DNA from: Gemmatimonadaceae bacterium
GTDB taxonomy: Bacteria; Gemmatimonadota; Gemmatimonadetes; Gemmatimonadales; Gemmatimonadaceae
Length of the DNA: 64,000 bases
Direction of reading: 5' to 3'
Assembly (NCBI GenBank): GCA_040902075.1
Contig: JBBDXZ010000106.1
Span: forward strand, 4,417-68,416
In this document: piece after piece, positions 1 to 64,000 of the stretch
Layout of the letters: every line of letters starts with the position of its first letter
Position numbering within the stretch: position 1 is the first letter of the stretch
Notes under the pieces: generated by a model
Database searches by the model: none
What the model was told of the DNA's origin: nothing
Seen by the model: only the letters and a program-made list of their open reading frames with translations
Translations under genes and position numbers: made by a program

Positions 1-288
1 TGGCAGGTGGGGCGTTCTGCGTCACCGTCTGCCAACACAGTGATTCCCATCCGGAGATGAACAGACTCAAGACACTTCTCGGTGAACCGCAGGAGCCGGA
101 GCGACCAGACGATTTCTTCGAGATCGAGTGTCGCTACGAGACCTTTGCGGTATCCCGGCAGACGGCTCAAGAGGTCGAGCGGCGACTCGACCGGGAACCG
201 TCTTCGCGCTGACCGCAGGGCGCGAGTTTCGTCGCGCAAGGCGACAGGAGGACAAGAGCGAACGGCGCCCCTGGGAGGACGAGGACTT

Positions 289-861
289 CTAGGTCGCGAG
301 ACCCTCGAACAACTCCGCGACGCGGCAGCGGAAGCCCGGAATCACGTCGCCAGCCTCGAGCATGTCGTCCGCTCGCAGCCAGCGCACCGGCGCGTCGTCG
401 GAAACGATCATCACCGTGCGCCGCTCGGGGTCGATCACCCAGATGAGCGGAGTACCAGCTTCGCGATAGTCGTCAAGCTTCTCCTCGAGTTCGGACGCTC
501 GCTCGTCCGGCGACAGCACCTCGACTGCGAGATCGGGCGCCATTCTGACGAACCCACGGCCCAGACCGCCCGCCGGCAGCCGATCTGCTCGAATGAACGC
601 AGCGTCGGGATTGCGCACCGTCCGCGGCAGCGCAATCAGCTCATACCCAACACCGTCGTTCAAGACTTTCCCCAAACCGTGCTGGGCGACGAACGGTATC
701 AGCAGCGCCGCGAGGTTGCTCTGTACCCAACCGTGCATTCCGCTGGCCGGCTCCCGCACGCGCGGCACGCCGCGGACCAGCTCCACCTTCCCTTCGGGGA
801 ACCTGTACTGGTAGAACTCCTCGACCGTCATCAAGTCCGGAAGCGTCATCACCGCGTTCAC
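289..861 (-). CDS. Uma2 family endonuclease (DUF820, restriction-endonuclease-like fold)
   Basis: 190-aa ORF. N-terminal MTVEEFYQY..FPEG.KVELV.G, central PDLAVEVLSP and C-terminal K...Y...G.PLIWVIDPE.R.V match the remembered Uma2/DUF820 consensus. No search run. Confidence 0.8.
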   Translation of the reverse strand: MNAVMTLPDLMTVEEFYQYRFPEGKVELVRGVPRVREPASGMHGWVQSNLAALLIPFVAQHGLGKVLNDGVGYELIALPRTVRNPDAAFIRADRLPAGGLGRGFVRMAPDLAVEVLSPDERASELEEKLDDYREAGTPLIWVIDPERRTVMIVSDDAPVRWLRADDMLEAGDVIPGFRCRVAELFEGLAT

Positions 862-1064
862 ACCTGCTCCTGGGTTGTCGTACGGTACGCTCGGCGAGGC
901 GCCGAGTGCAAGCGAAAGTTGGTTGGCGAGCCATCGCGGCCGTCACCACATTCTCGCGCGTGCAATCATCCGGTCTCACGTGGGTCATCCGCCTTACAGT
1001 AGTTCTACTGTAAGGTCCACCTCGGAGTTTGCGGCGCTCAGCGTCCGTGTGAACATCCCTTCCT

Positions 1065-1508
1065 TCACCCGCCGAGGGCTTCGATGTCCGCGAGGTCCTT
1101 GAGACGACCGCTCGCGCGCTTGTTCTGGATGAACGACTTGCGTCCCAGGAATGGCGCTCGCAATCCTCCAAAATTGCTCTCCATCCGATCGGCCCACGCC
1201 GCCGGGAACTCCAACCCGCTCACGCCGGTCAGAACGTCGATTCTATTTGGTGGCATCCCGAACTGGGCCACCATGTCTGGCTGGAGAAGATCCGCCTCGC
1301 TGATGTTCAGGGATTCGAGCGGCGCGCCGAATGCCGCGAGCGCGTGCCATACGCGGCGCACGTTGTCCGGTGTTGCCTCGACCCACACGTCGAGATCGAC
1401 GGTTGCCCGAGGCACTCCATGCGCGGCGAGCGCGTGCGCTCCCACAATGAGGAATCGCGCGTGAACGTCCAGCAACGCCGCGATGAAATCCCGGTAATCC
1501 TCGTTCAC
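1065..1508 (-). CDS. Minimal nucleotidyltransferase-fold protein (DxD motif), TA-like
   Basis: 147-aa ORF. FLIVGAHALAAHG.PRAT.DLDVWV is a G-x-pattern plus DxD as in small NTases. The C-terminal GR.KDL.DIE.L tail is typical of this family. A small partner ORF ends 4 nt upstream. Confidence 0.6.
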   Translation of the reverse strand: MNEDYRDFIAALLDVHARFLIVGAHALAAHGVPRATVDLDVWVEATPDNVRRVWHALAAFGAPLESLNISEADLLQPDMVAQFGMPPNRIDVLTGVSGLEFPAAWADRMESNFGGLRAPFLGRKSFIQNKRASGRLKDLADIEALGG

Positions 1509-1512
1509 CGCG

Positions 1513-1746
1513 CTAGTCGGCGTGGCCTGACTCCCGCAGCGTGATGATCCGTACCGGCATCGTTGCCCGCGTGTACGACGGCAACGGCCGGCCCGTCAGT
1601 GCCCACGCCTCGCGACTCAACGCTGCCACCAGCGCGATGCGCTCGGCGGGGGTGCCGGCAACTCGGGCGTCGCCAGCCTCTCGGCTTTTCAGCGGCACCA
1701 CGCGGCCCGCCATGCCCCCCCCCATCCCCCGGCGTTTCTCGCGCAT
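1513..1746 (-). CDS. Small hypothetical protein, putative partner of the NTase
   Basis: 77-aa ORF immediately upstream of, and co-oriented with, 1065..1508 (4-nt gap). The start is ambiguous (M1, M8 or M12). A G9 run (C9 on + strand, 1715-1723) lies inside or at the 5' end. No family recognised. Confidence 0.4.
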   Translation of the reverse strand: MREKRRGMGGGMAGRVVPLKSREAGDARVAGTPAERIALVAALSREAWALTGRPLPSYTRATMPVRIITLRESGHAD

Positions 1747-1918
1747 GTGTCCATGAAATCTAAGCCAGAGTCTGCGATGGCGAGCTGCCCCCAGCGTCCG
1801 ATGCCGAAGCGGCTCGTACGGGCCAGCCCGTCATTACGGCGGCCGCGTAGAGTCAGGCCAGCGGACGGCGGCGGTCATAAATGAACTGATCTCCGTTGGC
1901 GCCCTCCAGTGGTGACGA

Positions 1919-2548
1919 TCATGGCACCGGCACGCCCAGAACACGCGCTAGCGCAGTGAGATCGTCCACACACGCCGCGGCCTCCTGGGAGGTAACCGGC
2001 AGTTCCTCATTGTGGAGAACGGCAAATCCTAGATCGAAGACGCGCGTCACGCACATGAAAGCCTGTGGCCAGTCCGGCCCGGGCGCTTGAAAGCCCAGAA
2101 AGCGATTGAGTCTACGCTCGCCGACATCGCTGCGGCTAAAGACTTGGGTGACCACGTTGGTGCTGAGAAAATCGTAGTCCGTACCGAGATCGCCGAATTG
2201 CGCGTTCAAGTCGGCGATTGCTTGCACCGTGAAACGGCACGGACAGACAGCGGCATCCACGAGCGCGCACGTGCTATCGAACTTCTTGGACGGATCACCC
2301 GGGACAGCTGCACCCGGTATTCCGTCGCCGTGACTCGAGTGTGCGCCGGCGGCATTGACGCTGACGTTGATCAGATGGTAGCCACCGTCCCCCTCGCGAT
2401 GGCACACGTCCAGCTTTCCGGCCCTGGCCGCCGCGACAGTTGCCGGCGCCGTGGGTGTGAGCGCACTGGCACCGCCCGGGATGTCGTCGCTACAGGCGGC
2501 ACCGAGAAATGCGGCAAGACCTGCGATGACCGTTGGATATTTACGCAT
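1919..2548 (-). CDS. Hypothetical lipoprotein
   Basis: The ORF track gives 1919..2569. The internal Met gives MRKYPTVIAGLAAFLGAAC, a signal peptide with a lipobox (L-G-A-A-C). The mature part is Cys-rich. No family recognised. Confidence 0.6.
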   Translation of the reverse strand: MRKYPTVIAGLAAFLGAACSDDIPGGASALTPTAPATVAAARAGKLDVCHREGDGGYHLINVSVNAAGAHSSHGDGIPGAAVPGDPSKKFDSTCALVDAAVCPCRFTVQAIADLNAQFGDLGTDYDFLSTNVVTQVFSRSDVGERRLNRFLGFQAPGPDWPQAFMCVTRVFDLGFAVLHNEELPVTSQEAAACVDDLTALARVLGVPVP

Positions 2549-2648
2549 ATGTCCTCGTCGGTGGTTCAAGTGATGCTAACTATCAACGGCGACCGTTCCC
2601 TGAGCGTTCCCTGCGAAGGCGTTCACTGGCCTGATCGGTGTCGGCACT

Positions 2649-2924
2649 ATGATCGGGCAGATTCGGTCGAGTAACCGCGGAGGTTACAAGATTCACCTGA
2701 CCTTCAATGACGGATCCGAGAAGACTCTCGATTTCCGCCCCTGGCTGAAGAAGGGTCCGGTCTTCAAACCGCTCGAGAAATTGGAGTACTTCAAGAGATT
2801 CTTTCTGGACGGTGGCACCGTTGCGTGGCCGAATGGGGCGGATATGGCGCCAGAGGTGTTGTACGGCGCCGATGTCGTGCAGTTAACGAGGAAGCGAAAG
2901 CCGCCGCGCCGGCGAAGTGCTTAG
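2649..2924 (+). CDS. DUF2442 domain protein
   Basis: 91-aa ORF. L.F.DG....DF.PW...G..F.PL.....F......G.V.WPNG.D..PE.LY is the DUF2442 pattern. Confidence 0.75.
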   Translation: MIGQIRSSNRGGYKIHLTFNDGSEKTLDFRPWLKKGPVFKPLEKLEYFKRFFLDGGTVAWPNGADMAPEVLYGADVVQLTRKRKPPRRRSA

Positions 2925-3106
2925 CGGTATCAAGCGGTCCATCCACAACGCCTTCCCTTTCCGCTGTACCAATACTGGTACTACAGCCCGGCCTCGAGCC
3001 CCCTCGCGCTCTTCCCGTAGACTCTGGGGACGCCGACGTAGCCTAATGAAGAAGGAGACGCGTGCCGAGACTTAGGGAAACCGCGCTCTTGTGAGGACGC
3101 ACCAAA

Positions 3107-3862
3107 ATGCTGGTAGAACTCGTCGAGAAGACCTGCAGTGCGATCGACCGTCTGCCAATGGAGGATGCATTGCCCGGGCTGCAGCTCGAGCTCCGGCAGC
3201 ATGCTCCTGACACAATCGCAAACCTCAGAAATGAAGCCGTGAAAAACGGAAGCTCTCCGTCCGAGAACGACGCCGTTGTGGCGGCGTCGATGCTGACGTT
3301 CGAGCACGTGAAGGGCCTTCCAACTCTCGCGCGGCTCATGGTGCAGAAGATGAGGGATCGAAGCGCCGATCCTGCCCGACGCTGCGCCGTCGCTGGCGTG
3401 CTCGCCTATCTCGTTCAGCCGCACGACGTGATTCCCGATAGCGCGTCGGGGGGATACGGCTGGCTGGATGACGCGATCCTTCTGCGCGCCGGCCTGGTCG
3501 AGTACCTGAACCTGCTGCCGCCGGGACAGACCAACCTCGAGTTCGAGCAGAAAGTCGTGGGAGTGCTCGTGAGCCTGGCCCCGGCTGACGCGCGACTGGC
3601 GCTCCAGCAGGCCATTGGCACGATGTCGCTTTCCGTTCAGCTAATGGGCCTCATGGAGGCCGAGATCGCGGAGCTGATCCTCGCGAAAGTGATAGCCAAT
3701 CCGTTCGCGACGGCGCAGCAAGCCGCTCCGCGCGGCTTCCGCGCTAAGACTGTCCCGAGTTATGATCGCGGACACTGGTCCGCGGGAATGTATTTCGAAG
3801 GGAACAGCGTTGTCATTCCCGGAGGGCCATCGCTGCTCGACGGCCAGCAATTCATTCCGTAA
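3107..3862 (+). CDS. DUF1232-like protein, paralogue A (about 80 percent aa identity by eye to 17011..17769)
   Basis: 251-aa ORF. AGVLAYLVQPHDVIPDSASGGYGWLDDAILLRAGL matches the DUF1232/YkvA core (Y..P.D.IPD...G..DD). It is near-colinear with the second copy, including about 30 nt of leader. Confidence 0.75.
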   Translation: MLVELVEKTCSAIDRLPMEDALPGLQLELRQHAPDTIANLRNEAVKNGSSPSENDAVVAASMLTFEHVKGLPTLARLMVQKMRDRSADPARRCAVAGVLAYLVQPHDVIPDSASGGYGWLDDAILLRAGLVEYLNLLPPGQTNLEFEQKVVGVLVSLAPADARLALQQAIGTMSLSVQLMGLMEAEIAELILAKVIANPFATAQQAAPRGFRAKTVPSYDRGHWSAGMYFEGNSVVIPGGPSLLDGQQFIP

Positions 3863-3876
3863 TGGCTAACCGTACC

Positions 3877-3893
3877 ACGCCGCTTTGCGGCGT
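3877..3893 (+). terminator. Short GC hairpin downstream of DUF1232-like A
   Basis: ACGCCGC-TTT-GCGGCGT is a 7-bp perfect stem with a 3-nt loop, 15 nt after the stop. Only a weak T tract follows (cggattctt). Confidence 0.3.
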
Positions 3894-3982
3894 CGGATTC
3901 TTAAGGCCCTTTAGTATGGTATAGAGGCTGATTGCGTCCTCTCGATGCAACTACCTGTGGATATTGGAGTTGCGGCGGTTCT

Positions 3983-4010
3983 GTCATCCCGAGCGAATCG
4001 AGGGATCTGC
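3983..4010 (+). repeat. REP-like element, family 1 (GTCATCCCGAGCG-N-CGAGGGATCTGC)
   Basis: gtcatcccgagcgaatcgagggatctgc. Further copies are at 5235-5262 (inverted), 14454-14537 (2.5 copies), 27405-27432 and 37733-37778. Confidence 0.85.
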
Positions 4011-4165
4011 AACCTGTTCGGGCAGACTACGCGAGGATCTGCACTTCGCGGAACGGTGAGGGAACGCGCGTCTTTTATGTATTCCGGGTCGTTGCGCGCT
4101 TTCTGGACATTCCATAAGGTTGCGACGCTGACGCGCCGCACCCCCTCCCATCTCGCGAGGCGTCC

Positions 4166-5227
4166 ATGCTCAAGCAGCTTTCGTCCCGCCAGTGTCTTGG
4201 TGTCGCGCTCATCGCGCTCATCGCGCTCCTTGCTCCGACGACCATCCTTGCTCAACGCGAGACCCCTCGCGAGAAGTTCGCGCGCATCCAGTGGGTGCGG
4301 GGTCCTGCGGACGCACGACTGGGCGACGTCGCGGACGTGGTCGTGCCGGCGTTCTGCCGCGTCACCGACGAGAAGGGCACCAAGCTCTTTCTGGAAGTCA
4401 CGGAGAATCCACCCAGTGGACGTGAAGTCGGCGTCCTTCTGTGCGACGATGCGACTGACAAGGAGTCGGGCTGGTTCGTGGTCTTCACCTACAACGAGAG
4501 CGGTCTGGTGAAAGACGACGAGAAGGCGACGCTCGACCAAGCCGCGATCCTGAAGACGCTTCAGCGCGCAACGGAGGCGGGCAACGACGAGCGGCGCAGT
4601 CGCGGGTGGGAGGAGATCGAGATCGTCGGTTGGTCGCGCCCGCCGTTCTACGATCCGGAGACGCACAATCTCACCTGGTCCACTCGGCTCCGCAGCAAGT
4701 CGTCGCCAGGTGAAACGGTCAACCACTCCGTCCGGCTGCTCGGTCGCGGCGGCGTGATGCACGCCGATTTGGTGGCCGATCCGTCGCAGATGCGCCTCGC
4801 GGTCGCGGCGTTCGACTCGATTCTCACCGAGTACACCTTCGTTCCCGGGCAGAAGTACGCCGAATGGAAGGAGGGGGACAAGGTCGCCGCGTTCGGTCTC
4901 ACCGCGCTCGTCGCCGGCGGCGCCGGCGTGGCCGCCGCGAAGCTCGGCTTGTTCAGCAAGCTCTGGAAGCTCCTCCTCGGCATTCTGATCGCCGGGAAGA
5001 AGCTCATCATCGTCGCCGTGCTGGCTATCGGCGGCGGCCTGGCGAAGCTCTTTGGAAAACGCGGAGCGCAGACGGCGGAGTCGGAGGAGAAAGCGCCTCC
5101 CGCTCCCGCGAAGGCTGGGTCGACGAAGGGCGGCGGGTCCACTCGGCCGGACCTGTATCGGAAGTACATACCACCGAACGCGAACCCACCGGCGCACGCG
5201 GGCGACGGGTCCAGTAAGACTCAGTAG
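4166..5227 (+). CDS. DUF2167 membrane-anchored protein
   Basis: 353-aa ORF with a signal peptide (ALIALIALLAPTTILAQ). W..GP...LG, GW...PFYD..TH.L.W, VNHS.RLLGR.GV and DKVAAFGLTALVAGG, followed by C-terminal TM helices, match the DUF2167 pattern. Confidence 0.75.
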   Translation: MLKQLSSRQCLGVALIALIALLAPTTILAQRETPREKFARIQWVRGPADARLGDVADVVVPAFCRVTDEKGTKLFLEVTENPPSGREVGVLLCDDATDKESGWFVVFTYNESGLVKDDEKATLDQAAILKTLQRATEAGNDERRSRGWEEIEIVGWSRPPFYDPETHNLTWSTRLRSKSSPGETVNHSVRLLGRGGVMHADLVADPSQMRLAVAAFDSILTEYTFVPGQKYAEWKEGDKVAAFGLTALVAGGAGVAAAKLGLFSKLWKLLLGILIAGKKLIIVAVLAIGGGLAKLFGKRGAQTAESEEKAPPAPAKAGSTKGGGSTRPDLYRKYIPPNANPPAHAGDGSSKTQ

Positions 5228-5234
5228 GGGAACT

Positions 5235-5262
5235 GCAGATCCCTCGCTGCGCTCGGGATGAC
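5235..5262 (-). repeat. REP-like element, family 1 (inverted orientation)
   Basis: gcagatccctcgctgcgctcgggatgac is the reverse complement of the family-1 consensus. It lies in the 53-nt spacer between 4166..5227 and 5281..6153. Confidence 0.85.
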
Positions 5263-5280
5263 AGGCAGGCGAGGGGCCTG

Positions 5281-6153
5281 ATGACGGATGATATCGTCAC
5301 GACGTCATTGATACTCGCGCTCGTCGCGCTGTCCGACGGCGTCCGCCGCATTCCCGCGGGCGCGATCGTGCTTCGGAGACTGGGTCTGGGGCCATGGACG
5401 GCGCCGCGATTCGAGGAGCCCGAGTCGCGGCTCGAGCTCGTGTCTTGGTGCATTCCCCTCGCGCTGCCGCTGGTGCTCACCCGCGAATCCAACGGCACGT
5501 CAGGACCGGAGTCCGCCGAGCTCGCACTAACACGGCGACTCACGCGATTTCGTGCCCGGCTGCGCCGAGTGAGACATCACGTGTTGGCCCTGCGCATCAA
5601 CGGCCTGGCAATACTCGCGACGCTCGTCGTCGTCCTGCCGCTGCTCGCCTACCGCGGCGGCGCGTGGGGCTTTCTCGTCGGCGTCCAACTGCTGCTCACC
5701 CTGTGTCTCGTCCAGGTTGTCGCTGCCGCGATGGCGCTGCGGCGAGTCGGCATCGCCTTGCGGCCCGCGCTATTCGCGAGCGTCCCGTTCGCGTGGCCGT
5801 TCACCGCGCCGAGGGCGGCGGAAGTCGTCCAGAGTCACGCGGTCGCGGGCCTTCCGCCTCTCCTGGCCCTCCACGAGCTCGCGCCCGAGGACGAGTTTCT
5901 CCGCGTCGCGCGGCCGGCTCTCTATGACGCGATGGTCAGGAATATCGTGAGCGACGACGTAGCCGCCCTCGCCGAGCTGTGGGGCGAAGCGCGCGTCCGG
6001 TCTCTCATCGGCAAGCCATCGGCTGAAGATGCGGACCTGTACTGTCCACGCTGCGGCTCGGCGTTCAATCCCGGACGGGAGTTTTGCACCGATTGCGGCG
6101 ACGTCGCGTTGTTGCCTCGCGCCGGAGTCGTCAGTCCGATTGCAACATCGTAA
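5281..6153 (+). CDS. Hypothetical polytopic membrane protein with C-terminal zinc ribbon
   Basis: 290-aa ORF with several hydrophobic helices (ILATLVVVLPLLAY, LLLTLCLVQVVAAAMAL). The C-terminal YCPRCG...FCTDCG is a CxxC-N-CxxC ribbon. Confidence 0.55.
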   Translation: MTDDIVTTSLILALVALSDGVRRIPAGAIVLRRLGLGPWTAPRFEEPESRLELVSWCIPLALPLVLTRESNGTSGPESAELALTRRLTRFRARLRRVRHHVLALRINGLAILATLVVVLPLLAYRGGAWGFLVGVQLLLTLCLVQVVAAAMALRRVGIALRPALFASVPFAWPFTAPRAAEVVQSHAVAGLPPLLALHELAPEDEFLRVARPALYDAMVRNIVSDDVAALAELWGEARVRSLIGKPSAEDADLYCPRCGSAFNPGREFCTDCGDVALLPRAGVVSPIATS

Positions 6154-6228
6154 TCTCACGCCGAAACCATCCCGGTGCTCGATCGCGCAATGGAGGTCGT
6201 CGGCCCGCTGCCGGGCCTGGCCTAACCG

Positions 6229-8025
6229 CTAGGTCCCGGCGGCGACAATCTCGAAATCGTCCACCAGGAAAGTCGTGGTTTTGCTGCCACGCTCCCTCGA
6301 GATCAGCTTGATCCGTATCGTCCGCCCAGCATAGCTGCTCAGGTCTACCGTGCGCTGCTCGAATCCCGTCGTGACGTCCATGTTCGAGAAGCTCGCCAAC
6401 GACTCCAGCGGCTTGCCCTGGGTGTCCGCGACCAACACGAGGAGTCCATCGACCGCCGCGCTTCTGCTCTCATCGCTAGAGATGAACAGATAGAAGTTCA
6501 AGCTGATCGAGCCGGTCGTCGGCGGCAGCGCGACGTCCTGCCACAAGCTGTCGGTGTGATTGCTAGCGTGCCCGCCTAGCCACGCCTTCCATTGCCCGGT
6601 CCGCGCCGGGTTCTTCCGGTCCGACGTGATCACCCCGGCCGAAGCGGACCATCCCACCGAGCCATCCTCGAATCCGGGATTGGCGATTGGGACGCGACCG
6701 GTGGACGCCTGCACGACCCCGATGAGAGTGTCCGAATCGGACGGACCTTCATCCGGGAGGATGACGTTCATCAACATCCCGAACAGCGCGAACGCGCCGA
6801 GCACGATCAGCCCTCGACGGGACACCGTCTTGGTCATCCGCCAAAACCGCTGGAGATGTGTGATTGACGGCGGCACGACATCTCGCACGGTCGGCGGCAT
6901 CGGCGGCATCGGCGGCATCGGCGGCTTGGGATCGTTCGTGCCGCCATTCGCCTTCATCACGTCGTCCTTTCGCTTCGGCCACGACCAGCGGCGCCACGAC
7001 GGCTCGACGCCCGGCCCACCCGCTGGAGCACCCGCGCCTACGTCCGTCGCCTCCTGGAGATCCTTCCAGGCGCGTACGAACACCGCCGGTGACATGCGCT
7101 CGAGCCCCAGAAAATCGTCGAACAGCCGATGGAACTTCTTGTCAGTCTCGGACTCCGGTCCATGCTCCATCAGATACAGCGCGTTCTTGTAGAGTCCCGC
7201 GGGGATATCACCCTGGTTGTACCACTTTGCCAGTCGCTTGCGTCGGCGCTCGGCCGCCGAGCGCTCCTGCTCCTCATCGCGCCGCCGCTGCCGTTCGCGA
7301 CTCCACGCGACGATCGGCGACCCCGCCGTCTTCATTCCGGTGTATTGCGGACGTTGGCCTCGCAGCTTGGACTGAGCGTACTGGCTCAGCTCAGCCACCG
7401 TGATCTCGCCATCGTCGTTGAGATCAGCCTCGCCCGACGTGATGCCGTCGATCAGACAGCGCGTGAAGGCGCCCAGCGTCTCGGATTCCGCCGTGTGCTC
7501 CTGCGATACCTCTGCGGCGTCCGACGAGCTGAGGATGTGCAGCCCGGGCGCTCGCGCGATCTGCAGCTGGTCGCTGAGCGCGCTCCGAGTCGTCGCGAAC
7601 GCTTCGGCCGCCGCTCCGCTGAAGCAGCAGTCCAACATGAGCGTCACCTGCTCGCACGGTGACTCGCCGATCAGCTCGCGCATCTGCGGCAGGGTCAACG
7701 ACGTCGCCGCGAGCGCGTTGATCTTCGTGTCCCGGGCGCAGAGGCACAGTTGGCCGCGAAAGCTGAGCTTCCCGTGTCCCGAGTAGTAGATGAGCAGCAT
7801 GTCCGTTGGCGACGCGTCCGCCAGGAGATGCCCGACGGCCTTGCGAATGTCGGCGCTGGACGCGTTCACCAGCAGATCGTCGACCTCGAACTTGCCGAGC
7901 GCGTCGTCCTTGAGGATGGTGCTCAGACGCAATACGTCCGACGCGGGACCGCGCAGCGGAAGCAGCGCTCCACCCGAGTCGGGGAACTCGCCGTTGCCTA
8001 TCAGAAGTGCCCTGCGCCTGGTCAC
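6229..8025 (-). CDS. Caspase-family (peptidase C14) protease with one TM helix and a C-terminal extracytoplasmic jelly-roll (CBM/galactose-binding-like) domain
   Basis: 598-aa ORF. It has ALLIGNGEF, a catalytic His in LLIYYSGHGKL and a catalytic Cys in LMLDCCFSGAA. There is an EF-hand-like DLNDDGEITVAEL, a basic coiled coil and a PMPPMPPMPP linker encoded by a 9-bp repeat at about 6893-6925. A single TM helix (GLIVLGAFALFGMLMNVIL) is followed by NPGFEDGSVGW...FLVDDFEI, typical of CBM4/9-like sandwiches. Confidence 0.9.
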   Translation of the reverse strand: MTRRRALLIGNGEFPDSGGALLPLRGPASDVLRLSTILKDDALGKFEVDDLLVNASSADIRKAVGHLLADASPTDMLLIYYSGHGKLSFRGQLCLCARDTKINALAATSLTLPQMRELIGESPCEQVTLMLDCCFSGAAAEAFATTRSALSDQLQIARAPGLHILSSSDAAEVSQEHTAESETLGAFTRCLIDGITSGEADLNDDGEITVAELSQYAQSKLRGQRPQYTGMKTAGSPIVAWSRERQRRRDEEQERSAAERRRKRLAKWYNQGDIPAGLYKNALYLMEHGPESETDKKFHRLFDDFLGLERMSPAVFVRAWKDLQEATDVGAGAPAGGPGVEPSWRRWSWPKRKDDVMKANGGTNDPKPPMPPMPPMPPTVRDVVPPSITHLQRFWRMTKTVSRRGLIVLGAFALFGMLMNVILPDEGPSDSDTLIGVVQASTGRVPIANPGFEDGSVGWSASAGVITSDRKNPARTGQWKAWLGGHASNHTDSLWQDVALPPTTGSISLNFYLFISSDESRSAAVDGLLVLVADTQGKPLESLASFSNMDVTTGFEQRTVDLSSYAGRTIRIKLISRERGSKTTTFLVDDFEIVAAGT

Positions 8026-8044
8026 AACGCCTCCTAGAAAATCC

Positions 8045-8413
8045 TCATGCTGGCTTGGCGGCTTCGCCCAGGCTTTTCACGAGCATGTCCGCGTCCTTCG
8101 CTGACAACCTCTTGCCGTCGATCTTGATCTCCTTGCCGTCGGCTCCCTTGACGCTCACGGACAGCGATCGGTCGCGCTCGAGATATGTCTTGAGACACGC
8201 GATGAGTGCCGTCGCGGCGCCGCCGGTGAGAAAGGTCAACACGATCTGACCGAGCATCGCATCGCCCCGCTCACCCGGCTTTGCGGCGCTCGGCGGCGGC
8301 TCCACCCGCAGGTCGGGACTTTTGCGCAGCGACGCCGCGAACTCGCGAGCCAACTGCGCCTGCTGGCTTGCGGGCCTGTCGCTGTGCAGCTCAACCGATA
8401 TCGTCGCGCTCAT
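8045..8413 (-). CDS. EACC1-like small membrane-associated protein (effector-associated constant component-like)
   Basis: The ORF track gives 8045..8434. The Met at 8413 has a GAGG 8 nt upstream. The layout is an N-terminal beta/alpha segment (ISVELHS...QLAREFAASLRKSPDLRV), a Gly/Ala-rich hydrophobic segment (MLGQIVLTFLTGGAATALIACL), then V.V.G.DG.....G. This matches my memory of EACC1 proteins that precede caspase or trypsin effectors. It ends 19 nt before the caspase start. The assignment is an inference. Confidence 0.5.
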   Translation of the reverse strand: MSATISVELHSDRPASQQAQLAREFAASLRKSPDLRVEPPPSAAKPGERGDAMLGQIVLTFLTGGAATALIACLKTYLERDRSLSVSVKGADGKEIKIDGKRLSAKDADMLVKSLGEAAKPA

Positions 8414-8542
8414 GGTGGACCTCGGCTGCGGCACGGGAATCTCCCATCCGAAGGTTGCGTATTGCGCGGCGGTTGTCCACGGGGAATGTGCTCCCCGTAA
8501 ATCTTAGGAAGCGTTAAGGTTGCGCCGCGCTGTTGCAGTGTT

Positions 8543-9121
8543 TTGTCCGACCGCGAGCCCCACGTTACCGGTATATCGTTCCCCAACCGTTCCTTGGGTG
8601 TTCCCGACGTTCCTCGGCCTACCTCCACACCGGCGCGAGCGTCGCACCGTCCTTCACCGCGACAAGTCGTGATTCGCGAGCCTTACTCGGACCTTATCAC
8701 AGTTCTGGTATCACGGTCTCGGATTGAGCAGTCTCGACGTGTTTGCGCACCGGGGGAGGGCGGTGACCTGAGACTCTGCGCCTGCGAATCGATTCGTATC
8801 TTCGGGTCCGTCGTCGGGGGTCAGGGCGGGGAGGGTGGTCACGCGGTCGCTTACGCGCAGAACGGATGGTCGGGCGAGGCCGAAGGAGGTCCGGGCAACG
8901 CGGCGGGACATGTCTACTTCACAGGAATCGCGAATACGCCCTGCGCGGTCATGATCTCAGGGTCCGTCTCCGCCTCCATCGGCGGATGGGGCGGCGAAGT
9001 GGACGCGTACGGCGGCATGGGTGCCACGGCCGGCGGCAATGCGACGGCCATCGGCGGTCGAGCGGGTCCGGGCGGTGCGGGCCGCGTCGCGGTGGCGGCG
9101 AGCGTAACCGGGGTTCCTTAA
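8543..9121 (+). CDS. Possible glycine-rich orphan protein (weak)
   Basis: 192-aa ORF in the 785-bp gap between two minus-strand operons. The 3' two-thirds (GGQGGEGG...GGWGGEVDAYGGMGATAGGNATAIGGRAGPGGAG) has high third-position GC and the 5' third does not. There is no canonical internal start and no family recognised. Confidence 0.25.
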   Translation: MSDREPHVTGISFPNRSLGVPDVPRPTSTPARASHRPSPRQVVIREPYSDLITVLVSRSRIEQSRRVCAPGEGGDLRLCACESIRIFGSVVGGQGGEGGHAVAYAQNGWSGEAEGGPGNAAGHVYFTGIANTPCAVMISGSVSASIGGWGGEVDAYGGMGATAGGNATAIGGRAGPGGAGRVAVAASVTGVP

Positions 9122-9219
9122 CGTTTGCTCAGATGGCGTCAATGATCGACGCATTCAATCGCAGCCTTTTCCGCGTGCAACAGCCGCCCGCTTGATCTTT
9201 TACTTGCGAGTGCGAAACC

Positions 9220-10413
9220 CTATCTCCAGATCGGCGCCAACTGGGCTCCTTCACTCACGGCCTGATCCAACCGCGCCTCAGCCGCCTCCCACAACAGCGT
9301 CGTCGCATGCCGCACTCCGACTGGGAACGCCAGAATCCGCTCGGCATTGTTCGGCACGAGGTACCGCACCGCCTCGGCTAAACGCTCGAGCCGCACCTCG
9401 GGCGGAGGGTGCGCGTCGTGCGTGTACGGTCGATCGCTCTCCTCGGCCGCGCTCAACTTCGCGACGGCGCGATACACGAGCTCCACGATCGTGAAGAACA
9501 GCTCGACCCCGGTGTACACCAGCGTCAAGTCGGTCCGGTCCTTCAGGGCGTGGAAGGTCAACATCAGCCCCATCCAGTCCGCCTCGAATTCCTGCTGGTG
9601 CGACGCCACCAGCTCGTCCGCCTCCTCACTGAAGCTCATCAGCGCGCCGGAGCCATGAGCAATCTCGAGATGTCCCGCGAGGACGTGCCCGTACTCGTGC
9701 CCCATCACGAAATACTCCAGCGCTTCCCGGAATTCGGTGGCCGCCTTCGACGGCTGCCATTCCTGTATATAGGAAGGCGCCTTCACCGGTGTGCCGTCCA
9801 GCACGTACGCGAGCAGCGCTTCGGAGAATCGCTGAATGGCGCGGCCGTCGCCGCGGATGTGGCGCTCGACGTCTTCTTCTGCGGTCGAAAACGTGAGCCC
9901 TCCCTCCGCGGTCTCTTTGAACGGCAACGCGTACGCCACGGCTTTCGTGAAGAGCAGCGCAAAGACGAAGAAGTGGCTCTCGAACAGCACGAAGCGTCCA
10001 GGCACCAAGCGATGCTTGAGCGCGAGCGCGTTGACGCGCCGAGAGGGCAGGCTGCCGAACCAGATGCGGTGCGGACGCGGGAGCGACAGCTTGGCGATGA
10101 CGGCTTCGAGATCGGTCGAGATGTCGCCAAGGATTGTTTGCCAGAACGGGTTCTCGTACGGCGTGAACGGCTCCGTCCCACCAGAAAATGACTTGGTGAG
10201 CTCGTCGCGCATGTGGTCGCGATGATCCGGATGGAAGCTCTCCAGCACGCGCTCGAGGAACGCCGGGTCCAGCTTCTGGCGGAGAAGCGCGATGCTCTCG
10301 CGCTCGGCGTCACCGTATTCGCCGAGCTCGGATAACGTCTTCTCTTGAAGCTGGGTCAGAAACCGATACGCCGCCGCTTTCTCCGCCGCCGCCTCCGCCG
10401 CCTCTGAATCCAC
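9220..10413 (-). CDS. HExxH zinc metalloprotease, ImmA/IrrE(M78)-like motif arrangement
   Basis: 397-aa ORF with FVMGHEYGHVLAGH followed about 30 aa later by QQEFEADWMG (HExxH ... ExxA[D/N]). The GTG start overlaps the TAG stop of the upstream CHAT gene by 1 nt (TAGTG at 10411-10415), implying translational coupling. Confidence 0.7.
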   Translation of the reverse strand: MDSEAAEAAAEKAAAYRFLTQLQEKTLSELGEYGDAERESIALLRQKLDPAFLERVLESFHPDHRDHMRDELTKSFSGGTEPFTPYENPFWQTILGDISTDLEAVIAKLSLPRPHRIWFGSLPSRRVNALALKHRLVPGRFVLFESHFFVFALLFTKAVAYALPFKETAEGGLTFSTAEEDVERHIRGDGRAIQRFSEALLAYVLDGTPVKAPSYIQEWQPSKAATEFREALEYFVMGHEYGHVLAGHLEIAHGSGALMSFSEEADELVASHQQEFEADWMGLMLTFHALKDRTDLTLVYTGVELFFTIVELVYRAVAKLSAAEESDRPYTHDAHPPPEVRLERLAEAVRYLVPNNAERILAFPVGVRHATTLLWEAAEARLDQAVSEGAQLAPIWR

Positions 10414-13400
10414 TAACGCACCGCGGGCCTTCGCCGCGCCGTTTTGTCCGCCTTTTTGTCCGCCGTTATGTCCGCAGTCTTGTCACTCCACACGACGCGA
10501 CCGTCCGGATTGCCGTAGACGACGTAGGCGAGCCACGTTCCCTCGCGCGCGCGCATCGCGGCATCGCGCCCCGCGCGTGCCGCCGCGGCGATCGTCTTTC
10601 CCTTCCGCAGCTCCTTGTAGAACGCCTCGGTGAACGTGTGCGCCGGTTCGTCGCCCACCGCCCACAGCGTCCCGACGAACGCACCCGCGCCCTTGCCCAG
10701 GAACGCCTGCGCGAATCCACCGACGCTCGTGAGCTTCCAGTTGGGCCGCCCAACCTGGCAGGCGTTGAGCACCACCAGGGGACGATTACCCTGCGGCCCC
10801 GTGAGTGACGCATGCTGCTGCACCTGTTCGGAATCGAAGTACGAGGGCGTGTAGGTTTGTCCCGAGAGATCGCCACGCATCATGATCTTCGCCGCTGGCG
10901 ACGGAGCCTGCGACGTCTGGATCTCCGCCTCCCCATGTCCCGCGAAATGGAAGTGGTCGACACTGCCCGCGGTCGCGATCAGCTTCCGGATCGCGTTGAC
11001 TTCGGCGGCGTGCTCCTTCGCCCCCAGCTTGTCGCGTAGGAACGGGATCTCCTTCTGCGCCGCGGGGAGCTCCCAGTCCTTGACCGGATACGCCGGAATG
11101 ACGTAGTACGAGTGGCCTGCGCGGATGCGTATCTCGGGCGGAGCCGCCGGATAGTTGGCCAGCCACCGCACCAGCCCCTTCTGCGCCAGGAAGTGAGTCT
11201 CGGGTCCCAGAGACGACGCCGGCCTTCCGGGGACACGCGGCTCCTTGAGGTGGACGACCTCCCAAGGAATGAAGGGTTCCTTCGACGCCACGAGGATCGC
11301 GTCGAGCGTGTCGCGCGCGTCCCACAGCGGCCGCTGGATCTCCGGCGGCACGAGCTCGTCGAACAGCGTTCCTCCGAAAGCGCGCAGCTCCTGCTCGAAC
11401 GCTTCCACGTCCTCCTTGTTGCGCAGCCAGCGATCCTCGATCTGGCTGTACATGTTCGCGATGTAAGCGGCGCGATCCACTTTGAGGGGATCGGACACTC
11501 CGTCCACGAACTGATTGCGCCCCAGGATCAGCAGGAACTTGTAGCACAGCGACTTGCCGTGGCTCACCTCTTCGATGATGAGCATCGGGTACTCGCCGCC
11601 GCTCTGGGCAACCGGTTCCGCTTCAGCCTGCGCGGCCACCGACGCCGAGTCTTTCGCCGAGACTTTCGCCGCGATCTTGGGACGCAGAACCAACGTCGCC
11701 AGCTTCTGCACACCTTGAAGGATCAGGAGCTGGACCTCGCCCTGACCGTTGTGCGTCGGTTTCACCTGGAACATGAGATCGAATCGTCGCTGCGCCGTCG
11801 GATCGAGTACCGCGCGCGCTTCGCCCACTACGTCGATGTTCTTCGTGCCGATGAGCTGTACCACGAGCTCGCGCTCGAGGTTGACGGGCGCGTCGCCGCG
11901 CGCCTCCAGCACTCCCTCCACCGCTTCGATGACGTCGCGCGAGATCGTGGCGTGCACCTGCGTCGTCTTCTTCACCTGAACTGTCTGCGGCATGTGCGCG
12001 GAGAAATAGAACTTCGCGGTCGGTGGGCCGCCGCCGGCTGAGCCTTCACCGCCTCCCGCTCCCCCGCCGGAGCCCGCCGGCCCATCGGCAGGAGGAGGGG
12101 ACGTGCGAGGCGGAGGCGCGGACCGCGTCATTGCCTCCGCCATGCGAGGCATCGAACGCCGCCGCATCAGGTCCGCCATCACGATGTCGTCCGGATCGAT
12201 TCGCACACGTCCCGAATCACGCCTCCCCATCTTTCCGCTCGCGCGCCTCGGCGCGGGGGCTGCTGCCGGTGGAGCGCGCCTCGCTCCGCGTCGCACGCCC
12301 ATGGTCATGCTGCTCTTGATCTCCGCCACAGACTGGCCGAACGCCGGATCGATCACGGCGCGTGGAGCGATGCCGTCCAGCACGACGGTGCGAATCGCGG
12401 TGAACCCCCGGTTCCCGAAGTTCTCCCGCGGCGCGCGCGGGTTGCTCATCGGCACCGATCCCGACGCGCTGTCCTCGCCGAGCGCGAGCACGGGGTCGTC
12501 GTCCAACGCCTGCCACAGCGGTTCCTTCGGCTCGAAGCCCGCTGACGCCTGCCGCTTGGTCCCGTAGCCGAGCAGCTCTTCCGACCTGAACGCATAGACG
12601 TAGGGCTTGTAGGGCCGGTTGTCACGCATCACGACGACGTACTTCGGCAGCTCGGCGCGGATCGTGGCCAGGACGTCGCCGAATTGATCGTCTGATTGCA
12701 TCACCACGAACGACGTGTCCGCCTCGGCGGTCAGGCCCGCGGCAATCTCGATCTCGCCCGTGTGTCCCGCGTACCGGACATCCAGCTCCAGCCACTTCTC
12801 GAGTGCGCGCACGACCTCGGGTTGCGCGAAGTAGATCGTGTGATAGACGTGCGGGTTCTTTCCGAACTCCAGCTTGTCCTTCACGAATGCCCCCGCCGAG
12901 GGGTCGATGTGCGACATGGATCCGATTCCCACGAGCAGATCGTTCGGCTCGCGCATCAGCTTGTCCACGAACGAGTCCGCGAGCCACTGCTTCAAACGGG
13001 GAGAAAGCTCCGGCGCGCCGGGGCCGGTGAGATCGATGTTGAAGTCGGAGGACACGACGTAGAAGAGCGAGTCGGCGGCGCTCGGCTGTCCCTTCTGCGT
13101 CTTGTTGATCTCCGTGACGAAATCGCCGTCGGGCTCCATCGCGCTCAGACCGGGCGCACGGCGCTCGGAGATGGCGGCGGTGGCCAGATGCTTCACGAGC
13201 GTGCCCACCGTCTGCACCGTCTCCTTGATGATGACGCCGGCGCCGGGCGCGCCGAGCAGGGAGACGACGCGGCCGCCCGCGACCGCGATGTTGGTGTACA
13301 GATCGATGAGCTTCTTCCAGTTGTCGGGCTCGGCGAACTTGGTCCCGCCATTCGCGCCGCCCACGAATATCGCGCGTCGAACGCACGACCCCAGCGACGA

Positions 13401-14390
13401 ATGTGGGAGCAGATGCTCGATGAAGCTCCGCAGCACCAGCGCGCCCCGGCTGTGCGAGATCGCGTCGATGTGCGGCGCGATGCCGAAGCGGCTGCGCTCC
13501 AGCCGGGCCAACAGGTCGGTCGCGTTCTCGAGCGGGTCTTCCGAGAGCGTGGGATGATCGTATCCGACCACGACGTCGTACGTGTCCAGCGCGTCGGCGA
13601 GGAATGCCTTGCCCGCGTCGGTCGCCGTGAGCGCGCCGAACGCGCCCACCGTGCTGCTGAACGTCCCGTGCACGAACAGCAGGATCCGCGGCGCGCGGTC
13701 GGTGGGCAGGACCACCGTGCGCAGATCGTCCATCACCCGCCAGTCGCTCGGGTCGTCGGCATCCATGACGACGAACGCCTTGCGCGCGTTGCGCTCCAGG
13801 AACTTGATGCCCTGGCCGACCGCAAGGCGGGCGACGAACTTGAGCACGTAACCGCGAACCGTCTTCGCGACGAATCCCAGCGGTCCGCCGCGCCTGGTCC
13901 GCGTGCCGGCGCCAGTGCCGGTGCTGCTGCCAGTGACGCCGAGGTCGAAGGTGACGGTCTTGCGACGCCCCTCGACGAGCGGTCCGCGCCGGGTGGAGGG
14001 CGCGACTTCGACTTTCGAAGGCTCGATGCGCCACTCGTAGACGTCGTCCGTCTCGAGCAGCATGACCGCGTCTTCACCCTCGGCGAGATCGACGGTCGCC
14101 TTCCTGGGCTGTGCACGCGCGCCCCGCTTTGCAGTTGGCGGCTCGTCCGGAAGCTCGACCTCGAATGCCGCGATGAGCTCCATGTCCTGCGCGCGCAAAC
14201 TCTCGACGACCGGATCGGTCGTCCTCTCGCCTCGCGCCGTCGTGTCGCCGACGGAGATGGGGCCGCGGGGGAGGGGACGCCGTCCGCGTCGCACGCCGGC
14301 GTCCGGTGTGGGTGCAACGGAGAGGTCGCGTGCCGTAGCGCCGTCGGGGAGGTCGAGCTGAACACCGCCGACTGTGATGCTGATCGTCAT
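10413..14390 (-). CDS. Giant alpha/beta-hydrolase-CHAT fusion protease
   Basis: 1325-aa ORF. N-terminal third: ILLFVHGTFSS, the nucleophile elbow DAISHSRGALV, and later EPNDLLV and NPHVYH, which is a lipase/esterase-like Ser-Asp-His arrangement. Middle: a Pro/Gly low-complexity linker (PPPRTSPPPADGPAGSGGGAGGGEGSAGGG). C-terminus: a CHAT dyad, HFHFAGHGEAE and LVVLNACQVG, then AFVGTLWAV.D. Confidence 0.9.
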   Translation of the reverse strand: MTISITVGGVQLDLPDGATARDLSVAPTPDAGVRRGRRPLPRGPISVGDTTARGERTTDPVVESLRAQDMELIAAFEVELPDEPPTAKRGARAQPRKATVDLAEGEDAVMLLETDDVYEWRIEPSKVEVAPSTRRGPLVEGRRKTVTFDLGVTGSSTGTGAGTRTRRGGPLGFVAKTVRGYVLKFVARLAVGQGIKFLERNARKAFVVMDADDPSDWRVMDDLRTVVLPTDRAPRILLFVHGTFSSTVGAFGALTATDAGKAFLADALDTYDVVVGYDHPTLSEDPLENATDLLARLERSRFGIAPHIDAISHSRGALVLRSFIEHLLPHSSLGSCVRRAIFVGGANGGTKFAEPDNWKKLIDLYTNIAVAGGRVVSLLGAPGAGVIIKETVQTVGTLVKHLATAAISERRAPGLSAMEPDGDFVTEINKTQKGQPSAADSLFYVVSSDFNIDLTGPGAPELSPRLKQWLADSFVDKLMREPNDLLVGIGSMSHIDPSAGAFVKDKLEFGKNPHVYHTIYFAQPEVVRALEKWLELDVRYAGHTGEIEIAAGLTAEADTSFVVMQSDDQFGDVLATIRAELPKYVVVMRDNRPYKPYVYAFRSEELLGYGTKRQASAGFEPKEPLWQALDDDPVLALGEDSASGSVPMSNPRAPRENFGNRGFTAIRTVVLDGIAPRAVIDPAFGQSVAEIKSSMTMGVRRGARRAPPAAAPAPRRASGKMGRRDSGRVRIDPDDIVMADLMRRRSMPRMAEAMTRSAPPPRTSPPPADGPAGSGGGAGGGEGSAGGGPPTAKFYFSAHMPQTVQVKKTTQVHATISRDVIEAVEGVLEARGDAPVNLERELVVQLIGTKNIDVVGEARAVLDPTAQRRFDLMFQVKPTHNGQGEVQLLILQGVQKLATLVLRPKIAAKVSAKDSASVAAQAEAEPVAQSGGEYPMLIIEEVSHGKSLCYKFLLILGRNQFVDGVSDPLKVDRAAYIANMYSQIEDRWLRNKEDVEAFEQELRAFGGTLFDELVPPEIQRPLWDARDTLDAILVASKEPFIPWEVVHLKEPRVPGRPASSLGPETHFLAQKGLVRWLANYPAAPPEIRIRAGHSYYVIPAYPVKDWELPAAQKEIPFLRDKLGAKEHAAEVNAIRKLIATAGSVDHFHFAGHGEAEIQTSQAPSPAAKIMMRGDLSGQTYTPSYFDSEQVQQHASLTGPQGNRPLVVLNACQVGRPNWKLTSVGGFAQAFLGKGAGAFVGTLWAVGDEPAHTFTEAFYKELRKGKTIAAAARAGRDAAMRAREGTWLAYVVYGNPDGRVVWSDKTADITADKKADKTARRRPAVR
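10444..10486. repeat. 12-bp periodic (T/A)TGTCCG half-array embedded in the 3' end of the CHAT CDS (family 3)
   Basis: ttgtccg/ttgtccg/atgtccg/cttgtca at 12-bp spacing (unit ends at 10450, 10462, 10474, 10486). It encodes the tail DKTADITADKKADKTA. The same unit forms the intergenic arrays at 20823-20993, 22853-22927 and 26205-26223. Confidence 0.7.
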
Positions 14391-14453
14391 GTGGCCACCT
14401 GGGAGGGCGATCGAATGCCTATGCTACGGCGCGGGAAATCCGATGTCCATGTT

Positions 14454-14537
14454 GTCATCCCGAGCGCAGTCTGTCATCCCGAGCGCAGCGAGGGATCTGC
14501 AGTTGAAATGTCAGCCCGAGCGCAGCGAGGGATCTGC
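14454..14537 (+). repeat. Cluster of 2.5 tandem REP-like family-1 elements in a divergent control region
   Basis: A partial copy gtcatcccgagcgcag (14454-14469), a full copy at 14473-14500 and a full copy (gtcaGcccgag...) at 14510-14537. All lie inside the 249-bp spacer between the two divergent CHAT genes. Confidence 0.85.
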
Positions 14538-14639
14538 GCACTACTCCGCAATTCTTAACGTTTGTTAAGCCGAGTATTCGGCAGTATTGTGGGAGAGGCA
14601 TCCCACCTAGCTTGGCCTCGTACATCGTGAGGTACCAAA

Positions 14640-16982
14640 ATGCCCCTCGAGCGTGTACCCACCGTCCAGCAGATCCTGGACACCTTCCGTGCGGGCGACA
14701 GTGCGCGCCGCCGACGGCTCATCCAGGAGTGTTCGGCTACGTCCATGACCGACATGGCGCTCATGGCGGCCGGCATGGATATGACGACGATGCGCGCGCA
14801 GGCGCTCGACTTCCTCGCGATGAGCTACGCGAACTCGGGACCGCTGGACTGCGCCACCAACTTCGGCGCCGCCTGTTACCAGTTCTCGAGCGAGGAATAC
14901 GACTCCAGCGATCCGCGCGACGACGTCTACCTGCTGTGTGCGGGGCGCGGCGCGATCAGCTGGATGACGTCGCTCCAGCGGCAGGGCAGGCACACCGAGA
15001 TCCTCGCCGAGTCGGACACGGTCTTGGCCTGGCTCGGGAAAGCGGGTGACACGCAGAATGCCGACAGCCTTCGACTCAAGCAGATCGAAGCGCAGCTCGA
15101 CCTGGAGCGGTACGACGCCGCGGAGAAGCTCCTCGACGCTATCGACGAGGCCGCGCTTCCTCGGTTGGTGCAGGTGTCCTTTCGAGCGCTCCGCGAACGG
15201 CTGAAACAGCGCAAAGGCGGCGGCACCATGCTTTCCGAGGAGGCCGACGATCCCTCCGACGCTCTGAAGCGAGTGCTGGGCGTGAAGGTCGAGAAACGAG
15301 AGAAGCCGGCATCTCCCAAGGGTATCGCCACGGAGCAAACCTGGAAGGACGTGCAGGAGCTTGGCGACGCGACGCGCAGCGTCCTCGACAAACTGTTCAA
15401 GGGCGGAAGCGGGGAATTGGCCATCCGGCAGGAGATCCTGGAGGCCGCGTCGCTGTTCGCCGATCCCGTTGCCGGTCGCGACCGCGCGAGGATCGCGGAG
15501 AGCGAGGCGGTGTTGCTGCGCGCGCGGGATTGGATGGCTGAGAACAACTTTCCTGAAAACGAGAACGACGCGTGCTGGGGCTTGTATCTGTGCTACTCGC
15601 GCACGGCGCGGGAAGCGCTCGCGGCGGCCGAGTTGCAGCGCATTCGCGGGAACATCGAGATCGCTCGACTCAACATCGCGAGTCCCACGGAGCGGGCAAA
15701 CCTCTCCGCGCGCTTCCCCTACCTCTATCCCGCGCTGTGCACCATGCTGTACAAGCTCGATCGTCCCGCGGAGATGCTGGAGGCCATCGAGTCGAGCAAG
15801 GGCCGCGCGCTCGCGGACCTCGTCGCCCTGCGTGGCGGTGTGATTCTCCCCGACACGGCGTTAGCCAGCTCCGTCCGGGAGCTCCCGGCGCTCATGCAGC
15901 GGCTGGACGCGCATTACCACACATTTCTCGTGGATACCGACTGCACCTACACCGCGAGCGTCTTCAGCGACGGAAGCGTGCGGACGGGCAAAGTGAGTCT
16001 GGGGCAGGAGGCGCTCAACAAGCTCGCGAGCACGCTCGAGGACCACACGCGCCGCTCGGTTCCCGCCGTCCCACGAAAGTTCGGTGACGCGCTGGCGCCG
16101 CTGGTGAGTCATCTGGAGCCGCTCGTGCGCGCAGGGGTGATCCACAAGGGGGAGCACCTCTGCTATTCCCCGGACGACGCGATCCATGTGCTGCCGCTCC
16201 AGTGCGCCACCTTTCTCGGAGGCCCGCTCGTAAAGACCGTCTCCGTCTCGCGCGCGCAGGGCGCGCATTTTCTCGTCGAGCTCATGAAGCGGGAGCCGCT
16301 GCGACCCAAGACCTTCGTCGCCGTCGAGGTTCCCGCCGCCCAGGATCTCGAGTCCATTCCCAAGCTCCGGGCCTTTCGCGCGCCGGTGAAGTGGCTCGCT
16401 GACAACGTGAAGAAAGGTGAGACCATCGCCGGAGAGCAGGCGGATCTGGCAAGGGTGAGCGCGGCGAAGCTGTCCAACACGCTCGTGCACTTCGCGACGC
16501 ACGGTGTCTTCCCGTCGAAGGACCAGAAAGGGCAGGCCGCGAATCCATATCAGGCGTCGGGAATGCTGCTCGCGGCCAACGGCAAGCTGCCGGACCTGGA
16601 CGCCGTCGCGAGGGGCAAGGCGATCGAGCATTCGCTCACGCCAAAGTGCGCGGTGGAGCTCGAGCTCGATCTCTCACGCTCACATCTGACGCTGCAAGCC
16701 TGCGTCAGCGGTCTCGCCAGGGAAGGCATCGGCGGTGATGCGCTCGGACTGGAGTGGGCGTTTCTGCAACTGGGCGCCGCGAGCATCCTCGCGACGCACT
16801 GGGACGTTCGCGCGGACACGACCAGCGATTTCGTCGCACGATTCTATACGCGCTGGTTGACCAAAGGTGAAACGCGAGCCGTCGCGTGGAGGAGCACGAT
16901 CGAGGACTTCCTCGGCAGCAAGGGTGAGCTCGCCGAGGCGTACAACTGGTCCGCCTTTTCACTGTCCGGGGACTGGAGATAA
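14640..16982 (+). CDS. TPR-like/helical N-terminal domain + CHAT protease
   Basis: 780-aa ORF with a long helical N-terminal region. The CHAT region has SKGRALADL, the His in LVHFATHGVF and the Cys in HLTLQACVSGL, then ASILATHWDV.D. Confidence 0.9.
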   Translation: MPLERVPTVQQILDTFRAGDSARRRRLIQECSATSMTDMALMAAGMDMTTMRAQALDFLAMSYANSGPLDCATNFGAACYQFSSEEYDSSDPRDDVYLLCAGRGAISWMTSLQRQGRHTEILAESDTVLAWLGKAGDTQNADSLRLKQIEAQLDLERYDAAEKLLDAIDEAALPRLVQVSFRALRERLKQRKGGGTMLSEEADDPSDALKRVLGVKVEKREKPASPKGIATEQTWKDVQELGDATRSVLDKLFKGGSGELAIRQEILEAASLFADPVAGRDRARIAESEAVLLRARDWMAENNFPENENDACWGLYLCYSRTAREALAAAELQRIRGNIEIARLNIASPTERANLSARFPYLYPALCTMLYKLDRPAEMLEAIESSKGRALADLVALRGGVILPDTALASSVRELPALMQRLDAHYHTFLVDTDCTYTASVFSDGSVRTGKVSLGQEALNKLASTLEDHTRRSVPAVPRKFGDALAPLVSHLEPLVRAGVIHKGEHLCYSPDDAIHVLPLQCATFLGGPLVKTVSVSRAQGAHFLVELMKREPLRPKTFVAVEVPAAQDLESIPKLRAFRAPVKWLADNVKKGETIAGEQADLARVSAAKLSNTLVHFATHGVFPSKDQKGQAANPYQASGMLLAANGKLPDLDAVARGKAIEHSLTPKCAVELELDLSRSHLTLQACVSGLAREGIGGDALGLEWAFLQLGAASILATHWDVRADTTSDFVARFYTRWLTKGETRAVAWRSTIEDFLGSKGELAEAYNWSAFSLSGDWR

Positions 16983-17010
16983 AACCGCACTCTTGCGAGG
17001 AGACGTCACA

Positions 17011-17769
17011 ATGCTGGTACAGCTCGTCGAGAAGACCTGCGCCGCGATCGACGGTTTGAACATGGAAGATGCATTGCCCGGGCTGCAGCTCCAGCTCCGG
17101 CAGAGTGCTCCTGATGCAATCGCAAACCTCAGGACGGAAGGCGTGAAGCACGGAGGCAACCCGTCCGAGAACGACGCCGTCATGGGAGCGGCATTGCTGG
17201 CGCTCGTGTACGTCAAGGGCCTTCCGGCTCTTGCACGACTCATGGTGCAGAAGATGAAGGATCGGCGCATCGACGCTGCCCGGCGCTGCGCCGTCGCCGG
17301 CGTACTCGCTTATTTCGTTCAGCCGCACGACCTGATTCCCGACAATGCGCCGGGCGGTTACGGTTGGCTCGATGACGCGATTCTTCTGCGTGCCGGCCTG
17401 ATCGAGTACCTGAACCTGCTACCGCCAGGACAAACCAAGGTCGAGTTCGAGCAGAAAGTCGTGGGAATCCTCGTGGGCCTGACCCCGACTCACGTACGGC
17501 CTTCGCTCCAGCAGGCTATCGGCGCGATGTCGCTCGCCGTTCAGGTAATGGGCCTCATGGAGGGCGAGATCGCGGAGTTCGTCCTTGCGCAAGTGATAGC
17601 CAATCCGCTCAATACAGATCCGCCGGTCGTTCCGCCTGGCTTCAGACCTCACAGTGTTCCGAGTTATGATCGCGGACACTGGTCCGCGGGCATGTACTTC
17701 GAGGGAAACAGCGTGGTCATTCCCGGAGGACCATCACTGATCGACGGCCAGCTTTTCATTCCGACCTAA
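17011..17769 (+). CDS. DUF1232-like protein, paralogue B
   Basis: The ORF track gives 16867..17769, but the ATG at 17011 (MLVQLVEKTC...) aligns with the start of paralogue A and avoids overlapping the CHAT gene. It has the same DUF1232 core (YFVQPHDLIPDNAPGGYGWLDDAILLRAGL). It starts 28 nt after the CHAT stop, and its stop overlaps the convergent NlpC/P60 stop by 4 nt. Confidence 0.75.
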   Translation: MLVQLVEKTCAAIDGLNMEDALPGLQLQLRQSAPDAIANLRTEGVKHGGNPSENDAVMGAALLALVYVKGLPALARLMVQKMKDRRIDAARRCAVAGVLAYFVQPHDLIPDNAPGGYGWLDDAILLRAGLIEYLNLLPPGQTKVEFEQKVVGILVGLTPTHVRPSLQQAIGAMSLAVQVMGLMEGEIAEFVLAQVIANPLNTDPPVVPPGFRPHSVPSYDRGHWSAGMYFEGNSVVIPGGPSLIDGQLFIPT

Positions 17770-18473
17770 CCGTACCACTTCACCTTGAGCGCCTTGGCCG
17801 TTCCGCGACCCACCTCGCCATCCACGAGCAGGCCCTTCGACATCTGAAACGCCTGCACGGCCGCGGCGGTCTGCGGACCATAAACGCCGTCGATCGGGCC
17901 CGCGTGGAACCCGATCTTCTTGAGCCGACGCTGAACGTCCTTCACCAGCTCGCCCCTCATGAGAGGCGTCTTCACGCGCAGCACGAGCGCCGGACGCTTC
18001 GGCGGCTTCGGCGCGTCCTCCACCTTCACCGTGATCCCGGGGACGAGCACGCCGGTGTGCCAGCGACGCCCCTCGGATCTGCTCTCGATCACGCCCTTCT
18101 TCGAGGAATGTGCTTCGACGGTCTTTCCATTTCCCATGGAAATCACGACGTGGCCCACCGCGCCCCCCTCGGGCGCCCGCAGGAGAAACGCACCCGGCGT
18201 CGCGCTGGCCTGACCGATCGAGATCAGTTTCCCAAGCTTCCGCGCGTCCTCCATCCAGAAGCCGGAGTACGCGTCCGCGATATCCGGACCCTGCGCCCGC
18301 GGCCGGCAGCCAAACAGCTTGCCCGTCGCCTGGAACACGCACCACGACGCGAACTCGGCGCAGTCCCACGGACCCGCCCACTCGGGATTGCCCTTTGGCA
18401 CTTTGGCGCCGAGGACGTACTGCTCGCCCACGTGGGCGCGGGCGATGCGAAGAAGCGCCGCGGCAGTCGCCAT
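17766..18473 (-). CDS. NlpC/P60-family peptidase + peptidoglycan-binding (PG_binding_1) domain, no signal peptide
   Basis: 235-aa ORF. GPWDCAEFASWC carries the nucleophile Cys and GHVVISMG...VEAHS the His. The C-terminal L..G..G.DV..LQ..L...G...G.IDG.YG..T..AV..FQ pattern is the PGB domain. No N-terminal hydrophobic signal is visible. Confidence 0.8.
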   Translation of the reverse strand: MATAAALLRIARAHVGEQYVLGAKVPKGNPEWAGPWDCAEFASWCVFQATGKLFGCRPRAQGPDIADAYSGFWMEDARKLGKLISIGQASATPGAFLLRAPEGGAVGHVVISMGNGKTVEAHSSKKGVIESRSEGRRWHTGVLVPGITVKVEDAPKPPKRPALVLRVKTPLMRGELVKDVQRRLKKIGFHAGPIDGVYGPQTAAAVQAFQMSKGLLVDGEVGRGTAKALKVKWYG

Positions 18474-18475
18474 GC

Positions 18476-18799
18476 TTATAGTAGTCCTCCGATCCCCTTC
18501 AACGCCGCGGTCTCGATGACATCGAAGAACGCGTTGGCCGCGTCCTGCGCCGCCTTCTTGCCGATCGCCTGAACCGCGAGCAGCTCCGCCTTGAGCACGC
18601 GCTGCTCGTCCTCGAGCTCGGCCTCCATCGTCGCCTGATCGATCTTTCCGTCGGTGAATGCCGCGAGCAGGGAAGCGAGCGACTTCTTGTGCGCGGCAAC
18701 GATGTCCTTCATGTACTCGTGCGCGTCGCCGCCGGCCGACTTGAGCTTGCCAGTCGCGGCCTTCACCGCGTCGTTCCAGACGTCTTTCCAGTCCGCCAT
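18476..18799 (-). CDS. Small Ala/Lys-rich helical hypothetical protein
   Basis: 107-aa ORF ending 2 nt before the NlpC/P60 start. It is predicted all-helical by composition. No TM helix and no family recognised. Confidence 0.5.
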   Translation of the reverse strand: MADWKDVWNDAVKAATGKLKSAGGDAHEYMKDIVAAHKKSLASLLAAFTDGKIDQATMEAELEDEQRVLKAELLAVQAIGKKAAQDAANAFFDVIETAALKGIGGLL

Positions 18800-18800
18800 G

Positions 18801-18843
18801 GGTCCTCGGGGTCCTCGGGGTCCTCGGGGTCCTCGGGGTCCTC
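18801..18843. repeat. 9-bp tandem repeat GGTCCTCGG x4.8 filling an entire intergenic spacer
   Basis: Units at 18801, 18810, 18819 and 18828, plus a partial unit at 18837. On the coding (-) strand the unit is CCGAGGACC, and each copy carries a GAGGA Shine-Dalgarno-like core. It is bounded by the stop at 18845-18847 and the ATG at 18799. Confidence 0.9.
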
Positions 18844-18844
18844 G

Positions 18845-19309
18845 TCAGTACCGGTCGTCGCTGTCGGCTTTCGCGCGCTCGGCCTTCACCGCCGCGGTGA
18901 ACAGGCGCCGCATGACATCGCGGTGGCGATCGGTGAGCGCCGGATTGAATCCGTTGTCCTTGCGATGATCGGCGCGGTAGCGCGTGAACACCGTGTCGAT
19001 CTGCGCGACGATCCCACGCGACTCCGCGTTGAGCGGCCGCATGTCCTCGCGCAGCACCTGCACCCGGATCAATTCATGAATTTCGGCGTACCGGTCCGCG
19101 AATCGCGAGTAGACGCGCGCGCCCGGCTCCGTCGCATCCGTCATCGCGTCGAAGAGGCTCTCGATCTTGCCGTACGTCCGAAGGAGGCCCTCTTCGCTCT
19201 CGCGATTGTAGCTGTCGATGAGCCTGACCTTGCAGGCGCCCAAAGCGAGCGCAGTCGCGAAGAGCGCCGCGGCGAAACGCAGTCGCCGAGTCGAGGGACG
19301 TATTGTCAT
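18845..19309 (-). CDS. Hypothetical helical lipoprotein
   Basis: The ORF track gives 18845..19405. The internal Met at 19309 gives MTIRPSTRRLRFAAALFATALALGAC, a signal peptide plus lipobox. No family recognised. Confidence 0.55.
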   Translation of the reverse strand: MTIRPSTRRLRFAAALFATALALGACKVRLIDSYNRESEEGLLRTYGKIESLFDAMTDATEPGARVYSRFADRYAEIHELIRVQVLREDMRPLNAESRGIVAQIDTVFTRYRADHRKDNGFNPALTDRHRDVMRRLFTAAVKAERAKADSDDRY

Positions 19310-19444
19310 GGTGAGACGACAATGGGGCGCAATCGAGCGGCCGTAAAGGGGGCGCCTGTTTCTTAAGCTTCGCTCATGCGGCGGCTCTTCATCCTGCTCG
19401 GACAACCGTTGCTAAGATGACGTCCATGGTTTACTGTCGCGCTC

Positions 19445-19756
19445 ATGTACATGGTGCTCGCTTGGACCGTCGCCGCGGGACAGGACTCCGCTCAGGTGAC
19501 AGCGGACATCCAGAACGCGATCGCGGCGCGTGAGTTCATGAACCCCTTCGGCGTGTTCGAGAACCACATCATCGCCAACGTCGACCGCAACTACACCGCG
19601 ACGGATGAGCTGGCGGCGTTGGCTCAAAGTCTGAACGACACGGCGGCGGGCCGCTTTACCTTCGCCATGTACCTCGTGCCAAAAGGCAACTTCCCCTGGT
19701 TCTCGACCGACTTGGACCCGGAATCGGACACGTTCGACGCCATCGCGAGCTACTGA
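19445..19756 (+). CDS. Small hypothetical protein
   Basis: 103-aa ORF ending 2 nt before the next gene, so it is probably in the same operon. No family recognised. Confidence 0.4.
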   Translation: MYMVLAWTVAAGQDSAQVTADIQNAIAAREFMNPFGVFENHIIANVDRNYTATDELAALAQSLNDTAAGRFTFAMYLVPKGNFPWFSTDLDPESDTFDAIASY

Positions 19757-19758
19757 CG

Positions 19759-20811
19759 ATGAGTCGCCTTTTCACGATGATGGCCGTGGCGCTGACGAGC
19801 GCCAATATGCTGATTGCGCAAGGCGCCGAGCTTCACCCGCGGTCTCCGATCGTCTTTCTGGAGAAGACGTACTTCTTTCCCCTCGCACCGTACGATCGTT
19901 CGCTGCGCTTCGAGGGCGAGGCCGCCGGGCACTACTTCATCGTCAACCGGCTGGACTGGACGTGGACGAAGGAAGGTGGGTGGAGATACACGGTGCCGAT
20001 CAGCATGGTGTTCCACGTGCGAATGCTCGACATCACGTCGGAACCCGTGCGGACGCCATCGTACCGCATCGGACTGAGGCCGCAATTCATCCACGCATCG
20101 CCGGTCGGGGCCGATCCGGCGAAGTTCAGTTTGTTCGGCATCTCCGGCGGATTCACGCACTACTCGAACGGCCAGCAGGGTTGCACGTACCTGGGATTCA
20201 GTCGTCCGGCCCCCGATGCGGACTGCGTTGTGTCCAACGCCGCGCTCGCGGCGCAGCGCCGAGCCAATACGATTGATGGCGACTTCTCGACGTCGTATCT
20301 GTCGTTGGCAATACATGGGCAGCGGGGAAGACACTATGGCCTCGCCGGACCGACGAGATACCAGCACATCGCGACGCTGGAATTCCAGGCGCATCCGATT
20401 GGTCTGCCGCCCGGTGGCATGAACACGCAACAAGCGCTCGAGTACGGCCAGCACGTGGCCCGGGGGTCGTACGAGTTCGAGCTCCGGCCGCGGCGATGGG
20501 TCGATAAGAAGTGGCGCGGCCTGGCGCGACTCGGTGCGAAAGGCGGCTATCGCTTCTCTTACAAGGGTGGGCCCGACTGGACGTTTCTCACGCTCGAGAC
20601 GTCGTACGTCTTCGACTGTCTTCAGAAGTTCGGTGGCGTGTTTCGCACGCACCTCGGCAGCGACTACTACAACATCAACTTTCAGGACACGCGACCGCTG
20701 TTCGCCGTTGGTCTGATGTGGGACCTGTCGCGGATCGACGCGTTCAATCGCACGGGAATTCGCGGGACCGGGGGGCGGTCACAGAAGGTCTATACATGCA
20801 CGGGTGACTAA
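19759..20811 (+). CDS. Outer-membrane phospholipase A (PldA/OMPLA)-like beta-barrel protein
   Basis: 350-aa ORF with a signal peptide (MMAVALTSANMLIAQGA). GGFTHYSNGQ resembles the OMPLA catalytic H-x-S-N-G motif, and the sequence has an alternating beta-strand character. The family call rests mainly on that motif. Confidence 0.5.
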   Translation: MSRLFTMMAVALTSANMLIAQGAELHPRSPIVFLEKTYFFPLAPYDRSLRFEGEAAGHYFIVNRLDWTWTKEGGWRYTVPISMVFHVRMLDITSEPVRTPSYRIGLRPQFIHASPVGADPAKFSLFGISGGFTHYSNGQQGCTYLGFSRPAPDADCVVSNAALAAQRRANTIDGDFSTSYLSLAIHGQRGRHYGLAGPTRYQHIATLEFQAHPIGLPPGGMNTQQALEYGQHVARGSYEFELRPRRWVDKKWRGLARLGAKGGYRFSYKGGPDWTFLTLETSYVFDCLQKFGGVFRTHLGSDYYNINFQDTRPLFAVGLMWDLSRIDAFNRTGIRGTGGRSQKVYTCTGD

Positions 20812-20822
20812 GAACGAAACAG

Positions 20823-20993
20823 CGGACATAACTACGGACATAACGGCGGACATCAGAGCGGACATAACAGCGTACTTCGGTTTCCGCCGTCATGTCCGCC
20901 TTTGTGTCCGTAGTCATGTCCGTAGTGATGTCCGTAGTGATGTCCGTAGTGATGTCCGTAGTGATGTCCGCTGTTATGTCCGCTCTCATGTCC
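20823..20993. repeat. Large inverted array of 12-bp periodic units: 4x CGGACAT then 9x ATGTCCG (family 3)
   Basis: Forward units at 20823, 20835, 20847 and 20859. Reverse units run every 12 bp from 20892 to 20988, including four perfect GTAGTGATGTCC copies. The conserved left flank CTAAGAACGAAA supplies the TAA stop of 19759..20811. Confidence 0.9.
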
Positions 20994-21203
20994 TCATGTT
21001 CGCAGTTTGGTTTGACGGTCTGGAATGAATCTCGCGCAGAGCGTCCGGAGATGAAGCGTCTCGCTCTGGTCGCTCTGTTTGCGCTTTCCCTTCGCGACGG
21101 TGTGGCAGAATCCGACCGACGCGAATGAGACGTACGGCGGCGTCACCTTCCGGATCGACCGCCACGTTTCGACGACGAGGTGTCCATCGTAGGGTCTCGC
21201 GCG

Positions 21204-21635
21204 TTACTCGACGGCGTATCCCAGCGCGAGCGCGTTGTCGCGCACGCGGCTGTTGCGCGTCACGATGGTTATGAGCGGCGGGGGATCGGCGAGCAGCTCG
21301 GCGGTAGCGAGATGGATGGCGTCGAGCGTTCTGATTGGTTCCGCGGGGAAGGGACGACTGGCGCGCTGTAGCACGGCGTCGCCAACGCTCACGATGGTGC
21401 ACCGCCGTCCGAAGGTCTGAAGCGCCTGGAGCGCGGCGCGCTCTTGCGTCGCGCTGAGCCGGCCTGTGACGCGCGCGCGCACCACCGCACGATTCGTTTC
21501 CGTGAGTGTGAGCGCCGACGTCAAGCGGCGTCCTGGGACGCGAAGCGCGCGCAGCGCGGAGGCGTCCTGCTCCAGCAATGCGGCCAGAACCGCGCTGGAC
21601 TCCAGATAGCGGATCCGCGCCGGCGCTTCCTTCAC
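21204..21635 (-). CDS. vapC: PIN-domain toxin (VapC-like)
   Basis: The ORF track gives 21204..21743, which would overlap the antitoxin. A GTG at 21635 gives VKEAPARIRYLESSAVLAALL..., the PIN N-terminal acidic motif. It also has TLTE.NR and LDAIHLATA. It lies downstream of a Phd-type antitoxin. Confidence 0.75.
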   Translation of the reverse strand: MKEAPARIRYLESSAVLAALLEQDASALRALRVPGRRLTSALTLTETNRAVVRARVTGRLSATQERAALQALQTFGRRCTIVSVGDAVLQRASRPFPAEPIRTLDAIHLATAELLADPPPLITIVTRNSRVRDNALALGYAVE

Positions 21636-21675
21636 CCGACCGCCTTTGCGCGGGCGCGCCGCCCTGCGGGACGCC

Positions 21676-21942
21676 TTAGCCCTCGGCACGATCTTCGTCG
21701 AGGAGCGCGGCGGCAGATCCACGCGCCAGTTTGATCGGCACACTGGGCCAGTCCGCGAGCGGATCGCCCTCCTCTACGGCGGAGCGGATCGCGGACGGAG
21801 GCAACGCGCTGGCATCAGCGGACGGGCGCAACTCCGCGACTGCCCGCCCATGAGCCGTCACGATGATCCGCTCCCCTGCCGCGACGCGCCGCAGATATCG
21901 ACTGAGGTTGTTTTTCAGATCCCGGATGCCCGTGGTTGCCAT
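21676..21942 (-). CDS. Phd/YefM-type antitoxin
   Basis: MATTGIRDLKNNLSRYLRRVAAGERIIVTAHGRAVAEL is the classic Phd/YefM N-terminus. I chose the Met at 21942 over the track start at 21951. Confidence 0.8.
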   Translation of the reverse strand: MATTGIRDLKNNLSRYLRRVAAGERIIVTAHGRAVAELRPSADASALPPSAIRSAVEEGDPLADWPSVPIKLARGSAAALLDEDRAEG

Positions 21943-21949
21943 ACGGCAC

Positions 21950-21973
21950 AATGTAGCTCAATGTAGCTACATT
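21950..21973. promoter_or_regulatory. Putative TA operator: AATGTAGCT half-site + perfect palindrome AATGTAGCTACATT
   Basis: The half-site is at 21950-21958 and the 14-bp perfect palindrome at 21960-21973, starting 8 nt upstream of the antitoxin ATG. Type II antitoxins classically autoregulate through such sites. Confidence 0.5.
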
Positions 21974-22047
21974 CACTAGGCAGCCCTGGTCTCGAGCGCG
22001 CTTGCGACCACGGAGAAATGGTCGTAGCCTCACGATCGGAGGCGCCC

Positions 22048-22836
22048 ATGCGAACTCTCCTGCTGCTCGTCGTTCTTGCCGGTGCGATGACCGCGTGTAC
22101 CGCCTCGGTGCTGCCCGTCGTCGCCGAAGGTGATGCTCTCCGCGACGACCGACTCGTCGGATCGTGGGTCGCGCCCGAGGGCGAGCTTGCGACCGTGACC
22201 GCCGCGTCCGGACTCACCTACGACGTCCAGTACGTGGAGAAGGGCAAGCCGGGAAGATTCACGGGCCGGCTCGGAAGGGTCGGAGCGCACCTGGTGCTCG
22301 ACCTCTCACCGGCGGACCCGGCGCCCGAAGCGAACGACCTGTATCGCACCATGCTCATTCGCACCCACGGCATCCTCGTCATGGATTCCATCGGCGCCAT
22401 CCTCGGCACTCGAATGTTGAAGCCCGATTCTCTGAAAGCCTACCTCGAGCGCCTACCGAACGCCGTGCAGCACGTGATAGTCGAGGACTGGCTTGTCCTC
22501 ACTTCGTCATCCGCGGACACGCGACGGTTTCTCGCCGATTATCTAGGCCGTCCCGGCGTCCTGGACGAAGCCATGGTCTGGAAACCGGCGACGAGTGCCG
22601 TTACCGTGGGCACCACGGGCACCGCGCAGATCCGCATCGCTTCGGCCACGCCCAACGCCGTGCTGTACGTGAATGGCAAGGTCGAGAACCTCATCTCCGC
22701 AGCGCGAGACGTGACAGTCCCTGCGGGCGCGGTTCGTCTCTCGATCCGGGCTCCGTCGTGTCAGCCCTGGGACACCGTCGTGCAGGTCGCTCCAAACACG
22801 CGATACGCTATCGGCCGGCGCAATCCCCGCTGTTGA
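22048..22836 (+). CDS. Lipoprotein with C-terminal PEGA-like domain
   Basis: The Met at 22048 is preceded by GGAGG and gives MRTLLLLVVLAGAMTAC (lipobox). The C-terminal AVLYVNGK......VTVPAGAVRLSI...C.PWDTVV.V resembles a PEGA domain. Confidence 0.6.
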   Translation: MRTLLLLVVLAGAMTACTASVLPVVAEGDALRDDRLVGSWVAPEGELATVTAASGLTYDVQYVEKGKPGRFTGRLGRVGAHLVLDLSPADPAPEANDLYRTMLIRTHGILVMDSIGAILGTRMLKPDSLKAYLERLPNAVQHVIVEDWLVLTSSSADTRRFLADYLGRPGVLDEAMVWKPATSAVTVGTTGTAQIRIASATPNAVLYVNGKVENLISAARDVTVPAGAVRLSIRAPSCQPWDTVVQVAPNTRYAIGRRNPRC

Positions 22837-22852
22837 CCTAAGAGCGAAAGTG

Positions 22853-22927
22853 CGGACATAAGAGCGGACATCACAGCGGACCATGATTTTCGTAGTCATG
22901 TCCGCCTTTATGTCCGCAGTCATGTTC
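22853..22927. repeat. Inverted 12-bp periodic array, 3x CGGAC(A/C) + 3x ATGT(C/T)C (family 3)
   Basis: Forward units at 22853, 22865 and 22877 and reverse units at 22898, 22910 and 22921. The left flank CTAAGAGCGAAAG matches that of the 20823 array. It starts right after the stop of 22048..22836. Confidence 0.85.
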
Positions 22928-23015
22928 TACTGTTTACGAGGGTTGTACCCACCCCTACCTTAGACTCGCGTTCCGCCCCCCTACCACCTAACACCTGGCA
23001 CCCATCACCTACCCG

Positions 23016-26183
<3,168 letters not shown>

Positions 26184-26204
26184 CGAATGGGAACCGGCGC
26201 GGTC

Positions 26205-26223
26205 ATGTCCGCCTTTCTGTCCG
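26205..26223. repeat. Two-unit 12-bp half-array (ATGTCCG / CTGTCCG), family 3
   Basis: atgtccg at 26205 and ctgtccg at 26217, 22 nt after the kinase stop. Confidence 0.5.
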
Positions 26224-26358
26224 AAGTTACCGACACAACAGTGTCCTGCCTCGGCTACACTCACCCCGCTCGCTCTAACCGCTGTTAGAGCAGAAGTACG
26301 CAAACGATAAGCAGTTAGGCGCAGACTGGCGCGCTGGCCGCGCGAATGCATTCGCCTC

Positions 26359-27384
26359 ATGGCACTCAGCCGTGGAGGCGTTGTGTCCAATTCACGTTCC
26401 ATCCTACTGGCCACCCTTTCAGTCACCGCACTAGCGCCGATGACGGCCGCGGTCGGACAGTCATCGGTGGCGGTCAGTCCCTTCGTCTCGTATGTCCCGA
26501 GCGCGCAGCAGAATCCATTTGCGGGTCTGTCGCTAACCTTCGGCGGTACGACGGGCTTGGCGTTGCGCGCAGGCGCCGATCTCGCGATCGAAAACTCCGC
26601 CACGACCACCGATGCGGCGGGCAACTTAGTCAGCGGAGGCGGCTACCGCCCGTGGGGCGCCGACGCCGACGCGATCCTTTTTCTCGGCGGGCTCGGTGGC
26701 GGCGCGACGGTGTTCAGCCGCTCGCTCTCGCCCTACCTGTTCTCCGGACTCGGACTCACCGGCGGCGACAGCTCGGGGGTCAACATCGTGCGCCACAGCT
26801 GGAGCTACGGCGCCGGCGCGACGATACCGCTCGGTCTCGATGCCGATCTCTTTGCCGAAGCCCGGTGGCGCATGTCGCAGTACGTGTTGCCCACCGCGCG
26901 CGCCGCGCCGGATTCGAAGAGCGAGCTGCGTTTCGGCCTGTCGTTCCACGTCGGCGGCGGTTCGAGCCAGCCAGCTCCGGCGCCGCGTCGGCGGGGCGGG
27001 GGACGCCGCTCTCGGTACGAGGACGACGAGGAGTATGCGGAGCGCTCCGTGCAAAGGGCGCCGGTCGTGCAGGCCGAGCCGACCGTGGTGGTCGTGCAGA
27101 GCGCACCGCCGCCGGTCGTGACGCAGACGGTCAATGTCGTGAACTTGCCCGCGGTCGTCGTCACTCCGTCGAGCAGATCCTCGCGACGCATGGTGTACGT
27201 CAACAGCACACGCGTCGTCCGTCCGATCGCCGAGCGCGGCGTCACGTATCGCCGCGGTACCTCGTCGGCGCGCACGAGCACCAACTGTTCGGTGTCGACG
27301 AGCGCGAGAGCAACATCGCGTGGGAAGGTCGTATCATCCAGGCGCCGGACTTCGACGACGGTTTGCGGTACGTCGCGACGTTGA
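26359..27384 (+). CDS. Putative outer-membrane beta-barrel protein with a low-complexity basic/Val-rich tail
   Basis: 341-aa ORF. It has a signal peptide (ILLATLSVTALAPMTAAVGQS) and Gly/aromatic-ended beta-strand periodicity, ending ...ELRFGLSFHVG as in OMP_b-brl proteins. The last about 130 aa are low complexity, so the 3' extent is less certain. Confidence 0.5.
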   Translation: MALSRGGVVSNSRSILLATLSVTALAPMTAAVGQSSVAVSPFVSYVPSAQQNPFAGLSLTFGGTTGLALRAGADLAIENSATTTDAAGNLVSGGGYRPWGADADAILFLGGLGGGATVFSRSLSPYLFSGLGLTGGDSSGVNIVRHSWSYGAGATIPLGLDADLFAEARWRMSQYVLPTARAAPDSKSELRFGLSFHVGGGSSQPAPAPRRRGGGRRSRYEDDEEYAERSVQRAPVVQAEPTVVVVQSAPPPVVTQTVNVVNLPAVVVTPSSRSSRRMVYVNSTRVVRPIAERGVTYRRGTSSARTSTNCSVSTSARATSRGKVVSSRRRTSTTVCGTSRR

Positions 27385-27404
27385 GATTGGATCTGGAGTT
27401 CGTT

Positions 27405-27432
27405 GTCATCCCGAGCGTAGCGATGGATCTGC
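27405..27432 (+). repeat. REP-like element, family 1
   Basis: gtcatcccgagcgtagcgatggatctgc, a diverged copy. Confidence 0.75.
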
Positions 27433-27443
27433 AGTACAGGCAT

Positions 27444-27473
27444 CTATGACTTGGGGATGATCCCAAGTCATAG
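27444..27473. terminator. Perfect 12-bp stem hairpin between convergent genes
   Basis: CTATGACTTGGG-gatgat-CCCAAGTCATAG. It has no T tract, so function as an intrinsic terminator is uncertain. Confidence 0.35.
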
Positions 27474-27499
27474 AACCTTGCCTGGGCGGAGCGAAGTGT

Positions 27500-27695
27500 C
27501 AGGCGGCGGTGGCCGCGGGGACGCGCTCCCGCGGCGTGGACAACCGCGTAGCCAAGCTCGCGCGCGATAATCCTTCCGTCAGCCGTCACGAAGCGCTCGA
27601 CTCGTTCTACACCGATGCCCAGGCTGTCGAGCGCCTGCACGAGCAGGATTCTCCACCTCTACGTGGATGCGAAAGCTGCCCATATCGTCCATCAT
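27500..27695 (-). pseudogene. Truncated, frameshifted paralogue of the retropepsin-like aspartyl protease at 33549..33935
   Basis: The 5' part (MMDDMGSFRIHVEVENPA) and the leader are about 90 percent identical by eye to 33893-34019. After ENPA the frame changes and the DTGA active-site segment is missing. A C-terminal-like fragment (LDSLGIGVERVERFVTADGRIIARELGYAVVHAAG) continues in another frame. Confidence 0.55.
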
Positions 27696-27799
27696 GGTAC
27701 CTCCGGCGCGTGCGCCGAGCAGTACCATCGTCATGCCGCCAATGTCAATGCGCTTCTGCGCCGCGACTGTTCTATTTCGTCGATCGACGCTTTCATCCA

Positions 27800-28156
27800 A
27801 TGGAGAGAACCCAGATGCGGCGCAAGCAACGGGACCTGCTGTTCGTCGGCATTCACAATTCCGTCATCGCCCTCGATGCCACCGACGGCACCGAGGTGTG
27901 GCGCGTGAAGCTTGGCGGCATGTCGTTCGTGAACGTCTACTGGGACGGCATTCAGCTGTTCGCGTCTTCCAAGGGAGAGGCGTTTCGCATCCACCCCGAC
28001 GACGGCGCGGTCCTCTGGCACAATAAGCTCAAGGGAATGGGCACGGGCATGGTGACGCTCGCGACCAACCGCGCTCCCACTGCGTCCACCGGCCAGCAGG
28101 CAGCGGCTCAAGTCGCAATGGCGCAAGCCGCAGCCGCAGCCGCAGCCGCGTCGTAG
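27800..28156 (+). CDS. Small PQQ-like beta-propeller-repeat protein with a poly-Ala tail
   Basis: An internal Met of track ORF 27509..28156 gives MERTQMRRKQRDLLFVG. VIALDATDGTEVWRVKL and DDGAVLWHNKL are PQQ-like repeat signatures. The QAAAAAAAAS tail is encoded by a GCAGCC repeat. Confidence 0.5.
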   Translation: MERTQMRRKQRDLLFVGIHNSVIALDATDGTEVWRVKLGGMSFVNVYWDGIQLFASSKGEAFRIHPDDGAVLWHNKLKGMGTGMVTLATNRAPTASTGQQAAAQVAMAQAAAAAAAAS

Positions 28157-28308
28157 GGCGGAATCCAGGCTGCTGACCGCCGAGCCTCGCGCTGGCGCTG
28201 GACGCATTCGGCTTCCCGGGAACTTTTCAGGCGGCGCCGCGTCGGCATATCAGGAGCTGGCCAGCTCCCGTTCACCGCTGCACTGTACCTACAACGGGAG
28301 GGTTCCAC

Positions 28309-28806
28309 ATGAAGCACGTCCTCGTCGCCGCCATGTGCGTGACGTCCGCCGCGTGCCTGTCCGCGCAGCAGGTGGCGCAGTCGGCCACCGCCGGTCCCCA
28401 GAAGGGCCACGTCATCGTCGCAGTCCCAAACGCGATCCAATGGGGACCGGCTCCTGACATTCTCCCTGCCGGAGCCCGTGCGGTGATACTCGAAGGCAAT
28501 CCAGGGAATCCCGGGGATTTCACACTGCGGCTGTTGCTGCCCGCCAACTACCGCATCGCGCCGCACTATCACCCGGTCACCGAACATGTCACGGTGATCT
28601 CCGGGACCTTCTATGTCGGTATGGGCGAGGCCTTCGACGTCTCCAAGGGCACCGAGCTGCCGGCCGGAACGTTCGCGGCGCTCGATCCCGGAATGCGCCA
28701 CTTCGCCTACACGAAAACCGAGACCGTCATCCAGCTCCATGGCGTCGGTCCCTGGTCGTTGGTGTACGTGAACCCAGCCGACGATCCGCGCAACAAGGCG
28801 AAATAG
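28309..28806 (+). CDS. Secreted cupin-domain protein
   Basis: 165-aa ORF with a signal peptide. ...APHYHP..EHVTVISGT......G and ...H...T are the cupin motifs 1 and 2. Confidence 0.75.
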   Translation: MKHVLVAAMCVTSAACLSAQQVAQSATAGPQKGHVIVAVPNAIQWGPAPDILPAGARAVILEGNPGNPGDFTLRLLLPANYRIAPHYHPVTEHVTVISGTFYVGMGEAFDVSKGTELPAGTFAALDPGMRHFAYTKTETVIQLHGVGPWSLVYVNPADDPRNKAK

Positions 28807-28821
28807 GCGAGTCACCGAACC

Positions 28822-29433
28822 ATGCCGACGTCCGCCGACCGCGAGTGGTTCGAGCGCGAAGTGCTGAGCGCCCTGCCGGATCTCTACGGCACGGCGCTTC
28901 GCCTGTCGAAGAACTCGGCGGATGCCGAGGACCTGGTTGCGGACACGGTCGCGAAAGCGTGGACGCACCTGGATGCGTTGCGCGACCGCGCGCGCACGCG
29001 TGGTTGGCTGTTCAAGATCCTGAGCAACGCCTACATCAGCGACTGTCGCGCGCGCGCCTTGCGTCCGACGATGGTCTCGCTGGATGACGAGGGAGAAGGC
29101 GAGAACGAGCCATTCTCGTTGTTCGAGCGCCTGCATCAGCCCTTCTTGCTCTGGTGGGGCAATCCGGAGCGCGACTTCCTGGACAAGATGCTCCGCGCGG
29201 ATCTCGACCGCGCCGTCGGCGCCCTTCCGGAAGCGTTTCGGCTCGTCGTGGTCATGGCCGACGTGCAGGGGCTGTCTTACAAGGAGATCTCGGAGACACT
29301 CGGCGTGCCTATCGGCACCGTCCGCTCACGATTGGCGCGCGGACGTTCGCTGCTTCAGAAAGCGCTCTGGAAGCATGCGGTCGACGCGGGACTCGTCCAT
29401 TCACCGAACGCCCGGCAAGCGGGGATACGATGA
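28822..29433 (+). CDS. ECF-type RNA polymerase sigma factor
   Basis: Region 2 (DAEDLVADTVAKAW) and region 4 (LPEAFRLVVVMADVQGLSYKEISETLGVPIGTVRSRLARGR). Confidence 0.9.
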   Translation: MPTSADREWFEREVLSALPDLYGTALRLSKNSADAEDLVADTVAKAWTHLDALRDRARTRGWLFKILSNAYISDCRARALRPTMVSLDDEGEGENEPFSLFERLHQPFLLWWGNPERDFLDKMLRADLDRAVGALPEAFRLVVVMADVQGLSYKEISETLGVPIGTVRSRLARGRSLLQKALWKHAVDAGLVHSPNARQAGIR

Positions 29434-29702
29434 CCGACCAAAAGATCATGAGCTGTGAAGAGGCGCTGCGGCTGCTGGCCGCTCACATCGACGGCGAGCT
29501 GGATGCCGCCGACCAGGACGACGTCGAGCACCACATCGAGCGCTGTCGCAGCTGCTTTTCGCGCGCTGAATTCGAGCGCCGGCTCAAGGGACAGCTCACC
29601 GCGCTGCGCGAGGAGCCGGTGCGGCCCACCTTCGAGACGCGCATTCGCGCGCTCATCGACCGGTTCGCATTGAACGATTCATCGTCCAGTCATGTGAAGT
29701 GA
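29430..29702 (+). CDS. Anti-sigma factor (zf-HC2 type)
   Basis: ATGA overlap with the sigma gene stop. MSCEEALRLLAAHIDGELD......VE.HIERCRSC is the H-x3-C-x2-C zinc-finger anti-sigma signature. 90 aa with no TM helix. Confidence 0.8.
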   Translation: MTDQKIMSCEEALRLLAAHIDGELDAADQDDVEHHIERCRSCFSRAEFERRLKGQLTALREEPVRPTFETRIRALIDRFALNDSSSSHVK

Positions 29703-29715
29703 GAGGAGCCGAATC

Positions 29716-30510
29716 ATGGTCGCCATAGTGTCGAATCAACGTGAGTCCATTCTCGACGCGGTCCGGCAGATGTATACCGCCGTCGCCCGGTCGCCCGAGC
29801 AAGAGTTCCATTTTCCCACAGGACGCGCGGCGTGCCTGTTCGTGGGTTACTCCGCCGACGAGATCGACGCGCTGCCGGCGAGCGCCGTCGAGTCCTTCGC
29901 GGGCGTCGGCTATCCGTTTGCCGCTGCAACGATCCGCCCCGGTGACATCGTGCTCGACGTGGGGTCAGGTTCGGGCACCGACGTTCTCATCGCCAGCGCG
30001 CGGGTAGGCTCCGCGGGCACGGTCTACGCGCTCGACATGACAGCCGCGATGCGCGACAAGCTGCGCGCCAACGCGGATCTTGCCGGCGCCGCCAACGTGC
30101 GCATGCTCGATGCCAATGCCGAGGCGATCCCGCTCCCGGACGAATCGGTCACGGTGGTCACGAGCAACGGCGTTCTCAACCTCGTGCCCGACAAACCGAA
30201 AGCGATCGCCGAGATCTTTCGCGTCCTGCGCCCCGGCGGACGCGTGCAGATCGCCGACATCGTGCTCGCCACCGAGCCCGGAGCATCCTGCCGCGCGCAG
30301 CCGGAGCTGTGGGCCGAGTGCGTCGTCGGCGCGACGATGGAAAGCGACTTTCTGGGCATGTTTCGTTCGGTGGGATTCGCGGACGCGCAGGTGCTGCGGC
30401 ACCTCGATTACTTTGCCGGCAGCAGCAGCGACGCCACGCGCAAAGTGGCGGCCTCCTTCGGTGCGCGTACAATCGTCATGCGCGCGCGCAAACCCACGGG
30501 GCGGAGCTGA
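29716..30510 (+). CDS. Class I SAM-dependent methyltransferase (ArsM/UbiE-like)
   Basis: VLDVGSGSGTD (motif I), VYALDMT, and VVTSNGVLNLVPDK...FRVLRPGG. The N-terminal VRQMYTAVA is as in ArsM-like proteins, but I did not verify the ArsM cysteines. Confidence 0.8.
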   Translation: MVAIVSNQRESILDAVRQMYTAVARSPEQEFHFPTGRAACLFVGYSADEIDALPASAVESFAGVGYPFAAATIRPGDIVLDVGSGSGTDVLIASARVGSAGTVYALDMTAAMRDKLRANADLAGAANVRMLDANAEAIPLPDESVTVVTSNGVLNLVPDKPKAIAEIFRVLRPGGRVQIADIVLATEPGASCRAQPELWAECVVGATMESDFLGMFRSVGFADAQVLRHLDYFAGSSSDATRKVAASFGARTIVMRARKPTGRS

Positions 30511-30737
30511 AGGTGGCGCCGCTCCGCGTGTAACTCCGTTTGCGGTTACCAGCGACGCCGGGGCGCGCCGTCTGGGCCGTCCGGGATCTCGTCCGGGCGG
30601 TAAAGCTTCTTGCCGACATCCGACAGCTCGGTCATCCCCGCTGCACGCCCTGAGTCGGAACACCAAGCACGCGCTGCGCTCCGACATAGATGTTCTGGTA
30701 CCACCGTGGCTAGCGGTTCACCGGGCGCGGCCCTAAA

Positions 30738-32576
30738 GTGCAGGTGGCCTTGCCACGGAGATTTCGTTTGGCGGAATTGCTGGAACAGCTGCGGGCTCGG
30801 CTCGCGGACCGTTACACCGTGGAGCGGGAAATCGGCAGCGGCGGAATGGCGTACGTATTCCTCGCCCAGGACATCAAGCATCACCGCCCCGTCGCCATCA
30901 AAGTGCTGCGCCCGGAGCTCACCGGCGCCCTTGGTCCCGATCGCTTTCTCCGCGAGATCGAGATCGCCGCCCAGCTCAGCCACCCCCACATCTTGCCCCT
31001 CCACGACTCCGGCGACGCCGACGGCATCCTGTACTACGTCATGCCGTACGTGGACGGCGAGTCGCTGCGCGACCGCCTCAAGCACACGAAGCGTCTGCCG
31101 CTTCCCGAAGCATTGCGGATCGCCAACGAGGTGGCCGACGCGCTGGAGTATGCCCACAGTCGCGGCGTGGTACATCGCGACATCAAGCCGGAAAACATTC
31201 TGCTCTCGGCCGGCCATGCGATTGTAAGCGATTTCGGAATCGCGCGCGCGGTATCGGCCGCGGGCGGCGCGCGATTGACCGCGACCGGAATTGCGCTAGG
31301 CACGCTCCAGTATATGAGCCCTGAGCAAGCGTTCGGCGATCGGGCCGTCGACGGCCGCAGCGACATCTACTCGCTTGGGTGCGTGGTGCACGAGATGCTT
31401 GGCGGCACGCCCGCCCGGCGATTCCCAACGGCTGGTGCCTCGGATACGGATCCCGAGATCCCGACGGATCTCGTGGAGATTCTCACCAAAGCCACTGCCT
31501 CGGACCCCGCCGACCGCTTCGCGTCGGCCGCCCACTTCGCGAGCGCCTTGTCTCGCACGGGCGCGTCGCCGACTGTCGCCGCGGCACGACGTCGCGGCCG
31601 GATCGCCGTCGTGGCCGCCGCGGCCGCGGCGATCGCCGTCGCCGTCTGGGGCTTGGGCCGAGGCCGTGTGGAAGGCAGCGGAGCTCTCGCGGCAAACCGG
31701 CTCGCGGTACTGCCGTTCGCGATCCATGGCGGCCAGCAACTCGCCTACATGCGCGAAGGGATCGTCGACCTGTTGAGCCGAAACCTCGACGGCGTGGATG
31801 ATCTCAATTGCGTCGATCCAGGCACCGTCATCTCCGAGCTCGGCGATGGCAGCAGCGATCAAGCCGTGGACGTCGAATCTGGTCGCGCGCTGGGCAAGAG
31901 GGTCGGTGCGGGTACTTTCATACTGGGCAGCGTGAACTCGGTCGGCCCGCGATTGCGAATACATGCCGTGATGTACCGCGACGGTGGCTCGAATTCCGAC
32001 GTGCAGGCGACGGTCGAAGGCGACACGGCGCAGCTTCTCGATCTGGTTGACCGGCTTGCCGCGGACCTGCTCGTCAAACGCCGGCCGGGCGCCGTTCACC
32101 GCCTGACGCAAACGGCGGCGCTCACGACGTCGTCGCTTCCCGCGCTCAAGGCGTTCCTGAACGGCGAGCGGACGCTCAGAGCGGGGAAGATGGACAGCGC
32201 GATCGCGGCGTACCAGCACGCGATCGCCGAAGACAGCACCTTTGCGCTGGCGCACTATAGAATGGCGGTCGCCGCGGGCTGGAACGAGCGGCACGCCTTC
32301 TCGTCCGAGGCGATCGCGAAAGCGCTCGCGGTGCCAAGCCGGCTGGTGGAACGCGACCGCCGCTTGATGACGGCGTATGCGGCATTCCGTCGCGGCGCCG
32401 CGAGGGAGGCGGAGGGACAGTATCGTGCGATACTCGAGGACTTCCCCGACGATCTCGAGGCCGAGTTCCAGCTGGGCGACGTGTTGTTCCAGTACAACCC
32501 CCTACACGGGCGGCCCCGCGGCGAAGCGCGGCCGATGCTCGACCGCACGCTCGCGCACGATCCCGGTTTTCTTTGA
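30738..32576 (+). CDS. Ser/Thr protein kinase, N-terminal 612-aa part of a split gene
   Basis: GSGGMAYVF, AIKVL, HRDIKPENILL, DFGIAR and GTLQYMSPEQ. A TM helix (IAVVAAAAAAIAVAVW) is followed by a periplasmic/TPR-like region. It ends at a TGA that is in frame with 32589..33542. Confidence 0.85.
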   Translation: MQVALPRRFRLAELLEQLRARLADRYTVEREIGSGGMAYVFLAQDIKHHRPVAIKVLRPELTGALGPDRFLREIEIAAQLSHPHILPLHDSGDADGILYYVMPYVDGESLRDRLKHTKRLPLPEALRIANEVADALEYAHSRGVVHRDIKPENILLSAGHAIVSDFGIARAVSAAGGARLTATGIALGTLQYMSPEQAFGDRAVDGRSDIYSLGCVVHEMLGGTPARRFPTAGASDTDPEIPTDLVEILTKATASDPADRFASAAHFASALSRTGASPTVAAARRRGRIAVVAAAAAAIAVAVWGLGRGRVEGSGALAANRLAVLPFAIHGGQQLAYMREGIVDLLSRNLDGVDDLNCVDPGTVISELGDGSSDQAVDVESGRALGKRVGAGTFILGSVNSVGPRLRIHAVMYRDGGSNSDVQATVEGDTAQLLDLVDRLAADLLVKRRPGAVHRLTQTAALTTSSLPALKAFLNGERTLRAGKMDSAIAAYQHAIAEDSTFALAHYRMAVAAGWNERHAFSSEAIAKALAVPSRLVERDRRLMTAYAAFRRGAAREAEGQYRAILEDFPDDLEAEFQLGDVLFQYNPLHGRPRGEARPMLDRTLAHDPGFL

Positions 32577-32588
32577 CCTATATGACCC

Positions 32589-33542
32589 ATGTGGGACCTC
32601 GCCGTGCGCGAGGACGACTACGACGCCGTTGACCAGATGCTCGCCCGGTACGCCGGAGCGCCGCTCAGCATGCGCATCGTGCCGGCGTATGCGCGCCGCG
32701 ACACGGTGGCGATCGTGCGTCTCCGCGAGGAGGCGAGGAATCTCGACGCCCGCCAGTCACAGATAGCGGCGAAATATCTGGCGACGTACCTGCACGACTT
32801 CGAGTCCGCTCGCGAGCTGGCGCGGCTCGATCTCGCTCCGCGTCGCAACGCGGCGATTCGGCTGGGAGCGCAGACCTGGCTGGCATGGCTGGAGGTAGGA
32901 CAGAACCGCTGGCCGTCCGCGAACGCCGCTTTCGCCGAGGCGGAACGCATGGAGGGCGGGGGAGGGGTGCGAGCCGAACGGGCGCTGGCGGCCACTTTGC
33001 CCTTTATCGACGTGCCGCGGTCCGACGTTGAGGCGATCCGTCGCGACATGGAAGCGTGGAGCCCCGCGTCGGAAACGAGTCCCGCTCCGGGTCTCGCGTC
33101 GGCACTGCGTCCGCATCTGCGACTGTATCTGCTGTCACTGTTGTCGTCCCGTCTCGGTGACACGTCGCGAGCCTTGCGCCATGCGCGGGAGCTCGAACGT
33201 CTCCCGCAACCGCCGCAATCCGCGCCAGTGATCGGCGGCCTGGTCGCCACCGCGAAAGCCGACGTCGCATCGCGCGCCGGGCGGCACGCGGACGTCGTCG
33301 CGCTGTTGGGTCCCGCGAATGGCGAGGTGTCGCTGGAGCTCGTTTTCGTGAAGCCCTTTGTGTCCGCGCGCCCGTTCACGCAGGAACATGCGCGGTATTT
33401 GCGTGCCGAGGCGTTGAGCGCTCTCGGCCGAACGGACGAAGCGCTGCGATGGATCGAGAATGCCTTTCAGGGATCGCCCCTCGAGCTCGCGTACCGCCCG
33501 TATGTCACCGCGCGCCGGGCCGCATGGGGGCGCTCGCCGTAG
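32589..33542 (+). CDS. TPR-like C-terminal part of the same kinase gene (same frame, after two TGA codons)
   Basis: The start is 1851 nt (617 codons) from 30738, so the frames are identical. The sequence across the stops aligns with the intact paralogue: ...YNQLIWVLLHQGKRDEAWRLLARYDS in the paralogue against PI*PMWDLAVREDDYDAVDQMLARYAG here. Confidence 0.6.
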   Translation: MWDLAVREDDYDAVDQMLARYAGAPLSMRIVPAYARRDTVAIVRLREEARNLDARQSQIAAKYLATYLHDFESARELARLDLAPRRNAAIRLGAQTWLAWLEVGQNRWPSANAAFAEAERMEGGGGVRAERALAATLPFIDVPRSDVEAIRRDMEAWSPASETSPAPGLASALRPHLRLYLLSLLSSRLGDTSRALRHARELERLPQPPQSAPVIGGLVATAKADVASRAGRHADVVALLGPANGEVSLELVFVKPFVSARPFTQEHARYLRAEALSALGRTDEALRWIENAFQGSPLELAYRPYVTARRAAWGRSP

Positions 33543-33548
33543 GACTCT

Positions 33549-33935
33549 CTACGCGACCGCGGCGAGCGGCATCGGTCCGGCATCGCTGAGTCGCTTCGCG
33601 ACCGGATCGATGCGAAGATTCAATCCCTCGAGGGAGCGCGATCCCAGCAATATGAGATCGCCGGGTTCACCGAAGATGACTTCGTCCGTCGTCGACGCAC
33701 CCTCGGCGTATACGAACGCCGGACCTGTCCAGCGTTCGAGGATGCTGCCGTCGGCCTGCCGAAACTTGCGGCGTTGACGGCGCTCGACTCGCAACGTATC
33801 GAGCACGTCGCTGGGAAAACAGGACAGCTCCGCGCCCGTGTCGACGAGAACGGCTGGGATGATCTGCCGCTCGCCCGCCCATGCAGGATTCTCAACCTCC
33901 ACGTCGATGCGAAAGCTGCCCATATCGTCCATCAT
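33549..33935 (-). CDS. Retropepsin-like (clan AA) aspartyl protease
   Basis: AVLVDTGAELS is the DTGA active site. The protein is about 128 aa from the ATG at 33935, which has GGAGG 4 nt upstream. The track ORF extends to 33974. Confidence 0.8.
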   Translation of the reverse strand: MMDDMGSFRIDVEVENPAWAGERQIIPAVLVDTGAELSCFPSDVLDTLRVERRQRRKFRQADGSILERWTGPAFVYAEGASTTDEVIFGEPGDLILLGSRSLEGLNLRIDPVAKRLSDAGPMPLAAVA

Positions 33936-33958
33936 CGTACCTCCGGAGCGTGCGCCGA

Positions 33959-33988
33959 GTAGTACCATCGTCATGCCGCCAATGTCAA
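33959..33988 (-). promoter_or_regulatory. Candidate sigma70-like promoter of the aspartyl protease gene, conserved in the pseudogene copy
   Basis: On the - strand: TTGACA (33988-33983), 17-18 nt, then GTACTA/TACTAC. The whole leader is conserved at 27700-27783. The -10 box is weak. Confidence 0.3.
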
Positions 33989-34058
33989 TGCGTTTCCGCG
34001 CCGCGGCTGTTCTATTTCGCGATGGAGCAGGCGACGGCGGCCGCGGCCGCGTCGTAGA

Positions 34059-34784
34059 TCAGGCCAGGGCCACCGCGAACGTGCCGGTGTAACCGTCGCC
34101 TTTCGGAGCAAGAGCGAGCATGAGATCGCGTCCGCCCCGGCGGAAGATCCCGTCGCGCTCGTTGCGCACCGTCCGCTGTCCCTTCGCCTTGTACGGTTCC
34201 TTCGCGTGGACGACGTCCGTGAGCTCATCGTCGAGATACAGCTGCGACGTGAACTCGAAACCCGGCCGCGCCGTGGGCGCCGAGCGCACCTTGAAGTGCA
34301 AGTGCACCGTGCGCCCCTGATACCAGCCCGGGTAGATCGTCGTGAACCGCGCCTCGCCCTTCGCGTCGGTGACCTGATACCCTCGCAGGAACTTCTTGCC
34401 GACCGTGTTGAAGCTGCGATCGCGTACGTCCGAGTACACGCCCGCGTGATCGCATTGCCAGAGGTCGACGTGGGCCCCGGCGACCGGCGTGCAACCCGCA
34501 TCGGCGCGCGACACATTGAAAGTGAGCTCGATCGGCGTGCCCGGCGTCACCACGCCATCCGTGGGATCTGCGCGAATGTCCGACCGCCGCAGCATTTCGT
34601 CCACGAAGTAGGGACCCTCGGTCTGCTCGGGACGCACGACGCACGCGGACGGCAGACGCCGCGCGGCGTCCGGCTGCCCGAACAGGCGCTGTCCCGTCAG
34701 TAGCGCCAGGCCTGAAACGCCAAGGACCGCGAGTGCTTCTCGGCGGCCCAACACCTTCCCGGTCTGCTCGTCATCGTTGCGCAT
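34059..34784 (-). CDS. Intradiol ring-cleavage dioxygenase family protein with Tat-type signal
   Basis: The Met at 34784 follows GAGGAGGAGA. RREALAVLGVSGLALL is a Tat-like signal. TEGPYF, G.P..L...V....C.P..GA.VD.WQCD..G.YS and TIYPGWY.GR..H.HFKV are dioxygenase_C motifs. Confidence 0.85.
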   Translation of the reverse strand: MRNDDEQTGKVLGRREALAVLGVSGLALLTGQRLFGQPDAARRLPSACVVRPEQTEGPYFVDEMLRRSDIRADPTDGVVTPGTPIELTFNVSRADAGCTPVAGAHVDLWQCDHAGVYSDVRDRSFNTVGKKFLRGYQVTDAKGEARFTTIYPGWYQGRTVHLHFKVRSAPTARPGFEFTSQLYLDDELTDVVHAKEPYKAKGQRTVRNERDGIFRRGGRDLMLALAPKGDGYTGTFAVALA

Positions 34785-34850
34785 TCTCCTCCTCGCTCGA
34801 GGTATGTACTGTGCGACGCGCCGCACAGCCGAACGTTAATCATCACTGAC

Positions 34851-35030
34851 GAGGCCCAAGACCTCAGAGTTCAGGGCCTCCCGGTTTTCTGTTGCCAGGT
34901 GGAGAGACTGTCAGATAGGGGTAGAGTTACCCAGTGGCATCAACTGTGGTTTCCTGTACATCTATCTCCATGCTCAAGACCTGCCAATAGAAAACTTGGA
35001 GGCCCACAGTTCCTCACCCCTCAGAACTCG
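34851..35030. mobile_element. MITE-like palindromic element, family 2, copy a (full length)
   Basis: Inverted repeats AGGGCCTCCCGGTTTTCTGTTGCCAGGT (34872-34899) and ACCTGCCAATAGAAAACTTGGAGGCCCA (34979-35006) flank a core with CTGTCAGATAGGGGTAGAG. No ORF. Copies are at 54617-54773 and 62051-62122. Confidence 0.7.
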
Positions 35031-35040
35031 CTGGTAAGCA

Positions 35041-36210
35041 ATGCGTCTGCGCGCTCTAGCGCTCCTGGTCAGCACGACCGCGTGCGACATCTTCGCGCCG
35101 AACGGCCCGCGCTCATTCACGATCGAGCTCCCGTTCTGCGGGCCCTCGGCGATCGCGCTCACCTGGGCCGCCGTCAAGCACGACGGCGAGGCATGGACGC
35201 ATCTCACGCCGACAGCTGGCATCGTGAGCCTCCGCGCGTCAGGCACGCTCACCGTGGCGTATGGAAATGCGAGCGCGACGCGCGTCTACTCGGCGAGCGC
35301 CGACGAGTTGAGCCAGGTCTCGTGTTTGCGGCCCGCGAACGAGACCAAGTTCCACATTGGAAGCGTGCGCGACGTCGGCGCCGACGAGCAGTTCTTTGTC
35401 AGTGTCGGCTCGATCAGCGTTTCGGAGACGCCATTCACGGTCTTCGTCCCCGATGGACCGCTGACGGTCGTCGCACGCACCGCGAAGACCAACACCGGCG
35501 TCCCCCACCGCGTCATCGTGCGACAGGGCGTCAATCTGCCTGCCTCCGCGGAGATTCCCATCCTGGATTTCTCGTCCAACGAAGCGAGGCCGTTCGAGTC
35601 GGCACATGTCACGGTCACGAGTGATGGCGAGTCGGCGCTCTGGAATGCGTTCCTGCCTCGGGGGAATCGGCACGACCTCTTCTTCGGGTTGGTCGCCGAT
35701 GAGACGCCGGTGCAGTACTTCGGCGTCCCGGAGCCGCTGCTCGGACCAGAGGATCATCAGGTCCTCGAGATTCGCAACTTCAACTCGAGCTCGAGCACGC
35801 TCCAGGAGTTGGCGTACTACTACCGGCGCGCGCGCGATACGCATGTCACCGTGGGCCCACCGCCGAGCACGCCCACCGGCAGCGTCCTTTCCGCGACTCC
35901 CTGCACCCGGTTGCGAGCGCGCATACCCGCGCAGCCCGAGTACCCGTCGTTCGTCATCGTCCAGTTCCAGGTGGACAACACCATCCTCGAAGTGGGCGTC
36001 ACCAGGGAATTCCTCGGCCAAACGCCATCGAGCTGGACGGTGGACGTCCCGGATCTCGCGCGCCCCGACGGCACGTGTCTCCTGCCCGCGAATCTTGCCT
36101 CATGGTCGGCGAGTGTCATCCCACAAGAGGGACGTCTCGCGCTCCATCTCGGCGGGACTGGCCGCGACGGGGAAGTGCGGCGATGGTCCACCGGATGGCT
36201 TCAGCCCTAG
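35041..36210 (+). CDS. Hypothetical lipoprotein
   Basis: 389-aa ORF. MRLRALALLVSTTAC is a signal peptide plus lipobox. No family recognised. Confidence 0.6.
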   Translation: MRLRALALLVSTTACDIFAPNGPRSFTIELPFCGPSAIALTWAAVKHDGEAWTHLTPTAGIVSLRASGTLTVAYGNASATRVYSASADELSQVSCLRPANETKFHIGSVRDVGADEQFFVSVGSISVSETPFTVFVPDGPLTVVARTAKTNTGVPHRVIVRQGVNLPASAEIPILDFSSNEARPFESAHVTVTSDGESALWNAFLPRGNRHDLFFGLVADETPVQYFGVPEPLLGPEDHQVLEIRNFNSSSSTLQELAYYYRRARDTHVTVGPPPSTPTGSVLSATPCTRLRARIPAQPEYPSFVIVQFQVDNTILEVGVTREFLGQTPSSWTVDVPDLARPDGTCLLPANLASWSASVIPQEGRLALHLGGTGRDGEVRRWSTGWLQP

Positions 36211-37703
36211 CCGTGCTACCGCGCACTTTGACCCGCCGAGGGATCCTCCTCGTCGGCGCGTTCGTCTTTTTCAGCTTTTTCGGTACCGCGAGCTGCCGCA
36301 ACGGCTCGATTGCTCCCGCCGGCTCCGCGGCCCCGCGCTACTCGGCCACGCCTGAACAGTCGGCATTTCTGGACACGCTGCAGCGCCGGACCTTCGATTG
36401 GTTCTGGGAAACGACCAACTCACGCAACGGCCTCGTCCCCGACCGCTGGCCAACCAGGTCTTTCTCGAGCGTCGCCGCGGTTGGCTTCGGGCTCACTGCC
36501 TATCCCATCGGGGTGGAGCGCGGCTGGATCACCCGCGAACAAGCACGCGAACGCGTGCTGACGACGCTGCGTTTCTTCTGGCAGGCGCCGCAGGGTTCCG
36601 CGTCATCGGGCGTCACGGGACACCGCGGTTTTTTCTACCATTTTCTCGACATGGACACGGGGCTGCGCTTCGGCACCGTGGAGCTCTCGACAATCGACAC
36701 CGGATTGCTGCTCGCCGGGGTGTTGCTCTGCCGCGAGTACTTCGATCGCGCGGATGCGGACGAGTCGGAAATCCGAGCCCTCGCCGATTCACTGTATTTC
36801 CGCGTCGACTGGCAGTGGGCCCGGGACGGCGAGCCGTCGCTGAGCATGGGATGGCGTCCCGATGTCGCGCCGCATCAAAACGAACGCGGCTTCATCACCA
36901 GCCGGTGGATCGGCTACAACGAGGCGATGCTCCTGTACGCCATGGCGCTTGGCTCTCCCACGCATCCCATCGAGCCCGCGGCGTGGCAGGCATGGACGTC
37001 GGCGTACAAGTGGGACCGTTTCTACAGCCAGGAGTTCGTGCAGTTCGCGCCGCTCTTCGGGCACCAGTACTCGCACGTGTGGCTCGACTTCCGCGGGATC
37101 GCCGACGCATACATGCGGGGCCGCGGCATCGATTACTTCGAGAACTCGCGCCGCGCCACGCTCTCGCAGCGCGCCTACGCCGCCGCAAATCCCAACGGGT
37201 GGCGTGACTACTCGGCGGAAATCTGGGGTCTCACGGCCAGCGACGGTCCGAAGGACACGACGATGGTGGTGGACGGAGGCGCGCGTGTCTTTCACACGTA
37301 CTGGGCGCGCGGCGCCGGTGCGGACGGGATCTACGACGACGGAACGCTCGCGCCAACGGCGGTTGGTGGCTCGGTGCCCTTCGCGCCGGAGATCACGATT
37401 CCGACGCTCGTCGCGATGCGCCGGCGCTATGGCGGTGAGCTCTTTGGCCGCTACGGATTCCTCGACGCCTTCAATCCCACGTTGCGGACGCCGGGAGTCC
37501 CGTTGCAGCATGGCCGCATCGTGCCGGAGCTCACATGGGTCGATACGGATTATCTTGGCATCGACCAGGGGCCCATCCTGGCGATGATCGAGAACTATAG
37601 AACGGAGCTCGTGTGGCGACTCATGCGGAAGAATCCCTACGTGGTTCGTGGCTTGTGTCGCGCCGACTTCAGCGGCGGCTGGCTCACGGGACGGTGCTCG
37701 TGA
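36183..37703 (+). CDS. Glucoamylase-family / GH144-like (endo-beta-1,2-glucanase-like) protein
   Basis: The start at 36183 has GGAAG 7 nt upstream; the track ORF starts at 36075. FLDTLQRRTFDWFWE..N..NGLVPDRWP, VAAVGFGLTAY, GFFYHFLDM.TG and STIDTGLLLAGVL match the family annotated as glucoamylase family protein. Confidence 0.75.
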   Translation: MVHRMASALAVLPRTLTRRGILLVGAFVFFSFFGTASCRNGSIAPAGSAAPRYSATPEQSAFLDTLQRRTFDWFWETTNSRNGLVPDRWPTRSFSSVAAVGFGLTAYPIGVERGWITREQARERVLTTLRFFWQAPQGSASSGVTGHRGFFYHFLDMDTGLRFGTVELSTIDTGLLLAGVLLCREYFDRADADESEIRALADSLYFRVDWQWARDGEPSLSMGWRPDVAPHQNERGFITSRWIGYNEAMLLYAMALGSPTHPIEPAAWQAWTSAYKWDRFYSQEFVQFAPLFGHQYSHVWLDFRGIADAYMRGRGIDYFENSRRATLSQRAYAAANPNGWRDYSAEIWGLTASDGPKDTTMVVDGGARVFHTYWARGAGADGIYDDGTLAPTAVGGSVPFAPEITIPTLVAMRRRYGGELFGRYGFLDAFNPTLRTPGVPLQHGRIVPELTWVDTDYLGIDQGPILAMIENYRTELVWRLMRKNPYVVRGLCRADFSGGWLTGRCS

Positions 37704-40063
37704 CCCGGTACGTTCTCTTGCTCGTCACCGTTGTCGTCCCGAGCGTCCTTGTCATCCCGAGCGCAGCGAGGGATCTGCACTCTCAGGGCCGGGTCGCGAC
37801 GTCGCCGACTGACACCGCGATCACGTCGCGCCGCGCGACGCGGATCGCCGATTCCGTCCTGGCGCTGATGACCCTCGAGGAGAAACTCGGGCAGCTCACC
37901 CAGGCGCCAGCCGGCTGGGGGCAGACCGGACCAACCGTGGATGCGGCCGGCGAGCAGTTGGTGCGCGAGGGCAAGCTCGGATCCATTCTCAGCTTATGGG
38001 GCGCCGATGTCACGCGCCGCATGCAGCGCGTCGCGGTCGAGGAGTCGCGGCTTCGCATCCCGCTCATCTTCGGCTACGACGTGATCCACGGGATGCGCAC
38101 GATCTTTCCGGTGCCGCTGGCGATGGCGGCGACCTTCGATTCCGCCGCGGCCGCTCGCGCCGCGCGCATCGCCGCCGTCGAGGCGACGGCCATGGGCGTG
38201 CACTGGACGTTCGCGCCGATGGTGGACATCGCCCGCGACGCGCGCTGGGGACGCATCGTCGAAGGTGCGGGCGAGGACCCATATCTGGGCTCCGTCATGG
38301 CGATCGCGCAGGTGCGCGGCTACCAGGGCGACAACCTTCGCTCGCCCACCGCGCTCCTCGCCACGGCGAAGCACTTCGCGGCATACGGCGCCGCGGAAGC
38401 AGGTCGTGACTACAACGTCGTCAGCTTGTCGGAGCACGATCTCTGGAACGTGTACCTACCGCCCTTCCACGCGGCGGTGCGTGCCGGCGTGGGATCGCTC
38501 ATGGCCTCGTTCAACGAGATCAACGGCACACCCACTCACGCGAGCGATTGGCTGCTCACCAGCGTGCTGCGCGACCAGTGGCGCTATCGTGGAATGGTCG
38601 TAGCCGACTGGTCGGGCGTGTGGGAGTTGATGAACCATGGCATCGCCGCTGACAGCCTCACAGCGGCGCGGCGCGCTTTGCGCGCGGGCGTGGACCTGGA
38701 GATGTCGAGCGCGCTATATCGCAACACACTCTCCGCCGAGGTGCGCGCGGGCCGATTCCCATTGCCCGTCGTCGACACAGCGGTGCATCGCATCCTGCGC
38801 GTGAAGGCGGCGCTCGGGTTGTTCGCCGATCCCTACCGTGGCGTGAGCATAGATCGCGAGCGCCGCGAGGTGTTGACGCCCCAGCACCGCGCCGCGGCGC
38901 GCGAGATCGCGCGCGAAGCGATCGTGCTCCTCACCAACAACACCGTGGCCGGCGCGCCCGCGCTTCCGCTGCTGCGCCGCAATCTTCGCTCGCTGGCGGT
39001 CATCGGCGCGCTCGCCAACGACTCGGCCGCACCCCTTGGCCCATGGTCCGGCGCGGGCCGCAAGGAAGACGTCGTGAGCGTGCTTGCGGGAGTGCGCAAC
39101 GCCCTTCCCAACGTGCAGATCAATTACGCGCCCGGCGTTCCGCTCGACACCGTGCGCGTGGAGGGCGCGGTACGCACCGAGGGAATCGCCGCAGCGGAGC
39201 AGCTCGCGCGCACGGCCGACGCGGTGTTGCTGGTGCTCGGTGAGAGTGCAGACATGAGCGGTGAGGGCGCGAGCCGTTCTTCGGTGGAACTGCCGGGGGC
39301 GCAGCTCCAGCTGGCGCAGGCGGTGGTACGCGCGGCGCGCTCGGCGACACCGGCGAAGCCGGTCGTCGTCGTTTTATTAGGCGGGCGTCCGCTCGCCGTA
39401 CAGTGGCTTGCCGACAGCGCATCCGCGCTCGTCATGAGCTGGCTCCTCGGCGTGGAGCACGGGAACGCGCTCGCGGACGTCCTGCTGGGCGATCACGCGC
39501 CGAGCGGCAAGTTGCCGGTGACCTTCCCGCGCGTCACGGGACAGGTGCCGATCTACTACAACCACAAGAACACCGGACGCCCGCCGGTGGACCGGCAAAA
39601 GTACACGTCCAATTACATCGACGCGTCGTGGACGCCGCTCTTTCCCTTCGGCCACGGACTGTCCTATGCCACGTTCAATTACGCGAACCTGCGGTTGTCG
39701 CGGGACAGCCTGCGCGGCTCCGACTCGGTGATCGTGGCTGTGGACGTCACCAACAGTGGCGCGCGTGCGGGTACCGACGTGGCGCAGCTCTACCTGCGGG
39801 ACGACGCCGCGAGCGTCACGCGGCCCGTTCGCGAGCTCCGCGGGTTCGTTCGCGTGCCTCTGCAGCCCGGGGAGATGCGCACGCTACGCTGGCGGCTGGG
39901 CGCCGATGATCTCGCGTTCCACGACCGCGACATGCGGCGCGTGGTAGAGCCGGGCACCTTCACTGTCTGGGTGGGAGGCAGCTCGGCGGCTACGCTGCAA
40001 GGTCGCTTTACCGTCACGGGCGATGTGGTGGTGCTGGCGGCGCCACCGCCGCGGTTCCGATGA
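37700..40063 (+). CDS. bglX: GH3 beta-glucosidase
   Basis: A GTG at 37700 overlaps the upstream stop (GTGA) and gives a signal-like N-terminus, VTRYVLLLVTVVVPSVLVIPSAA. LEEKLGQLTQ, GYDVIHG, the nucleophile context GMVVADWSG and a C-terminal fibronectin-like domain are typical of BglX-type GH3. The track start at 37613 is less likely. Confidence 0.9.
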   Translation: MTRYVLLLVTVVVPSVLVIPSAARDLHSQGRVATSPTDTAITSRRATRIADSVLALMTLEEKLGQLTQAPAGWGQTGPTVDAAGEQLVREGKLGSILSLWGADVTRRMQRVAVEESRLRIPLIFGYDVIHGMRTIFPVPLAMAATFDSAAAARAARIAAVEATAMGVHWTFAPMVDIARDARWGRIVEGAGEDPYLGSVMAIAQVRGYQGDNLRSPTALLATAKHFAAYGAAEAGRDYNVVSLSEHDLWNVYLPPFHAAVRAGVGSLMASFNEINGTPTHASDWLLTSVLRDQWRYRGMVVADWSGVWELMNHGIAADSLTAARRALRAGVDLEMSSALYRNTLSAEVRAGRFPLPVVDTAVHRILRVKAALGLFADPYRGVSIDRERREVLTPQHRAAAREIAREAIVLLTNNTVAGAPALPLLRRNLRSLAVIGALANDSAAPLGPWSGAGRKEDVVSVLAGVRNALPNVQINYAPGVPLDTVRVEGAVRTEGIAAAEQLARTADAVLLVLGESADMSGEGASRSSVELPGAQLQLAQAVVRAARSATPAKPVVVVLLGGRPLAVQWLADSASALVMSWLLGVEHGNALADVLLGDHAPSGKLPVTFPRVTGQVPIYYNHKNTGRPPVDRQKYTSNYIDASWTPLFPFGHGLSYATFNYANLRLSRDSLRGSDSVIVAVDVTNSGARAGTDVAQLYLRDDAASVTRPVRELRGFVRVPLQPGEMRTLRWRLGADDLAFHDRDMRRVVEPGTFTVWVGGSSAATLQGRFTVTGDVVVLAAPPPRFR
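37733..37778 (+). repeat. REP-like family-1 element (1.5 copies) inside the 5' end of the GH3 CDS
   Basis: A partial copy gtcgtcccgagcg (37733-37745) plus a full copy at 37751-37778. They are translated as ...VVVPSVLVIPSAARDLH. Confidence 0.8.
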
Positions 40064-40101
40064 TCGGCTAGTCGCGTGGCGGCGCTGGCAAACGTCACGG
40101 C

Positions 40102-43100
40102 CTATCGGCGGCGCTGGCTGGCGACGTAAGCGTTTCGCGCCGCGATCTCCGGCTGCGTGAGCGGCCCCTCCTCGGGGACGCGCAGACGCTGGCCAGGGCG
40201 GAGGGCTTCAGGTGACGCCAGTTGATCCAGATTTGCCAGCCAGATCCTGGGCCAGAGCTCCGCGTCGGCATACATGACGCGGGCGATTGCCCGCAGACTC
40301 TTGTCGTGTCGCGTCACCGTGTAATAGTGTCGCACGGTTGGCGCACGCCATGACGAGTCGGCTCGCGGCCAACCGTCGGCGGGAGGCCGGAGTCGAGCGA
40401 GATATGCGTCGCGCGCGGCAATCTCCTCGCCGGTGAGCGGCGCCTTTGGCGGAACGACGAGAGAGTCGCCGAGACGCATCATCTCGGGCCGCCCGATCAG
40501 CTCGCGATTGGCGACCCATAACTTTGGCCAGAGGTCGGCGTCGCGATATGCCACGCGCGCTATCTGCACGAGGCTGACGTCGCCGGGACCAACCACGTGC
40601 ACCCGGCGTGTCGTGCGCGTCGTCGTTCCTGACGCCGGCTGCGCTGGCCGACCTGGCGTCAACTCGGCCGCGGCGATCATGCGCACCGGACGTCGCGTCG
40701 GCAGCGCGCGAATCAGAACCTCTCGTGTGTCGCCAGGCTTCAGATCGAGCTCGAATCGCTCCTGTTCCAACCCGTGCGGCGAAGTCGAGCCGCGGCTCAC
40801 CGTGAGAACCCAGCGTCCCGGGTGCAGATCGGCAAAGTTGAATCGGCCAAATGCGTCCGGAACGACGCGGACCGTGTCGCCGTCGACCAGCGTCAGCGCG
40901 ACATCCACGAGCGGGGCCGCGTCCACGAGGCTGTCCGGCGCGCCAAGCGGGCGCCCTTCCTGATACTCGAAGGTGCGAGCGCGGCCGTGAATGCGAACAC
41001 TCGGCACGACTGAAAGCTCGATGCGGCGCGTCTCACCGCTCGTGAGATCGACATTCAACGGCGTCGCCGGCGTGATCATGTGGTCGGCGGGCAACTTGCT
41101 GCGATCCACCTCGAGGAAGTACCGACCGGCGTCGAGGCCGGAGAATTGTACCCAACCGTCGGAGTCGGTCATCCGGGCTTCATCGCCGAGGCGCACGACG
41201 ATTCCACCCGCGGGTCGTCGCGAGATGGCGTCGACCAGCCGCGCGTAAATCGCTCCGGATTCCCGCGTCCTCCCGACGGGGAGCGCCACCGGCATCGCAT
41301 ACTCGGCGAACTGCATCGACTGCGGTTGCGCGGTTCCGGGATACGAGAGCGACCGCCCCTGCCACGACACCCGGTGCCCGAAGGGAAGCGCGCGTCCCAA
41401 CCCCACGTCGAGCATCGTGAACGTGCTCGCATTGGCGTCGTCGTACCTGACCGCGTTGAACCCGATGTTCAAGTTCGTGCCCGGCAGGACGCGGATGGAT
41501 GCACCGGCTCTGGCGCTGGTAAATTCCTGTGGGACGAACGAAAAGCCGGGCGTGCCGCTCTGTTGATCGATCGCGAATGACAGCGTCTGCTCCCCTTTGC
41601 TGGCCGACGTGCCGAGTCCGTACCTTCGGAACGACACCTGCGTCGTGGGCTGGCCGTCGAAAACCGTGAACCCGTCCTCTACCTCGGCGCGGAAAAAGAA
41701 GATCGAAAGCGGGAGACCGGTGTTCACTCGAGTGGACCGGGAGGTCCGGCCGGGAGTGGTAGCGAGGAGAAGGCCAGTCTGGCGCGTATGCTGGTAGGTC
41801 ACGGATATGAACTGACCGAAAGAGATGCCGCTTTCGGCGACACGCTGCCGCGAATCCGGAATGACGGGCTGCTGGAGCATGCCGCTACGCGCCGCGTCCG
41901 CGAAGTTGCCGAAGATGTCGACGTTGCGTGTGAGCATCATGCGGAGCGTCGCATCCAGGTACGAGCTGCCGCGTATCGGGCTCGGGAACTCGACGCCGGC
42001 GGCCTCGCGTCGCGCGCCATACGTAAAAGGACCGGTCCTGCCGTTCAGAGAGACTGTGTGCGCCGCGTCGCTCCGTGCGGCTCCACTGCTCCGGCCATAC
42101 TCCCAGCCGAGCGACGCCCCGGCCAGCGGCGAGAGGCTTCCACGCAAACTCCAGATGTCTCCGGCGAGCACGCCACTGCGAGTGAGAAATCCGGCGCCGA
42201 TGCGCGCTCGGTCGAACAGTGACGCGTCAACGGTCGCCCCGTGCTGAAACTCGCGCGTGAAGGCGAACGAGCGCCGGTCACGCACGCTGAACGCGCCGAA
42301 GGTGAGCGCGCCGGCCGTGAGATCTCCGGCCGCACCGAAGGTCGGCCGTCCACTCTGGCTCAGCCGCGAGCCACCATATCCCTGGTCGCCGACACGCAGC
42401 TGGTATCTGTCCGCGGCTGAAAGACCCACCCAGTACTCGTTCGGCTGGGCGAATGCGGAGCCGCGCGGGTTGGGTCCGCGAAAAAGGAAGTCGATGCGAT
42501 TCGTGCCGGTCTCAGAGAAGTAGCCGGCGCCTCGCAGTTCTGCGCTGAGGCTTCGATCGTCTTCCTCGCGCCGCAGCGCCAGTTGCGCCGGAATAGTCAC
42601 GAAGCGGGACGGCGCGCTGGCTTGGCGCGGAATGACTTCCACGGTACTGACGACGGACACGGCCTCCGCCGTATCCGACGCGATGTTGGCGACTACGTGC
42701 ACCCGGTGCATCTGGCGGGCTTTCACTCGCGCGTCGGTTCCAGCGGCTACGTGCACGGTTCGTTCGACGCCGACGTCCAGGTGCAGCAGCGCGCTGTCCA
42801 ACTGCACGGGCGATCGCGGAGTCGCGGACGCCTGAAGGCGCACGACGACGGGCGCGTTGCCGGCATTCCGTATGGTGAATCGCGCGGTGTATCCCTCGCC
42901 GGCGGCCACGAACGGGGGGGCCGATTCCACCGTGCCGGAGATGCGCCGGCGCTCGGGAACTACTACGACCACGGAGTCCACCGAGGCACCGACGGCATAA
43001 CGCAGTGCGTGAGCGCCGGCGCGGGCGGAAGACGGAACTCCGATCATGACGAGGGCCACCTGAGATTCCCGCGGCACGAGCACCGTCGGACCGTTCGGGA

Positions 43101-43350
43101 CGATGAGGCGCCACGCGTCCGGGAGCGCGAGACGTCCCTCGACGGTGCGGTTCGCCGGCGTGTGGTTCGTGAGACGAAAGGCGAGAGTCAGCTTGCTGCC
43201 AGGAGTCGCACTCAGCCTCGCCGGACCGCGTCGCTCCACGACAACGTCCGCGGAGGCTGCGCCCCGCTGCTGCGCGCTCGACGTGCCGGCGGTCGCCAGA
43301 GCGAGCGCCCATCCCCACGAGCCGACAGCGCATATCCGGCGTAGAGTCAT
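40102..43350 (-). CDS. Large outer-membrane usher-like protein: Ig-like N-domains, beta-barrel-like core, CarboxypepD_reg-like domains and 2 C-terminal LysM domains
   Basis: The Met at 43350 gives MTLRRICAVGSWGWALALATAGTSSAQ; the track start at 43428 would overlap the upstream gene. There are two CARDB/NEW3-like segments and then about 450 aa with alternating beta-strand character. GIVVRL.D......TDSDGW..F.GL..GRY and PDAFGRFNFADLHPGRW are carboxypeptidase-regulatory-like. The two LysM motifs are H.V..GD.SL..IA...Y.DA.LWP.LW.AN and YTVTRHDKSLRAIARVMYADAELWPRIWLAN. The usher role is an inference. Confidence 0.65.
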   Translation of the reverse strand: MTLRRICAVGSWGWALALATAGTSSAQQRGAASADVVVERRGPARLSATPGSKLTLAFRLTNHTPANRTVEGRLALPDAWRLIVPNGPTVLVPRESQVALVMIGVPSSARAGAHALRYAVGASVDSVVVVVPERRRISGTVESAPPFVAAGEGYTARFTIRNAGNAPVVVRLQASATPRSPVQLDSALLHLDVGVERTVHVAAGTDARVKARQMHRVHVVANIASDTAEAVSVVSTVEVIPRQASAPSRFVTIPAQLALRREEDDRSLSAELRGAGYFSETGTNRIDFLFRGPNPRGSAFAQPNEYWVGLSAADRYQLRVGDQGYGGSRLSQSGRPTFGAAGDLTAGALTFGAFSVRDRRSFAFTREFQHGATVDASLFDRARIGAGFLTRSGVLAGDIWSLRGSLSPLAGASLGWEYGRSSGAARSDAAHTVSLNGRTGPFTYGARREAAGVEFPSPIRGSSYLDATLRMMLTRNVDIFGNFADAARSGMLQQPVIPDSRQRVAESGISFGQFISVTYQHTRQTGLLLATTPGRTSRSTRVNTGLPLSIFFFRAEVEDGFTVFDGQPTTQVSFRRYGLGTSASKGEQTLSFAIDQQSGTPGFSFVPQEFTSARAGASIRVLPGTNLNIGFNAVRYDDANASTFTMLDVGLGRALPFGHRVSWQGRSLSYPGTAQPQSMQFAEYAMPVALPVGRTRESGAIYARLVDAISRRPAGGIVVRLGDEARMTDSDGWVQFSGLDAGRYFLEVDRSKLPADHMITPATPLNVDLTSGETRRIELSVVPSVRIHGRARTFEYQEGRPLGAPDSLVDAAPLVDVALTLVDGDTVRVVPDAFGRFNFADLHPGRWVLTVSRGSTSPHGLEQERFELDLKPGDTREVLIRALPTRRPVRMIAAAELTPGRPAQPASGTTTRTTRRVHVVGPGDVSLVQIARVAYRDADLWPKLWVANRELIGRPEMMRLGDSLVVPPKAPLTGEEIAARDAYLARLRPPADGWPRADSSWRAPTVRHYYTVTRHDKSLRAIARVMYADAELWPRIWLANLDQLASPEALRPGQRLRVPEEGPLTQPEIAARNAYVASQRRR

Positions 43351-43359
43351 GAATGGGCT

Positions 43360-43368
43360 GGGGGGGGG
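43360..43368. repeat. Homopolymeric G9 (C9 on coding strand) tract
   Basis: Nine consecutive G at 43360-43368, followed by AA and GGGG. It lies 10 nt upstream of the ATG at 43350, or inside the coding sequence (RPLPPPSPF) if the 43428 start is used. Confidence 0.9.
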
Positions 43369-43378
43369 AAGGGGACGT

Positions 43379-44200
43379 CTAAAAGTTGAGCGTGTACTGG
43401 GCGCCGAAGAGCGCGTCATCGCCCGCATCGACCGTCACGATCGCGCGATACCGTCCGCGCGGCAGGCGGCCGAGCTCGAAGCGGTGACGCAGCGACGTCC
43501 CCGGATAGCTCATCTCGCGCGGCGCGGAGAGCGACTTCACGTGCGTACCGTCCGCCGCGTAGAGCTCCACCGAAACGATGGGGTGGAAGGCGACGTTGCC
43601 GGTGTTCTTCACGTCGAACTGCAGCACCTTGGCGCTGTCCTGGGCGCCAACCACGGTGGGTGCCGCGAACTCCGCGTTGCGCCTCGCGTCTATCGGGACG
43701 TCCGTGATGATCGCGACCGCATACCGAGTCCGCGTGCTGAACGTCATCTGGCCGGGACGCGAGGGCGGGGGTCCGCTCGACGACTCCGCGGACCCGCGCG
43801 GTACCCCTTCCACCATGACCAGACTCCAATATGAGCCCGACAGCGGCTGTCCCGCGGGCACGGTGACGGTGAACGGGATGTTCAGGGTCTGGTTGGGCGG
43901 GACGACGACGCGCGACGGCCCGATGGCCACCCACTGCGCATTGGATCGCGGCAGCTTGCCGGGCTCGCCGAATGTTACGGTGCCGTCGGCGCTCGTGTAA
44001 TAGTCGGTCTGGTAAAGCTTTACCTCTTGCGGCTCCGGCGAGGCGTTGCGGACGGCAAACTGGCCGGTATAGGTGTCTCCAGGGCGCGCCCGCTGCTGCC
44101 TCACCGCGTCGCCCTGGACCGCCACTTGGGCAGGGGCGTCCTGAGCGACGACCGCGCCGATGAAAGCAATGCCCGCAATAATGAAGCGCGTCCGCTGCAT
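43379..44200 (-). CDS. Periplasmic two-Ig-fold protein, chaperone-like (DUF916/PapD-like by architecture)
   Basis: 273-aa ORF with a signal peptide (FIIAGIAFIGAVVAQDAPAQ). Two beta-sandwich-like halves each contain an F.V.N.....V pattern. It lies immediately upstream of the usher-like gene. The assignment rests on architecture only. Confidence 0.5.
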   Translation of the reverse strand: MQRTRFIIAGIAFIGAVVAQDAPAQVAVQGDAVRQQRARPGDTYTGQFAVRNASPEPQEVKLYQTDYYTSADGTVTFGEPGKLPRSNAQWVAIGPSRVVVPPNQTLNIPFTVTVPAGQPLSGSYWSLVMVEGVPRGSAESSSGPPPSRPGQMTFSTRTRYAVAIITDVPIDARRNAEFAAPTVVGAQDSAKVLQFDVKNTGNVAFHPIVSVELYAADGTHVKSLSAPREMSYPGTSLRHRFELGRLPRGRYRAIVTVDAGDDALFGAQYTLNF

Positions 44201-44356
44201 GTTCTTAAAGGACCTTCATGATTTGAGGATTATTCACGGTCGGCGGGACCCGGACGGGGGCCGGGCCGTACAGGGGCCACTAATCAGCAGTCTGGCGCAA
44301 GGCGTGTCAACCAATATGTTTGTCGTCCACGATTCCCACAGTCCGCGGAGGATTTC

Positions 44357-44821
44357 ATGAAGCGCGTGCATCACCTGCTCGTCACCGTTGCATTGCTCGG
44401 CGGCGCCGGCGCCGCCTCGGCTCAGACGACGGCCACCCAAAACGTCACGATCACGGTCACGGAGGTAGACATAATCACGGTCGCTGGCGGCGACGTGGCC
44501 ATATCGGTCGGCGTCGGCAGCACGCAGGCCGCGAGGACGTACAGCGTCACCACCAACGGCACCGCGCGAACGATCACCGGCCAGATCACGACCGGCGTCA
44601 ACTTCCCTACGGGCCTCACGCTCACGACCAACCTGGTGGCTCCCACGAACGCGTCGAGCAACGGCGCGGTCGCGCTCACCACGACGGCGGCCACTCTTGT
44701 TACCGGGATCGCCAACGTGGATCAGAGTGGATTGGGCATTACTTACACCGCCACCGCGACAGCGTCGGCACCGACGGGCGCGCAAGGCCAGAGAACGATC
44801 ACGTACACGATCGTTCCGTGA
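44357..44821 (+). CDS. Secreted Thr/Ala/Gly-rich fibre-subunit-like protein 1
   Basis: 154-aa ORF with a signal peptide (LLVTVALLGGAGAASAQ). The composition is all-beta and Thr-rich, ending ...RTITYTIVP. It resembles SCPU/Csu-type or other small pilin-like subunits and is divergent from the chaperone-like gene. Confidence 0.55.
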   Translation: MKRVHHLLVTVALLGGAGAASAQTTATQNVTITVTEVDIITVAGGDVAISVGVGSTQAARTYSVTTNGTARTITGQITTGVNFPTGLTLTTNLVAPTNASSNGAVALTTTAATLVTGIANVDQSGLGITYTATATASAPTGAQGQRTITYTIVP

Positions 44822-44883
44822 ACGAGTAGGAAGGGATAAGGGGATCGCTTCGCGGCGCTCCCCTGTTCCCGCCGGCTATCCAG

Positions 44884-45330
44884 ATGCAAAGGATCGAGCA
44901 CTGCGTCGTCGCGTTGCTATTGACGCTGAGCGCGCCGTTCGCGGGCGCTCAGGTGCTCAGCGTGTCAGGGAACCCGAGTTCGCTCACCGTCAGCACCGCG
45001 ACGGCTGGACTCGGGCTGGACCCCGTGGTCGATGCCAGCACGACGTATTCGGTCACAACGACGTTGCCGAATCAGAAGATCGTCGCGCGCCTCACGACAG
45101 CGCTGCCAAGTGGCGTCATCCTGAAGGTGCGTTTGCAGCCGCCAAGCGGCGTCACGGCGCTCGGTGATATTTCGCTCACCACGACGAATGCCGATGTCGT
45201 GGGCCCGATTCCGGTCATTGGACCTCATCTGACGCTCTCGATCACGTACACGCTGTCCGCCCTCGTCACCGCGGGCACCGTCTCCACGACGGGCCGTGAC
45301 GTTGTCTTCAGCGTCGTTGCCGGTCCCTGA
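44884..45330 (+). CDS. Secreted fibre-subunit-like protein 2
   Basis: 148-aa ORF with a signal peptide (VVALLLTLSAPFAGAQ). Size and composition are similar to subunit 1, and it starts 62 nt downstream of it. Confidence 0.55.
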   Translation: MQRIEHCVVALLLTLSAPFAGAQVLSVSGNPSSLTVSTATAGLGLDPVVDASTTYSVTTTLPNQKIVARLTTALPSGVILKVRLQPPSGVTALGDISLTTTNADVVGPIPVIGPHLTLSITYTLSALVTAGTVSTTGRDVVFSVVAGP

Positions 45331-45381
45331 CGGTCGACGTGCGCACTGTGTTCGCGGAGGCGGGCGCTCGGTACCTCAGAA

Positions 45382-47958
45382 TCACCTCGCGAATCGCGCC
45401 CGAATTCGCGTCGTCCGCTCCAGATCATCGCGTGCCTGCAGCACCTTCTGCCGCAGATCCCTCGGGAGCCTCGGCTGCTCCGCGAGATACCGATCCACCT
45501 CCGCCAGCGCCTCCGGCGAGTGCTTGCCACCGATGAACGCGCCGAGCCAGCTGCCCAGGAAAAAGATCCTTCGGTTCGCCTGAATCCACGGCAGCGTGTC
45601 GAGCGCGGGCCGCAGATGGGGCAGCGTCAGCGCCGCCTGCCCGGACGCGTTGAACGCGCCGAGGCTCGCCACGGCCCAGTCTTCGTTGAGGGTCGAGTCG
45701 CGCAGGTACCGCGCGAAGTAGACGCGCTTGGTCTCCATGCGCGGAAACGCGGCGCCTGCGATGAACGTCCGTCGCTTGCCGCTCGTGGTGGTGTCACGCC
45801 TGGTCTCCGCCGCGAGCCGAGCGTCAGAGCCCGCCCACCCTTTCGCGATCAGCGACGTCACGATCGACCAGCGCGATGGCTGACGCAACGGCATCCCCGC
45901 GGCTGACGCGCTGTCCAGCCACGCATCCAGACGCCTCAGCCCCTCCGGCGTCCTCGCCACCGACACGTAATTATCGAAGTGACTCTTCCGCAGTCCATAC
46001 GCCTTCGCCGTGTCCGACGCACCCCGCAGGAATAACCCTTCCACCCGTTTCAAAACCTCTGCGTCCTCTGCGTCCTCTGCGGTAAATAGGTAGTTCTCTA
46101 CTGAACGACCAATCCGTCCCAACAAACGCGATGCGATTTGTTCATCCGGCTCGACTTGGAGTGCCTCGAGCGCGGCATTCACGTACCGCGCGGGATCCAG
46201 CCGAGCGTCGCGCACCAGGTCCCAGAGCGAGCCCCAGAGCATCGCGCGCAGGAACGGGTCGCCCACGGAGACGTGATTATCCAGGAGCCAGTCCCGGCTC
46301 CTGTCGTCCAACATGAACAGCCCATAGCCGTAGTCGTTCGCGTTCGCGTACACGAACTCCGGCGCGGGCAGCCCCGCCGCACGCGCAACCACGGTTGTCT
46401 CGGCTTCCATCACGACCGGCAGCACGCGCGAGCCGTTCGCGTCACGCACCAACACCTCCACTCGCATGGGCCAGGCTCCAGGGCCCGACAGCGGCTGCGC
46501 AGGACGTTGCACGAGCGCGAGTCGCTGGATGCGACCGTCGCGCACATCCAGTTGCTGCTCGACGACGGGCATGCCTGGACGCAGGAAGTACGCTTGTCCG
46601 AACCTGGTGAGGTCCCACATCTCGCCGCCGATAAGGCCGAGCAGCTCGCGCCAGGTGGCGTTCCCATACGCGTGCCGCCGGAGAAATGACTGGACGCCGA
46701 GCCGGAACTGGTGTTCGCCGACGAGATACTCGAGCTGCTTGAGCACTCCCGGTGCCTTGTTGTACACGATCGCGCCGTAGTTGCTCTTCGCCTGATCCAG
46801 GTTCGTCAGCTCCTGCCAGACGGGCGTCGTCCCGGCCGAGGCGTCCACGTCGTACGCCGACGGCTTGTTCCTCAAGTAGAACGACATCCACGCCGTCGAG
46901 TCGCCCGAGGCCGCACTCATCTTCGACGCCATGTACGTCGCGAACCCCTCCTTGAGCCAGAGATCGTCGAACCAGCGCATGGTGGTGTAGTCGCCGAACC
47001 ACTGGTGCGCGAGCTCGTGATTGATCGTGGCCTTGCGGCCGAGGAGCTGGTTCAACGTCGGCGGCTCGCGATAGATGTGAGATTCCTCGTTATAAAAGAC
47101 GGCGCCGGGATGCTCCATGCCGCCGAACGGGAACGCGGGCGCGAGGAGGAAGTCCAGCTTTCCAAACGGATATGGGACGCCGAAATAGTCCGCCAACCAA
47201 TCCCGCGCTCGGCGGTTGAGCGCGATGAGCGTGTCGGTCTCGACTTCCTTCGCGCGAGACTGGCGGACCCACAGCGTGATGTCCCCACTTTCGTCGCGCA
47301 GCCGCGCGTAGGGTCCCGCGGCGAAGGCGAAAAGGTAAGTGGAGATCCGTTTGGTCGGAGCAAACTGAAAAACCGTCTGCTGTCGGCCGTCAGCACGCGC
47401 ATTCGGTAGAGCGGCCCCATTCGACAGCGCCCGCCATCCCACCGGGACCGTTAGCCGCAGCCCAAAGACCGCCTTGATGTCCGGCTGATCGAAGCAGGGA
47501 AACAGCAGATGGGCGTCCGACGGCACCAGGAGCGTATACAGGTAATCGCGCCGGTCCGTTTCGTCGGTGAAGCGAATGATGCTGGTGCCCGCTGGGGCGA
47601 TCGGCGTCTTGAAGCTTGCGGCGATTGTATTCTGGCCGTCGCGCAACGCGCGCGCCGGGACGCGCACGTGTGCTCCGTTCCACTCGATCCCTCGGACGAC
47701 CACGCCGTTCACGGTGGTGACTTTCAGATCTTGCCCGCGGAAGTCGAGGATGACGTCGCCGCCGTTCTTACGAGTGAAGGTGGCGCGCACTGCGCCAATG
47801 GCCGTGTCGCGCCGGGTGACGTCGAGCGTAAGGTCGTAGCGAACCGCCGAGATGTGCACGGCGCGATCGCGCGCGAGCTGCTGTGACACACCTCGCGTCA
47901 TCAGCGAATCGCTCGCGGGCAGCGCGAGGAACAGCCCGAAAAGGGTGAGGAGAGCCAT
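45382..47958 (-). CDS. pepN: M1-family aminopeptidase (aminopeptidase N-like)
   Basis: 858-aa ORF. GGMEHPGAV is the GxMEN-type exopeptidase motif. HELAHQWFGD (HExxH) plus WLKEGFATY (third zinc ligand Glu) complete the M1 signature. Confidence 0.95.
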   Translation of the reverse strand: MALLTLFGLFLALPASDSLMTRGVSQQLARDRAVHISAVRYDLTLDVTRRDTAIGAVRATFTRKNGGDVILDFRGQDLKVTTVNGVVVRGIEWNGAHVRVPARALRDGQNTIAASFKTPIAPAGTSIIRFTDETDRRDYLYTLLVPSDAHLLFPCFDQPDIKAVFGLRLTVPVGWRALSNGAALPNARADGRQQTVFQFAPTKRISTYLFAFAAGPYARLRDESGDITLWVRQSRAKEVETDTLIALNRRARDWLADYFGVPYPFGKLDFLLAPAFPFGGMEHPGAVFYNEESHIYREPPTLNQLLGRKATINHELAHQWFGDYTTMRWFDDLWLKEGFATYMASKMSAASGDSTAWMSFYLRNKPSAYDVDASAGTTPVWQELTNLDQAKSNYGAIVYNKAPGVLKQLEYLVGEHQFRLGVQSFLRRHAYGNATWRELLGLIGGEMWDLTRFGQAYFLRPGMPVVEQQLDVRDGRIQRLALVQRPAQPLSGPGAWPMRVEVLVRDANGSRVLPVVMEAETTVVARAAGLPAPEFVYANANDYGYGLFMLDDRSRDWLLDNHVSVGDPFLRAMLWGSLWDLVRDARLDPARYVNAALEALQVEPDEQIASRLLGRIGRSVENYLFTAEDAEDAEVLKRVEGLFLRGASDTAKAYGLRKSHFDNYVSVARTPEGLRRLDAWLDSASAAGMPLRQPSRWSIVTSLIAKGWAGSDARLAAETRRDTTTSGKRRTFIAGAAFPRMETKRVYFARYLRDSTLNEDWAVASLGAFNASGQAALTLPHLRPALDTLPWIQANRRIFFLGSWLGAFIGGKHSPEALAEVDRYLAEQPRLPRDLRQKVLQARDDLERTTRIRARFAR

Positions 47959-48109
47959 ACCTTATGTTATCGCCATCCAGGTGATGATGTGTGCGCTTCG
48001 TCACACGCGCTGGTCCTGGCCTGACACGATCGTATTAACGAAGCTCGCGCGACTGTCGTCCAACGCCGCGAAGTCATCGAAGTCACCTCGACCCGCACAA
48101 GGAGCTCTT

Positions 48110-48913
48110 GTGAAGCACCCCAACCGTTCACCTCTCACACTCGCGGTGGCCGTCGCCGTTCTCGCAGCGTGTGGCGAGAGCACCACACCCTCGCTGTTCA
48201 ACGACGACACGATCACCGACGACATCGCGAACAGCTCCGGCGACGCGATCGCCAGCTCGATAGCCGCCATGATGGTCAACGAGGGCGACGCGGCGCTCCC
48301 GGGGAGCGCGTCCAACCTCGCCAGTCTCAACTCGAACTCGCTCACCTACGACCGTACGCGCGTCTGCTACGACGCCAACGACGCGGTAGTCCAGGGGTGC
48401 AGCCCCATCTCGTCGGTGAGAAAGATTGCGACGCACGTCGAGATCGACGGCACGCGGAGCGGCAGCCACGCCACTCGGCGTGGAACGACGGCCACCTGGA
48501 CGGGCATCGTGCACCGCGCGTGGGACGACACCGTGACGCGAAACTTCAACAGCGCTCAGCCTCCGGTCGAGTCATCTCGCACGCACGGCGGCGTCATGGC
48601 CGGCAGCGACACGACCATCTTCAGCGAAGGCGACTTCACGCGTCATGTCGCCGAGACCAGCCGCGACACGATCAAGGCCGTGACCTGGAACCTCCCGCGC
48701 TCTTCGAATCCGTTCCCGGTGTCGGGCGCCATTGTCCGTTTGGACTCGGTGGACATCACCGTCACCAAAGGCTCGCGCACCGAGACGCGCGAGCTCGTGC
48801 GGAAACTTCAGGTGGACTTCCCGGCGGATGCGCAGGGCAACGTCGTGCTCAAGATCAACGACAAGACCTGCAACCTGAACCTGGTGACGCACGTGGTGTC
48901 GAACTGCCAGTAG
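48110..48913 (+). CDS. Hypothetical lipoprotein
   Basis: A GTG at 48110 has GGAG 5 nt upstream and gives VKHPNRSPLTLAVAVAVLAAC (lipobox). The track start at 47852 would overlap pepN. No family recognised. Confidence 0.55.
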   Translation: MKHPNRSPLTLAVAVAVLAACGESTTPSLFNDDTITDDIANSSGDAIASSIAAMMVNEGDAALPGSASNLASLNSNSLTYDRTRVCYDANDAVVQGCSPISSVRKIATHVEIDGTRSGSHATRRGTTATWTGIVHRAWDDTVTRNFNSAQPPVESSRTHGGVMAGSDTTIFSEGDFTRHVAETSRDTIKAVTWNLPRSSNPFPVSGAIVRLDSVDITVTKGSRTETRELVRKLQVDFPADAQGNVVLKINDKTCNLNLVTHVVSNCQ

Positions 48914-48940
48914 GAAGCACGCGAAGTTCCTAGCAAGCCA

Positions 48941-48972
48941 AAGAGGCTCGGGATTCCCGGGCCTCTTTTTTA
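48941..48972 (+). terminator. Rho-independent terminator
   Basis: AGAGGCTCGGG-ATT-CCCGGGCCTCT is a GC-rich stem with one mismatch, followed by TTTTTT. It lies 28 nt after the lipoprotein stop. Confidence 0.7.
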
Positions 48973-49252
48973 CTCGACTATCAACTTGTCATCCACAACC
49001 ATGTCGAGCCGCTGCCAAGTCAGCTCGACACCTTTATACGGATCAACACACCGAATTCGCGAGCAACACGGTGGCCGCGTCATCAATCAGGTCGACGCCT
49101 TCGAACGGACGGGAAAAGCTGACCTCGGGGCAGGCCAGCCCGCTTCGAGTGCGTGCTAGCGCGGCAGTAGCGCAGGAGTAAGTCGCAAGCATACGCTATT
49201 CCGCGAAATCCATTGCTCGGCGCTGGCGCAGCTGAAGCGTAGATTCTCAGCT

Positions 49253-49624
49253 ATGTCCGCGCCGACCATCGCCGCCGATCCTATCCTGGATCGCGTCACG
49301 CGCGCGATCGCCGACCGCATTCGGCCGATCCGTATTTCACTGTTCGGCAGCCGTTCGCGAGGAGACGCGCGTGAGGACAGCGACTACGACCTGATGGTCG
49401 TGGTGGACGATCAGGCCGGCGCGGACGTGGAGGGCGCGATACACGAGGCGATTCGCGCCACAGGCGCCTCCGTCGATATCGTCGTCCGCACCGCGTCGAG
49501 ATTCGAGGAAGACCGCGACGACGTCGGCACGCTGGTCTACGCCGTAGAGCGGGACGGACGCTGTACGGTGCGGACCCCGGCCCGAAGCGCGTGCGCGAAC
49601 GGCGCGGTCCGCCGCGATCCCTGA
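49253..49624 (+). CDS. Minimal nucleotidyltransferase (MNT) antitoxin-type protein
   Basis: LFGSRSRGDAREDSDYDLMVVV is the GS-x-GD-x-D-x-D NTase motif. It overlaps the downstream HEPN gene. Confidence 0.85.
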   Translation: MSAPTIAADPILDRVTRAIADRIRPIRISLFGSRSRGDAREDSDYDLMVVVDDQAGADVEGAIHEAIRATGASVDIVVRTASRFEEDRDDVGTLVYAVERDGRCTVRTPARSACANGAVRRDP

Positions 49625-50010
49625 AACCCTGGACGCGGCGCGCCGAGAATGATTTCAGGATTCTCGAGCTCGCTCTGACGGATCCGCAGCCGCCCTGGGA
49701 CACGGTCTGCCTTCACTCGCGCCAGTGCGTCGAGAAGCTCCTCAAGTCGGTGCTCATCGCTGGTCACGTTCCGCCGCCGCGCAGCCACGACTTGAAGGAG
49801 TTGCTCGCGCTCTGCCCGGCAGAGCTGCGGGACGACGCGCGCCTCCGCGTGGCTTGTCATGCGTTGAACGAGATCTGGCCCAAGACACGGTATCCGGAAG
49901 CGCTCGAGCCTACGGCGGAGGAAGGAGCAGCGGCGGTCGCCAGCGTGCGTGAGGCGCGGGTCATCCTGCTGCAGACGCTCGCGCGACTGACTCGTGCCGC
50001 GGACACATGA
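49591..50010 (+). CDS. HEPN-domain protein (toxin of an HEPN/MNT pair)
   Basis: W..RAENDF..LE.AL.......D.VC.H..Q.VEKLLK..L and PPRSHDL (R-x4-H) are typical of HEPN. The exact start is uncertain. Confidence 0.8.
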   Translation: MRERRGPPRSLKPWTRRAENDFRILELALTDPQPPWDTVCLHSRQCVEKLLKSVLIAGHVPPPRSHDLKELLALCPAELRDDARLRVACHALNEIWPKTRYPEALEPTAEEGAAAVASVREARVILLQTLARLTRAADT

Positions 50011-50231
50011 ATCGTCGAGATGGTCACGTTGACCAACGCGCGCGACGCAGAGTTTATCAAGAGTGAGGAAGGTCAGTCGCTGATGGCCCGCGCTATCGCC
50101 GCGGGGATCGACCGCTACCTCGCGCGTTGACATCGAAACGGGCCTACATCCATATATAGGCGAACTTTCTGTACGGGCACGGCGCCGCGGCCTCCCATTT
50201 GGCAACTAATCGCACACCTTTCGGGGGAAGC

Positions 50232-53192
50232 ATGCGAAGTCGCTACCTGCTGTTCGCGCTCACGTTCCTGTTCTGGGGCGCAGCGCCCCTCACCGCCCAA
50301 ACGCGTACGCTGCGGGGCACGGTTGTCGACACCGCCACCGGCATGCCCATTCAGGCGGCCAACGTCGGGGTACGCGGCACGTCCATCGGCACGACCACGG
50401 GACCCGACGGCAGCTTCAGTTTGGGCATTCCGGCCGGAACCACGACCCTGCTTGTCCGCCGTTTCGGGTACCGCTTTCGCACGATCGTCGTTCAGCCTGG
50501 TGAGACCGAGATTCGCGTCGCGTTGGCCAGCGATCCGCTCCAACTCGACGAAGTCGTCGTGACGGGTCAGGCGACGGCCGTCGAGCGGCGCAACCTGCCG
50601 AACGCGGTCGCGACCGTGAACGCCGAGGACGTCGCTCGCGTCTCAGCGCAAAGCTTCGAGCATGCGCTGCAAGGCAAGATTCCCGGCGCGGTGATCCAGA
50701 CGAACAGCGGCGCGCCAGGAGGCGGCGTACAGGTCAGGATGCGCGGCGTTTCCTCCATCAACGCACAGTCGGAGCCCCTGTACGTCGTGGACGGCGTCCT
50801 GGTGAGCAACGTGGCGATTCCGTCCAACCAGAATGCGGTCACGAACGCCGCCGGCGGCTCGAATCCCGCGCTCACTCAGGACGCGCAGGTGAACCGGGTG
50901 GCCGACCTGAACCCGTCCGACATCGAGACCGTCGAGGTGCTGAAGGGAGCGTCGGCGTCCGCGATCTACGGGTCGCGCGCATCCAACGGCGTCGTCCTCA
51001 TCACGACGAAACGCGGACGGAGCGGTGCCGCCAATGTGCGGATGACGCAGCGGTTTGGCTTCTATCAGCTATCCAATACGCTCGGAGCGCGGAAGTTCAA
51101 TACGTTGGCCGAGGCACAGTCGGTATGGGGCGCCGGCGCGGCCACCTACTTCCAGCCCGGTGTCACGTACGATCACGAAAAGGAGCTGGCGGGGCACACG
51201 CCGCTGTCGTCCGAAACGCTGATGGACGTCGGCGGCGGCACCGACGCCACCAGGTACTACCTCTCGGGCGCCTGGAAGGACGACGGCGGCATCATCAAGA
51301 ACAGCGGATTCGAGCGCCAATCGTTGCGGGCCAACCTGTATCAACGCCTCGGCCAGCGATTGAACCTCGAGGTCGGCAACAACATCATCCGCACCGAGGC
51401 GAGCCGCGGACTCACCAATAACGACAACGCGGGCGTGTCCTTTTACATGGTCTTCCCGTTCACCCCGAGCTTCGTGAATCTGGGGAAAAATCCGGACGGC
51501 ACGTTCCGCGCGCATCCGTTCCAGGCCAGTAATCCGCTGCAGACAGCGGAGCTCATGAAGAACGATGAGATCGTCTGGCGCTATCTCGGGTCGGGCCGGC
51601 TCACGTATGACGCGTTCCACAACGCGACGCAGAACCTTCGATTCGTGGCCAGCGGCGGCGCGGATTATTTCGCGCAGAAGAACGATCTGCTCTTTCCGCC
51701 GGAGCTCGAGTTCGAGGGCGATGATGGACAGCTTGGCACGTCGCTGCTGAGCAACAGCGACAATCTCAACATCAACAGCGGCGTCAACGGCATTCACACT
51801 CTGACGCCGGCATCGGGCAGGTTCACCGCGACGACGTCGTTCGGCGCCTCCTATTCACAACGCGAGTTGAATGTCGCGCGCATCATCAGCCGCAATCTCG
51901 TTGGGGGACTGGAGCTCGTGAACGCGGGCACGGTCGTCGGGGTTCGGGAGACCCGGCAGCGCGTGGAAGACGTCAGTATGTTCGCGCAGGAAGAAGTGCT
52001 CCTCATGAACGACCGCATGCTCCTGATCGCCGGCGTGAACGCGGACAAGAGCAGCGTGAACTCGGATGACGAGAAGTTGTACGTCTATCCCAAGGTCGCC
52101 GGATCGTACCGTATTGAGGACCTTGCGAGCGGGATCGATGCGCTGAAGCTGCGCATTGCGTACGGCGAATCCGGCAACCAGCCGTTGTATGGGCAGAAGT
52201 TCACGCCGCTCATCGCGACGCAGAACATCACGGGGCTGCCGGGACTCATCGTGGACGGCCTGGTGGGCTCCACCGACCTGGCGCCCGAACGGCAGCGCGA
52301 GATCGAGGGGGGCGTCGACCTCACGTTGCTGGACGACAGGGGCACGCTCGAGCTGACGGTGTTCCGGAAGGACGTGAGCGAGCTGCTGCTCCAGCGCACG
52401 CTGGCGCCGTCGAGCGGTTTCGCGACGGAGATATTCAACGGCGGTAAGCTGAGAACAACGGGCGTCGAGGTGGGCTTACAGGCAGTCCCGATCTCGCGAC
52501 CCGACCTGCAGTGGGTGCTTCGGTCGACGTACTTCTCGAACAAGAGCACGATCAAGGAGCTGACGGTGCCGACGTTCAGGGTAGGCGGTTTCGGAACCTC
52601 GCTCGGCGCGTTTGAAATCGCGGAGGGCAAATCCGCGACGCAGATCGTCGGCAACGACTCACTTGCCGACGGCTCGACCGTGGTGCGACAGATCGGAGAC
52701 GCGAACCCTGACTTTGTGATGTCCTTTTCCACCGACGTAACGTGGAAACGCTTCCGGCTCAACGGCCTGCTCGATTGGCAGAAGGGAAGCGATGTCATCA
52801 ACCTGACGAAGTTCCTCTACGACCTCGGCGCAAACACCGCGGATTACGCCGATCCGATCACGGTCGGCGGTGTCGCCACGACGAAAGGCGCCCAACGTCT
52901 CACAGTCTTCGGAAAGCAGACGGCGGTCTACGTGGAGGACGCTTCGTTCGTGAAGCTGCGCGAGGTTTCACTCGGATACGAGGTACCGCCCCGGATCATG
53001 TCTCGCATGTGGGGCGGGGTAGAGAGCGCCCACCTCACCCTCAGTGGACGCAACCTGTTTACGTCGACGAAGTACACGGGGCTCGATCCCGAAGTGAGCA
53101 ACTTCGGCAATCAGAACATCGCCCGGAACATCGACGTCGCCCCCTTCCCGCCGAGCCGCAGCTTCTGGTTCGGTGTGGAAATCGTTTTTTAA
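50232..53192 (+). CDS. TonB-dependent receptor, SusC/RagA family
   Basis: The Met at 50232 follows GGGGGAAG and gives the signal peptide MRSRYLLFALTFLFWGAAPLTAQ. It has an N-terminal CarboxypepD_reg-like segment (LRGTVVD..TG.PI..ANV.V.GT..GT.T..DG.F.L), a plug (LDEVVVTG) and a C-terminal ...FWFGVEIVF. Confidence 0.9.
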   Translation: MRSRYLLFALTFLFWGAAPLTAQTRTLRGTVVDTATGMPIQAANVGVRGTSIGTTTGPDGSFSLGIPAGTTTLLVRRFGYRFRTIVVQPGETEIRVALASDPLQLDEVVVTGQATAVERRNLPNAVATVNAEDVARVSAQSFEHALQGKIPGAVIQTNSGAPGGGVQVRMRGVSSINAQSEPLYVVDGVLVSNVAIPSNQNAVTNAAGGSNPALTQDAQVNRVADLNPSDIETVEVLKGASASAIYGSRASNGVVLITTKRGRSGAANVRMTQRFGFYQLSNTLGARKFNTLAEAQSVWGAGAATYFQPGVTYDHEKELAGHTPLSSETLMDVGGGTDATRYYLSGAWKDDGGIIKNSGFERQSLRANLYQRLGQRLNLEVGNNIIRTEASRGLTNNDNAGVSFYMVFPFTPSFVNLGKNPDGTFRAHPFQASNPLQTAELMKNDEIVWRYLGSGRLTYDAFHNATQNLRFVASGGADYFAQKNDLLFPPELEFEGDDGQLGTSLLSNSDNLNINSGVNGIHTLTPASGRFTATTSFGASYSQRELNVARIISRNLVGGLELVNAGTVVGVRETRQRVEDVSMFAQEEVLLMNDRMLLIAGVNADKSSVNSDDEKLYVYPKVAGSYRIEDLASGIDALKLRIAYGESGNQPLYGQKFTPLIATQNITGLPGLIVDGLVGSTDLAPERQREIEGGVDLTLLDDRGTLELTVFRKDVSELLLQRTLAPSSGFATEIFNGGKLRTTGVEVGLQAVPISRPDLQWVLRSTYFSNKSTIKELTVPTFRVGGFGTSLGAFEIAEGKSATQIVGNDSLADGSTVVRQIGDANPDFVMSFSTDVTWKRFRLNGLLDWQKGSDVINLTKFLYDLGANTADYADPITVGGVATTKGAQRLTVFGKQTAVYVEDASFVKLREVSLGYEVPPRIMSRMWGGVESAHLTLSGRNLFTSTKYTGLDPEVSNFGNQNIARNIDVAPFPPSRSFWFGVEIVF

Positions 53193-53217
53193 CCCGCGGC
53201 CAGTGAGGATGACAACC

Positions 53218-54600
53218 ATGCACAGACCGCTCAGTACCCGGACTCTCTCGAGACTCATCGCCGGCGCCGCACTCGTTCTTTGCGCCTGCGGTGATTTGAC
53301 GGTACCCGACTTCAACAACCCCAGCATCGAAGATCTTCAAGCCGGGGCCTCGCCGACCACCATTCGTCAAGCTGCGCAGGGAATGCTGATCGGGACACGC
53401 GCGCAGATGGGGGCGCAGAACGGCTACGTATCGCTCCTTGGTATCCTGGGCCGCGAATCGTACAACTTCGACCCTGCCGATACGCGCTTCTTTACCGAGA
53501 TGCTGGTCGGTCCGCTCGACGGCGGCAGCCCGGCCTTCGGCGCGAACCTGTTCGCGCAGCGGTATCGCAACATCCGGCTCGGGAACACTATTCTCGCGGC
53601 CATTGGGCCGGTCGCCGGACTCACCGCCGCGGAGAAGGAAGCCGTGCGCGGATTCGTGAAAACGATTCAGGCGCACGACCTGCTGATGGTGATCAACACG
53701 CGCGATGACCTGGGCGCCCCGATCGACGTGGACGTCGCGCCTACCGGGCCGCCGGCGCCGATCGCCACGAAAGCGGAGGTATTCGCCCGGATCGTCACGC
53801 TCCTCAACGACGCGCAGACCCATCTCCAGGCGGGCGGCGCCAGTTTCCCATTCTCGCTGGGACCTGGGTTTGCGGGCTTCTCCACGCCGACGACGTTCAT
53901 CCCGTTCAATCGGGCCTTACGGGCGCGCGTCGACGTCTACATGGGGAACTTCGGCACCGCGCTCACCACGCTCGGGACCTCGTTCATCGATCCGGCCGCG
54001 TCGCTGGACCTCGGCGTATACCACGTTTTCGGCTCCGGCTCAGGCGACACGGAGAACGCGCTGTTCGATCCGAACTTCCGCGCGATTCTGGCGCACCCGG
54101 CGCTCGAAACGGACGCGCAACTGAAACCTGACGGCACGCGAGACAACCGTGTGCTCCGCAAGGTGACCATTGCTGTCCCCGCACCGCCAACGGTGCAGGG
54201 CGTCACGACGACCGTGGGGTTCAGCATCTACAATTCGCCGACGGCGCCGATTCCGATCATCCGTAACGAGGAGCTGATCCTGCTGCGAGCCGAGGCGAAC
54301 ATTGGACTCAATACGCCGCCGAGCCTCGCTGCCGCCCAGACCGACATCAATCTGATTCGGGCGAACTCCGGCGGTCTCGCGCCAATCGCACTCACCGGCC
54401 AAGCGCAGGCGCTCGACGAGCTGCTGTACAACAAACGGTATTCGTTGATGTTTGAAGGCGGGCACCGTTGGATCGACGCACGGCGTTACAACCGCCTCGG
54501 CTTGCTGCCGCTGGCCGTGCCGTCGCACACCGTACCGAGCCGGTTTCCGTTCCCGGAGGCGGAGTGTTTGGTGCGGACGCCCGCGCCACCCGGCTGCTGA
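53218..54600 (+). CDS. RagB/SusD family lipoprotein
   Basis: The Met at 53218 has GAGGA 8 nt upstream. LIAGAALVLCAC is a lipobox. The C-terminal YNKRYSLMFEGGHRWIDARRY matches the SusD E..fEG.RwfD.rR motif. It directly follows SusC. Confidence 0.8.
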   Translation: MHRPLSTRTLSRLIAGAALVLCACGDLTVPDFNNPSIEDLQAGASPTTIRQAAQGMLIGTRAQMGAQNGYVSLLGILGRESYNFDPADTRFFTEMLVGPLDGGSPAFGANLFAQRYRNIRLGNTILAAIGPVAGLTAAEKEAVRGFVKTIQAHDLLMVINTRDDLGAPIDVDVAPTGPPAPIATKAEVFARIVTLLNDAQTHLQAGGASFPFSLGPGFAGFSTPTTFIPFNRALRARVDVYMGNFGTALTTLGTSFIDPAASLDLGVYHVFGSGSGDTENALFDPNFRAILAHPALETDAQLKPDGTRDNRVLRKVTIAVPAPPTVQGVTTTVGFSIYNSPTAPIPIIRNEELILLRAEANIGLNTPPSLAAAQTDINLIRANSGGLAPIALTGQAQALDELLYNKRYSLMFEGGHRWIDARRYNRLGLLPLAVPSHTVPSRFPFPEAECLVRTPAPPGC

Positions 54601-54616
54601 TTTTCCCAATGAGCCA

Positions 54617-54773
54617 GGAGGCCCTGAGATTCTCAGGGCCTCCTGGTTTTCTGTTGGCGGGTGTAGAGGTGTCAGATAGGTGTAGAGGGCATCTGTTGAG
54701 CTCTCCAACTATCTCACTGCTCTAGACCTGCCAACAGAAAACTTGGCGGCCCTCAATTCTCAGCACTCATCAC
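54617..54773. mobile_element. MITE-like element, family 2, copy b; its left end forms a perfect 13-bp hairpin that probably terminates susD
   Basis: GGAGGCCCTGAGA-T-TCTCAGGGCCTCC (54617-54643) is followed by TGGTTTTCTGTT. The inverted repeats are TCAGGGCCTCCTGGTTTTCTGTTGGCGGGT and ACCTGCCAACAGAAAACTTGGCGGCCCTC (54726-54754). The core contains GTGTCAGATAGGTGTAGAGGG. Confidence 0.75.
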
Positions 54774-54784
54774 CTCGTCAGTCC

Positions 54785-55960
54785 TCAACGAAACGCGTGC
54801 ACGTGTCCCTTGTTCGGCACGAGCAGGATCTCCAACCCGATCGCCATATCCGCGCCCGGCGCGTTCTGCGCGCCATTCCCGGGTATCGGCGCTTTCCAAA
54901 CTGGCGCACCGGTATTGATGTTCAGTCCCACCACGGCCTGATTGTCCGAGTAGAACAGGACGTCGCGAGCGATCGCCGGTGAGTGTCGCGGAATCGATCC
55001 TGCCACGTGCGTCCACACTAAAGCGCCGGTGTTCCGATCCAGCGCCACCACCTTCGTGTAGTCGAACACGAACACTTTGCCCTGCGCAACCGCCACGCTG
55101 CTGAAGGCGAGCGTGGCGCTCGCAGTGTATGTCCAGACGCCCGCGCCCGTCGTGGCATTCACCGCATGCAACTTCATGTCGTTCGTGCCGATGAACACGA
55201 GCCTGGGCGTCGCCGTGTCGATCACGGGCGATGAGAAGCCCACGATTGCGGTGAGGTTGTATTTCCACGCCTGCGCGCCCGTGCCGACGTCGAACGCGAA
55301 GAGGCCGTCGTCCGAGCCGACGTACACCCTACCGAATCCGACGGCCGGGGAGGACTCCTGCGAGGTCGCACCAGGGCTGGTGTTCGCCGACCAGACTAGT
55401 GCGCCGTTCCCTTGGGCGAACGCGTGCAGTACGTGCTGGTCGGTATTGACGAATACCATCCCGTGCTGGACGGCCACCGATGCGCCGCTCCCCGTGCCGG
55501 GCAGCGGCGTCTGCCAGACGGGCGCACCGTTCACCTGTCGCACGGCATACACGTGCGGCGTGTTTCCCTTCGTTGCCGCGTAGACGTTGTCGTTCGCCGC
55601 GGTCGGCGCGCCGAAGAAACCGGTGTTCGCGGACGCCGTGAACGTCCAGAGCTGTGCCCCGGTATGCGGCGACAGTGCGTACAGCTTCCGGTCCCCATAG
55701 CCGGAGCCGATGAAGACACGAAAGCTGTCATTGACCGCGCCGAGCACAGGCGCAGTGAGCGACGTCGTACCCATCACCAGGGGCGCGTTCCAGAACGGCT
55801 GCGGGTTGCGTCCCATTCCGCCGCGCACATATCCCGTGCGACCGGCGTCGTGTTGAAAGGTCCACCAGTCAGCGCTGGCGGTCGTGCAGGCGGCGAGAGC
55901 GACGGCCAGCGCAATCCAGTGCGCGCGGCGGGACCGCAGGCGCGGTTCAGTGCGAAGCAC
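54785..55960 (-). CDS. PQQ-like beta-propeller repeat protein (secreted)
   Basis: Repeated ..A.D..TG...W motifs (KLYALSPHTGAQLWTF, HVYAVRQVNGAPVWQTP, LHAVNATTGAGVWTY, VVALDRNTGALVWTH). I prefer a GTG at 55960, which gives a signal-like RRAHWIALAVALAACTTASA. The track start is 56035. Confidence 0.8.
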   Translation of the reverse strand: MLRTEPRLRSRRAHWIALAVALAACTTASADWWTFQHDAGRTGYVRGGMGRNPQPFWNAPLVMGTTSLTAPVLGAVNDSFRVFIGSGYGDRKLYALSPHTGAQLWTFTASANTGFFGAPTAANDNVYAATKGNTPHVYAVRQVNGAPVWQTPLPGTGSGASVAVQHGMVFVNTDQHVLHAFAQGNGALVWSANTSPGATSQESSPAVGFGRVYVGSDDGLFAFDVGTGAQAWKYNLTAIVGFSSPVIDTATPRLVFIGTNDMKLHAVNATTGAGVWTYTASATLAFSSVAVAQGKVFVFDYTKVVALDRNTGALVWTHVAGSIPRHSPAIARDVLFYSDNQAVVGLNINTGAPVWKAPIPGNGAQNAPGADMAIGLEILLVPNKGHVHAFR

Positions 55961-56055
55961 GATACACCTCAATGAATCGAGGAAGCAAAGGATCGGCGCA
56001 GCTTCGCGGTAAACTTCATCCATTATCCGCGCCATCGCGCGAATGTCAATCAGAA

Positions 56056-56583
56056 CTATGCGGTCGCGCCCTTCTGGTCGAGCAGGCGCACGAGCTCGCG
56101 CCCAAATTGTGGCAAGTCCTTGGGGACGCGCGAGCTGATGATGTTTCCGTCGGTCACCACCGGCTCATCGACCCAGACGGCGCCGGCGTTGACGAGATCG
56201 TCGCGGATTCCGACGGTCGACGTCATGCGCCGTCCGCGCACGATCCCGGCGCTGATGAGAATCCACGGTCCGTGACAGATCGTCGCGACCACTTTGCCCG
56301 CTTCATGCACCTCGCGCACGCGCTGGAGCACGTCCTTGTCGCGGCGAATCTTGTCCGGCGCCCACCCGCCCGGCGCGAGCAGCCCGACGACGTCGCGCGC
56401 CGCCACATCGCGCACGTGCGCATCGACCGGGCACGGATATCCGTGCTTGCCGCGATAGGACGGCTCGCCCATGCCCGCGATGACCGTCTCGTATCCAGCT
56501 TCCTCCAGCCGAAGCTTCGGATACCACACCTCGAGGTCTTCGTACTCGGGCCCGACGAGGATGAGAAACGTGCCGTGTGACAT
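56056..56583 (-). CDS. DJ-1/PfpI family protein (PfpI-type intracellular protease/glyoxalase)
   Basis: 175-aa ORF. The nucleophile elbow is VATICHGPWILISAG. Also LLAPGG.AP and NIISSR.P.DLP.F. Confidence 0.9.
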   Translation of the reverse strand: MSHGTFLILVGPEYEDLEVWYPKLRLEEAGYETVIAGMGEPSYRGKHGYPCPVDAHVRDVAARDVVGLLAPGGWAPDKIRRDKDVLQRVREVHEAGKVVATICHGPWILISAGIVRGRRMTSTVGIRDDLVNAGAVWVDEPVVTDGNIISSRVPKDLPQFGRELVRLLDQKGATA

Positions 56584-56634
56584 GGGCGAAGGATGTCACA
56601 TGCTCCGCGCACAGACAACAGCTTTTAGCTCGCG

Positions 56635-58239
56635 ATGGACAGACATGTCCTCCGAGCCGTAACGTTTGCGATGCTGATTTCTCGCGCCTTGAGCCGGCTT
56701 TGGCCCGCCATCGTACTCGTGGCGTGCGGGCAGGGTTTCCTCAGACCCGCGCTCCTCCCGCACCAGGAGCTGCCCACCAGAGCGCCGGGCGACACGCTGA
56801 AGGTCCACATGAACTCCGGGCATCTCTACGTCCTGGACACCTGGTCCGTCGACACCACGACACGCCAGGTCGCCGGGGCCGGGATGCACTACGACCTCGC
56901 GCGCAACGGCATCGGGGACACCGCCATCGTCGTCCCTCTCGATTCCGTCGCCGTGTTCGAGACCAACACGCGCGACGCGGCGTACGCGTTCGGGCTCCAG
57001 GGCATCGCCGTGTTCACCGGGCTCGGCGTCTACATCTCGGCCGTCTGCCTCGCCGACCCCAAGTCCTGCTTCGGGTCGTGTCCCACCTTCTATATAGAAG
57101 GGGACGAGCCCGACCGAGTGCAAGCGGAAGGGTTCTCCGCGAGCGTGGCCCGCGCGCTCGAGGCTCGCGACGTCGACGCCCTGCCGCGCGCGAACGCCAA
57201 GGGCCGGCGCCTCAGGCTCCACATGCGCAACGAAGCATTGGAGACGCACGCGGTACGCGCGGTGAGCCTGCTCGTCGCGCCCAGGCCAGCCAATGGACGC
57301 GTGTTCGCGGCGGACGACACGACCTTTTATGCGGCCTCCAACCTCACCGCGCCGATAGCGTGTACTTCCGCCGAGGGCGAGTGCCTGAAAGCCATCGCAC
57401 AGCTGGACGGAGTGGAACGGTCATCGGCGAGCGATTCACTCGACCTCGCTGCGCGCGAGCAGATCGAGCTGACGTTCGCGTCCGTCCCGCAAAATGCCGG
57501 GCTCGTTCTGACGGGGCGTAACAGCCTGGTCACGACGTTCCTGTTTTATCAGACGCTCGCGTATCTCGGATCGAACGCGGGTGCCTTGCTCGCCTCGATG
57601 GAGCGCGGCGGACGAAGCCACGCGGCGTCGCACTTCGGCATGGCGCGACTGCTTGGTCCCATCGAGGTCCAGATTCGCGACGGATCAGATTGGCGCACCG
57701 TGGGGAGCTTCGGCGAGCCTGGACCGATTGCCGCTGACACCAAGGTCATCCCGTTGCGCGGCTTGCCGCCAAGCGATAGCCCGGTGCACGTGCGCTTGCG
57801 TCTGGCCAAAGGCAATTGGCGCATCGACAGGGCGTCGCTCGCGACGTTGGGCGCGCCGGTCACGCCCGCACGCGTTCTTCCCACGAGCGTGGAGCGTAAC
57901 GGCCAGGCCGACGTTCGCGCCCTCGCGGCCTTGCATCGAAACGGAGAGAGACTCGTGTCGCTTCCCGGCGACGACTACCGGATCGTGTTCGATCTGCCTC
58001 ACCCCGCCGAGTCGCTCGAGATCTTTCTCGAGAGCGAGGGCTACTACTACGAGTGGATGCGACGCGAGTGGCTCGCCGAGGAAAACCCGATGATGGCGGC
58101 GCTCGTGGTGTTCAATCCCGCGCAGGCGTTGCGACAGCTCGCGCCGGCGTACAAGTCCGGCGAATCGCGCATGGAGCAACTCTTCTGGGAGAGCCGTTTC
58201 CATCGCACCGAAAAGGGGTCGCGTGAAAGCCGGCCGTAG
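56635..58239 (+). CDS. Hypothetical lipoprotein
   Basis: 534-aa ORF. LWPAIVLVACGQG is a lipobox. No family recognised. Confidence 0.55.
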   Translation: MDRHVLRAVTFAMLISRALSRLWPAIVLVACGQGFLRPALLPHQELPTRAPGDTLKVHMNSGHLYVLDTWSVDTTTRQVAGAGMHYDLARNGIGDTAIVVPLDSVAVFETNTRDAAYAFGLQGIAVFTGLGVYISAVCLADPKSCFGSCPTFYIEGDEPDRVQAEGFSASVARALEARDVDALPRANAKGRRLRLHMRNEALETHAVRAVSLLVAPRPANGRVFAADDTTFYAASNLTAPIACTSAEGECLKAIAQLDGVERSSASDSLDLAAREQIELTFASVPQNAGLVLTGRNSLVTTFLFYQTLAYLGSNAGALLASMERGGRSHAASHFGMARLLGPIEVQIRDGSDWRTVGSFGEPGPIAADTKVIPLRGLPPSDSPVHVRLRLAKGNWRIDRASLATLGAPVTPARVLPTSVERNGQADVRALAALHRNGERLVSLPGDDYRIVFDLPHPAESLEIFLESEGYYYEWMRREWLAEENPMMAALVVFNPAQALRQLAPAYKSGESRMEQLFWESRFHRTEKGSRESRP

Positions 58240-58762
58240 ATCCGCCGCGATCCTCGCCGTGGTGTTGCTGGCCGGATGCGTCATTCCGGGTGTCGGCATT
58301 TCCCCGTATGGCAGGGCAACGACGGTGCACCCAAAGACTGGCCCGCGCGTGGCGGGCGAACTGCTCGCCGCAAACGGCGACACGGTGTGGCTGCTGTCGG
58401 CCGGAGCGGTGAGAAGCTTCGGCGCGGCTGAGCTCCGGAGCGTCGACGTCGCGCGCCACCGCTTTGGCGCGAAGAAGACCTTCGTCTGGATGTCGGTGGC
58501 CGGCTTGGGCACCGGCGTCGCGCTTCTCATATCGTGCTCGTCGTACGCGAGCACCGAGGACGGCTCAGCGGATTGCGGTGGAGTGCTCCCCGGGACATTT
58601 CTGTTTTTTGTGGTGACCGGTGCAGTGTTCGCGCTCTTCAACGAGTACTCCAGCAAGCACCATCTCAAGCCGGACGATACGCCGAGCTTGCGCCCGTTCG
58701 CGCGCTTTCCTCAGGGTTTGCCAGACTCACTCGCGGCCCTTGCCGCCCCGCGCGCGCCTTGA
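58223..58762 (+). CDS. Hypothetical lipoprotein with C-terminal TM helices
   Basis: 179-aa ORF. MKAGRRSAAILAVVLLAGC is a lipobox. There are two hydrophobic helices (FVWMSVAGLGTGVALLI and FLFFVVTGAVFALF). It overlaps the upstream gene by 17 nt. Confidence 0.5.
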   Translation: MKAGRRSAAILAVVLLAGCVIPGVGISPYGRATTVHPKTGPRVAGELLAANGDTVWLLSAGAVRSFGAAELRSVDVARHRFGAKKTFVWMSVAGLGTGVALLISCSSYASTEDGSADCGGVLPGTFLFFVVTGAVFALFNEYSSKHHLKPDDTPSLRPFARFPQGLPDSLAALAAPRAP

Positions 58763-58783
58763 CCCGCTGAAGTTGTCATTCGT

Positions 58784-59959
58784 CTAACGGGCGCAGCCTC
58801 GCACAATCGCCAATGCGTTCCCCACGGGCCGCTCGCCCGTGGGATCAGACGGACGGTTCAAGACCCGCAGCGCGCCCGTGCTGTCGGGGTCCGCTGCGAC
58901 CAGCGTTGTCGAGCCGCCGCCGTCGAGGTTGATCGCGTCGCGCGCGCCCAGCGCAAGCATCACCGTCGCCAGCTCGCGCAGCGTCATCCCATCGCTGTAC
59001 GGCTTCTGTCGGCCGTCCACGACGACGAGCAGAAGGCGCTTCCCATTGCCCGCGATGCCCACCGCGGTCCGCGGATGCCGCCCGGCCGCGAACCCCGGGG
59101 CGCCTTCGGTGTCCACGGCGGCGCTGATCGCGCTGTCGCGCACAAGGACGGGCCGGCCGCCCACGGCCTCACGCGGAACAAAGGGCGCGAGCGTCACCGC
59201 CGCTCGCAGCGTATCGGCGACGTTGAGCGAGAGCAACGCCGCGCGCGCCCGGGACGTGTCCCCGCCCCCACGCGCCACGAGCACGGCACCGCCCGCCGGA
59301 ATTGCTACGCCGGCCGGCGTGGTATCCACACGCACGACGCGCGATGGGCTGCTTCCCTCCATCACCACCTCTACTACAGAGGAAGCAGTGTCCGTCGCAT
59401 CGCCCCAGCTCGCGTCGAACAATGCCAGGCCCACCGCGCGCCGGTTCCAATTGTTGATCTCGAAGCGCGCGCCGCCGATGGCAAGGCTCCCGTTCGCGCG
59501 GAGTGTCGTGATCCTCGGTGCGCCGAGTGAATCGAACGCGAGCACCGGCTGCGTATTGGGCCCGGTCACCACTCGCCCGCGCGATATGTGCGCGTTGGTC
59601 GGGACGCCCGCAGGCGCAAAGAGAAAGAAGTCGGCGTTAACGCCGCCGATCACCTCAGCGGTCTTATCTAGCGACGCGAGCTGCTCCGACGTCTTTTCGC
59701 GCCCCGATGCGCCCGCGCCCGGTTTGACCGCGACCGCCGAGAAGCAAGACTCGCGATTGACGTCGAGGACGTGGATCGCCCACGGCCCTGATGACGCGTA
59801 AATGAACCGGTGCACTACACCCGGCGTCACGACTCGCGCGCGCATCGTGTCGGCCGGGAAGGGGAGTACGAGCGCCGCGGGATCCCGCCGAACCGCCACG
59901 GAGGCGCATGCCGAGACGAGTACGAGGAGCAGTGGTACCGTTTTTACGCAGTGCCGCAT
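58784..59959 (-). CDS. Phosphodiester glycosidase family protein (DUF2233/NAGPA-like)
   Basis: 391-aa ORF with signal plus lipobox (LLLVLVSAC). GGVNADFF, PRTAVGI......LLLVVVDGRQ..S.GMTL.ELA and AINLDGGGSTT are family hallmarks. Confidence 0.8.
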   Translation of the reverse strand: MRHCVKTVPLLLVLVSACASVAVRRDPAALVLPFPADTMRARVVTPGVVHRFIYASSGPWAIHVLDVNRESCFSAVAVKPGAGASGREKTSEQLASLDKTAEVIGGVNADFFLFAPAGVPTNAHISRGRVVTGPNTQPVLAFDSLGAPRITTLRANGSLAIGGARFEINNWNRRAVGLALFDASWGDATDTASSVVEVVMEGSSPSRVVRVDTTPAGVAIPAGGAVLVARGGGDTSRARAALLSLNVADTLRAAVTLAPFVPREAVGGRPVLVRDSAISAAVDTEGAPGFAAGRHPRTAVGIAGNGKRLLLVVVDGRQKPYSDGMTLRELATVMLALGARDAINLDGGGSTTLVAADPDSTGALRVLNRPSDPTGERPVGNALAIVRGCAR

Positions 59960-59989
59960 GCGGGGAAGAATAGCCCCGACCCGAACCAG

Positions 59990-61972
59990 CTAGTGCCGCG
60001 TTTGCCCGGTAACGGACGGCAGCGCGGCGGTGAATGGCGACCACTCTACCACCGACGGATCGGAAGCAGCTCTGTCCGCGGTCTCGCCTGACGGCAACAA
60101 CGCCGGTAAGTCGGTGAGCACGAGCGCGAAGTGCTCGCCTGAGCTCAGGAGCTTCGTCGCCTGTGCCTCGTCCATCGCCTCGACGATGCGGACGTCGTCC
60201 CGCTCCAGCAGCGCGCGCGCCATGCGGCGCCACGTGGCATCCGGGTTCACCAGCAGAATGGAAGCGACTCCAATTGGCTGCCGTTGCGGCTGCTCCGCGA
60301 TGATGTCGCCGACGACACGTTCGACTTCCTGGAGGGTAGTCTCGCCGCGGCGGACGCGCGCCGCCGCGCCTTCTCGCATCGACACCATGCCCTGGGCGAC
60401 GGCGGCACGCTGCAGCGCATGCGCGGTCGCGCCGGCCGCGATCATGTCCGCAAGGGTCGGGGTGATCACTGCCACTTCCACGAGCGGCAGACGTCCGCGA
60501 TATCCGGTGCTGCCACAGCGTTTGCAGCCGAGGGCGCGCGACAACGGCCGCACGCCGTACCGCGCGCCGAGCGTCGTTTCCTCTTCCGTGAGCGATCCCT
60601 CACCGATGAGCGGCTGGGCGCAGTCCGTACAGACGCGCCGGATGAGGCGCTGCGCCAGCGTCCCGCGCAGGGTGGTCGCGATGGTCTGGCGATCGAGGCC
60701 AAGATCCGTAAGTCGCGTGATCGTGCTCATCGCGTCGTTGGTGTGCAGCGACGCGAGCACGAGGTGGCCGGTCATGGCGGCTTGCGCCGCGATGTGTGCC
60801 GTCTCGGCGTCGCGGATCTCGCCGACGAAGATCACGTCGGGGTCCTGGCGCAGCAGCGCGCGCAACGAGTTCGCGAACGTCACGCCGCGCTTGGGCTCGA
60901 CCTGGATCTGCGTGATGCCGGCAAGCTCATACTCTACCGGATCTTCGACGGTCGAGATGTTCAACTCACCGGTCGCGATCTCCCGGATCGCCGAATAGAG
61001 CGTCGTAGTCTTGCCCGAGCCCGTGGGCCCGGTCACGATGACGATGCCATCCCGGCATTTGAGCAATTGACGCAAACGCGCCAGCTCGCGGGGTGTGATG
61101 CCGATGTCTTCCAGCTTTCTCGTGCTCTCCGGACGCAGAATACGAATGACGGCCTTCTCGGCGTCACGCGTGCAGACGGTCGAGATGCGCAGGTCGATGT
61201 GCGCGCCGGCGATCACGACTCGGCTCCGGCCGTCCTGCGGCCGCAGGCGATCGGCGATGTCCAATCGGCCCAGGACTTTGATTCGTGATACGACGCGATT
61301 CAGCGCGACCATGGGTAGGTGCATGTAGCGGCGCATCACGCCGTCTATTCTGAATCGCACGGTGCCGGCTTTGACGCCCGGCTCGATGTGGATGTCGCTC
61401 GCGCCCTGAACGACCGCGTCTCGAAGAATGAGGTTCGTCAGCTTGACGACGGGGGCCGACTCGACTTCCGCTGGGCCTACCGATTCCGGGGAGGAATCTT
61501 CGACCAGCCGCACGGCGTCGGTCACGTGTTCGTCGATGCTGCTGAGGAGCTGTTCCATCGCGCGCTCGCCACTGTAGGCGGCGGAAAGCGCTTCGTCGAT
61601 CGCGGTGGGCGTCGCCAGCTCGAAGACCAGGCGCCGGCCGGTTGCAAACTCGATGGCCTGCTCGATGTCGATGTTTGTCGGATCCGCCGTGGCGACAACC
61701 ACGTTCCGCTTTTCGTCGCGCAGCGGGAAAACGTGGTATTGGCGGGCGATCCGTTCCGGCAGGATAGCGAGCGCGGCAGGCTCGGCTTGCTCGCAATCGG
61801 CGGCCGCGATCCCAAAGGCAGGGGCAAGCGCCTTGGCGAGATCCGGTGGAGCTATGCCGAGCGTCCTGGCGGTCATCTCCCAGGAATCGACCAGCGATGC
61901 ATCATCCGGAATTACAACGACTTCCGCGCCTTTGAGACCGGCGCGCCCTGCTGCTGCTGACAACCAATGCAT
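59990..61972 (-). CDS. GspE/PilB-family secretion ATPase with N-terminal T2SSE_N (MshEN-like) domain and an extra C-terminal receiver-like tail
   Basis: 660-aa ORF. The N-domain has LPERIARQYHVFPLRDEKRNVVVATADP. Walker A is VTGPTGSGKTTTLY. The Asp/His boxes are LRQDPDVIFVGEIRD and TGHLVLASLHTND. The tetra-Cys motif is CTDC...CKRCGSTGYRGR. The last about 110 aa (ILLVNPDATWRRMARALLERDDVRIVEAMDEAQATKLLSSGEHFALVLTDL) resemble the first half of a REC domain. Confidence 0.9.
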   Translation of the reverse strand: MHWLSAAAGRAGLKGAEVVVIPDDASLVDSWEMTARTLGIAPPDLAKALAPAFGIAAADCEQAEPAALAILPERIARQYHVFPLRDEKRNVVVATADPTNIDIEQAIEFATGRRLVFELATPTAIDEALSAAYSGERAMEQLLSSIDEHVTDAVRLVEDSSPESVGPAEVESAPVVKLTNLILRDAVVQGASDIHIEPGVKAGTVRFRIDGVMRRYMHLPMVALNRVVSRIKVLGRLDIADRLRPQDGRSRVVIAGAHIDLRISTVCTRDAEKAVIRILRPESTRKLEDIGITPRELARLRQLLKCRDGIVIVTGPTGSGKTTTLYSAIREIATGELNISTVEDPVEYELAGITQIQVEPKRGVTFANSLRALLRQDPDVIFVGEIRDAETAHIAAQAAMTGHLVLASLHTNDAMSTITRLTDLGLDRQTIATTLRGTLAQRLIRRVCTDCAQPLIGEGSLTEEETTLGARYGVRPLSRALGCKRCGSTGYRGRLPLVEVAVITPTLADMIAAGATAHALQRAAVAQGMVSMREGAAARVRRGETTLQEVERVVGDIIAEQPQRQPIGVASILLVNPDATWRRMARALLERDDVRIVEAMDEAQATKLLSSGEHFALVLTDLPALLPSGETADRAASDPSVVEWSPFTAALPSVTGQTRH

Positions 61973-62050
61973 GATGAGGCCCCTGCTGCTGCTGCTGCTC
62001 GTCTATTGGTCAGACGATACAAGCGGGACCAGCGTAAAACAAATGAATAA

Positions 62051-62122
62051 GAGCCTTGAGGTCTGAGAGGTCAGGGCCTCCGAGTTTTCTGTTGGAAGGT
62101 CCAGGGAGATAGGTGTAGAGGC
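62051..62122. mobile_element. MITE-like element, family 2, copy c (left half only)
   Basis: TCAGGGCCTCCGAGTTTTCTGTTGGAAGGT plus GGAGATAGGTGTAGAGG match the left arm and core of copies a and b. I see no right inverted repeat. Confidence 0.6.
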
Positions 62123-62157
62123 CGCAACTTGATGCGGCCCTTGGCCGTAGGAGCAGC

Positions 62158-64000
62158 ATGGCCGAGCGCCAAGCCTTCAGACCCGACATCGAGGGACTTC
62201 GCGGAATCGCGATCCTCCTCGTGGTGCTCTTCCACGCGGGAGTTGTTGGGCTGTCCGGCGGCTTCGTGGGCGTGGACGTGTTCTTCGTTCTCTCCGGGTT
62301 CTTCATCACCGGGTTGCTCGCGCGGGAGCTCTCGAGCAACGGCAGCGTGGATCTCACGGCCTTCTATGGAAGGCGGGCGCTCCGATTGCTGCCAGCGCTA
62401 TTGCTCACGCTGCTGGTTACGCTGGCCGCCGTGATGTGGCTATACGCGCCGATCGATCGCGCCGCGATCGCGGCGAATGCGCGCTCGGTCGCGCTGTACT
62501 CGGGGAACATCGAGCTCGCGCGCAGCTCGACGGACTACTTCGGCGCCGGCGACAACCCGCTTCTTCACACGTGGTCGCTCGCGGTCGAGGAGCAGTTCTA
62601 TCTCGCCTGGCCGCTCCTGTTCCTGCTCGTTGCGAGGAAGCGCCTCTTTCTGGCGATAGCGATCGCGGGATCTCTTTCGTTGGTCGCGTCGCTGTGGCTC
62701 ACGCGGGCGGCACAGCCATGGGCGTTCTTCGGCATGCCGACGCGGATCTGGGAGTTCGCACTCGGCGGCGCGCTCGCGCTCGGGTGGAATGAGCCGACGT
62801 ACGAAACCGATGGACGCGCGACGATCCTGCAGCTTGCCGGCCTGGCCGGCATCGCTCTCGCCGTCGCGACCTACGATCGCGCCACGTCATATCCCGGCGT
62901 CGCCGCGGTGCTCCCCGCGATGGCAACCGTCGCGCTCATAGTTGGGGGACAGCGCGCACCAGCGAGCTTCGTGAGCCGCGCGCTCTCGGCGGATTGGCTG
63001 CGGTGGCTGGGTCGCATGTCGTACGCGTGGTATCTGTGGCACTGGCCGCTCGTCGGAGTCGGTGCCGTGCTCGATTGGGAGATCGGTGTCTGGGGCCGGC
63101 TGGCCTGGTCCGCTGTTGCGCTCGTGCTCGCGTGGTTGACACACCGCTTCATCGAGCAACCCGCGCGCGATGGTGGCCGTCTGTCACGGATTCCGACGCG
63201 GTGGTTGGTACCCGTGGCGCTGGGCGCGAGCGTCGTCACGGCCGTTGCCGCGCACGGAGCGATGATCGCCTCACAGCGACAAGCCGCGCACCCCACGGCA
63301 GCGACTGTATGCCGCGGCGCGCGTGGACCGGATGCAGCACGACTGCTGGGCGACGACCATCGAGGAGCGAAGAGGCCCGTGCGAGTTCGGCGACCGGAGC
63401 TCGGCGACGACGTTGGTGCTGCTTGGCGATTCGCACGCCGAGCATTGGCTCGGAGCGCTCGACCGTGCGGGACGGGAGCGCGGTTTCAAGGTGATCGCGA
63501 TGGTGAAGGGCGGCTGCCCCGTCCCGGACATGCCGGAGCTCATGCAGCCACGTCTCAAACGGTGGTACCACGAGTGCACGCGCTTTCGTGAAGCCATGAT
63601 CCGCCGGATCATCGCCCTTCGCCCCGCCGCGGTGATCCTCTCGAGCTGGGATCACTACATGCCGCTGAACGGCAATGGATCGGACTGGCAGGTGACGCCC
63701 GACATCTGGCGCCGCGGGCTGCGTCGCACCTATACCAGACTATCCGCGGCCGGCATCAAGACCGTCGCCATGCGCGGTACGCCGCGCACGTGGTTCGATG
63801 TGCCGGGCTGTCTGTCCCGGCAGGCGGCGCAGCTGCCGGCCGCGAGACGATGTGAGTACGAGCGCGCGCGGGCGTTTTCTCCCGTCGCGATCGCGGCACA
63901 GAACGAGGCGGCGCGCGGACTCCCCGTGCGGTTCGTCGACATGAACGACATTATTTGCAAGACATCGCCCGTGCCCGGTCATCCGCAACGGCATCGTCAT
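62158..64000 (+). pseudogene. OafA/YrhL-type acyltransferase-3 + SGNH domain gene, interrupted by at least one frameshift; runs off the window end
   Basis: The AT3 domain (FRPDIEGLRGIAILLVVLFH, multiple TM helices) is in the frame of 62158. From about 63266 the SGNH-linker sequence (LYAAARVDRMQHDCWATTIEERRGPCEFGD...TTLVLLGDSHAEHW...KGGCPVP) reads only in the +1 frame, while the original frame degenerates and stops at 63591. The last 30 nt read CPVIRNGIV in the third frame, suggesting a second shift near 63968-63971. Confidence 0.65.

Follow-up and report, generated by a model that had tools for sequence, protein, structure and literature searches.

Three clan-CD proteases are encoded within 11.5 kb of a soil Gemmatimonadaceae MAG, in a chromosomal region, and are reminiscent of conflict or programmed-death modules. 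The question raised by this locus is whether they form one undescribed multi-protease system, as the original prediction proposed. We analysed a window of 64,000 nucleotides (the whole stretch of DNA; GC 65%) and related loci. The comparative loci do not support a single system. The 11.5 kb are rather likely to be a cluster of independent caspase-superfamily modules: an EACC1–caspase pair (module A), a hydrolase–CHAT fusion, proposed to act as a protease-gated lipase zymogen, with a 780-aa CHAT protein (module B), and passenger genes. This is essentially the caveat attached to the prediction, namely that unrelated stand-alone modules had been gathered together. The EACC1–caspase pore module is already known; the protease–lipase fusion, often beside a second protease, is uncharacterised but widespread.

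Gene organisation of the cluster

Re-reading of coordinates and translations confirmed all the ORFs, strands, gaps and His/Cys and HExxH motifs first reported (Table 1), and the caspase, EACC1, DUF1232, NlpC/P60 and both CHAT assignments were borne out by profile searches. The three clan-CD proteases are genuine, with catalytic residues that appear intact. The EACC1 gene is followed by the caspase gene after 19 nt. The HExxH gene and the fusion gene share one base, within the stop codon of the latter, and 28 nt separate the 780-aa CHAT gene from the DUF1232 gene downstream of it. Third-position GC is high, as in real genes, for all the ORFs examined except this DUF1232 gene, where it is lower (about 0.70).

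Table 1. Features of the protease cluster. Positions are those of the window; residues are those of the encoded protein.
Feature	Position (nt)	Strand	Residues	Evidence or remarks
DUF1232 copy a, 251 aa	3107–3862	+		paralogous cassette nt 3078–3878
EACC1-associated caspase, 598 aa	6229–8025	-		PF00656 (Peptidase_C14), E=2.9e-18
Caspase, C-terminal domain, ~170 aa	6232–6738	-		
Caspase, TM helix	6757–6813	-	405–423	hydropathy 2.35
Caspase, protease domain	7339–8019	-	3–229	His84, Cys133; YYSGHG/DCCFSG
EACC1 protein, 129 aa (possibly 122 aa from Met8)	8045–8434	-		Pfam PF19953, E=2.2e-10, 40.9 bits (cutoff 23.6)
EACC1, TM helix	8192–8254	-	61–81	hydropathy
M48-like HExxH metalloprotease, 397 aa	9220–10413	-		Peptidase_M48, E=1.6e-5 (only match, weak)
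HExxH motif HEYGH	9685–9699	-	239–243	
Hydrolase–CHAT fusion, 1325 aa	10413–14390	-		Pfam; homologues; AF2 model
Fusion, DUF7362 beta domain			45–157	
Fusion, lipase-like alpha/beta hydrolase			~177–535	Ser314, Asp484, His517
Fusion, TCAD7-like domain			558–648	
Fusion, low-complexity linker			~690–795	
Fusion, DUF7363			798–902	
Fusion, CHAT protease			1053–1283	E=1.4e-21; His1152, Cys1211; FAGHG/LNACQ
Divergent spacer, 249 bp	14391–14639			common to both CHAT genes
Second CHAT protease, 780 aa	14640–16982	+		CHAT, E=3.3e-29
Second CHAT protease, CHAT domain	16113–16973	+		His621, Cys688; FATHG/LQACVSG
DUF1232 copy b, 252 aa	17011–17769	+		PF06803, E=2e-8
NlpC/P60 + PG_binding_1 cell-wall hydrolase	17766–18473	-		Pfam

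The EACC1–caspase pair

Module A (nt 8434–6229) is a typical EACC1–caspase two-gene system. This identity follows from the Pfam match of EACC1 and the NCBIfam match of the caspase (NF047832, 'caspase, EACC1-associated type', 149.4 bits for a cutoff of 140), both over cutoff; the gene order and the TM-bearing caspase component fit the description of Kaur et al. PADLOC also labels the gene product as a caspase. The pair is thus not undescribed, but corresponds to 'System 4' (Kaur, Burroughs, Iyer & Aravind, eLife 2020, PMC7159879). As in System 4 and in the Ktedonobacter EACC1-KrAvs12 system, the 5′ gene encodes EACC1, with one TM helix bearing a patch of small residues (LGQIVLTFLTGGAATALIACL). 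The 19-nt gap between the genes is likewise a shared feature. The product of the 3′ gene begins with a caspase domain of the EACC1-associated type, its His/Cys dyad intact, and ends in a variable region with a TM helix, again as in System 4. The caspase domain is followed by a charged, Pro-rich linker, the TM helix and a C-terminal domain, presumably extracytoplasmic, which has no match in Pfam or the PDB. These last two elements differ from the Avs/STAND, DGR, DnaK or PBP parts found in System 4. The host also differs, being a member of the Gemmatimonadota rather than of the Actinobacteria or Chloroflexi.

In the Ktedonobacter EACC1-KrAvs12 system, caspase cleavage frees the EACC1 pore, a protease-activated pore toxin, and the EACC1–caspase pair alone suffices experimentally (Evans et al. 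2025, bioRxiv 10.1101/2025.11.14.688446). By likeness to this system, EACC1 is predicted to be a latent pore-forming toxin. A signal received through the variable C-terminal part of the caspase (TM helix and outer domain) would, by analogy, activate the membrane-anchored protease, which would cleave EACC1 upstream of its TM helix. The liberated C-terminal fragment would then oligomerise into membrane pores, leading to cell death.

The hydrolase–CHAT fusion family

Far from being a peculiarity of this locus, the hydrolase–CHAT fusion is one member of a large conserved family for which Pfam has dedicated domains (DUF7362-DUF7379-TCAD7-DUF7363-CHAT, about 1,250 aa). More than 220 full-length homologues share the same five-domain order, and the family, which is widespread and uncharacterised, occurs in at least 286 species-level genomes from many (more than 10) phyla. 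It has no PADLOC model, and no phage-borne copies were found. Culturable carriers of a homologue include Streptomyces scabiei, Corallococcus sicarius and Hymenobacter aranciens. The alpha/beta-hydrolase call was upheld by the structure prediction: the AlphaFold model has a pLDDT of 82 and its best Foldseek matches are bacterial lipases (E about 1e-6, probability 1.0). The catalytic residues of both enzymes (Ser314, Asp484, His517, His1152 and Cys1211) are invariant among aligned homologues, those of the CHAT domain in 35 sequences. The fusion apparently carries, in one chain, a lipase-like serine hydrolase and a CHAT protease, both active.

Two Arg-Gly dipeptides, at residues 135/136 (nt 13983–13988) and 167/168 (nt 13887–13892), precede the hydrolase core. 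They are conserved among 114 homologues (R135 87%, G136 80%, R167 93%, G168 89%). The second lies in a loop (residues 155–172) that is disordered in the AF2 model and in which the columns flanking the dipeptide are variable; the first is in a confidently modelled beta strand. The dipeptides could be structural instead of cleavage sites.

Neighbours of the fusion gene

The fusion has a single recurrent partner, a second CHAT gene. Of 80 fusion loci, 11 have this gene immediately next to the fusion and a twelfth has it within 1 kb (about 15%); a second CHAT ORF is present within 10 kb in 19 of the 80. Among the 109 nearest neighbours CHAT is the only recurrent Pfam family, with 11 members against at most two for any other. 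Within 3 kb of the fusion there are 12 CHAT genes, where the local density would predict 4.3 (P=0.002). The second CHAT gene is adjacent in five of the eight close homologue loci examined, the window itself counted. The nearest relative, L081, keeps the fusion and the 780-aa CHAT gene in the same divergent order (61–64% and 62% identity), and its other neighbours all differ. Four loci, from Bacteroidota, Acidobacteriota, Planctomycetota and a taxonomically unassigned source (L152), share a partner subfamily of about 1,100 aa whose conservation next to the fusion spans the whole protein. Partner architectures comprise CHAT-SIR2, CHAT-CBM9, CHAT-STAND-WD40 and helical-CHAT, and five partners match the PADLOC SAVED_CHAT model through their CHAT domain. 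Only the association of the two CHAT genes recurs in other loci: homologues of the HExxH, DUF1232, caspase, EACC1 and NlpC genes are within 10 kb of the fusion in none of the 80 loci.

About 80% of the fusion genes are without a CHAT neighbour, so that conservation of the Arg-Gly sites cannot depend on the partner. The neighbours are mostly ordinary metabolic or housekeeping genes and few match PADLOC defence models, so that the genomic surroundings lend no support to a defence role. Integrases or transposases adjoin the fusion gene in several loci.

The second CHAT protein of the window had been labelled TPR-CHAT. No TPR family was detected in residues 1–487 by profile search, even at E<=5, and the N-terminal ~490 aa are predicted to be all-helical by a low-confidence model. 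The His/Cys dyad of the C-terminal domain is conserved. The protein has only three homologues in 5.8 billion proteins. The gene of a 41% identical homologue does not adjoin a fusion gene.

The HExxH, DUF1232 and NlpC/P60 genes

We regard the M48-like HExxH gene, the DUF1232 cassette and the NlpC/P60 gene as passengers. No support was obtained for an ImmA/IrrE-like (M78) metalloprotease: beyond the weak M48 match, the family profile touches BepA around the motif. Residues H239, E240, H243, H248, E275, D279 and H335 are invariant among 1131 representatives of the family. Across 64 loci this family has no conserved neighbour, and 63 of them have no CHAT neighbour, the exception (L130) being a weak downstream match (E=4e-4). 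The proposed operon partnership with the fusion does not recur, the gene being absent from all 80 fusion loci and from L081. The one-base overlap suggests co-translation in this genome, and so a local functional link may exist.

The two DUF1232 copies (76% aa and 82.5% nt identity) result from duplication of an 801-bp cassette, and copy a has no protease gene beside it. A DUF1232 gene beside CHAT was found neither in L081 nor in any of the 80 fusion loci. The NlpC/P60 gene lies on the opposite strand, where it closes a separate operon (minus strand), and no homologue occurs in any related locus.

Proposed mechanism of module B

We infer that the fusion is a self-contained protease-gated lipase zymogen with a putative role in defence or suicide. 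Either the CHAT domain of the fusion or the neighbouring CHAT protein would cleave at the Arg-Gly sites and so separate the N-terminal DUF7362 from the rest. Loss of this domain would unleash the lipase/esterase on a presumed lipid substrate and damage the membrane. The second CHAT protein differs between genomes in its non-protease part; where present, it would act as the initiator protease or as the one that receives the signal.

Close parallels are the protease–effector pairs of vWA-MoxR-VMAP ternary and related systems (Kaur 2020) and LcHydrolase–LcCaspase of Lysobacter capsici (Evans 2025). They likewise combine a caspase-superfamily protease with a lipase-like alpha/beta hydrolase, often accompanied by a second caspase-like protein. 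A TCAD7-type domain is shared with the ternary systems, and the two Arg-Gly dipeptides match the R|G cleavage motif of LcHydrolase. However, protease and hydrolase are here fused (1,250–1,325 aa) with the additional DUF7362 and DUF7363, and no vWA, MoxR, VMAP or STAND gene is present in the window. LcHydrolase shows no detectable homology beyond the nucleophile elbow (hhalign probability 1.6%), and its sites lie between the HG strand and the nucleophile, whereas those of the fusion precede the HG strand. Among the structures that best match the hydrolase are the phospholipase PlaB and BlEst2 of Bacillus licheniformis (PDB 6wpx/6wpy), which becomes active once its pro-peptide is removed. Neither has a fused protease; they are secreted or virulence lipases, 12–16% identical to the fusion hydrolase.

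The SAVED-CHAT to PCaspase pathway of type III-B CRISPR-Cas (Steens et al., bioRxiv 10.1101/2023.06.23.546230) also involves two clan-CD proteases encoded together and is a precedent for a CHAT protease activating a second caspase-like protease. In module B that second protease carries a lipase domain, and the window contains no SAVED domain or cas genes, with no cyclic-oligoadenylate signalling evident. The type III-E Craspase TPR-CHAT (Csx29) and gasdermin-activating proteases similarly use a CHAT/caspase protease as the switch for a toxic effector; they differ in their partners, since gRAMP/Cas7-11, Csx30/31 and gasdermin are all missing here, and in the TPR region. Searches for a CRISPR-like array, a gasdermin and a STAND protein agreed with the original prediction in finding none.

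Alternative readings

A seven-gene cascade, with the caspase and the two CHAT proteases in series and ending in membrane or cell-wall damage by DUF1232, hydrolase and NlpC/P60 proteins, is very improbable. The genes are tightly clustered in three compact operon-like pairs and bacterial clan-CD cascades such as SAVED-CHAT to PCaspase exist, but the five other homologues never accompany the fusion in the 80 loci and the nearest relative retains the two CHAT genes only. Moreover, the EACC1–caspase pair suffices by itself, the DUF1232 gene is a mobile duplicate, and the NlpC/P60 gene belongs to another operon.

It is possible, if less likely than our reading of the cluster, that the fusion is a fully self-contained single-gene system and that the neighbouring CHAT gene is another stand-alone conflict gene, sharing variable regions without cross-talk. 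The majority of fusions lacking a CHAT neighbour, the heterogeneous partners, the partner-independent Arg-Gly conservation and the 41% homologue point this way. Against it, CHAT is the only enriched neighbour and is usually immediately adjacent, the pair has diverged in parallel in L081, and four loci, of which three belong to different phyla, keep one partner subfamily next to the fusion with conservation over its whole length. Kaur 2020 had also noted that a caspase in one component is accompanied by a second caspase and an alpha/beta hydrolase. We regard as unlikely that module B is a regulated lipid/envelope-remodelling or protein-processing enzyme of physiology, stress response or development. 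The housekeeping neighbours with few PADLOC matches, and a family that is neither phage-borne nor modelled in PADLOC, would suit such an enzyme. Its patchy distribution over more than 10 phyla, the adjoining integrases or transposases and the TCAD7 domain, known from vWA-MoxR-VMAP conflict systems, would not; the variable sensor-like CHAT partners and the protease-plus-hydrolase logic match experimentally shown death modules.

The divergent spacer

A REP-like element is present three times, each time as a partial copy, in the spacer between the two CHAT genes (nt 14453–14537). Without these copies the spacer is about as long as the 165-bp L081 spacer. Upstream of the fusion gene, a short motif, CATGGAC ... 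TAGCATAGG, is conserved with L081.

A protease island made of separable parts

The cluster of protease genes recognised in the window is confirmed. The window has a GC content of ~65%, and six ORFs between 6.2 and 18.5 kb show the strong third-position GC bias expected of real genes; the bias is weaker (~0.70) in the DUF1232 ORF. The spacings quoted in the original prediction (a 19-nt gap, a one-base overlap, a 28-nt gap and a 249-bp divergent spacer) are exact, and the catalytic motifs that it named are present in the translations. Pfam identified Peptidase_C14 (PF00656) in the caspase (E=2.9e-18), CHAT in both the 1325-aa hydrolase-CHAT fusion (E=1.4e-21) and the 780-aa protein (E=3.3e-29), DUF1232 (E=2e-8), and NlpC/P60 together with PG_binding_1. 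The noted absence of CRISPR, cas, STAND or gasdermin partners was also borne out by PADLOC, Pfam and a CRISPR-array search: the window contains no CRISPR-like array and no vWA, MoxR, VMAP or STAND gene, no gasdermin was matched by PADLOC or Pfam among the 19 ORFs scanned, and PADLOC found no gasdermin, cas or STAND component among the flanking genes. On the seven island proteins PADLOC returned just a generic caspase match and a marginal BovA match to the 780-aa CHAT protein (E=7.5e-4).

Two finer assignments did not hold. The HExxH protein had been taken for an ImmA/IrrE-like (M78) peptidase; it gave only a weak Peptidase_M48 match, its family profile touched BepA in the region of the zinc motif, and no M78 or ImmA/IrrE signal was found. 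ImmA/IrrE systems combine Peptidase_M78/COG2856 with an adjacent HTH repressor, whereas the HExxH gene matches neither feature and has no HTH neighbour. The 780-aa protein had been labelled TPR-CHAT, but its residues 1–487 match no TPR family in profile searches even at E≤5. The window likewise differs from type III-E Craspase (gRAMP/Cas7-11, CRISPR array, Csx30/31), having no cas or CRISPR match and no TPR profile match in this protein, and from gasdermin-protease systems, where a gasdermin gene lies beside the protease.

Positions of features in the window and, where a locus is named, in homologue loci of the fusion
Feature	Position	Strand	Remark
Caspase gene	6229-8025	-	strong third-position GC bias
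Region of caspase C-terminal domain	6232-6738
EACC1 gene	8045-8434	-	strong third-position GC bias
HExxH gene	9220-10413	-	strong third-position GC bias
Hydrolase-CHAT fusion gene	10413-14390	-	strong third-position GC bias
780-aa CHAT gene	14640-16982	+	strong third-position GC bias
NlpC/P60 gene	17766-18473	-	strong third-position GC bias
DUF1232 cassette, first copy	3078-3878		gene 3107-3862
DUF1232 cassette, second copy	16982-17778		gene 17011-17769(+)
EACC1-HExxH gap	8435-9219		785 bp
Possible Gly-rich ORF	8953-9121		56 aa
Spacer motif	14391-14440; L081 2990-3031
REP-like element copies	3988-4007, 5238-5257(-), 14453-14537, 27410-27429, 37756-37775		14453-14537: three partial tandem copies
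9-nt repeat	18800-18844		five perfect copies
12-nt-period array	20818-20993		just downstream of unassigned gene 19759-20811
Uma2-family endonuclease	289-861	-	matches PADLOC candidate PDC-S03
PIN-domain protein	21204-21743	-
Ser/Thr kinase with TPR region	23016-26183	+	generic PD-T4-6 match
Ser/Thr kinase with TPR region	30738-32576	+	generic PD-T4-6 match
M78+HTH pair	L153 8069-9582
Integrase	L148 4141-5328
Integrase	L154 10003-11311

Every island protein was compared by tblastn with the 80 best loci carrying a fusion homologue, including flanks of at most 10 kb. Even at E≤1, the only matches were to CHAT domains; the HExxH, DUF1232, EACC1, caspase and NlpC/P60 proteins had no homologue in these loci. 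All-against-all clustering of the flanking ORFs gave no conserved neighbour family besides shadow ORFs and a single group of close Intrasporangiaceae contigs. The HExxH and DUF1232 genes are also absent from the nearest relative (L081, a 7.9-kb JGI contig), where the fusion and a second CHAT gene are accompanied by an OPT transporter gene and one other, unrelated gene.

A word-indexed search for homologues of the HExxH protein returned the protein itself only; an exhaustive HMMER search yielded a family of 1,131 representatives of ~390 aa, with H239, E240, H243, H248, E275, D279 and H335 invariant. A metagenome scan seeded with an 11-sequence alignment (a 46-sequence alignment being too divergent as a seed) provided 64 loci of this family, with a single weak CHAT match and no conserved neighbour. 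The DUF1232 gene lies in an 801-bp cassette present in two copies (82.5% DNA and 76% protein identity), the first of which has no protease beside it. The duplication takes in ~29 nt upstream and ~10–16 nt downstream of the gene, and this inclusion of both flanks suggests recent intragenomic duplication or mobility of the gene. A decayed CHAT gene preceding the first copy was considered and rejected, as a tblastn search of the window with the CHAT proteins found no extra copy. Finally, the NlpC/P60 gene is the end of a separate minus-strand operon.

Since the 80 loci and L081 are devoid of the passengers, the HExxH family has no conserved neighbour, the DUF1232 gene is duplicated and the NlpC/P60 gene belongs to another operon, the seven genes are not a conserved unit. 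The reading of the island as a single undescribed multi-protease system is not supported, and of the island genes only the second CHAT gene recurs beside the fusion. The region is composed of a known EACC1-caspase module, a member of a widespread, uncharacterised lipase-CHAT fusion family with the second CHAT protease as its only recurrent partner, and unrelated passengers. The part worth following up is the fusion family with its Arg-Gly sites.

The EACC1-caspase pair

The EACC1 call was upheld by Pfam (PF19953, E=2.2e-10, 40.9 bits against a cutoff of 23.6, model positions 4–103 of 107), and the protein carries a TM helix, LGQIVLTFLTGGAATALIACL, at residues 61–81 (hydropathy 1.82). The adjacent caspase matches NCBIfam NF047832, 'caspase, EACC1-associated type' (149.4 bits against a cutoff of 140). 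Its dyad is intact, with His84 in YYSGHG and Cys133 in DCCFSG, and its C-terminal region consists of a TM helix (residues 405–423, hydropathy 2.35) followed by a ~170-aa domain for which a PDB sequence search gave nothing significant. Kaur et al. 2020 (PMC7159879) described a two-gene system in which the 5′ gene encodes EACC1 with a single TM helix bearing a small-residue patch, and the 3′ gene an N-terminal caspase followed by one of ~50 alternative domains; at least one third of the caspase components have TM helices, and in some of these an extracellular domain comes next. The window pair has every sequence feature of this system, and the TM helix and C-terminal domain of its caspase are within the range described. 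In a Ktedonobacter homologue, the caspase relieves EACC1 of its autoinhibitory N-terminus, leaving a toxic C-terminal fragment that makes liposomes permeable (Evans et al. 2025, bioRxiv 10.1101/2025.11.14.688446). We assign the pair to the known EACC1-caspase kind because all sequence features fit and the mechanism of a homologue has been shown. By homology, the window caspase would cleave EACC1, with the cut predicted close to Asp58 and immediately ahead of the TM helix, and the C-terminal fragment would form membrane pores. With this pair the characterised system reaches into Gemmatimonadota and gains a new sensor part that spans the membrane.

In two other fusion-homologue loci (L041 and L050), the CHAT protein beside the fusion ends in a CBM9-like domain, a layout comparable to that of the window caspase; no sequence similarity was detected between these domains and the caspase C-terminal domain. 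Sensors built from a clan-CD protease and an outer domain that putatively binds carbohydrate may be a recurrent design.

A lipase-like hydrolase fused to a CHAT protease

Besides CHAT, the fusion matches the Pfam domains DUF7379 (E=5.7e-64) and DUF7363 (E=2e-18), with DUF7362 at the cutoff and a weak TCAD7 match below it (E=0.004). This is the full-length order of the DUF7362-DUF7379-TCAD7-DUF7363-CHAT family, which is defined by Pfam domains and has no named system. A search of 5.8 billion proteins gave 223 matches; the 120 listed range from 1,015 to 1,375 aa, and almost every one of them keeps this domain order, with 35–61% identity. A scan of one genome per species placed relatives in at least 286 genomes, among them members of Myxococcota, Acidobacteriota, Chloroflexota, Actinomycetota (including Streptomyces scabiei), Bacteroidota, Planctomycetota, Verrucomicrobiota, Desulfobacterota, Deinococcota, Proteobacteria, Gemmatimonadota and Rhodothermales. 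No homologue was found in phage genomes. A literature search for DUF7362, DUF7363, DUF7379 and TCAD7 found no paper, and the supplement text of Kaur 2020 has no TCAD entry. The family is large and spread over many phyla, absent from the PADLOC catalogue and the searched literature, and unites protease and effector in a single chain; its culturable hosts include Streptomyces scabiei, Corallococcus sicarius and Hymenobacter aranciens.

Two alignments, one of 35 and one of 50 sequences, show no variation in the CHAT dyad (His1152 and Cys1211) or in Ser314, Asp484 and His517 of the hydrolase. The hydrolase domain gave no significant match in a PDB sequence search. An AlphaFold (AF2) model of residues 1–700 (mean pLDDT 82.2, pTM 0.78) was compared by Foldseek with the PDB, and the best matches were bacterial lipases with E about 1e-6 (best 8e-7) and probability 1.0: Proteus and Pseudomonas lipases, LipC12, the pro-peptide-regulated BlEst2 and phospholipase PlaB. 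The predicted structure thus confirms the alpha/beta-hydrolase call of the original prediction and narrows it to a lipase-like fold with a catalytic triad.

The neighbours of the fusion genes are mostly ordinary genes, few of which match defence models. Some loci are adjoined by integrases or transposases, and more distant hydrolase-plus-CHAT fusions were found on plasmids. Phage-type integrases lie near fusion homologues in two loci, and some copies may sit on integrative elements; in another genome an M78 peptidase-HTH pair of ImmA/IrrE type is near a homologue, not adjacent to it. On the megaplasmid of Ruegeria pomeroyi DSS-3 (NC_006569.1, 129335-136139; L150), the gene for a distant, shorter hydrolase-plus-CHAT protein (SPO_RS20450, 966 aa) precedes genes for an AAA-family ATPase of 986 aa and a hypothetical protein of 297 aa, all in one orientation and next to an IS5 transposase. 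This locus may represent an NTPase-coupled variant in a model organism.

A second CHAT gene recurs beside the fusion

According to a CHAT profile built from window and locus proteins, 19 of the 80 best fusion loci have a second CHAT ORF no more than 10 kb away. In 11 of them it is directly adjacent (gap ≤200 bp), and in one more it lies within 1 kb. Among the 109 nearest-neighbour ORFs of 60 loci, CHAT is the sole recurring Pfam family, with 11 members; every other family has at most two. Within 3 kb of the fusion, 12 CHAT genes were observed against 4.3 expected (Poisson P=0.002), the null being the already high CHAT density further out in the flanks. Of eight close homologue loci inspected with called genes, the window included, five have an adjacent CHAT gene and a sixth has one 4.6 kb away. 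In L081, the fusion protein is 61–64% identical to that of the window, and the second CHAT protein has an orthologue of 779 aa (62% identity), encoded in the same divergent arrangement across a 165-bp spacer.

The partners vary in architecture: CHAT-SIR2, CHAT with CBM9, CHAT-STAND-WD40 (in one homologous locus) and large helical proteins with a C-terminal CHAT domain. A helical subfamily of ~1,100 aa is conserved full-length beside the fusion in four loci (27–36% identity), from Chitinophagaceae, Acidobacteriota and Phycisphaeraceae (three phyla) and one JGI genome, with a divergence comparable to that of the fusion itself. The 780-aa partner of the window is a rarer type, with three members found; its 41% homologue has no adjoining fusion gene, and an AlphaFold model from the 3-sequence alignment was unusable (pLDDT 44.6). 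The combination of two caspases with a hydrolase has a precedent in Kaur 2020, where a caspase component is paired with a second caspase and an alpha/beta hydrolase.

The window and L081 spacers share a motif, CATGGAC, ~15 nt and then TAGCATAGG, located ~25–50 nt upstream of the fusion gene start, which may be a promoter or operator.

Conserved Arg-Gly sites and proposed activation

Two Arg-Gly dipeptides precede the hydrolase core. Among 114 homologues, R135 is conserved in 87% and G136 in 80%, R167 in 93% and G168 in 89%, and both dipeptides occur together in 78. The first site falls within a confidently modelled strand. The second sits in loop 155–172, whose sequence otherwise varies and for which the model predicts disorder (pLDDT below 50). 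Processing sites typically stand out in this way, as a conserved dipeptide in a loop that is both variable and disordered. Because the loop has this appearance, we propose that CHAT-mediated cleavage at the Arg-Gly sites would detach the N-terminal DUF7362 domain, the loss of which would activate the lipase. The two sharply conserved dipeptides make this cleavage hypothesis directly testable. As most fusion genes have no second CHAT gene beside them, any such cleavage would usually have to be achieved by the CHAT domain of the fusion alone.

A parallel is the alpha/beta-hydrolase-caspase module (Kaur 2020; Evans 2025), whose effector likewise has an alpha/beta-hydrolase fold with a catalytic triad. 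There, the stand-alone hydrolase (LcHydrolase) is a zymogen, in which the neighbouring caspase makes two cuts at R|G (Evans 2025, bioRxiv 10.1101/2025.11.14.688446). However, that caspase is a separate, adjacent protein fused to a sensor (VMAP, STAND or beta-transducin), whereas the protease of the fusion is joined to the hydrolase, and the Arg-Gly sites of LcHydrolase lie after the HG strand, those of the fusion before it. The fusion hydrolase was rejected as a fused LcHydrolase homologue, given this different position and an hhalign alignment of only 20 columns (the nucleophile elbow; probability 1.6%), the sensitivity being limited by a query of a single LcHydrolase sequence (WP_060410396.1) against the fusion family profile.

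The control of death effectors by proteases is emerging as a dominant principle in bacterial immunity, and it parallels the caspase pathways of eukaryotes. A further reading, which we consider unlikely, is that the fusion and an adjacent sensor-bearing CHAT protein constitute an NTPase-free two-tier protease system resembling initiator and executioner caspases, with release of a lipase. The partner, through its helical-repeat, STAND-WD40, SIR2 or CBM9 parts, would sense the threat and then cut the fusion at the conserved Arg-Gly sites; the CHAT domain of the fusion would amplify the signal in trans, and the released lipase would destroy the membrane. Were the two-tier reading true, bacteria of at least 286 species would share a new and widespread death pathway, with executioner protease and lipid-degrading effector in one polypeptide. 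Should the recurrent CHAT protein prove to be a true partner, the two proteins would offer a simple model for bacterial protease cascades.

Other elements of the window

Elsewhere in the window there are genes for kinases, a sigma factor, a glycosidase and an M1 peptidase, and the region is not an obvious mobile element. The Uma2, PIN and kinase hits on either side of the island are generic domain matches, not evidence of defence systems. The 785-bp gap between the EACC1 and HExxH genes shows no codon-position GC bias and its longest ORF has no Pfam match; it contains a possible Gly-rich ORF. An Rfam scan of 1–24 kb, including this gap, gave no match. A REP-like intergenic element, GTCATCCCGAGCGCAGCGAGGGATCTGC, has a 20-nt core that matches six times against 0.02 expected by chance, and the CHAT-CHAT spacer is 85 bp longer than that of L081 because of the copies that it contains. 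A perfect 9-nt repeat, GGGTCCTCG, fills exactly the 45-nt gap between two minus-strand ORFs, and a 12-nt-period array, TGTCCGTAGTGA (~6.5 copies), is accompanied by a related array.

Follow-up and report, generated by a model that had tools for sequence, protein, structure and literature searches.

We describe here a gene pair on the minus strand of a 64,000-nucleotide stretch of DNA from a Gemmatimonadaceae MAG (hereafter the window), which consists of an EACC1 gene and an EACC1-associated caspase gene with an intact His84/Cys134 dyad. As such, the pair is a module of a known kind, and it is unusual only in that the caspase is membrane-anchored and carries a rare periplasmic domain of a sugar-binding type. 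What is new is this ectodomain; the class of architectures in which a caspase is followed by a transmembrane (TM) helix and an extracellular region was already noted in 2020 (PMC7159879). We consider it rather probable that the two genes form an abortive-infection or cell-death module, in which the caspase would take its input from the periplasm, cleave EACC1 and thereby release a pore-forming fragment.

The EACC1-caspase gene pair

The EACC1 gene (8045..8413, 122 aa, ATG start at 8413, stop codon at 8045-8047) lies 5' of the caspase gene (6229..8025, 598 aa, GTG start), with both open reading frames on the minus strand and a gap of 19 nt between them, a spacing that is consistent with a single operon. 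A Shine-Dalgarno sequence, AGGAGG, can be read on the same strand at 8030..8035, 4 nt ahead of the GTG start of the caspase gene, and the GC3 values of the EACC1 gene (0.81) and the caspase gene (0.83) are of the coding type. EACC1 is also found directly upstream of the caspase in the loci L003, L004, L005 and L007, and upstream of 59 of the 87 caspase ORFs in related loci. The independent assembly L007 has the same gene called at 122 aa with an EACC1 match, and this independent call, together with the homolog alignments, favours the ATG at 8413 as the start. An alternative GTG start at 8434 would give a 129-aa EACC1 product.

A promoter and terminator scan of positions 5900-9400 found no sigma-70 promoter and only chance-level terminator-like matches on the wrong strand, and no Rfam families were found in the same interval. 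ORFs within the gap at 8435-9219 were considered and rejected as genuine genes on account of their GC3, which is not elevated. A functional tie to the M48-like and CHAT genes that lie upstream was likewise rejected, given the 785-bp gap and neighbours that differ in every relative examined.

The initial annotation took the small ORF to be EACC1, and this was borne out by a Pfam match to PF19953 that scores 40.9 bits (cut-off 23.6) and pairs aa 24-122 with positions 4-103 of the 107 in the model. An exhaustive phmmer search with the window EACC1 retrieved 318 cluster representatives at E<=1e-3; a word-indexed protein search returned only an identical fragment of 70 aa. By analogy with KrEACC1 of Ktedonobacter racemifer, the N-terminal part (aa 1-51, 5.46 kDa, 8261..8413, minus strand) is predicted to be autoinhibitory and the C-terminal fragment (aa 52-122, 7.38 kDa, pI 9.3, 8048..8260, minus strand) to be a pore-forming toxin. 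The AF2 model of the N-terminal part has the elements b1 (aa 3-10), a1 (aa 15-30) and b2 (aa 35-38) and, as in KrEACC1, the N-terminal strands are packed on the C-terminal strands.

At the end of the N-terminal part lies the motif PGERGD (aa 46-51, 8261..8278, minus strand), and the same analogy predicts caspase cleavage after its Asp51. Among 60 aligned homologs, the columns of the motif hold G in 53, R/K in 59, G in 51 and D/E in 44, and the loop has the lowest pLDDT of the confident AF2 model. An Asp at the aligned position is absent from the closest Gemmatimonadota-type EACC1s (L003, L005 and P0178), and the cleavage residue is thus not universal. In KrEACC1, a putative cleavage site was placed at Asp49 from an AlphaFold3 model and the fragment sizes after cleavage, with an N-terminal fragment of 5.7 kDa and a toxic fragment of 7.1 kDa (Evans et al. 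2025, bioRxiv 10.1101/2025.11.14.688446); the position of Asp51 is close to this, and the predicted window fragments of 5.46 and 7.38 kDa match those sizes. The C-terminal fragment contains a Gly/Ala-rich hydrophobic segment, QIVLTFLTGGAATALIACL, with a Kyte-Doolittle maximum of 1.82. G65, R80 and G93 are nearly invariant in the homolog alignment, and the small/Gly patch looked for in the hydrophobic helix is present, in the form of G65 and the consensus LTFxxSGAAxAL. In the AF2 monomer, the hydrophobic segment is part of a soluble alpha/beta unit and not a TM helix, and Foldseek found no significant solved-structure match for the EACC1 model (best E 7e-3).

The caspase protein has an identical NCBI entry (P0001), which is named 'caspase family protein'. 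Its caspase (Peptidase_C14) domain covers aa 3-229 (7339..8019, minus strand; PF00656 E 2.9e-18) and also matches the NCBIfam model NF047832, 'caspase, EACC1-associated type', scoring 149.4 bits where 140 are required, with aa 4-223 aligned to positions 1-210 of the 211 in the model. His84 (7774-7776, minus strand) in YYSGHG and Cys134 (7624-7626, minus strand) in LDCCFSG align to YSGHG and DSCHSG of metacaspase-4 (PDB 6w8s), and the dyad is invariant among 12 relatives in alignment A5. A Tat/Sec signal in MTRRRALLIGNG was rejected, as this stretch forms strand 1 of the caspase fold, is conserved in all relatives and has no hydrophobic region after it.

The EF-hand-like loop pointed out in the initial annotation lies inside the caspase domain (DLNDDGEITVAEL, aa 201-213, 7387..7425, minus strand). 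There, DLNDDGEITVAE fits an EF-hand pattern in PROSITE style, and it forms a single loop with no paired EF-hand. Of 108 homologs, 57 have the pattern at this position, as do 59 of 85 GTDB ORFs, and G198, A200, D201 and G206 around it are invariant in the alignment of the relatives; the Pfam model EF-hand_5 scores below threshold on the loop (13.5 bits against 25.9, E 0.051). C-terminal to the protease domain, a charged helix (aa 241-266) and a conserved helical module (aa ~267-325) together occupy 7051..7305 on the minus strand. The module has no Pfam match, is conserved in single-pass relatives and is duplicated in P0009, P0010 and P0012. Even the best caspase homologs cover just 36-61% of the query, and their C-terminal domains differ. 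A scan of genome contigs with the single protein found no relatives; a rescan based on an alignment succeeded.

Membrane topology and the periplasmic domain

A single TM helix was expected from the initial reading of the sequence, and aa 405-423 (6757..6813, minus strand; Kyte-Doolittle 2.35) are indeed the sole hydrophobic segment of the caspase protein. The N side of the helix carries 5 K/R and 0 D/E and the C side 0 K/R and 4 D/E, flank charges that place the N-terminus, and with it the caspase domain, inside as had been proposed, and the C-terminus outside. An excess of K/R on the N side is also found in 14 of 15 single-pass relatives, the remaining one having equal numbers. From the positive-inside rule and from where homologs of each domain occur, the caspase, the EF-hand-type loop and the helical module are predicted to be cytoplasmic and the jelly roll to be periplasmic. 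The earlier placement of the C-terminal domain outside the cell thus holds as to its position beyond the membrane and has to be narrowed as to the compartment, because the Gemmatimonadota are a diderm phylum and 'outside' here means the periplasm.

Ahead of the helix, the linker PMPPMPPMPP is encoded by a 9-bp tandem repeat (6891..6925, minus strand; TRF 3.9 copies, 100% matches, score 70), as already recognised in the initial annotation, which had added that its length might vary. Two metagenome scans, one with the protein and one with a degenerate DNA motif for EPSWRRWSWPKRK, gave no matches, which leaves a single ortholog (P0121/L006) for comparison of the repeat. In this ortholog, the repeat is degenerate and the region 18 bp shorter, a difference that amounts to ordinary drift of the linker. 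A phase-variation switch at the 9-bp repeat was rejected, as the repeat is in frame.

The C-terminal domain (aa ~446-598, ~150 aa, 6232..6690, minus strand) had been taken for a sandwich of the carbohydrate-binding type, and structure prediction agrees with this. Its AF2 model is all-beta (pLDDT 91.6, pTM 0.83) and has 174 PDB matches at E<=1e-3 in Foldseek, the top ones being CBM61 (2xom, E 2.4e-8), CBM16, CBM22, CBM4-2 and meprin/LAST-MAM domains. Compared with InhA-like MAM (PF20773), MAM, CBM4_9, CBM16 and CBM61, the fold is the same, with TM-scores normalised to the target of 0.64-0.74. At the level of single-sequence searches, the window ectodomain has no Pfam family at E<=1, no match in a PDB sequence search and a below-threshold score against the NCBIfam model choice_anch_J (16.1 bits, cut-off 30). 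Among 47 aligned sequences of the ectodomain family, and at a permissive E<=1, InhA-like_MAM (PF20773) matches 37, MAM 8 and CBM_4_9 7, with a best E of 7.4e-8. In addition, the N-terminal signature NPGFE.G...W is invariant and common to the ectodomain and the jelly-roll family.

Homologs of the ectodomain, at 37-45% identity, are found alongside Peptidase_S8, Peptidase_M4, PPC and Ig-like domains, in proteins with signal peptides and secreted-protease domains; a profile search with the untrimmed alignment A1 mainly matched flanking protease domains. In these proteins, the jelly roll is a C-terminal or internal accessory domain of secreted subtilases, thermolysins and Ig-repeat proteins, whereas in the window an inner-membrane tether holds it and its fusion partner is a caspase in the cytoplasm. 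All 14 family-invariant residues, aromatic and acidic ones among them, are kept in the window ectodomain, and dN/dS against the ortholog is 0.12, which indicates strong purifying selection; given these two findings, we regard the domain as functional. On a caspase, this ectodomain was found only in the window protein and one ortholog.

Other ectodomains take its place elsewhere. About one-fifth of the sampled relatives are single-pass proteins, and SPOR, Ricin-B lectin, LytR_C, FGE-sulfatase, Sel1, TonB_C and cupredoxin domains were found at the ectodomain position. TM helices have been reported in at least 33% of EACC1-associated caspase proteins, in some of which the helices are followed by an extracellular periplasmic-binding-protein domain (PMC7159879). 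The idea that EACC1 is the constant partner of variable protease effectors has to be turned around, as it is the caspase that is constant and its C-terminal region that varies (PMC7159879), with diverse tails in the single-pass proteins. We infer that the ectodomain may be a swappable input, in parallel to the diverse sensors fused to the protease in published systems.

Proposed mechanism and competing explanations

The EACC1-caspase pair was defined as 'System 4' by Kaur, Burroughs, Iyer and Aravind (2020, eLife, PMC7159879), and the window locus shares its 5' EACC1 gene and its 3' gene with an N-terminal caspase and a variable C-terminal region. It differs in its variable domain, a CBM/MAM-like jelly roll that is absent from the main text of that study and has no matching term in the part of its supplement covered here, and in its host, a Gemmatimonadaceae MAG, as opposed to the mainly actinobacterial and sporadically proteobacterial hosts reported there. 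The initial annotation regarded the protease as the effector, a view that does not agree with the experiments of Evans et al., in which EACC1 itself acts as the effector and forms pores once the caspase has cleaved it (10.1101/2025.11.14.688446). The window has the same protease-effector pair as the EACC1-KrAvs12 system of Ktedonobacter racemifer described there, and an EACC1 of the same size. However, KrAvs12, the sole characterised homolog, is a soluble STAND ATPase sensor whose cytoplasmic trigger is a phage tail-connector protein, whereas the window caspase has no NTPase, and its presumed input domain is on the far side of the membrane. Evans et al. describe no EACC1 sensor with a TM helix or in the periplasm.

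By analogy with the K. racemifer pair, the activated caspase would cut EACC1 after Asp51 in the PGERGD loop, and the freed 71-aa C-terminal fragment would oligomerise into an inner-membrane pore and kill or arrest the cell. The anatomy of the caspase protein suggests the periplasmic domain as the input, possibly for a multivalent ligand of the envelope or of an invader; a glycan, a fragment of peptidoglycan and a component of a phage are candidates. Binding of such a ligand may gather several receptors into a cluster in which their caspase domains meet in the cytoplasm, and this proximity would activate them, as with other caspase-fold proteases. Signalling across the membrane is what we infer from this arrangement, and the possible role of the module in phage defence is an extrapolation from the one characterised homolog.

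The role in defence is where another explanation comes closest. The module might instead serve programmed death in envelope stress, development or kin interactions of a soil bacterium, whose own envelope state would be monitored by the periplasmic domain, and although we think this unlikely on balance, it deserves to be taken seriously. The occurrence of EACC1 systems correlates with multicellularity (650 of 671 organisms, PMC7159879), and EACC1-DnaK fusions have suggested stress-response roles. The neighbourhood holds two CHAT proteins, which are caspase-fold proteases, and an NlpC/P60-PG_binding wall hydrolase in place of classic defence genes, and PADLOC assigned no named defence system, only its generic 'caspase' model being recognised. 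Phage defence is nevertheless favoured by the response of the only characterised homolog to phage tail-connector proteins. A function outside defence would alter the trigger of the module, not its mechanism.

The input function of the ectodomain may also be questioned. It is possible, though rather unlikely in our estimate, that the domain anchors the protein to peptidoglycan or a periplasmic glycan and that EACC1 is processed at the membrane in response to a cytoplasmic or membrane cue, for example Ca2+ influx acting via the EF-hand-type loop, or a perturbation of the membrane. Several of the ectodomains of relatives (SPOR, LytR_C and TonB_C) are classic wall-binding modules. In addition, the close relatives P0002 and P0021 end 1-2 residues past the TM helix, and being nearly tail-less they imply that membrane tethering is viable without an ectodomain, so that the ectodomain may just localise the protein. 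Eukaryotic metacaspases are Ca2+-dependent, and the loop is conserved in more than half of the family; EF-hand_5 is below threshold, however, and Ca2+ binding is a prediction. What speaks for ligand specificity over generic anchoring is the low dN/dS of the ectodomain together with the very wide variety of ectodomains, and protease-fused domains serve as triggers or sensors in those EACC1 and Pepco systems that have been characterised. Very improbable, finally, is the 2020 proposal that a membrane signal is perceived by the TM segment of EACC1, after which the caspase would deploy its C-terminal domain as an effector by autoproteolysis (Kaur et al., PMC7159879), as that domain is a non-catalytic binding fold on the other side of the membrane from the protease, the homolog experiments show EACC1 to be the toxic pore-forming substrate, and the AF2 monomer folds its hydrophobic segment into a soluble unit.

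Implications for the EACC1 family

As it stands, the window protein adds one further domain to a family that is already known for domain shuffling. The EACC1-caspase pair is an experimentally grounded protease-activated pore system whose sole characterised example detects a cytoplasmic phage protein, whereas in the window locus and in about one-fifth of the relatives the presumed input domain is in the periplasm. If this domain gates the caspase, suicide from an envelope-level signal would become possible, in a layout that resembles animal death receptors.

Both in bacterial gasdermin-protease operons and in the mammalian route from death receptor via caspase to gasdermin, a caspase-fold protease removes the inhibitory part of a pore former, as proposed for EACC1. 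EACC1 is unrelated to gasdermins. If the ectodomain senses a ligand, the succession of extracellular binding domain, TM helix and intracellular caspase would parallel extrinsic death-receptor signalling, with the difference that receptor and caspase are one polypeptide here and that there are no death-fold adaptors. We tentatively put forward, as a speculative and not a likely reading, that the window protein is such a one-polypeptide bacterial 'death receptor', whose periplasmic lectin-like domain would bind a ligand of an invader or of envelope damage and, by clustering via the TM helix, would activate the caspase and lead to release of the pore-forming peptide.

Encoded in a two-gene module that lacks an NTPase, and with an ectodomain whose fold is modelled with confidence, the window protein represents a compact and well-conserved test case. 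If the 'death receptor' reading is true, the protein would form, together with the SPOR, ricin, LytR_C, FGE and cupredoxin relatives, a class of outside-in suicide modules, through which a phage or another attack might be detected before anything enters the cytoplasm.

The EACC1-caspase gene pair

Two minus-strand ORFs, one of 129 aa (8045-8434; 122 aa if read from the ATG inside it at 8413) and one of 598 aa (6229-8025), are separated by 19 nt, with AGGAGG ahead of the second. Their GC3 of 0.81 and 0.83, in a window of 65% GC, is typical of real genes. The product of the small ORF matched Pfam PF19953 at 40.9 bits (cut-off 23.6), in agreement with the initial reading of it as EACC1-like. Exhaustive searching with phmmer gave 318 cluster representatives at E<=1e-3, and the start at 8413 is favoured because the homologs are mostly 120-125 aa long and their alignments start near query residue 10; in L007, a locus from an independent Logan assembly, the same gene is called as 122 aa, with an EACC1 match.

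Directly N-terminal to the Gly/Ala-rich hydrophobic segment, an alignment of 60 EACC1 homologs has a conserved motif, PG-x-[RK]-G-[DE] (G in 53/60, R/K in 59/60, G in 51/60 and D/E in 44/60), which in the window protein takes its canonical form, PGERGD (the Asp is residue 51 of the 122-aa product). The confident AlphaFold2 model (84 sequences, pLDDT 85.9) predicts a soluble alpha/beta unit whose N-terminal strands adjoin the C-terminal ones, with the motif in its least confident loop (pLDDT about 67); Foldseek returned no significant solved-structure neighbour for this model. A hypothetical cut after Asp51 would yield fragments of 5.46 and 7.38 kDa, as computed. In a Ktedonobacter homolog, the caspase cuts EACC1 into 5.7- and 7.1-kDa fragments at a site placed by modelling at Asp49, only cleaved EACC1 permeabilises liposomes, and toxicity is limited to the C-terminal fragment (Evans et al. 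2025, bioRxiv 10.1101/2025.11.14.688446). The window EACC1 resembles its Ktedonobacter counterpart in length, in where the motif lies and in its fragment masses, predicted here and published there. The EACC1s of the closest caspase relatives (L003, L005 and P0178) read PGERGVLGPALGEF or PGERGLLGPALGEF, with one extra residue and without the Asp/Glu after RG that most family members have, and members of this clade may be cut elsewhere or with another specificity.

A gap of 785 bp (8435-9219), unusually long for so gene-dense a window, separates EACC1 from an M48-like gene; the ORFs within it lack third-position GC enrichment, and the gap gave no Rfam match and no sigma-70-type promoter match. 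The 397-aa M48-like metallopeptidase (9220-10413, minus) has its start overlapped by the stop of a gene for a 1325-aa protein (10413-14390, minus) with DUF7362, DUF7379 (E 5.7e-64), a weak TCAD7 match, DUF7363 and a C-terminal CHAT domain, a caspase-fold protease; together, these two genes resemble another conflict system built on proteases, distinct from the EACC1 pair and immediately upstream of it. Divergent from the CHAT gene lies that of a 780-aa protein (14640-16982, plus) whose C-terminus is likewise a CHAT domain (E 3.3e-29), which brings the caspase-fold proteases to three in 11 kb. Two DUF1232 proteins on either side of this cluster (3107-3862 and 16867-17769, both plus) may be paralogs at island edges. 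The surroundings further hold a DUF2167 membrane protein (4166-5227, plus), a 290-aa protein with a C-terminal zinc ribbon (5281-6153, plus, convergent with the caspase gene), an NlpC/P60-PG_binding_1 wall hydrolase (17766-18473, minus) and a Ser/Thr kinase with TPR repeats (23016-26183, plus).

Caspase domain and membrane topology

The larger protein matches Peptidase_C14 over aa 3-229 and scores 149.4 bits (cut-off 140) with NCBIfam NF047832, 'caspase, EACC1-associated type', and its His84 and Cys134, both invariant in relatives, align with the catalytic motifs of metacaspase-4. Strong hydrophobicity is confined to aa 405-423 (Kyte-Doolittle 2.35). The 15 residues N-terminal to this helix include five K/R and no acidic residue and the 15 C-terminal to it no K/R and four acidic ones, so that the positive-inside rule predicts a cytoplasmic caspase and an extracytoplasmic C-terminus. 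The K/R excess on the N side recurs in 14 of the 15 single-pass relatives examined and is balanced in the other. The N-terminus MTRRRALLIGNG was rejected as a signal peptide, as it forms strand one of the caspase fold and is conserved. The flanking charges agree with the proposed layout of a cytoplasmic caspase, a single TM helix and an outer C-terminal domain. NCBI assigns an identical protein to a Gemmatimonadaceae MAG. Gemmatimonadaceae belong to a Gram-negative phylum, and 'outside' would therefore be the periplasm.

The loop DLNDDGEITVAEL (aa 201-213; 7387-7425, minus; D-x-[DN]-x-[DN]-G-x-[IV]-[TS]-x-x-[DE]-L) is part of the caspase domain and, about 67 residues past the catalytic Cys, is found in more than half of the EACC1-type caspases examined (P0002-P0120 included). 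It fits a PROSITE-style EF-hand pattern, which also occurs at this position in 57 out of 108 homologs and in 59 out of 85 GTDB ORFs; since the Pfam EF-hand match is below threshold, Ca2+ binding is only a lead. C-terminal to the caspase domain, aa about 241-325 comprise a charged helix followed by a helical module; this region is conserved in single-pass relatives and has no Pfam match. The module itself (aa ~265-325; 7051-7230, minus), between caspase domain and TM helix, has the consensus RLxxWxxxGxIPxxVY...LLxLL...AWxAL, is doubled in the homologs P0009, P0010 and P0012, and may represent an undescribed juxtamembrane or dimerisation module.

A rare jelly-roll ectodomain

With aa 424-598 as the query, 49 proteins were retrieved. 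One of them, P0121/L006 from a JGI metagenome, is a partial ortholog (88% identity), and the remainder are partial matches of 33-60% identity in proteins with Peptidase_S8, thermolysin, PPC, He_PIG, Big_7 or PKD domains; the homologs inspected include signal-peptide proteins. At a permissive threshold, the 47 aligned sequences matched InhA-like_MAM (37), MAM (8) and CBM_4_9 (7) in Pfam, where the window ectodomain by itself had no match, and an NCBIfam choice_anch_J match in the caspase protein fell below cut-off. All 14 family-invariant residues are retained. The AlphaFold2 model is confident and all-beta (pLDDT 91.6, pTM 0.83), with 174 Foldseek matches in the PDB at E<=1e-3, led by CBM61, CBM16, CBM22, CBM4-2 and the MAM domains of meprin and LAST-MAM. 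The earlier suggestion of a jelly-roll, carbohydrate-binding-like sandwich is therefore right for the predicted fold. Family identity, domain layout and fold are thus what this analysis itself shows.

The ortholog spans linker, TM helix and ectodomain. As initially observed, the PMPPMPPMPP linker is encoded by a 9-bp tandem repeat (6891-6925, perfect, 3.9 copies). The linker reads KPPMPPMPPMPPTVRDVVPPS in the window protein and KPPVSPTPLEPVPPS in the ortholog, whose DNA is a degenerate version 18 bp shorter; the repeat is therefore lineage-specific and in frame, and the length variation that had been raised is ordinary linker plasticity. Among the regions compared, the constrained part is the ectodomain, at a Nei-Gojobori dN/dS between window protein and ortholog of 0.12 (cytoplasmic linker 0.65, TM helix and stalk about 1.3).

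An alignment-based scan placed at least 571 relatives in GTDB species genomes. We examined 87 caspase ORFs from the 80 loci returned and four loci of close relatives (L001, L003-L005): by our own HMM, EACC1 lies directly upstream of 59; in 44 the caspase is followed by one or more hydrophobic helices, and 18 are single-pass proteins whose tail is 100 aa or longer. Such tails include Sel1 repeats, FGE-sulfatase, SPOR, LytR_C, Ricin-B lectin and a weak TonB-type match, and cupredoxin and TonB_C are also present on close relatives. A MAM-like domain was absent from these loci and, the window's own protein excepted, from the 120 best caspase matches; within the survey, only this lineage, represented by the window protein and its one partial ortholog, has the combination. 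Kaur et al. (2020, PMC7159879) described about 50 alternative domains C-terminal to the constant caspase, TM helices in at least 33% of EACC1-associated caspase proteins, and cases combining TM helices with an extracellular periplasmic-binding-protein domain.

A proposed model for transmembrane triggering

Most likely, the periplasmic domain would bind a multivalent ligand and cluster the caspase proteins, clustering would activate the cytoplasmic caspase, and the active caspase would cut EACC1 after Asp51 and free a pore-forming fragment. Cleavage and pore formation are known from the characterised homolog and would apply here by analogy, and we infer the transmembrane trigger by the ectodomain. 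In the main rival reading, the ectodomain is a mere wall anchor and activation comes from elsewhere, perhaps from Ca2+ via the EF-hand-type loop, in favour of which relatives exist that have a TM helix and no tail. The original idea of the C-terminal domain as a released effector is now unlikely. Protease-fused domains act as sensors in the work of Evans et al. (10.1101/2025.11.14.688446). The initial observation is confirmed and, with corrections, its interpretation is supported; the locus adds a further member, one whose ectodomain is rare, to a system already published and in part characterised.

Follow-up and report, generated by a model that had tools for sequence, protein, structure and literature searches.

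A 64,000-nucleotide stretch of a Gemmatimonadaceae contig, here called the window, contains two overlapping genes which raise the question of whether they work together as a single device. One encodes a 1325-aa protein that joins an alpha/beta-hydrolase to a CHAT protease (ABH-CHAT), the other a 397-aa HExxH protein (the M48-like protein). A sequence-only reading of this DNA had proposed a two-tier switch, in which the metalloprotease could license a caspase-like protease carrying its own hydrolase. Such a switch of metalloprotease and CHAT protein is possible, the pair is however absent from the loci with which it was compared. The genes and intervals concerned are the following:

10413 to 14390, reverse strand: ABH-CHAT ORF, 1325 aa, ATG start
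9220 to 10413, reverse strand: M48-like ORF, 397 aa, GTG start
10413, reverse strand: base common to the stop (TAG) and the start (GTG), read from the sequence
14640 to 16982, forward strand: second CHAT protein, 780 aa, divergent from ABH-CHAT (Pfam CHAT, 102.7 bits)
8435 to 9219, no strand: non-coding spacer of 785 nt between the ABH-CHAT/M48 unit and the EACC1-caspase unit (GC flat across codon positions in six frames)
8045 to 8434, reverse strand: EACC1 protein of the neighbouring module, 129 aa (Pfam EACC1, 40.9 bits)
6229 to 8025, reverse strand: Peptidase_C14 caspase of the neighbouring module, partner of EACC1, 598 aa (Pfam C14, 66.8 bits)

The one-base overlap described in the sequence-only reading was confirmed. 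In the junction cgtTAGTGgat, the G at 10413 both ends the TAG of the 1325-aa frame and begins the GTG of the 397-aa frame. No other start codon precedes the N-terminal block that is conserved in the M48-like family, so that the overlap does not depend on how the start was chosen. The coding signature is strong in both frames (GC3 of 0.85 and 0.82 versus GC2 of 0.48 and 0.42 for the 1325-aa and 397-aa ORFs, respectively). Because the overlap leaves no room for a separate promoter, the genes should be co-transcribed, probably with coupled translation, and they are very probably co-translated.

The 785-nt spacer, which separates this unit from its neighbours, has no Rfam match, no promoter or terminator consensus and only trivial repeats. 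Beyond it, the EACC1 stop and the Peptidase_C14 start lie 19 nt apart on the same strand, with EACC1 in the 5' and the caspase in the 3' position, which is the arrangement of an EACC1-caspase two-gene system. An NlpC/P60 gene (Pfam) is also found in this island, in addition to the EACC1-caspase pair and the second CHAT gene, the modules being unrelated. No STAND gene was found in the window, and searches with PADLOC and NCBIfam gave no useful matches.

The larger protein is indeed a fusion of alpha/beta-hydrolase and CHAT, as had been proposed, and all motifs cited for the two proteins (FVHGT, SHSRG, the Asp and His, the hinge, CHAT, HEYGH and EFEAD) are found in the translations. Its Pfam architecture is DUF7362-DUF7379(alpha/beta-hydrolase)-TCAD7-DUF7363-CHAT, laid out as follows:

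13920 to 14258, reverse strand: DUF7362, N-terminal and beta-rich, aa 45-157 (Pfam 27.6 bits, equal to the gathering threshold)
12828 to 13682, reverse strand: alpha/beta-hydrolase catalytic region, aa 237-521 (Pfam DUF7379, 216 bits)
12447 to 12719, reverse strand: TCAD7-like region, aa 558-648 (Pfam 17.6 bits, below the threshold of 24)
12018 to 12122, reverse strand: Gly/Pro-rich low-complexity hinge, aa 757-791, seen in the translation
11685 to 11999, reverse strand: DUF7363, aa 798-902 (Pfam 67.4 bits)
10542 to 11234, reverse strand: CHAT caspase-fold protease, aa 1053-1283, with H1152 and C1211 (Pfam PF12770, 77.6 bits, gathering threshold 24)

Although sub-threshold in the window protein, TCAD7 is called in most ABH-CHAT homologues, while the Gly/Pro hinge (residues ~757-791) is not conserved among the relatives. 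In the hydrolase part the FVHGT motif occupies residues 239-243 (HG oxyanion 241-242) and the SHSRG elbow residues 312-316 (S314), followed by D484 and H517; the order Ser, Asp, His together with the HG oxyanion motif is that of the alpha/beta-hydrolase serine hydrolases. Conservation of the triad in homologues had been named as a check, and the residues are kept almost without exception (H241-G242, D484 and H517 in 120 of 120 relatives, S314 in 118). The same is true of the CHAT dyad, whose catalytic His (GHG), H1152, and Cys, C1211, are each present in all 120. An AlphaFold2 (AF2) model of residues 1-560 reached a moderate pLDDT of 61, the core (residues 205-345) being good, and showed beta strands throughout residues 2-149. 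A Foldseek search with the hydrolase part pointed to lipases, esterases and the phospholipase PlaB, with probabilities of up to 1.0 but weak E-values (3e-3 to 3e-2), and a PDB sequence search with the hydrolase profile gave no match.

ABH-CHAT is a full-length member of a widespread and conserved family and not an orphan. The window protein is 100% identical to an NCBI protein from a Gemmatimonadaceae MAG, and at least 223 database clusters share the DUF7362-DUF7379-TCAD7-DUF7363-CHAT architecture, with hydrolase and CHAT fused in a single ORF in every member. The family occurs in Gemmatimonadota, Myxococcota, Acidobacteriota, Chloroflexota, Nitrospirota, Actinomycetota and others. DUF7379, DUF7362 and DUF7363 are not mentioned in the literature searched. 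The earlier view, that this is not recognisable as a described system, cannot be maintained, since besides these clusters the pairing of an alpha/beta-hydrolase with a caspase has been described computationally (Kaur et al. 2020, PMC7159879), where the caspase domains of such conflict systems always have an alpha/beta-hydrolase neighbour, and has been tested experimentally (Evans et al. 2025 preprint, PMC12642450). In the latter study, LcCaspase from Lysobacter capsici cuts LcHydrolase at two conserved R|G sites to yield a toxic form, so that the pairing is a protease-activated zymogen. By analogy, ABH-CHAT appears to be a fused form of this known pairing.

Two Arg-Gly dipeptides in the N-terminal part of ABH-CHAT, both upstream of the hydrolase, are candidates for corresponding cleavage sites:

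13983 to 13988, reverse strand: Arg135-Gly136, candidate cleavage site 1 (R in 98, G in 86 of 120 relatives)
13887 to 13892, reverse strand: Arg167-Gly168, candidate cleavage site 2 (R in 110, G in 104 of 120 relatives)

The alignment columns that flank both dipeptides are variable. The first lies in a variable loop of low AF2 confidence and the second in a low-complexity linker with a pLDDT below 50. Their conservation could have a cause other than cleavage. With the LcHydrolase precedent, however, the family is probably a self-destruct enzyme unlocked by cleavage.

The reading to which we incline, with moderate confidence, is that ABH-CHAT is a single-chain hydrolase and caspase-like death effector unlocked at Arg-Gly, whereas the M48-like protein is a cassette protease brought next to it by lineage-specific recombination. 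In detail, ABH-CHAT would be a latent death effector of the lipase or esterase type which, upon a trigger, would be cut at the Arg-Gly sites by its own CHAT domain, either in cis or between copies; alternatively, the divergent second CHAT protein (14640-16982) might be the cutter. The cut would remove DUF7362 and the linker segment and thereby unlock the hydrolase, which would then damage the cell following the logic of abortive infection. The protease of the cassette would have landed behind ABH-CHAT in a small island that also holds the EACC1-caspase pair, and any action of it on ABH-CHAT would be a locally added layer.

The identity of the 397-aa protein differs from that first proposed. 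Although it shares with ImmA/IrrE proteins an HExxH motif with a downstream Glu, a small size and a cytoplasmic character, it has no match to M78 (PF06114) at E-values up to 1, and a Pfam scan of the neighbouring ORFs from 4166 to 20811 shows no HTH repressor gene. Among 42 relatives, only three show weak M78 matches (best E-value 0.0039). The Pfam M48 model, on the other hand, matches the window protein with 25.3 bits (gathering threshold 20.3) and 40 of the 42 relatives, with a best E-value of 4.5e-8. Its motifs HEYGH (residues 239-243, nt 9685-9699), EFEAD (residues 275-279, nt 9577-9591) and AHPP (nt 9403-9414) make up the HExxH...ExxAD...HPPxxxR signature of M48, and H239, E240, H243, E275, A278, D279, H335, P336 and R341 are invariant in 42 M48-like sequences. 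BepA was the only sequence match in the PDB, with aligned motifs. Its AF2 model is confident (mean pLDDT 90) except for one disordered loop, which joins the HExxH and ExxAD helices (pLDDT below 50 at residues 256-262); Foldseek found no PDB match to the model better than E = 0.14. As judged from its sequence, the 397-aa protein is thus a soluble M48-type zinc metalloprotease and not an ImmA/IrrE protein.

The original proposal would have the metalloprotease license ABH-CHAT by cleaving it, so that the hydrolase becomes active and a lineage-specific cascade runs from metalloprotease to caspase-like protease to hydrolase. The absence of ImmA/IrrE features speaks against it, while the intact M48 catalytic residues of the window copy are in its favour, as is the one-nucleotide overlap of stop and start, which suggests that the M48-like gene is no mere bystander here. 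Protease cascades also have a precedent in defence, since Steens 2024 reportedly described a proteolytic cascade of type III-B CRISPR leading from SAVED-CHAT to PCaspase.

Further evidence comes from the genomic habits of the M48-like family. While a word-indexed homologue search with the 397-aa protein returned only the query itself, an exhaustive HMMER search recovered 1131 representatives. A small co-directional ORF precedes the M48-like gene in 37 of 79 loci. A small actinobacterial protein, A4, takes the upstream place in 25 of 80 loci, where the two genes mostly overlap by 4 nt, and Pepco, a name said to have been introduced by Nicastro 2023, in 5 of 80. The upstream partner may be Pepco, a small protein with one helix, DUF1353 or something else, and farther out the neighbourhoods are heterogeneous as well. 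The possibility that A4 is a divergent EACC1 or Pepco was considered and rejected (hhalign probabilities of about 0.4%, no Pfam match). The M48-like proteins form a widespread family of two-gene cassettes. Its hallmark is that the protease gene is, nearly always, translationally coupled to an upstream gene of variable identity.

This habitual coupling to whichever gene lies upstream would suit a licensing role. Because Pepco is a non-enzymatic pore-former that depends on proteolytic activation (PMC12642450), the protease at work where Pepco lies upstream has to be the M48-like enzyme, which again favours licensing. One might go further and regard the M48-like proteases as undescribed metalloprotease-gated effector cassettes, with a constant protease and an interchangeable coupled effector, the slot being occupied here by a hydrolase-CHAT executioner. 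We consider this generalization doubtful; if true, there would be three tiers at this locus, leading from the metalloprotease over the caspase-like protease to the lipase.

The opposite direction, in which the M48-like protein is the substrate or effector of CHAT, a latent metalloprotease that is activated or destroyed by cleavage, for example in the disordered 250-270 loop, appears very improbable. The typical target of CHAT and caspase-like defence proteases is indeed the product of a neighbouring gene (PMC12642450), and the lone disordered loop of the model would offer a site. This loop has, however, no conserved Arg-Gly, the M48-like family never adjoins CHAT or caspase genes elsewhere, and the partners conserved with it are small and not proteases, as one would expect if the M48-like protein were the acting enzyme.

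The pair is not conserved. No M48-like gene lies beside ABH-CHAT in any of the 49 ABH-CHAT loci with room downstream. Conversely, none of the 80 genomic M48-like loci has ABH-CHAT, nor do the four closest M48-like relatives, whose upstream partners are different. Linkage of the pair in other genomes had been suggested as a check of the original proposal, and it was not found, so that the outcome named there as refuting has largely come about. At L004, which carries a 61%-identical orthologue of ABH-CHAT, the M48-like gene is missing although the divergent CHAT partner is retained. Among the approximately 130 loci sampled, the pairing occurs only in the genome of the window. Since the pair is absent from the sampled loci and from L004, the ABH-CHAT family works without the M48-like gene, and the pair is a lineage-specific recombination of modules rather than a conserved system. 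With these counts against it, licensing of ABH-CHAT by the metalloprotease is unlikely.

The uniqueness of the pair also suits the reading that there is no functional link at all and that the M48-like protein is an independent protease, or the remnant of a cassette minus its small partner, its position reflecting gene packing in a variable island. No hidden Pepco-like or A4-like ORF is present in the window or in the 785-nt spacer, and the island is pieced together from unrelated modules (EACC1-caspase, second CHAT and NlpC/P60 among them). The lack of room for a separate promoter at the overlap speaks against this, however, as do the intactness of the gene, with its strong coding signature and full set of catalytic residues, and the consistent coupling of the family to an upstream gene, by which an uncoupled orphan would be unusual. 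We therefore regard the absence of any link as somewhat unlikely.

The recurrent partner of ABH-CHAT is instead a second CHAT protein. L004 encodes a 62%-identical orthologue of the 780-aa protein in the same divergent position, and relatives of it adjoin ABH-CHAT in 11 other loci, among them one CHAT-nSTAND1-WD40 and one TPR-CHAT protein. Against the reading preferred above, a second CHAT protein is found in only 12 of approximately 86 ABH-CHAT loci, though with many short contigs among them, and no sensor domain was recognised in the 780-aa protein of the window.

The gating of death effectors by proteases, which has parallels in caspases and gasdermins, is increasingly seen as one of the main principles of bacterial immunity. 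ABH-CHAT would allow the hydrolase-zymogen mechanism to be studied on one compact gene, with predictions that can be addressed by point mutations: two Arg|Gly cut sites, one nucleophile and one protease cysteine. Through the M48-like family and its variable upstream partner, metalloproteases may join the serine and cysteine proteases on the list of protease-effector modules. The two-tier switch, being an arrangement of one genome, should not be treated as a system.

Compared with known systems, ABH-CHAT resembles LcHydrolase/LcCaspase and the modules of Kaur et al. in that a lipase-like alpha/beta-hydrolase is obligately tied to a caspase-fold cysteine protease in a context of conflict or defence. 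As in LcHydrolase, the hydrolase part has towards its N-terminus two conserved Arg-Gly dipeptides separated by ~30-45 residues. It differs in being one chain of 1325 aa with the additional DUF7362, TCAD7 and DUF7363, and in that both dipeptides precede the whole hydrolase core, whereas the N-terminal fragment of LcHydrolase lies within the fold; the likeness of DUF7379 to LcHydrolase is judged from the published description. For the vWA-MoxR-VMAP ternary system, the sub-threshold TCAD7 match is the only pointer, since the Pfam scan of 30 ORFs of the window shows none of the vWA, MoxR AAA+ and VMAP genes; TCAD entries are also absent from the supplement of PMC7159879.

The 397-aa protein shares with the M48 peptidases HtpX, Ste24, BepA and Oma1 the HExxH motif, the third-ligand Glu in ExxAD and the downstream HPPxxxR. 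Unlike these, it is soluble, with a long helical N-terminal half and neither membrane segments nor a TPR domain, and in genomes its family typically occurs as two-gene cassettes whose upstream member encodes a small protein. In this respect the M48-like cassettes resemble the Pepco/Trypco and EACC1-caspase modules, in which the protease gene comes second, after a gene for a small effector, the two often overlapping. The partners of Pepco and EACC1 in the cited papers are however serine or cysteine proteases instead of a metalloprotease, and the upstream slot in the window is taken by a 1325-aa enzyme rather than by a small pore-former.

Finally, while the window locus has neither CRISPR nor a cyclic-oligonucleotide sensor and its executioner bears its own hydrolase, it shares with the SAVED-CHAT to PCaspase cascade the presence of more than one caspase-fold protease per locus, suggesting sequential proteolytic activation.

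The pair of reading frames with a one-base overlap, proposed by the sequence-only reading, was confirmed by the ORF coordinates and by the junction sequence cgtTAGTGgat, from which it follows that the stop of ABH-CHAT (the alpha/beta-hydrolase-CHAT protein) and the start of the M48-like gene have one base in common.

10413-14390, minus strand: ABH-CHAT ORF, 1325 aa, ATG start
9220-10413, minus strand: M48-like ORF, 397 aa, GTG start

This GTG is the sole start codon 5' of the conserved N-terminal block of the M48-like family. Both ORFs combine high GC3 with low GC2, the pattern of real genes, in a sequence of 65% GC, and a database search returned, for both, 100% identical proteins from one Gemmatimonadaceae MAG. 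All motifs quoted in that reading were found in the translations, each where it had been placed.

The 397-aa protein had been assigned to ImmA/IrrE (M78), which is incorrect. It matches Peptidase_M48 above the Pfam gathering threshold and has no Pfam match to M78, and these two results rule out that identity; among 42 relatives, 40 match M48 and just 3 give a weak M78 match. Relatives are numerous (1131 representatives, mostly of about 390 aa, in an exhaustive HMMER search). Residues H239, E240, H243, E275, A278, D279, H335, P336 and R341 are invariant in the 42 relatives and give the HExxH...ExxAD...HPPxxxR pattern of M48. PDB sequence matches are to BepA only, at these motifs. With a pLDDT of 90 the AF2 model is confident; Foldseek gave it no significant PDB match. 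The protein is a divergent, soluble M48-like enzyme.

It had also been suggested that the metalloprotease cleaves and activates ABH-CHAT in a two-tier protease switch, and the search for the gene pair in other genomes speaks largely against this. Usable ABH-CHAT loci were the 47 whose 3' end is intact and which have 1200 nt or more of downstream sequence, plus two close relatives; in none of these 49 is an M48-like protein encoded. Likewise, the ABH-CHAT profile has no match in any of the 80 genomic M48-like loci, and no CHAT genes adjoin the four nearest M48-like relatives. As far as sampled, then, only the source genome has the pair, which leaves the switch without comparative support.

The M48-like genes have a habit of their own: at least 37/79 loci have a small ORF on the same strand that abuts the start. 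In 25/80 loci the gene 5' codes for a protein of roughly 160-180 aa that has a single hydrophobic helix, usually with an overlap of 4 nt, and Pepco (PF24393) is the upstream gene in 5/80. Examples from these loci (L005-L084) are:

L008:7291-7788: small one-helix protein (alignment A4)
L040:7492-7977: A4-type small protein
L064:7447-7989: A4-type small protein
L005:7633-7932: Pepco, directly 5' of the M48-like gene
L012:7368-7691: Pepco, same position, Ruminiclostridium hungatei
L018:5701-6030: Pepco, same position
L078:7633-7983: Pepco, same position
L007:197-946: Pepco, same position, Pseudomonas guariconensis

The A4 proteins, carried mostly by Actinomycetota and without a Pfam match, show a central hydrophobic helix and, after it, an invariant GGQxIDLR motif and may represent a new protease-activated membrane effector. 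In Nocardia (L053, L056-L058, L073) the ORF call makes the M48-like ORF about 803 aa long, roughly twice the usual length, with an A4-type protein encoded directly 5'. The upstream genes of the closest relatives differ (DUF1353; unknown proteins of 115, 158 and 298 aa). In locus L167 (1392-2863 and 5273-7293) the very closest relative (37% identity) comes after a DUF1353 gene, and its neighbourhood, with a BglII-type restriction endonuclease and an MT-A70 methylase, is a defence-island context. Wider neighbours of the M48-like genes are heterogeneous, and no recurrent protease was found among them. The pattern is that of a mobile two-gene cassette, in which the protease is constant and the upstream partner variable. 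Since Pepco is a pore-former requiring proteolytic activation (PMC12642450), the M48-like enzyme probably acts on the product of the upstream gene. Pepco partners in the literature searched are serine or cysteine proteases only. One of the two main predictions of the analysis is a possible metalloprotease class of protease-effector cassettes.

In the window, where no ORF resembling Pepco or A4 was found, ABH-CHAT fills the slot 5' of the M48-like gene. Given that the family couples to a variable upstream gene, the M48-like protease could license ABH-CHAT as a local arrangement only; however, with the pair absent from all other sampled loci, we consider this unlikely.

Among the 86 loci surveyed for neighbours of ABH-CHAT family members, the most frequent neighbour is another CHAT-domain protein, a relative of the window's 780-aa CHAT protein (14640-16982), which occurs in 11 other ABH-CHAT loci; at the locus of the closest orthologue (L004) the copy is 62% identical and has the same place, again divergently oriented. 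One partner has the form CHAT-nSTAND1-WD40 and one TPR-CHAT, which suggests a role as sensor or initiator protease. The remaining neighbours are varied and include further peptidases (S8 with trypsin, C25). In a close relative the gene after ABH-CHAT (L165:7732-11232) codes for a CHAT-nSTAND1-beta-propeller protein of 1166 aa, which could plausibly serve the ABH-CHAT family as its sensor-protease.

Further genes in the window are:

6229-8434, minus strand: EACC1 (129 aa), then Peptidase_C14 caspase (598 aa), a canonical two-gene system
17766-18473, minus strand: NlpC/P60 and peptidoglycan-binding hydrolase
289-861, minus strand: Uma2-family endonuclease
23016-26183, plus strand: Ser/Thr kinase-TPR protein
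30738-32576, plus strand: Ser/Thr kinase-TPR protein

EACC1 with a caspase is the two-gene system of Kaur et al. 2020 (PMC7159879), and the EACC1 component makes pores once cleaved (Evans et al. 2025, PMC12642450); the C-terminal 370 aa of the caspase are without domain assignment. Downstream of the M48-like gene, 785 nt (8435-9219) separate it from this system. No frame of this stretch shows a coding signature, and it has no Rfam family, promoter consensus or terminator consensus; lying between two defence-type units, it is of unusual length, given a compact genome. Together, the ABH-CHAT, second CHAT, M48-like and EACC1-caspase genes make the locus a small island that holds one M48-like protease, three proteases of the caspase fold and two candidate death effectors. 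Among the window ORFs scanned there was no vWA, MoxR, VMAP or STAND gene.

ABH-CHAT itself is split by Pfam into five parts:

aa 45-157: DUF7362
aa 237-429: DUF7379, the alpha/beta-hydrolase part (216 bits)
aa 558-648: TCAD7 (sub-threshold)
aa 798-902: DUF7363
aa 1053-1283: CHAT (77.6 bits)

A database search gave 223 homologues, of which 120 were listed; these range from 1015 to 1375 aa, with identities of 35-61%, and come from many phyla, nearly all with the same domain string, and some bear the JGI label 'CHAT domain/Ternary complex associated domain 7'. The domain combination is thus not unique. Across these 120 members the hydrolase triad is kept (Ser314 118/120, Asp484 120/120, His517 120/120), as is the CHAT dyad (His1152 and Cys1211, each 120/120), so that both are under selection as active enzymes. 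For residues 1-560 the AF2 model is of moderate quality (pLDDT 61), its core (205-345) being well predicted, and its top PDB matches in Foldseek, of high probability and weak E-value, are lipases, esterases, thioesterases and the Legionella phospholipase PlaB. The earlier division into hydrolase and CHAT was right, as borne out by Pfam and the conserved catalytic residues.

Two Arg-Gly dipeptides are conspicuous just upstream of the hydrolase core, R135-G136 (R in 98/120, G in 86/120 members) and R167-G168 (R in 110/120, G in 104/120). The loops around them are variable and of low complexity, and both lie in low-confidence, presumably flexible regions of the AF2 model. A third short conserved motif, RRxMP (aa 744-748, ORF 10413-14390; R745 89/120, P748 102/120), stands in the otherwise variable linker ahead of the Gly/Pro hinge and could be a further site for processing or docking.

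The claim that the system is undescribed was overstated, as the domain combination recurs in homologues and the pairing of hydrolase and caspase is published. In VMAP-type conflict systems the caspase-superfamily domain always comes with an adjacent alpha/beta-hydrolase gene (Kaur et al. 2020, PMC7159879), and in one such hydrolase-caspase pair the caspase-like protease cuts its partner, LcHydrolase, at two conserved Arg|Gly sites, giving its cell-killing form (Evans et al. 2025, PMC12642450). Set beside this cleavage, the conserved Arg-Gly dipeptides in presumably flexible loops lead us to read ABH-CHAT as one continuous chain in which the two partners of the hydrolase-caspase module are fused. 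It would be a latent hydrolase, freed when CHAT cuts at these sites, and its target would presumably be a lipid. The other main prediction is that the members of this widespread single-chain hydrolase-CHAT family are cleaved at their two conserved Arg-Gly sites.
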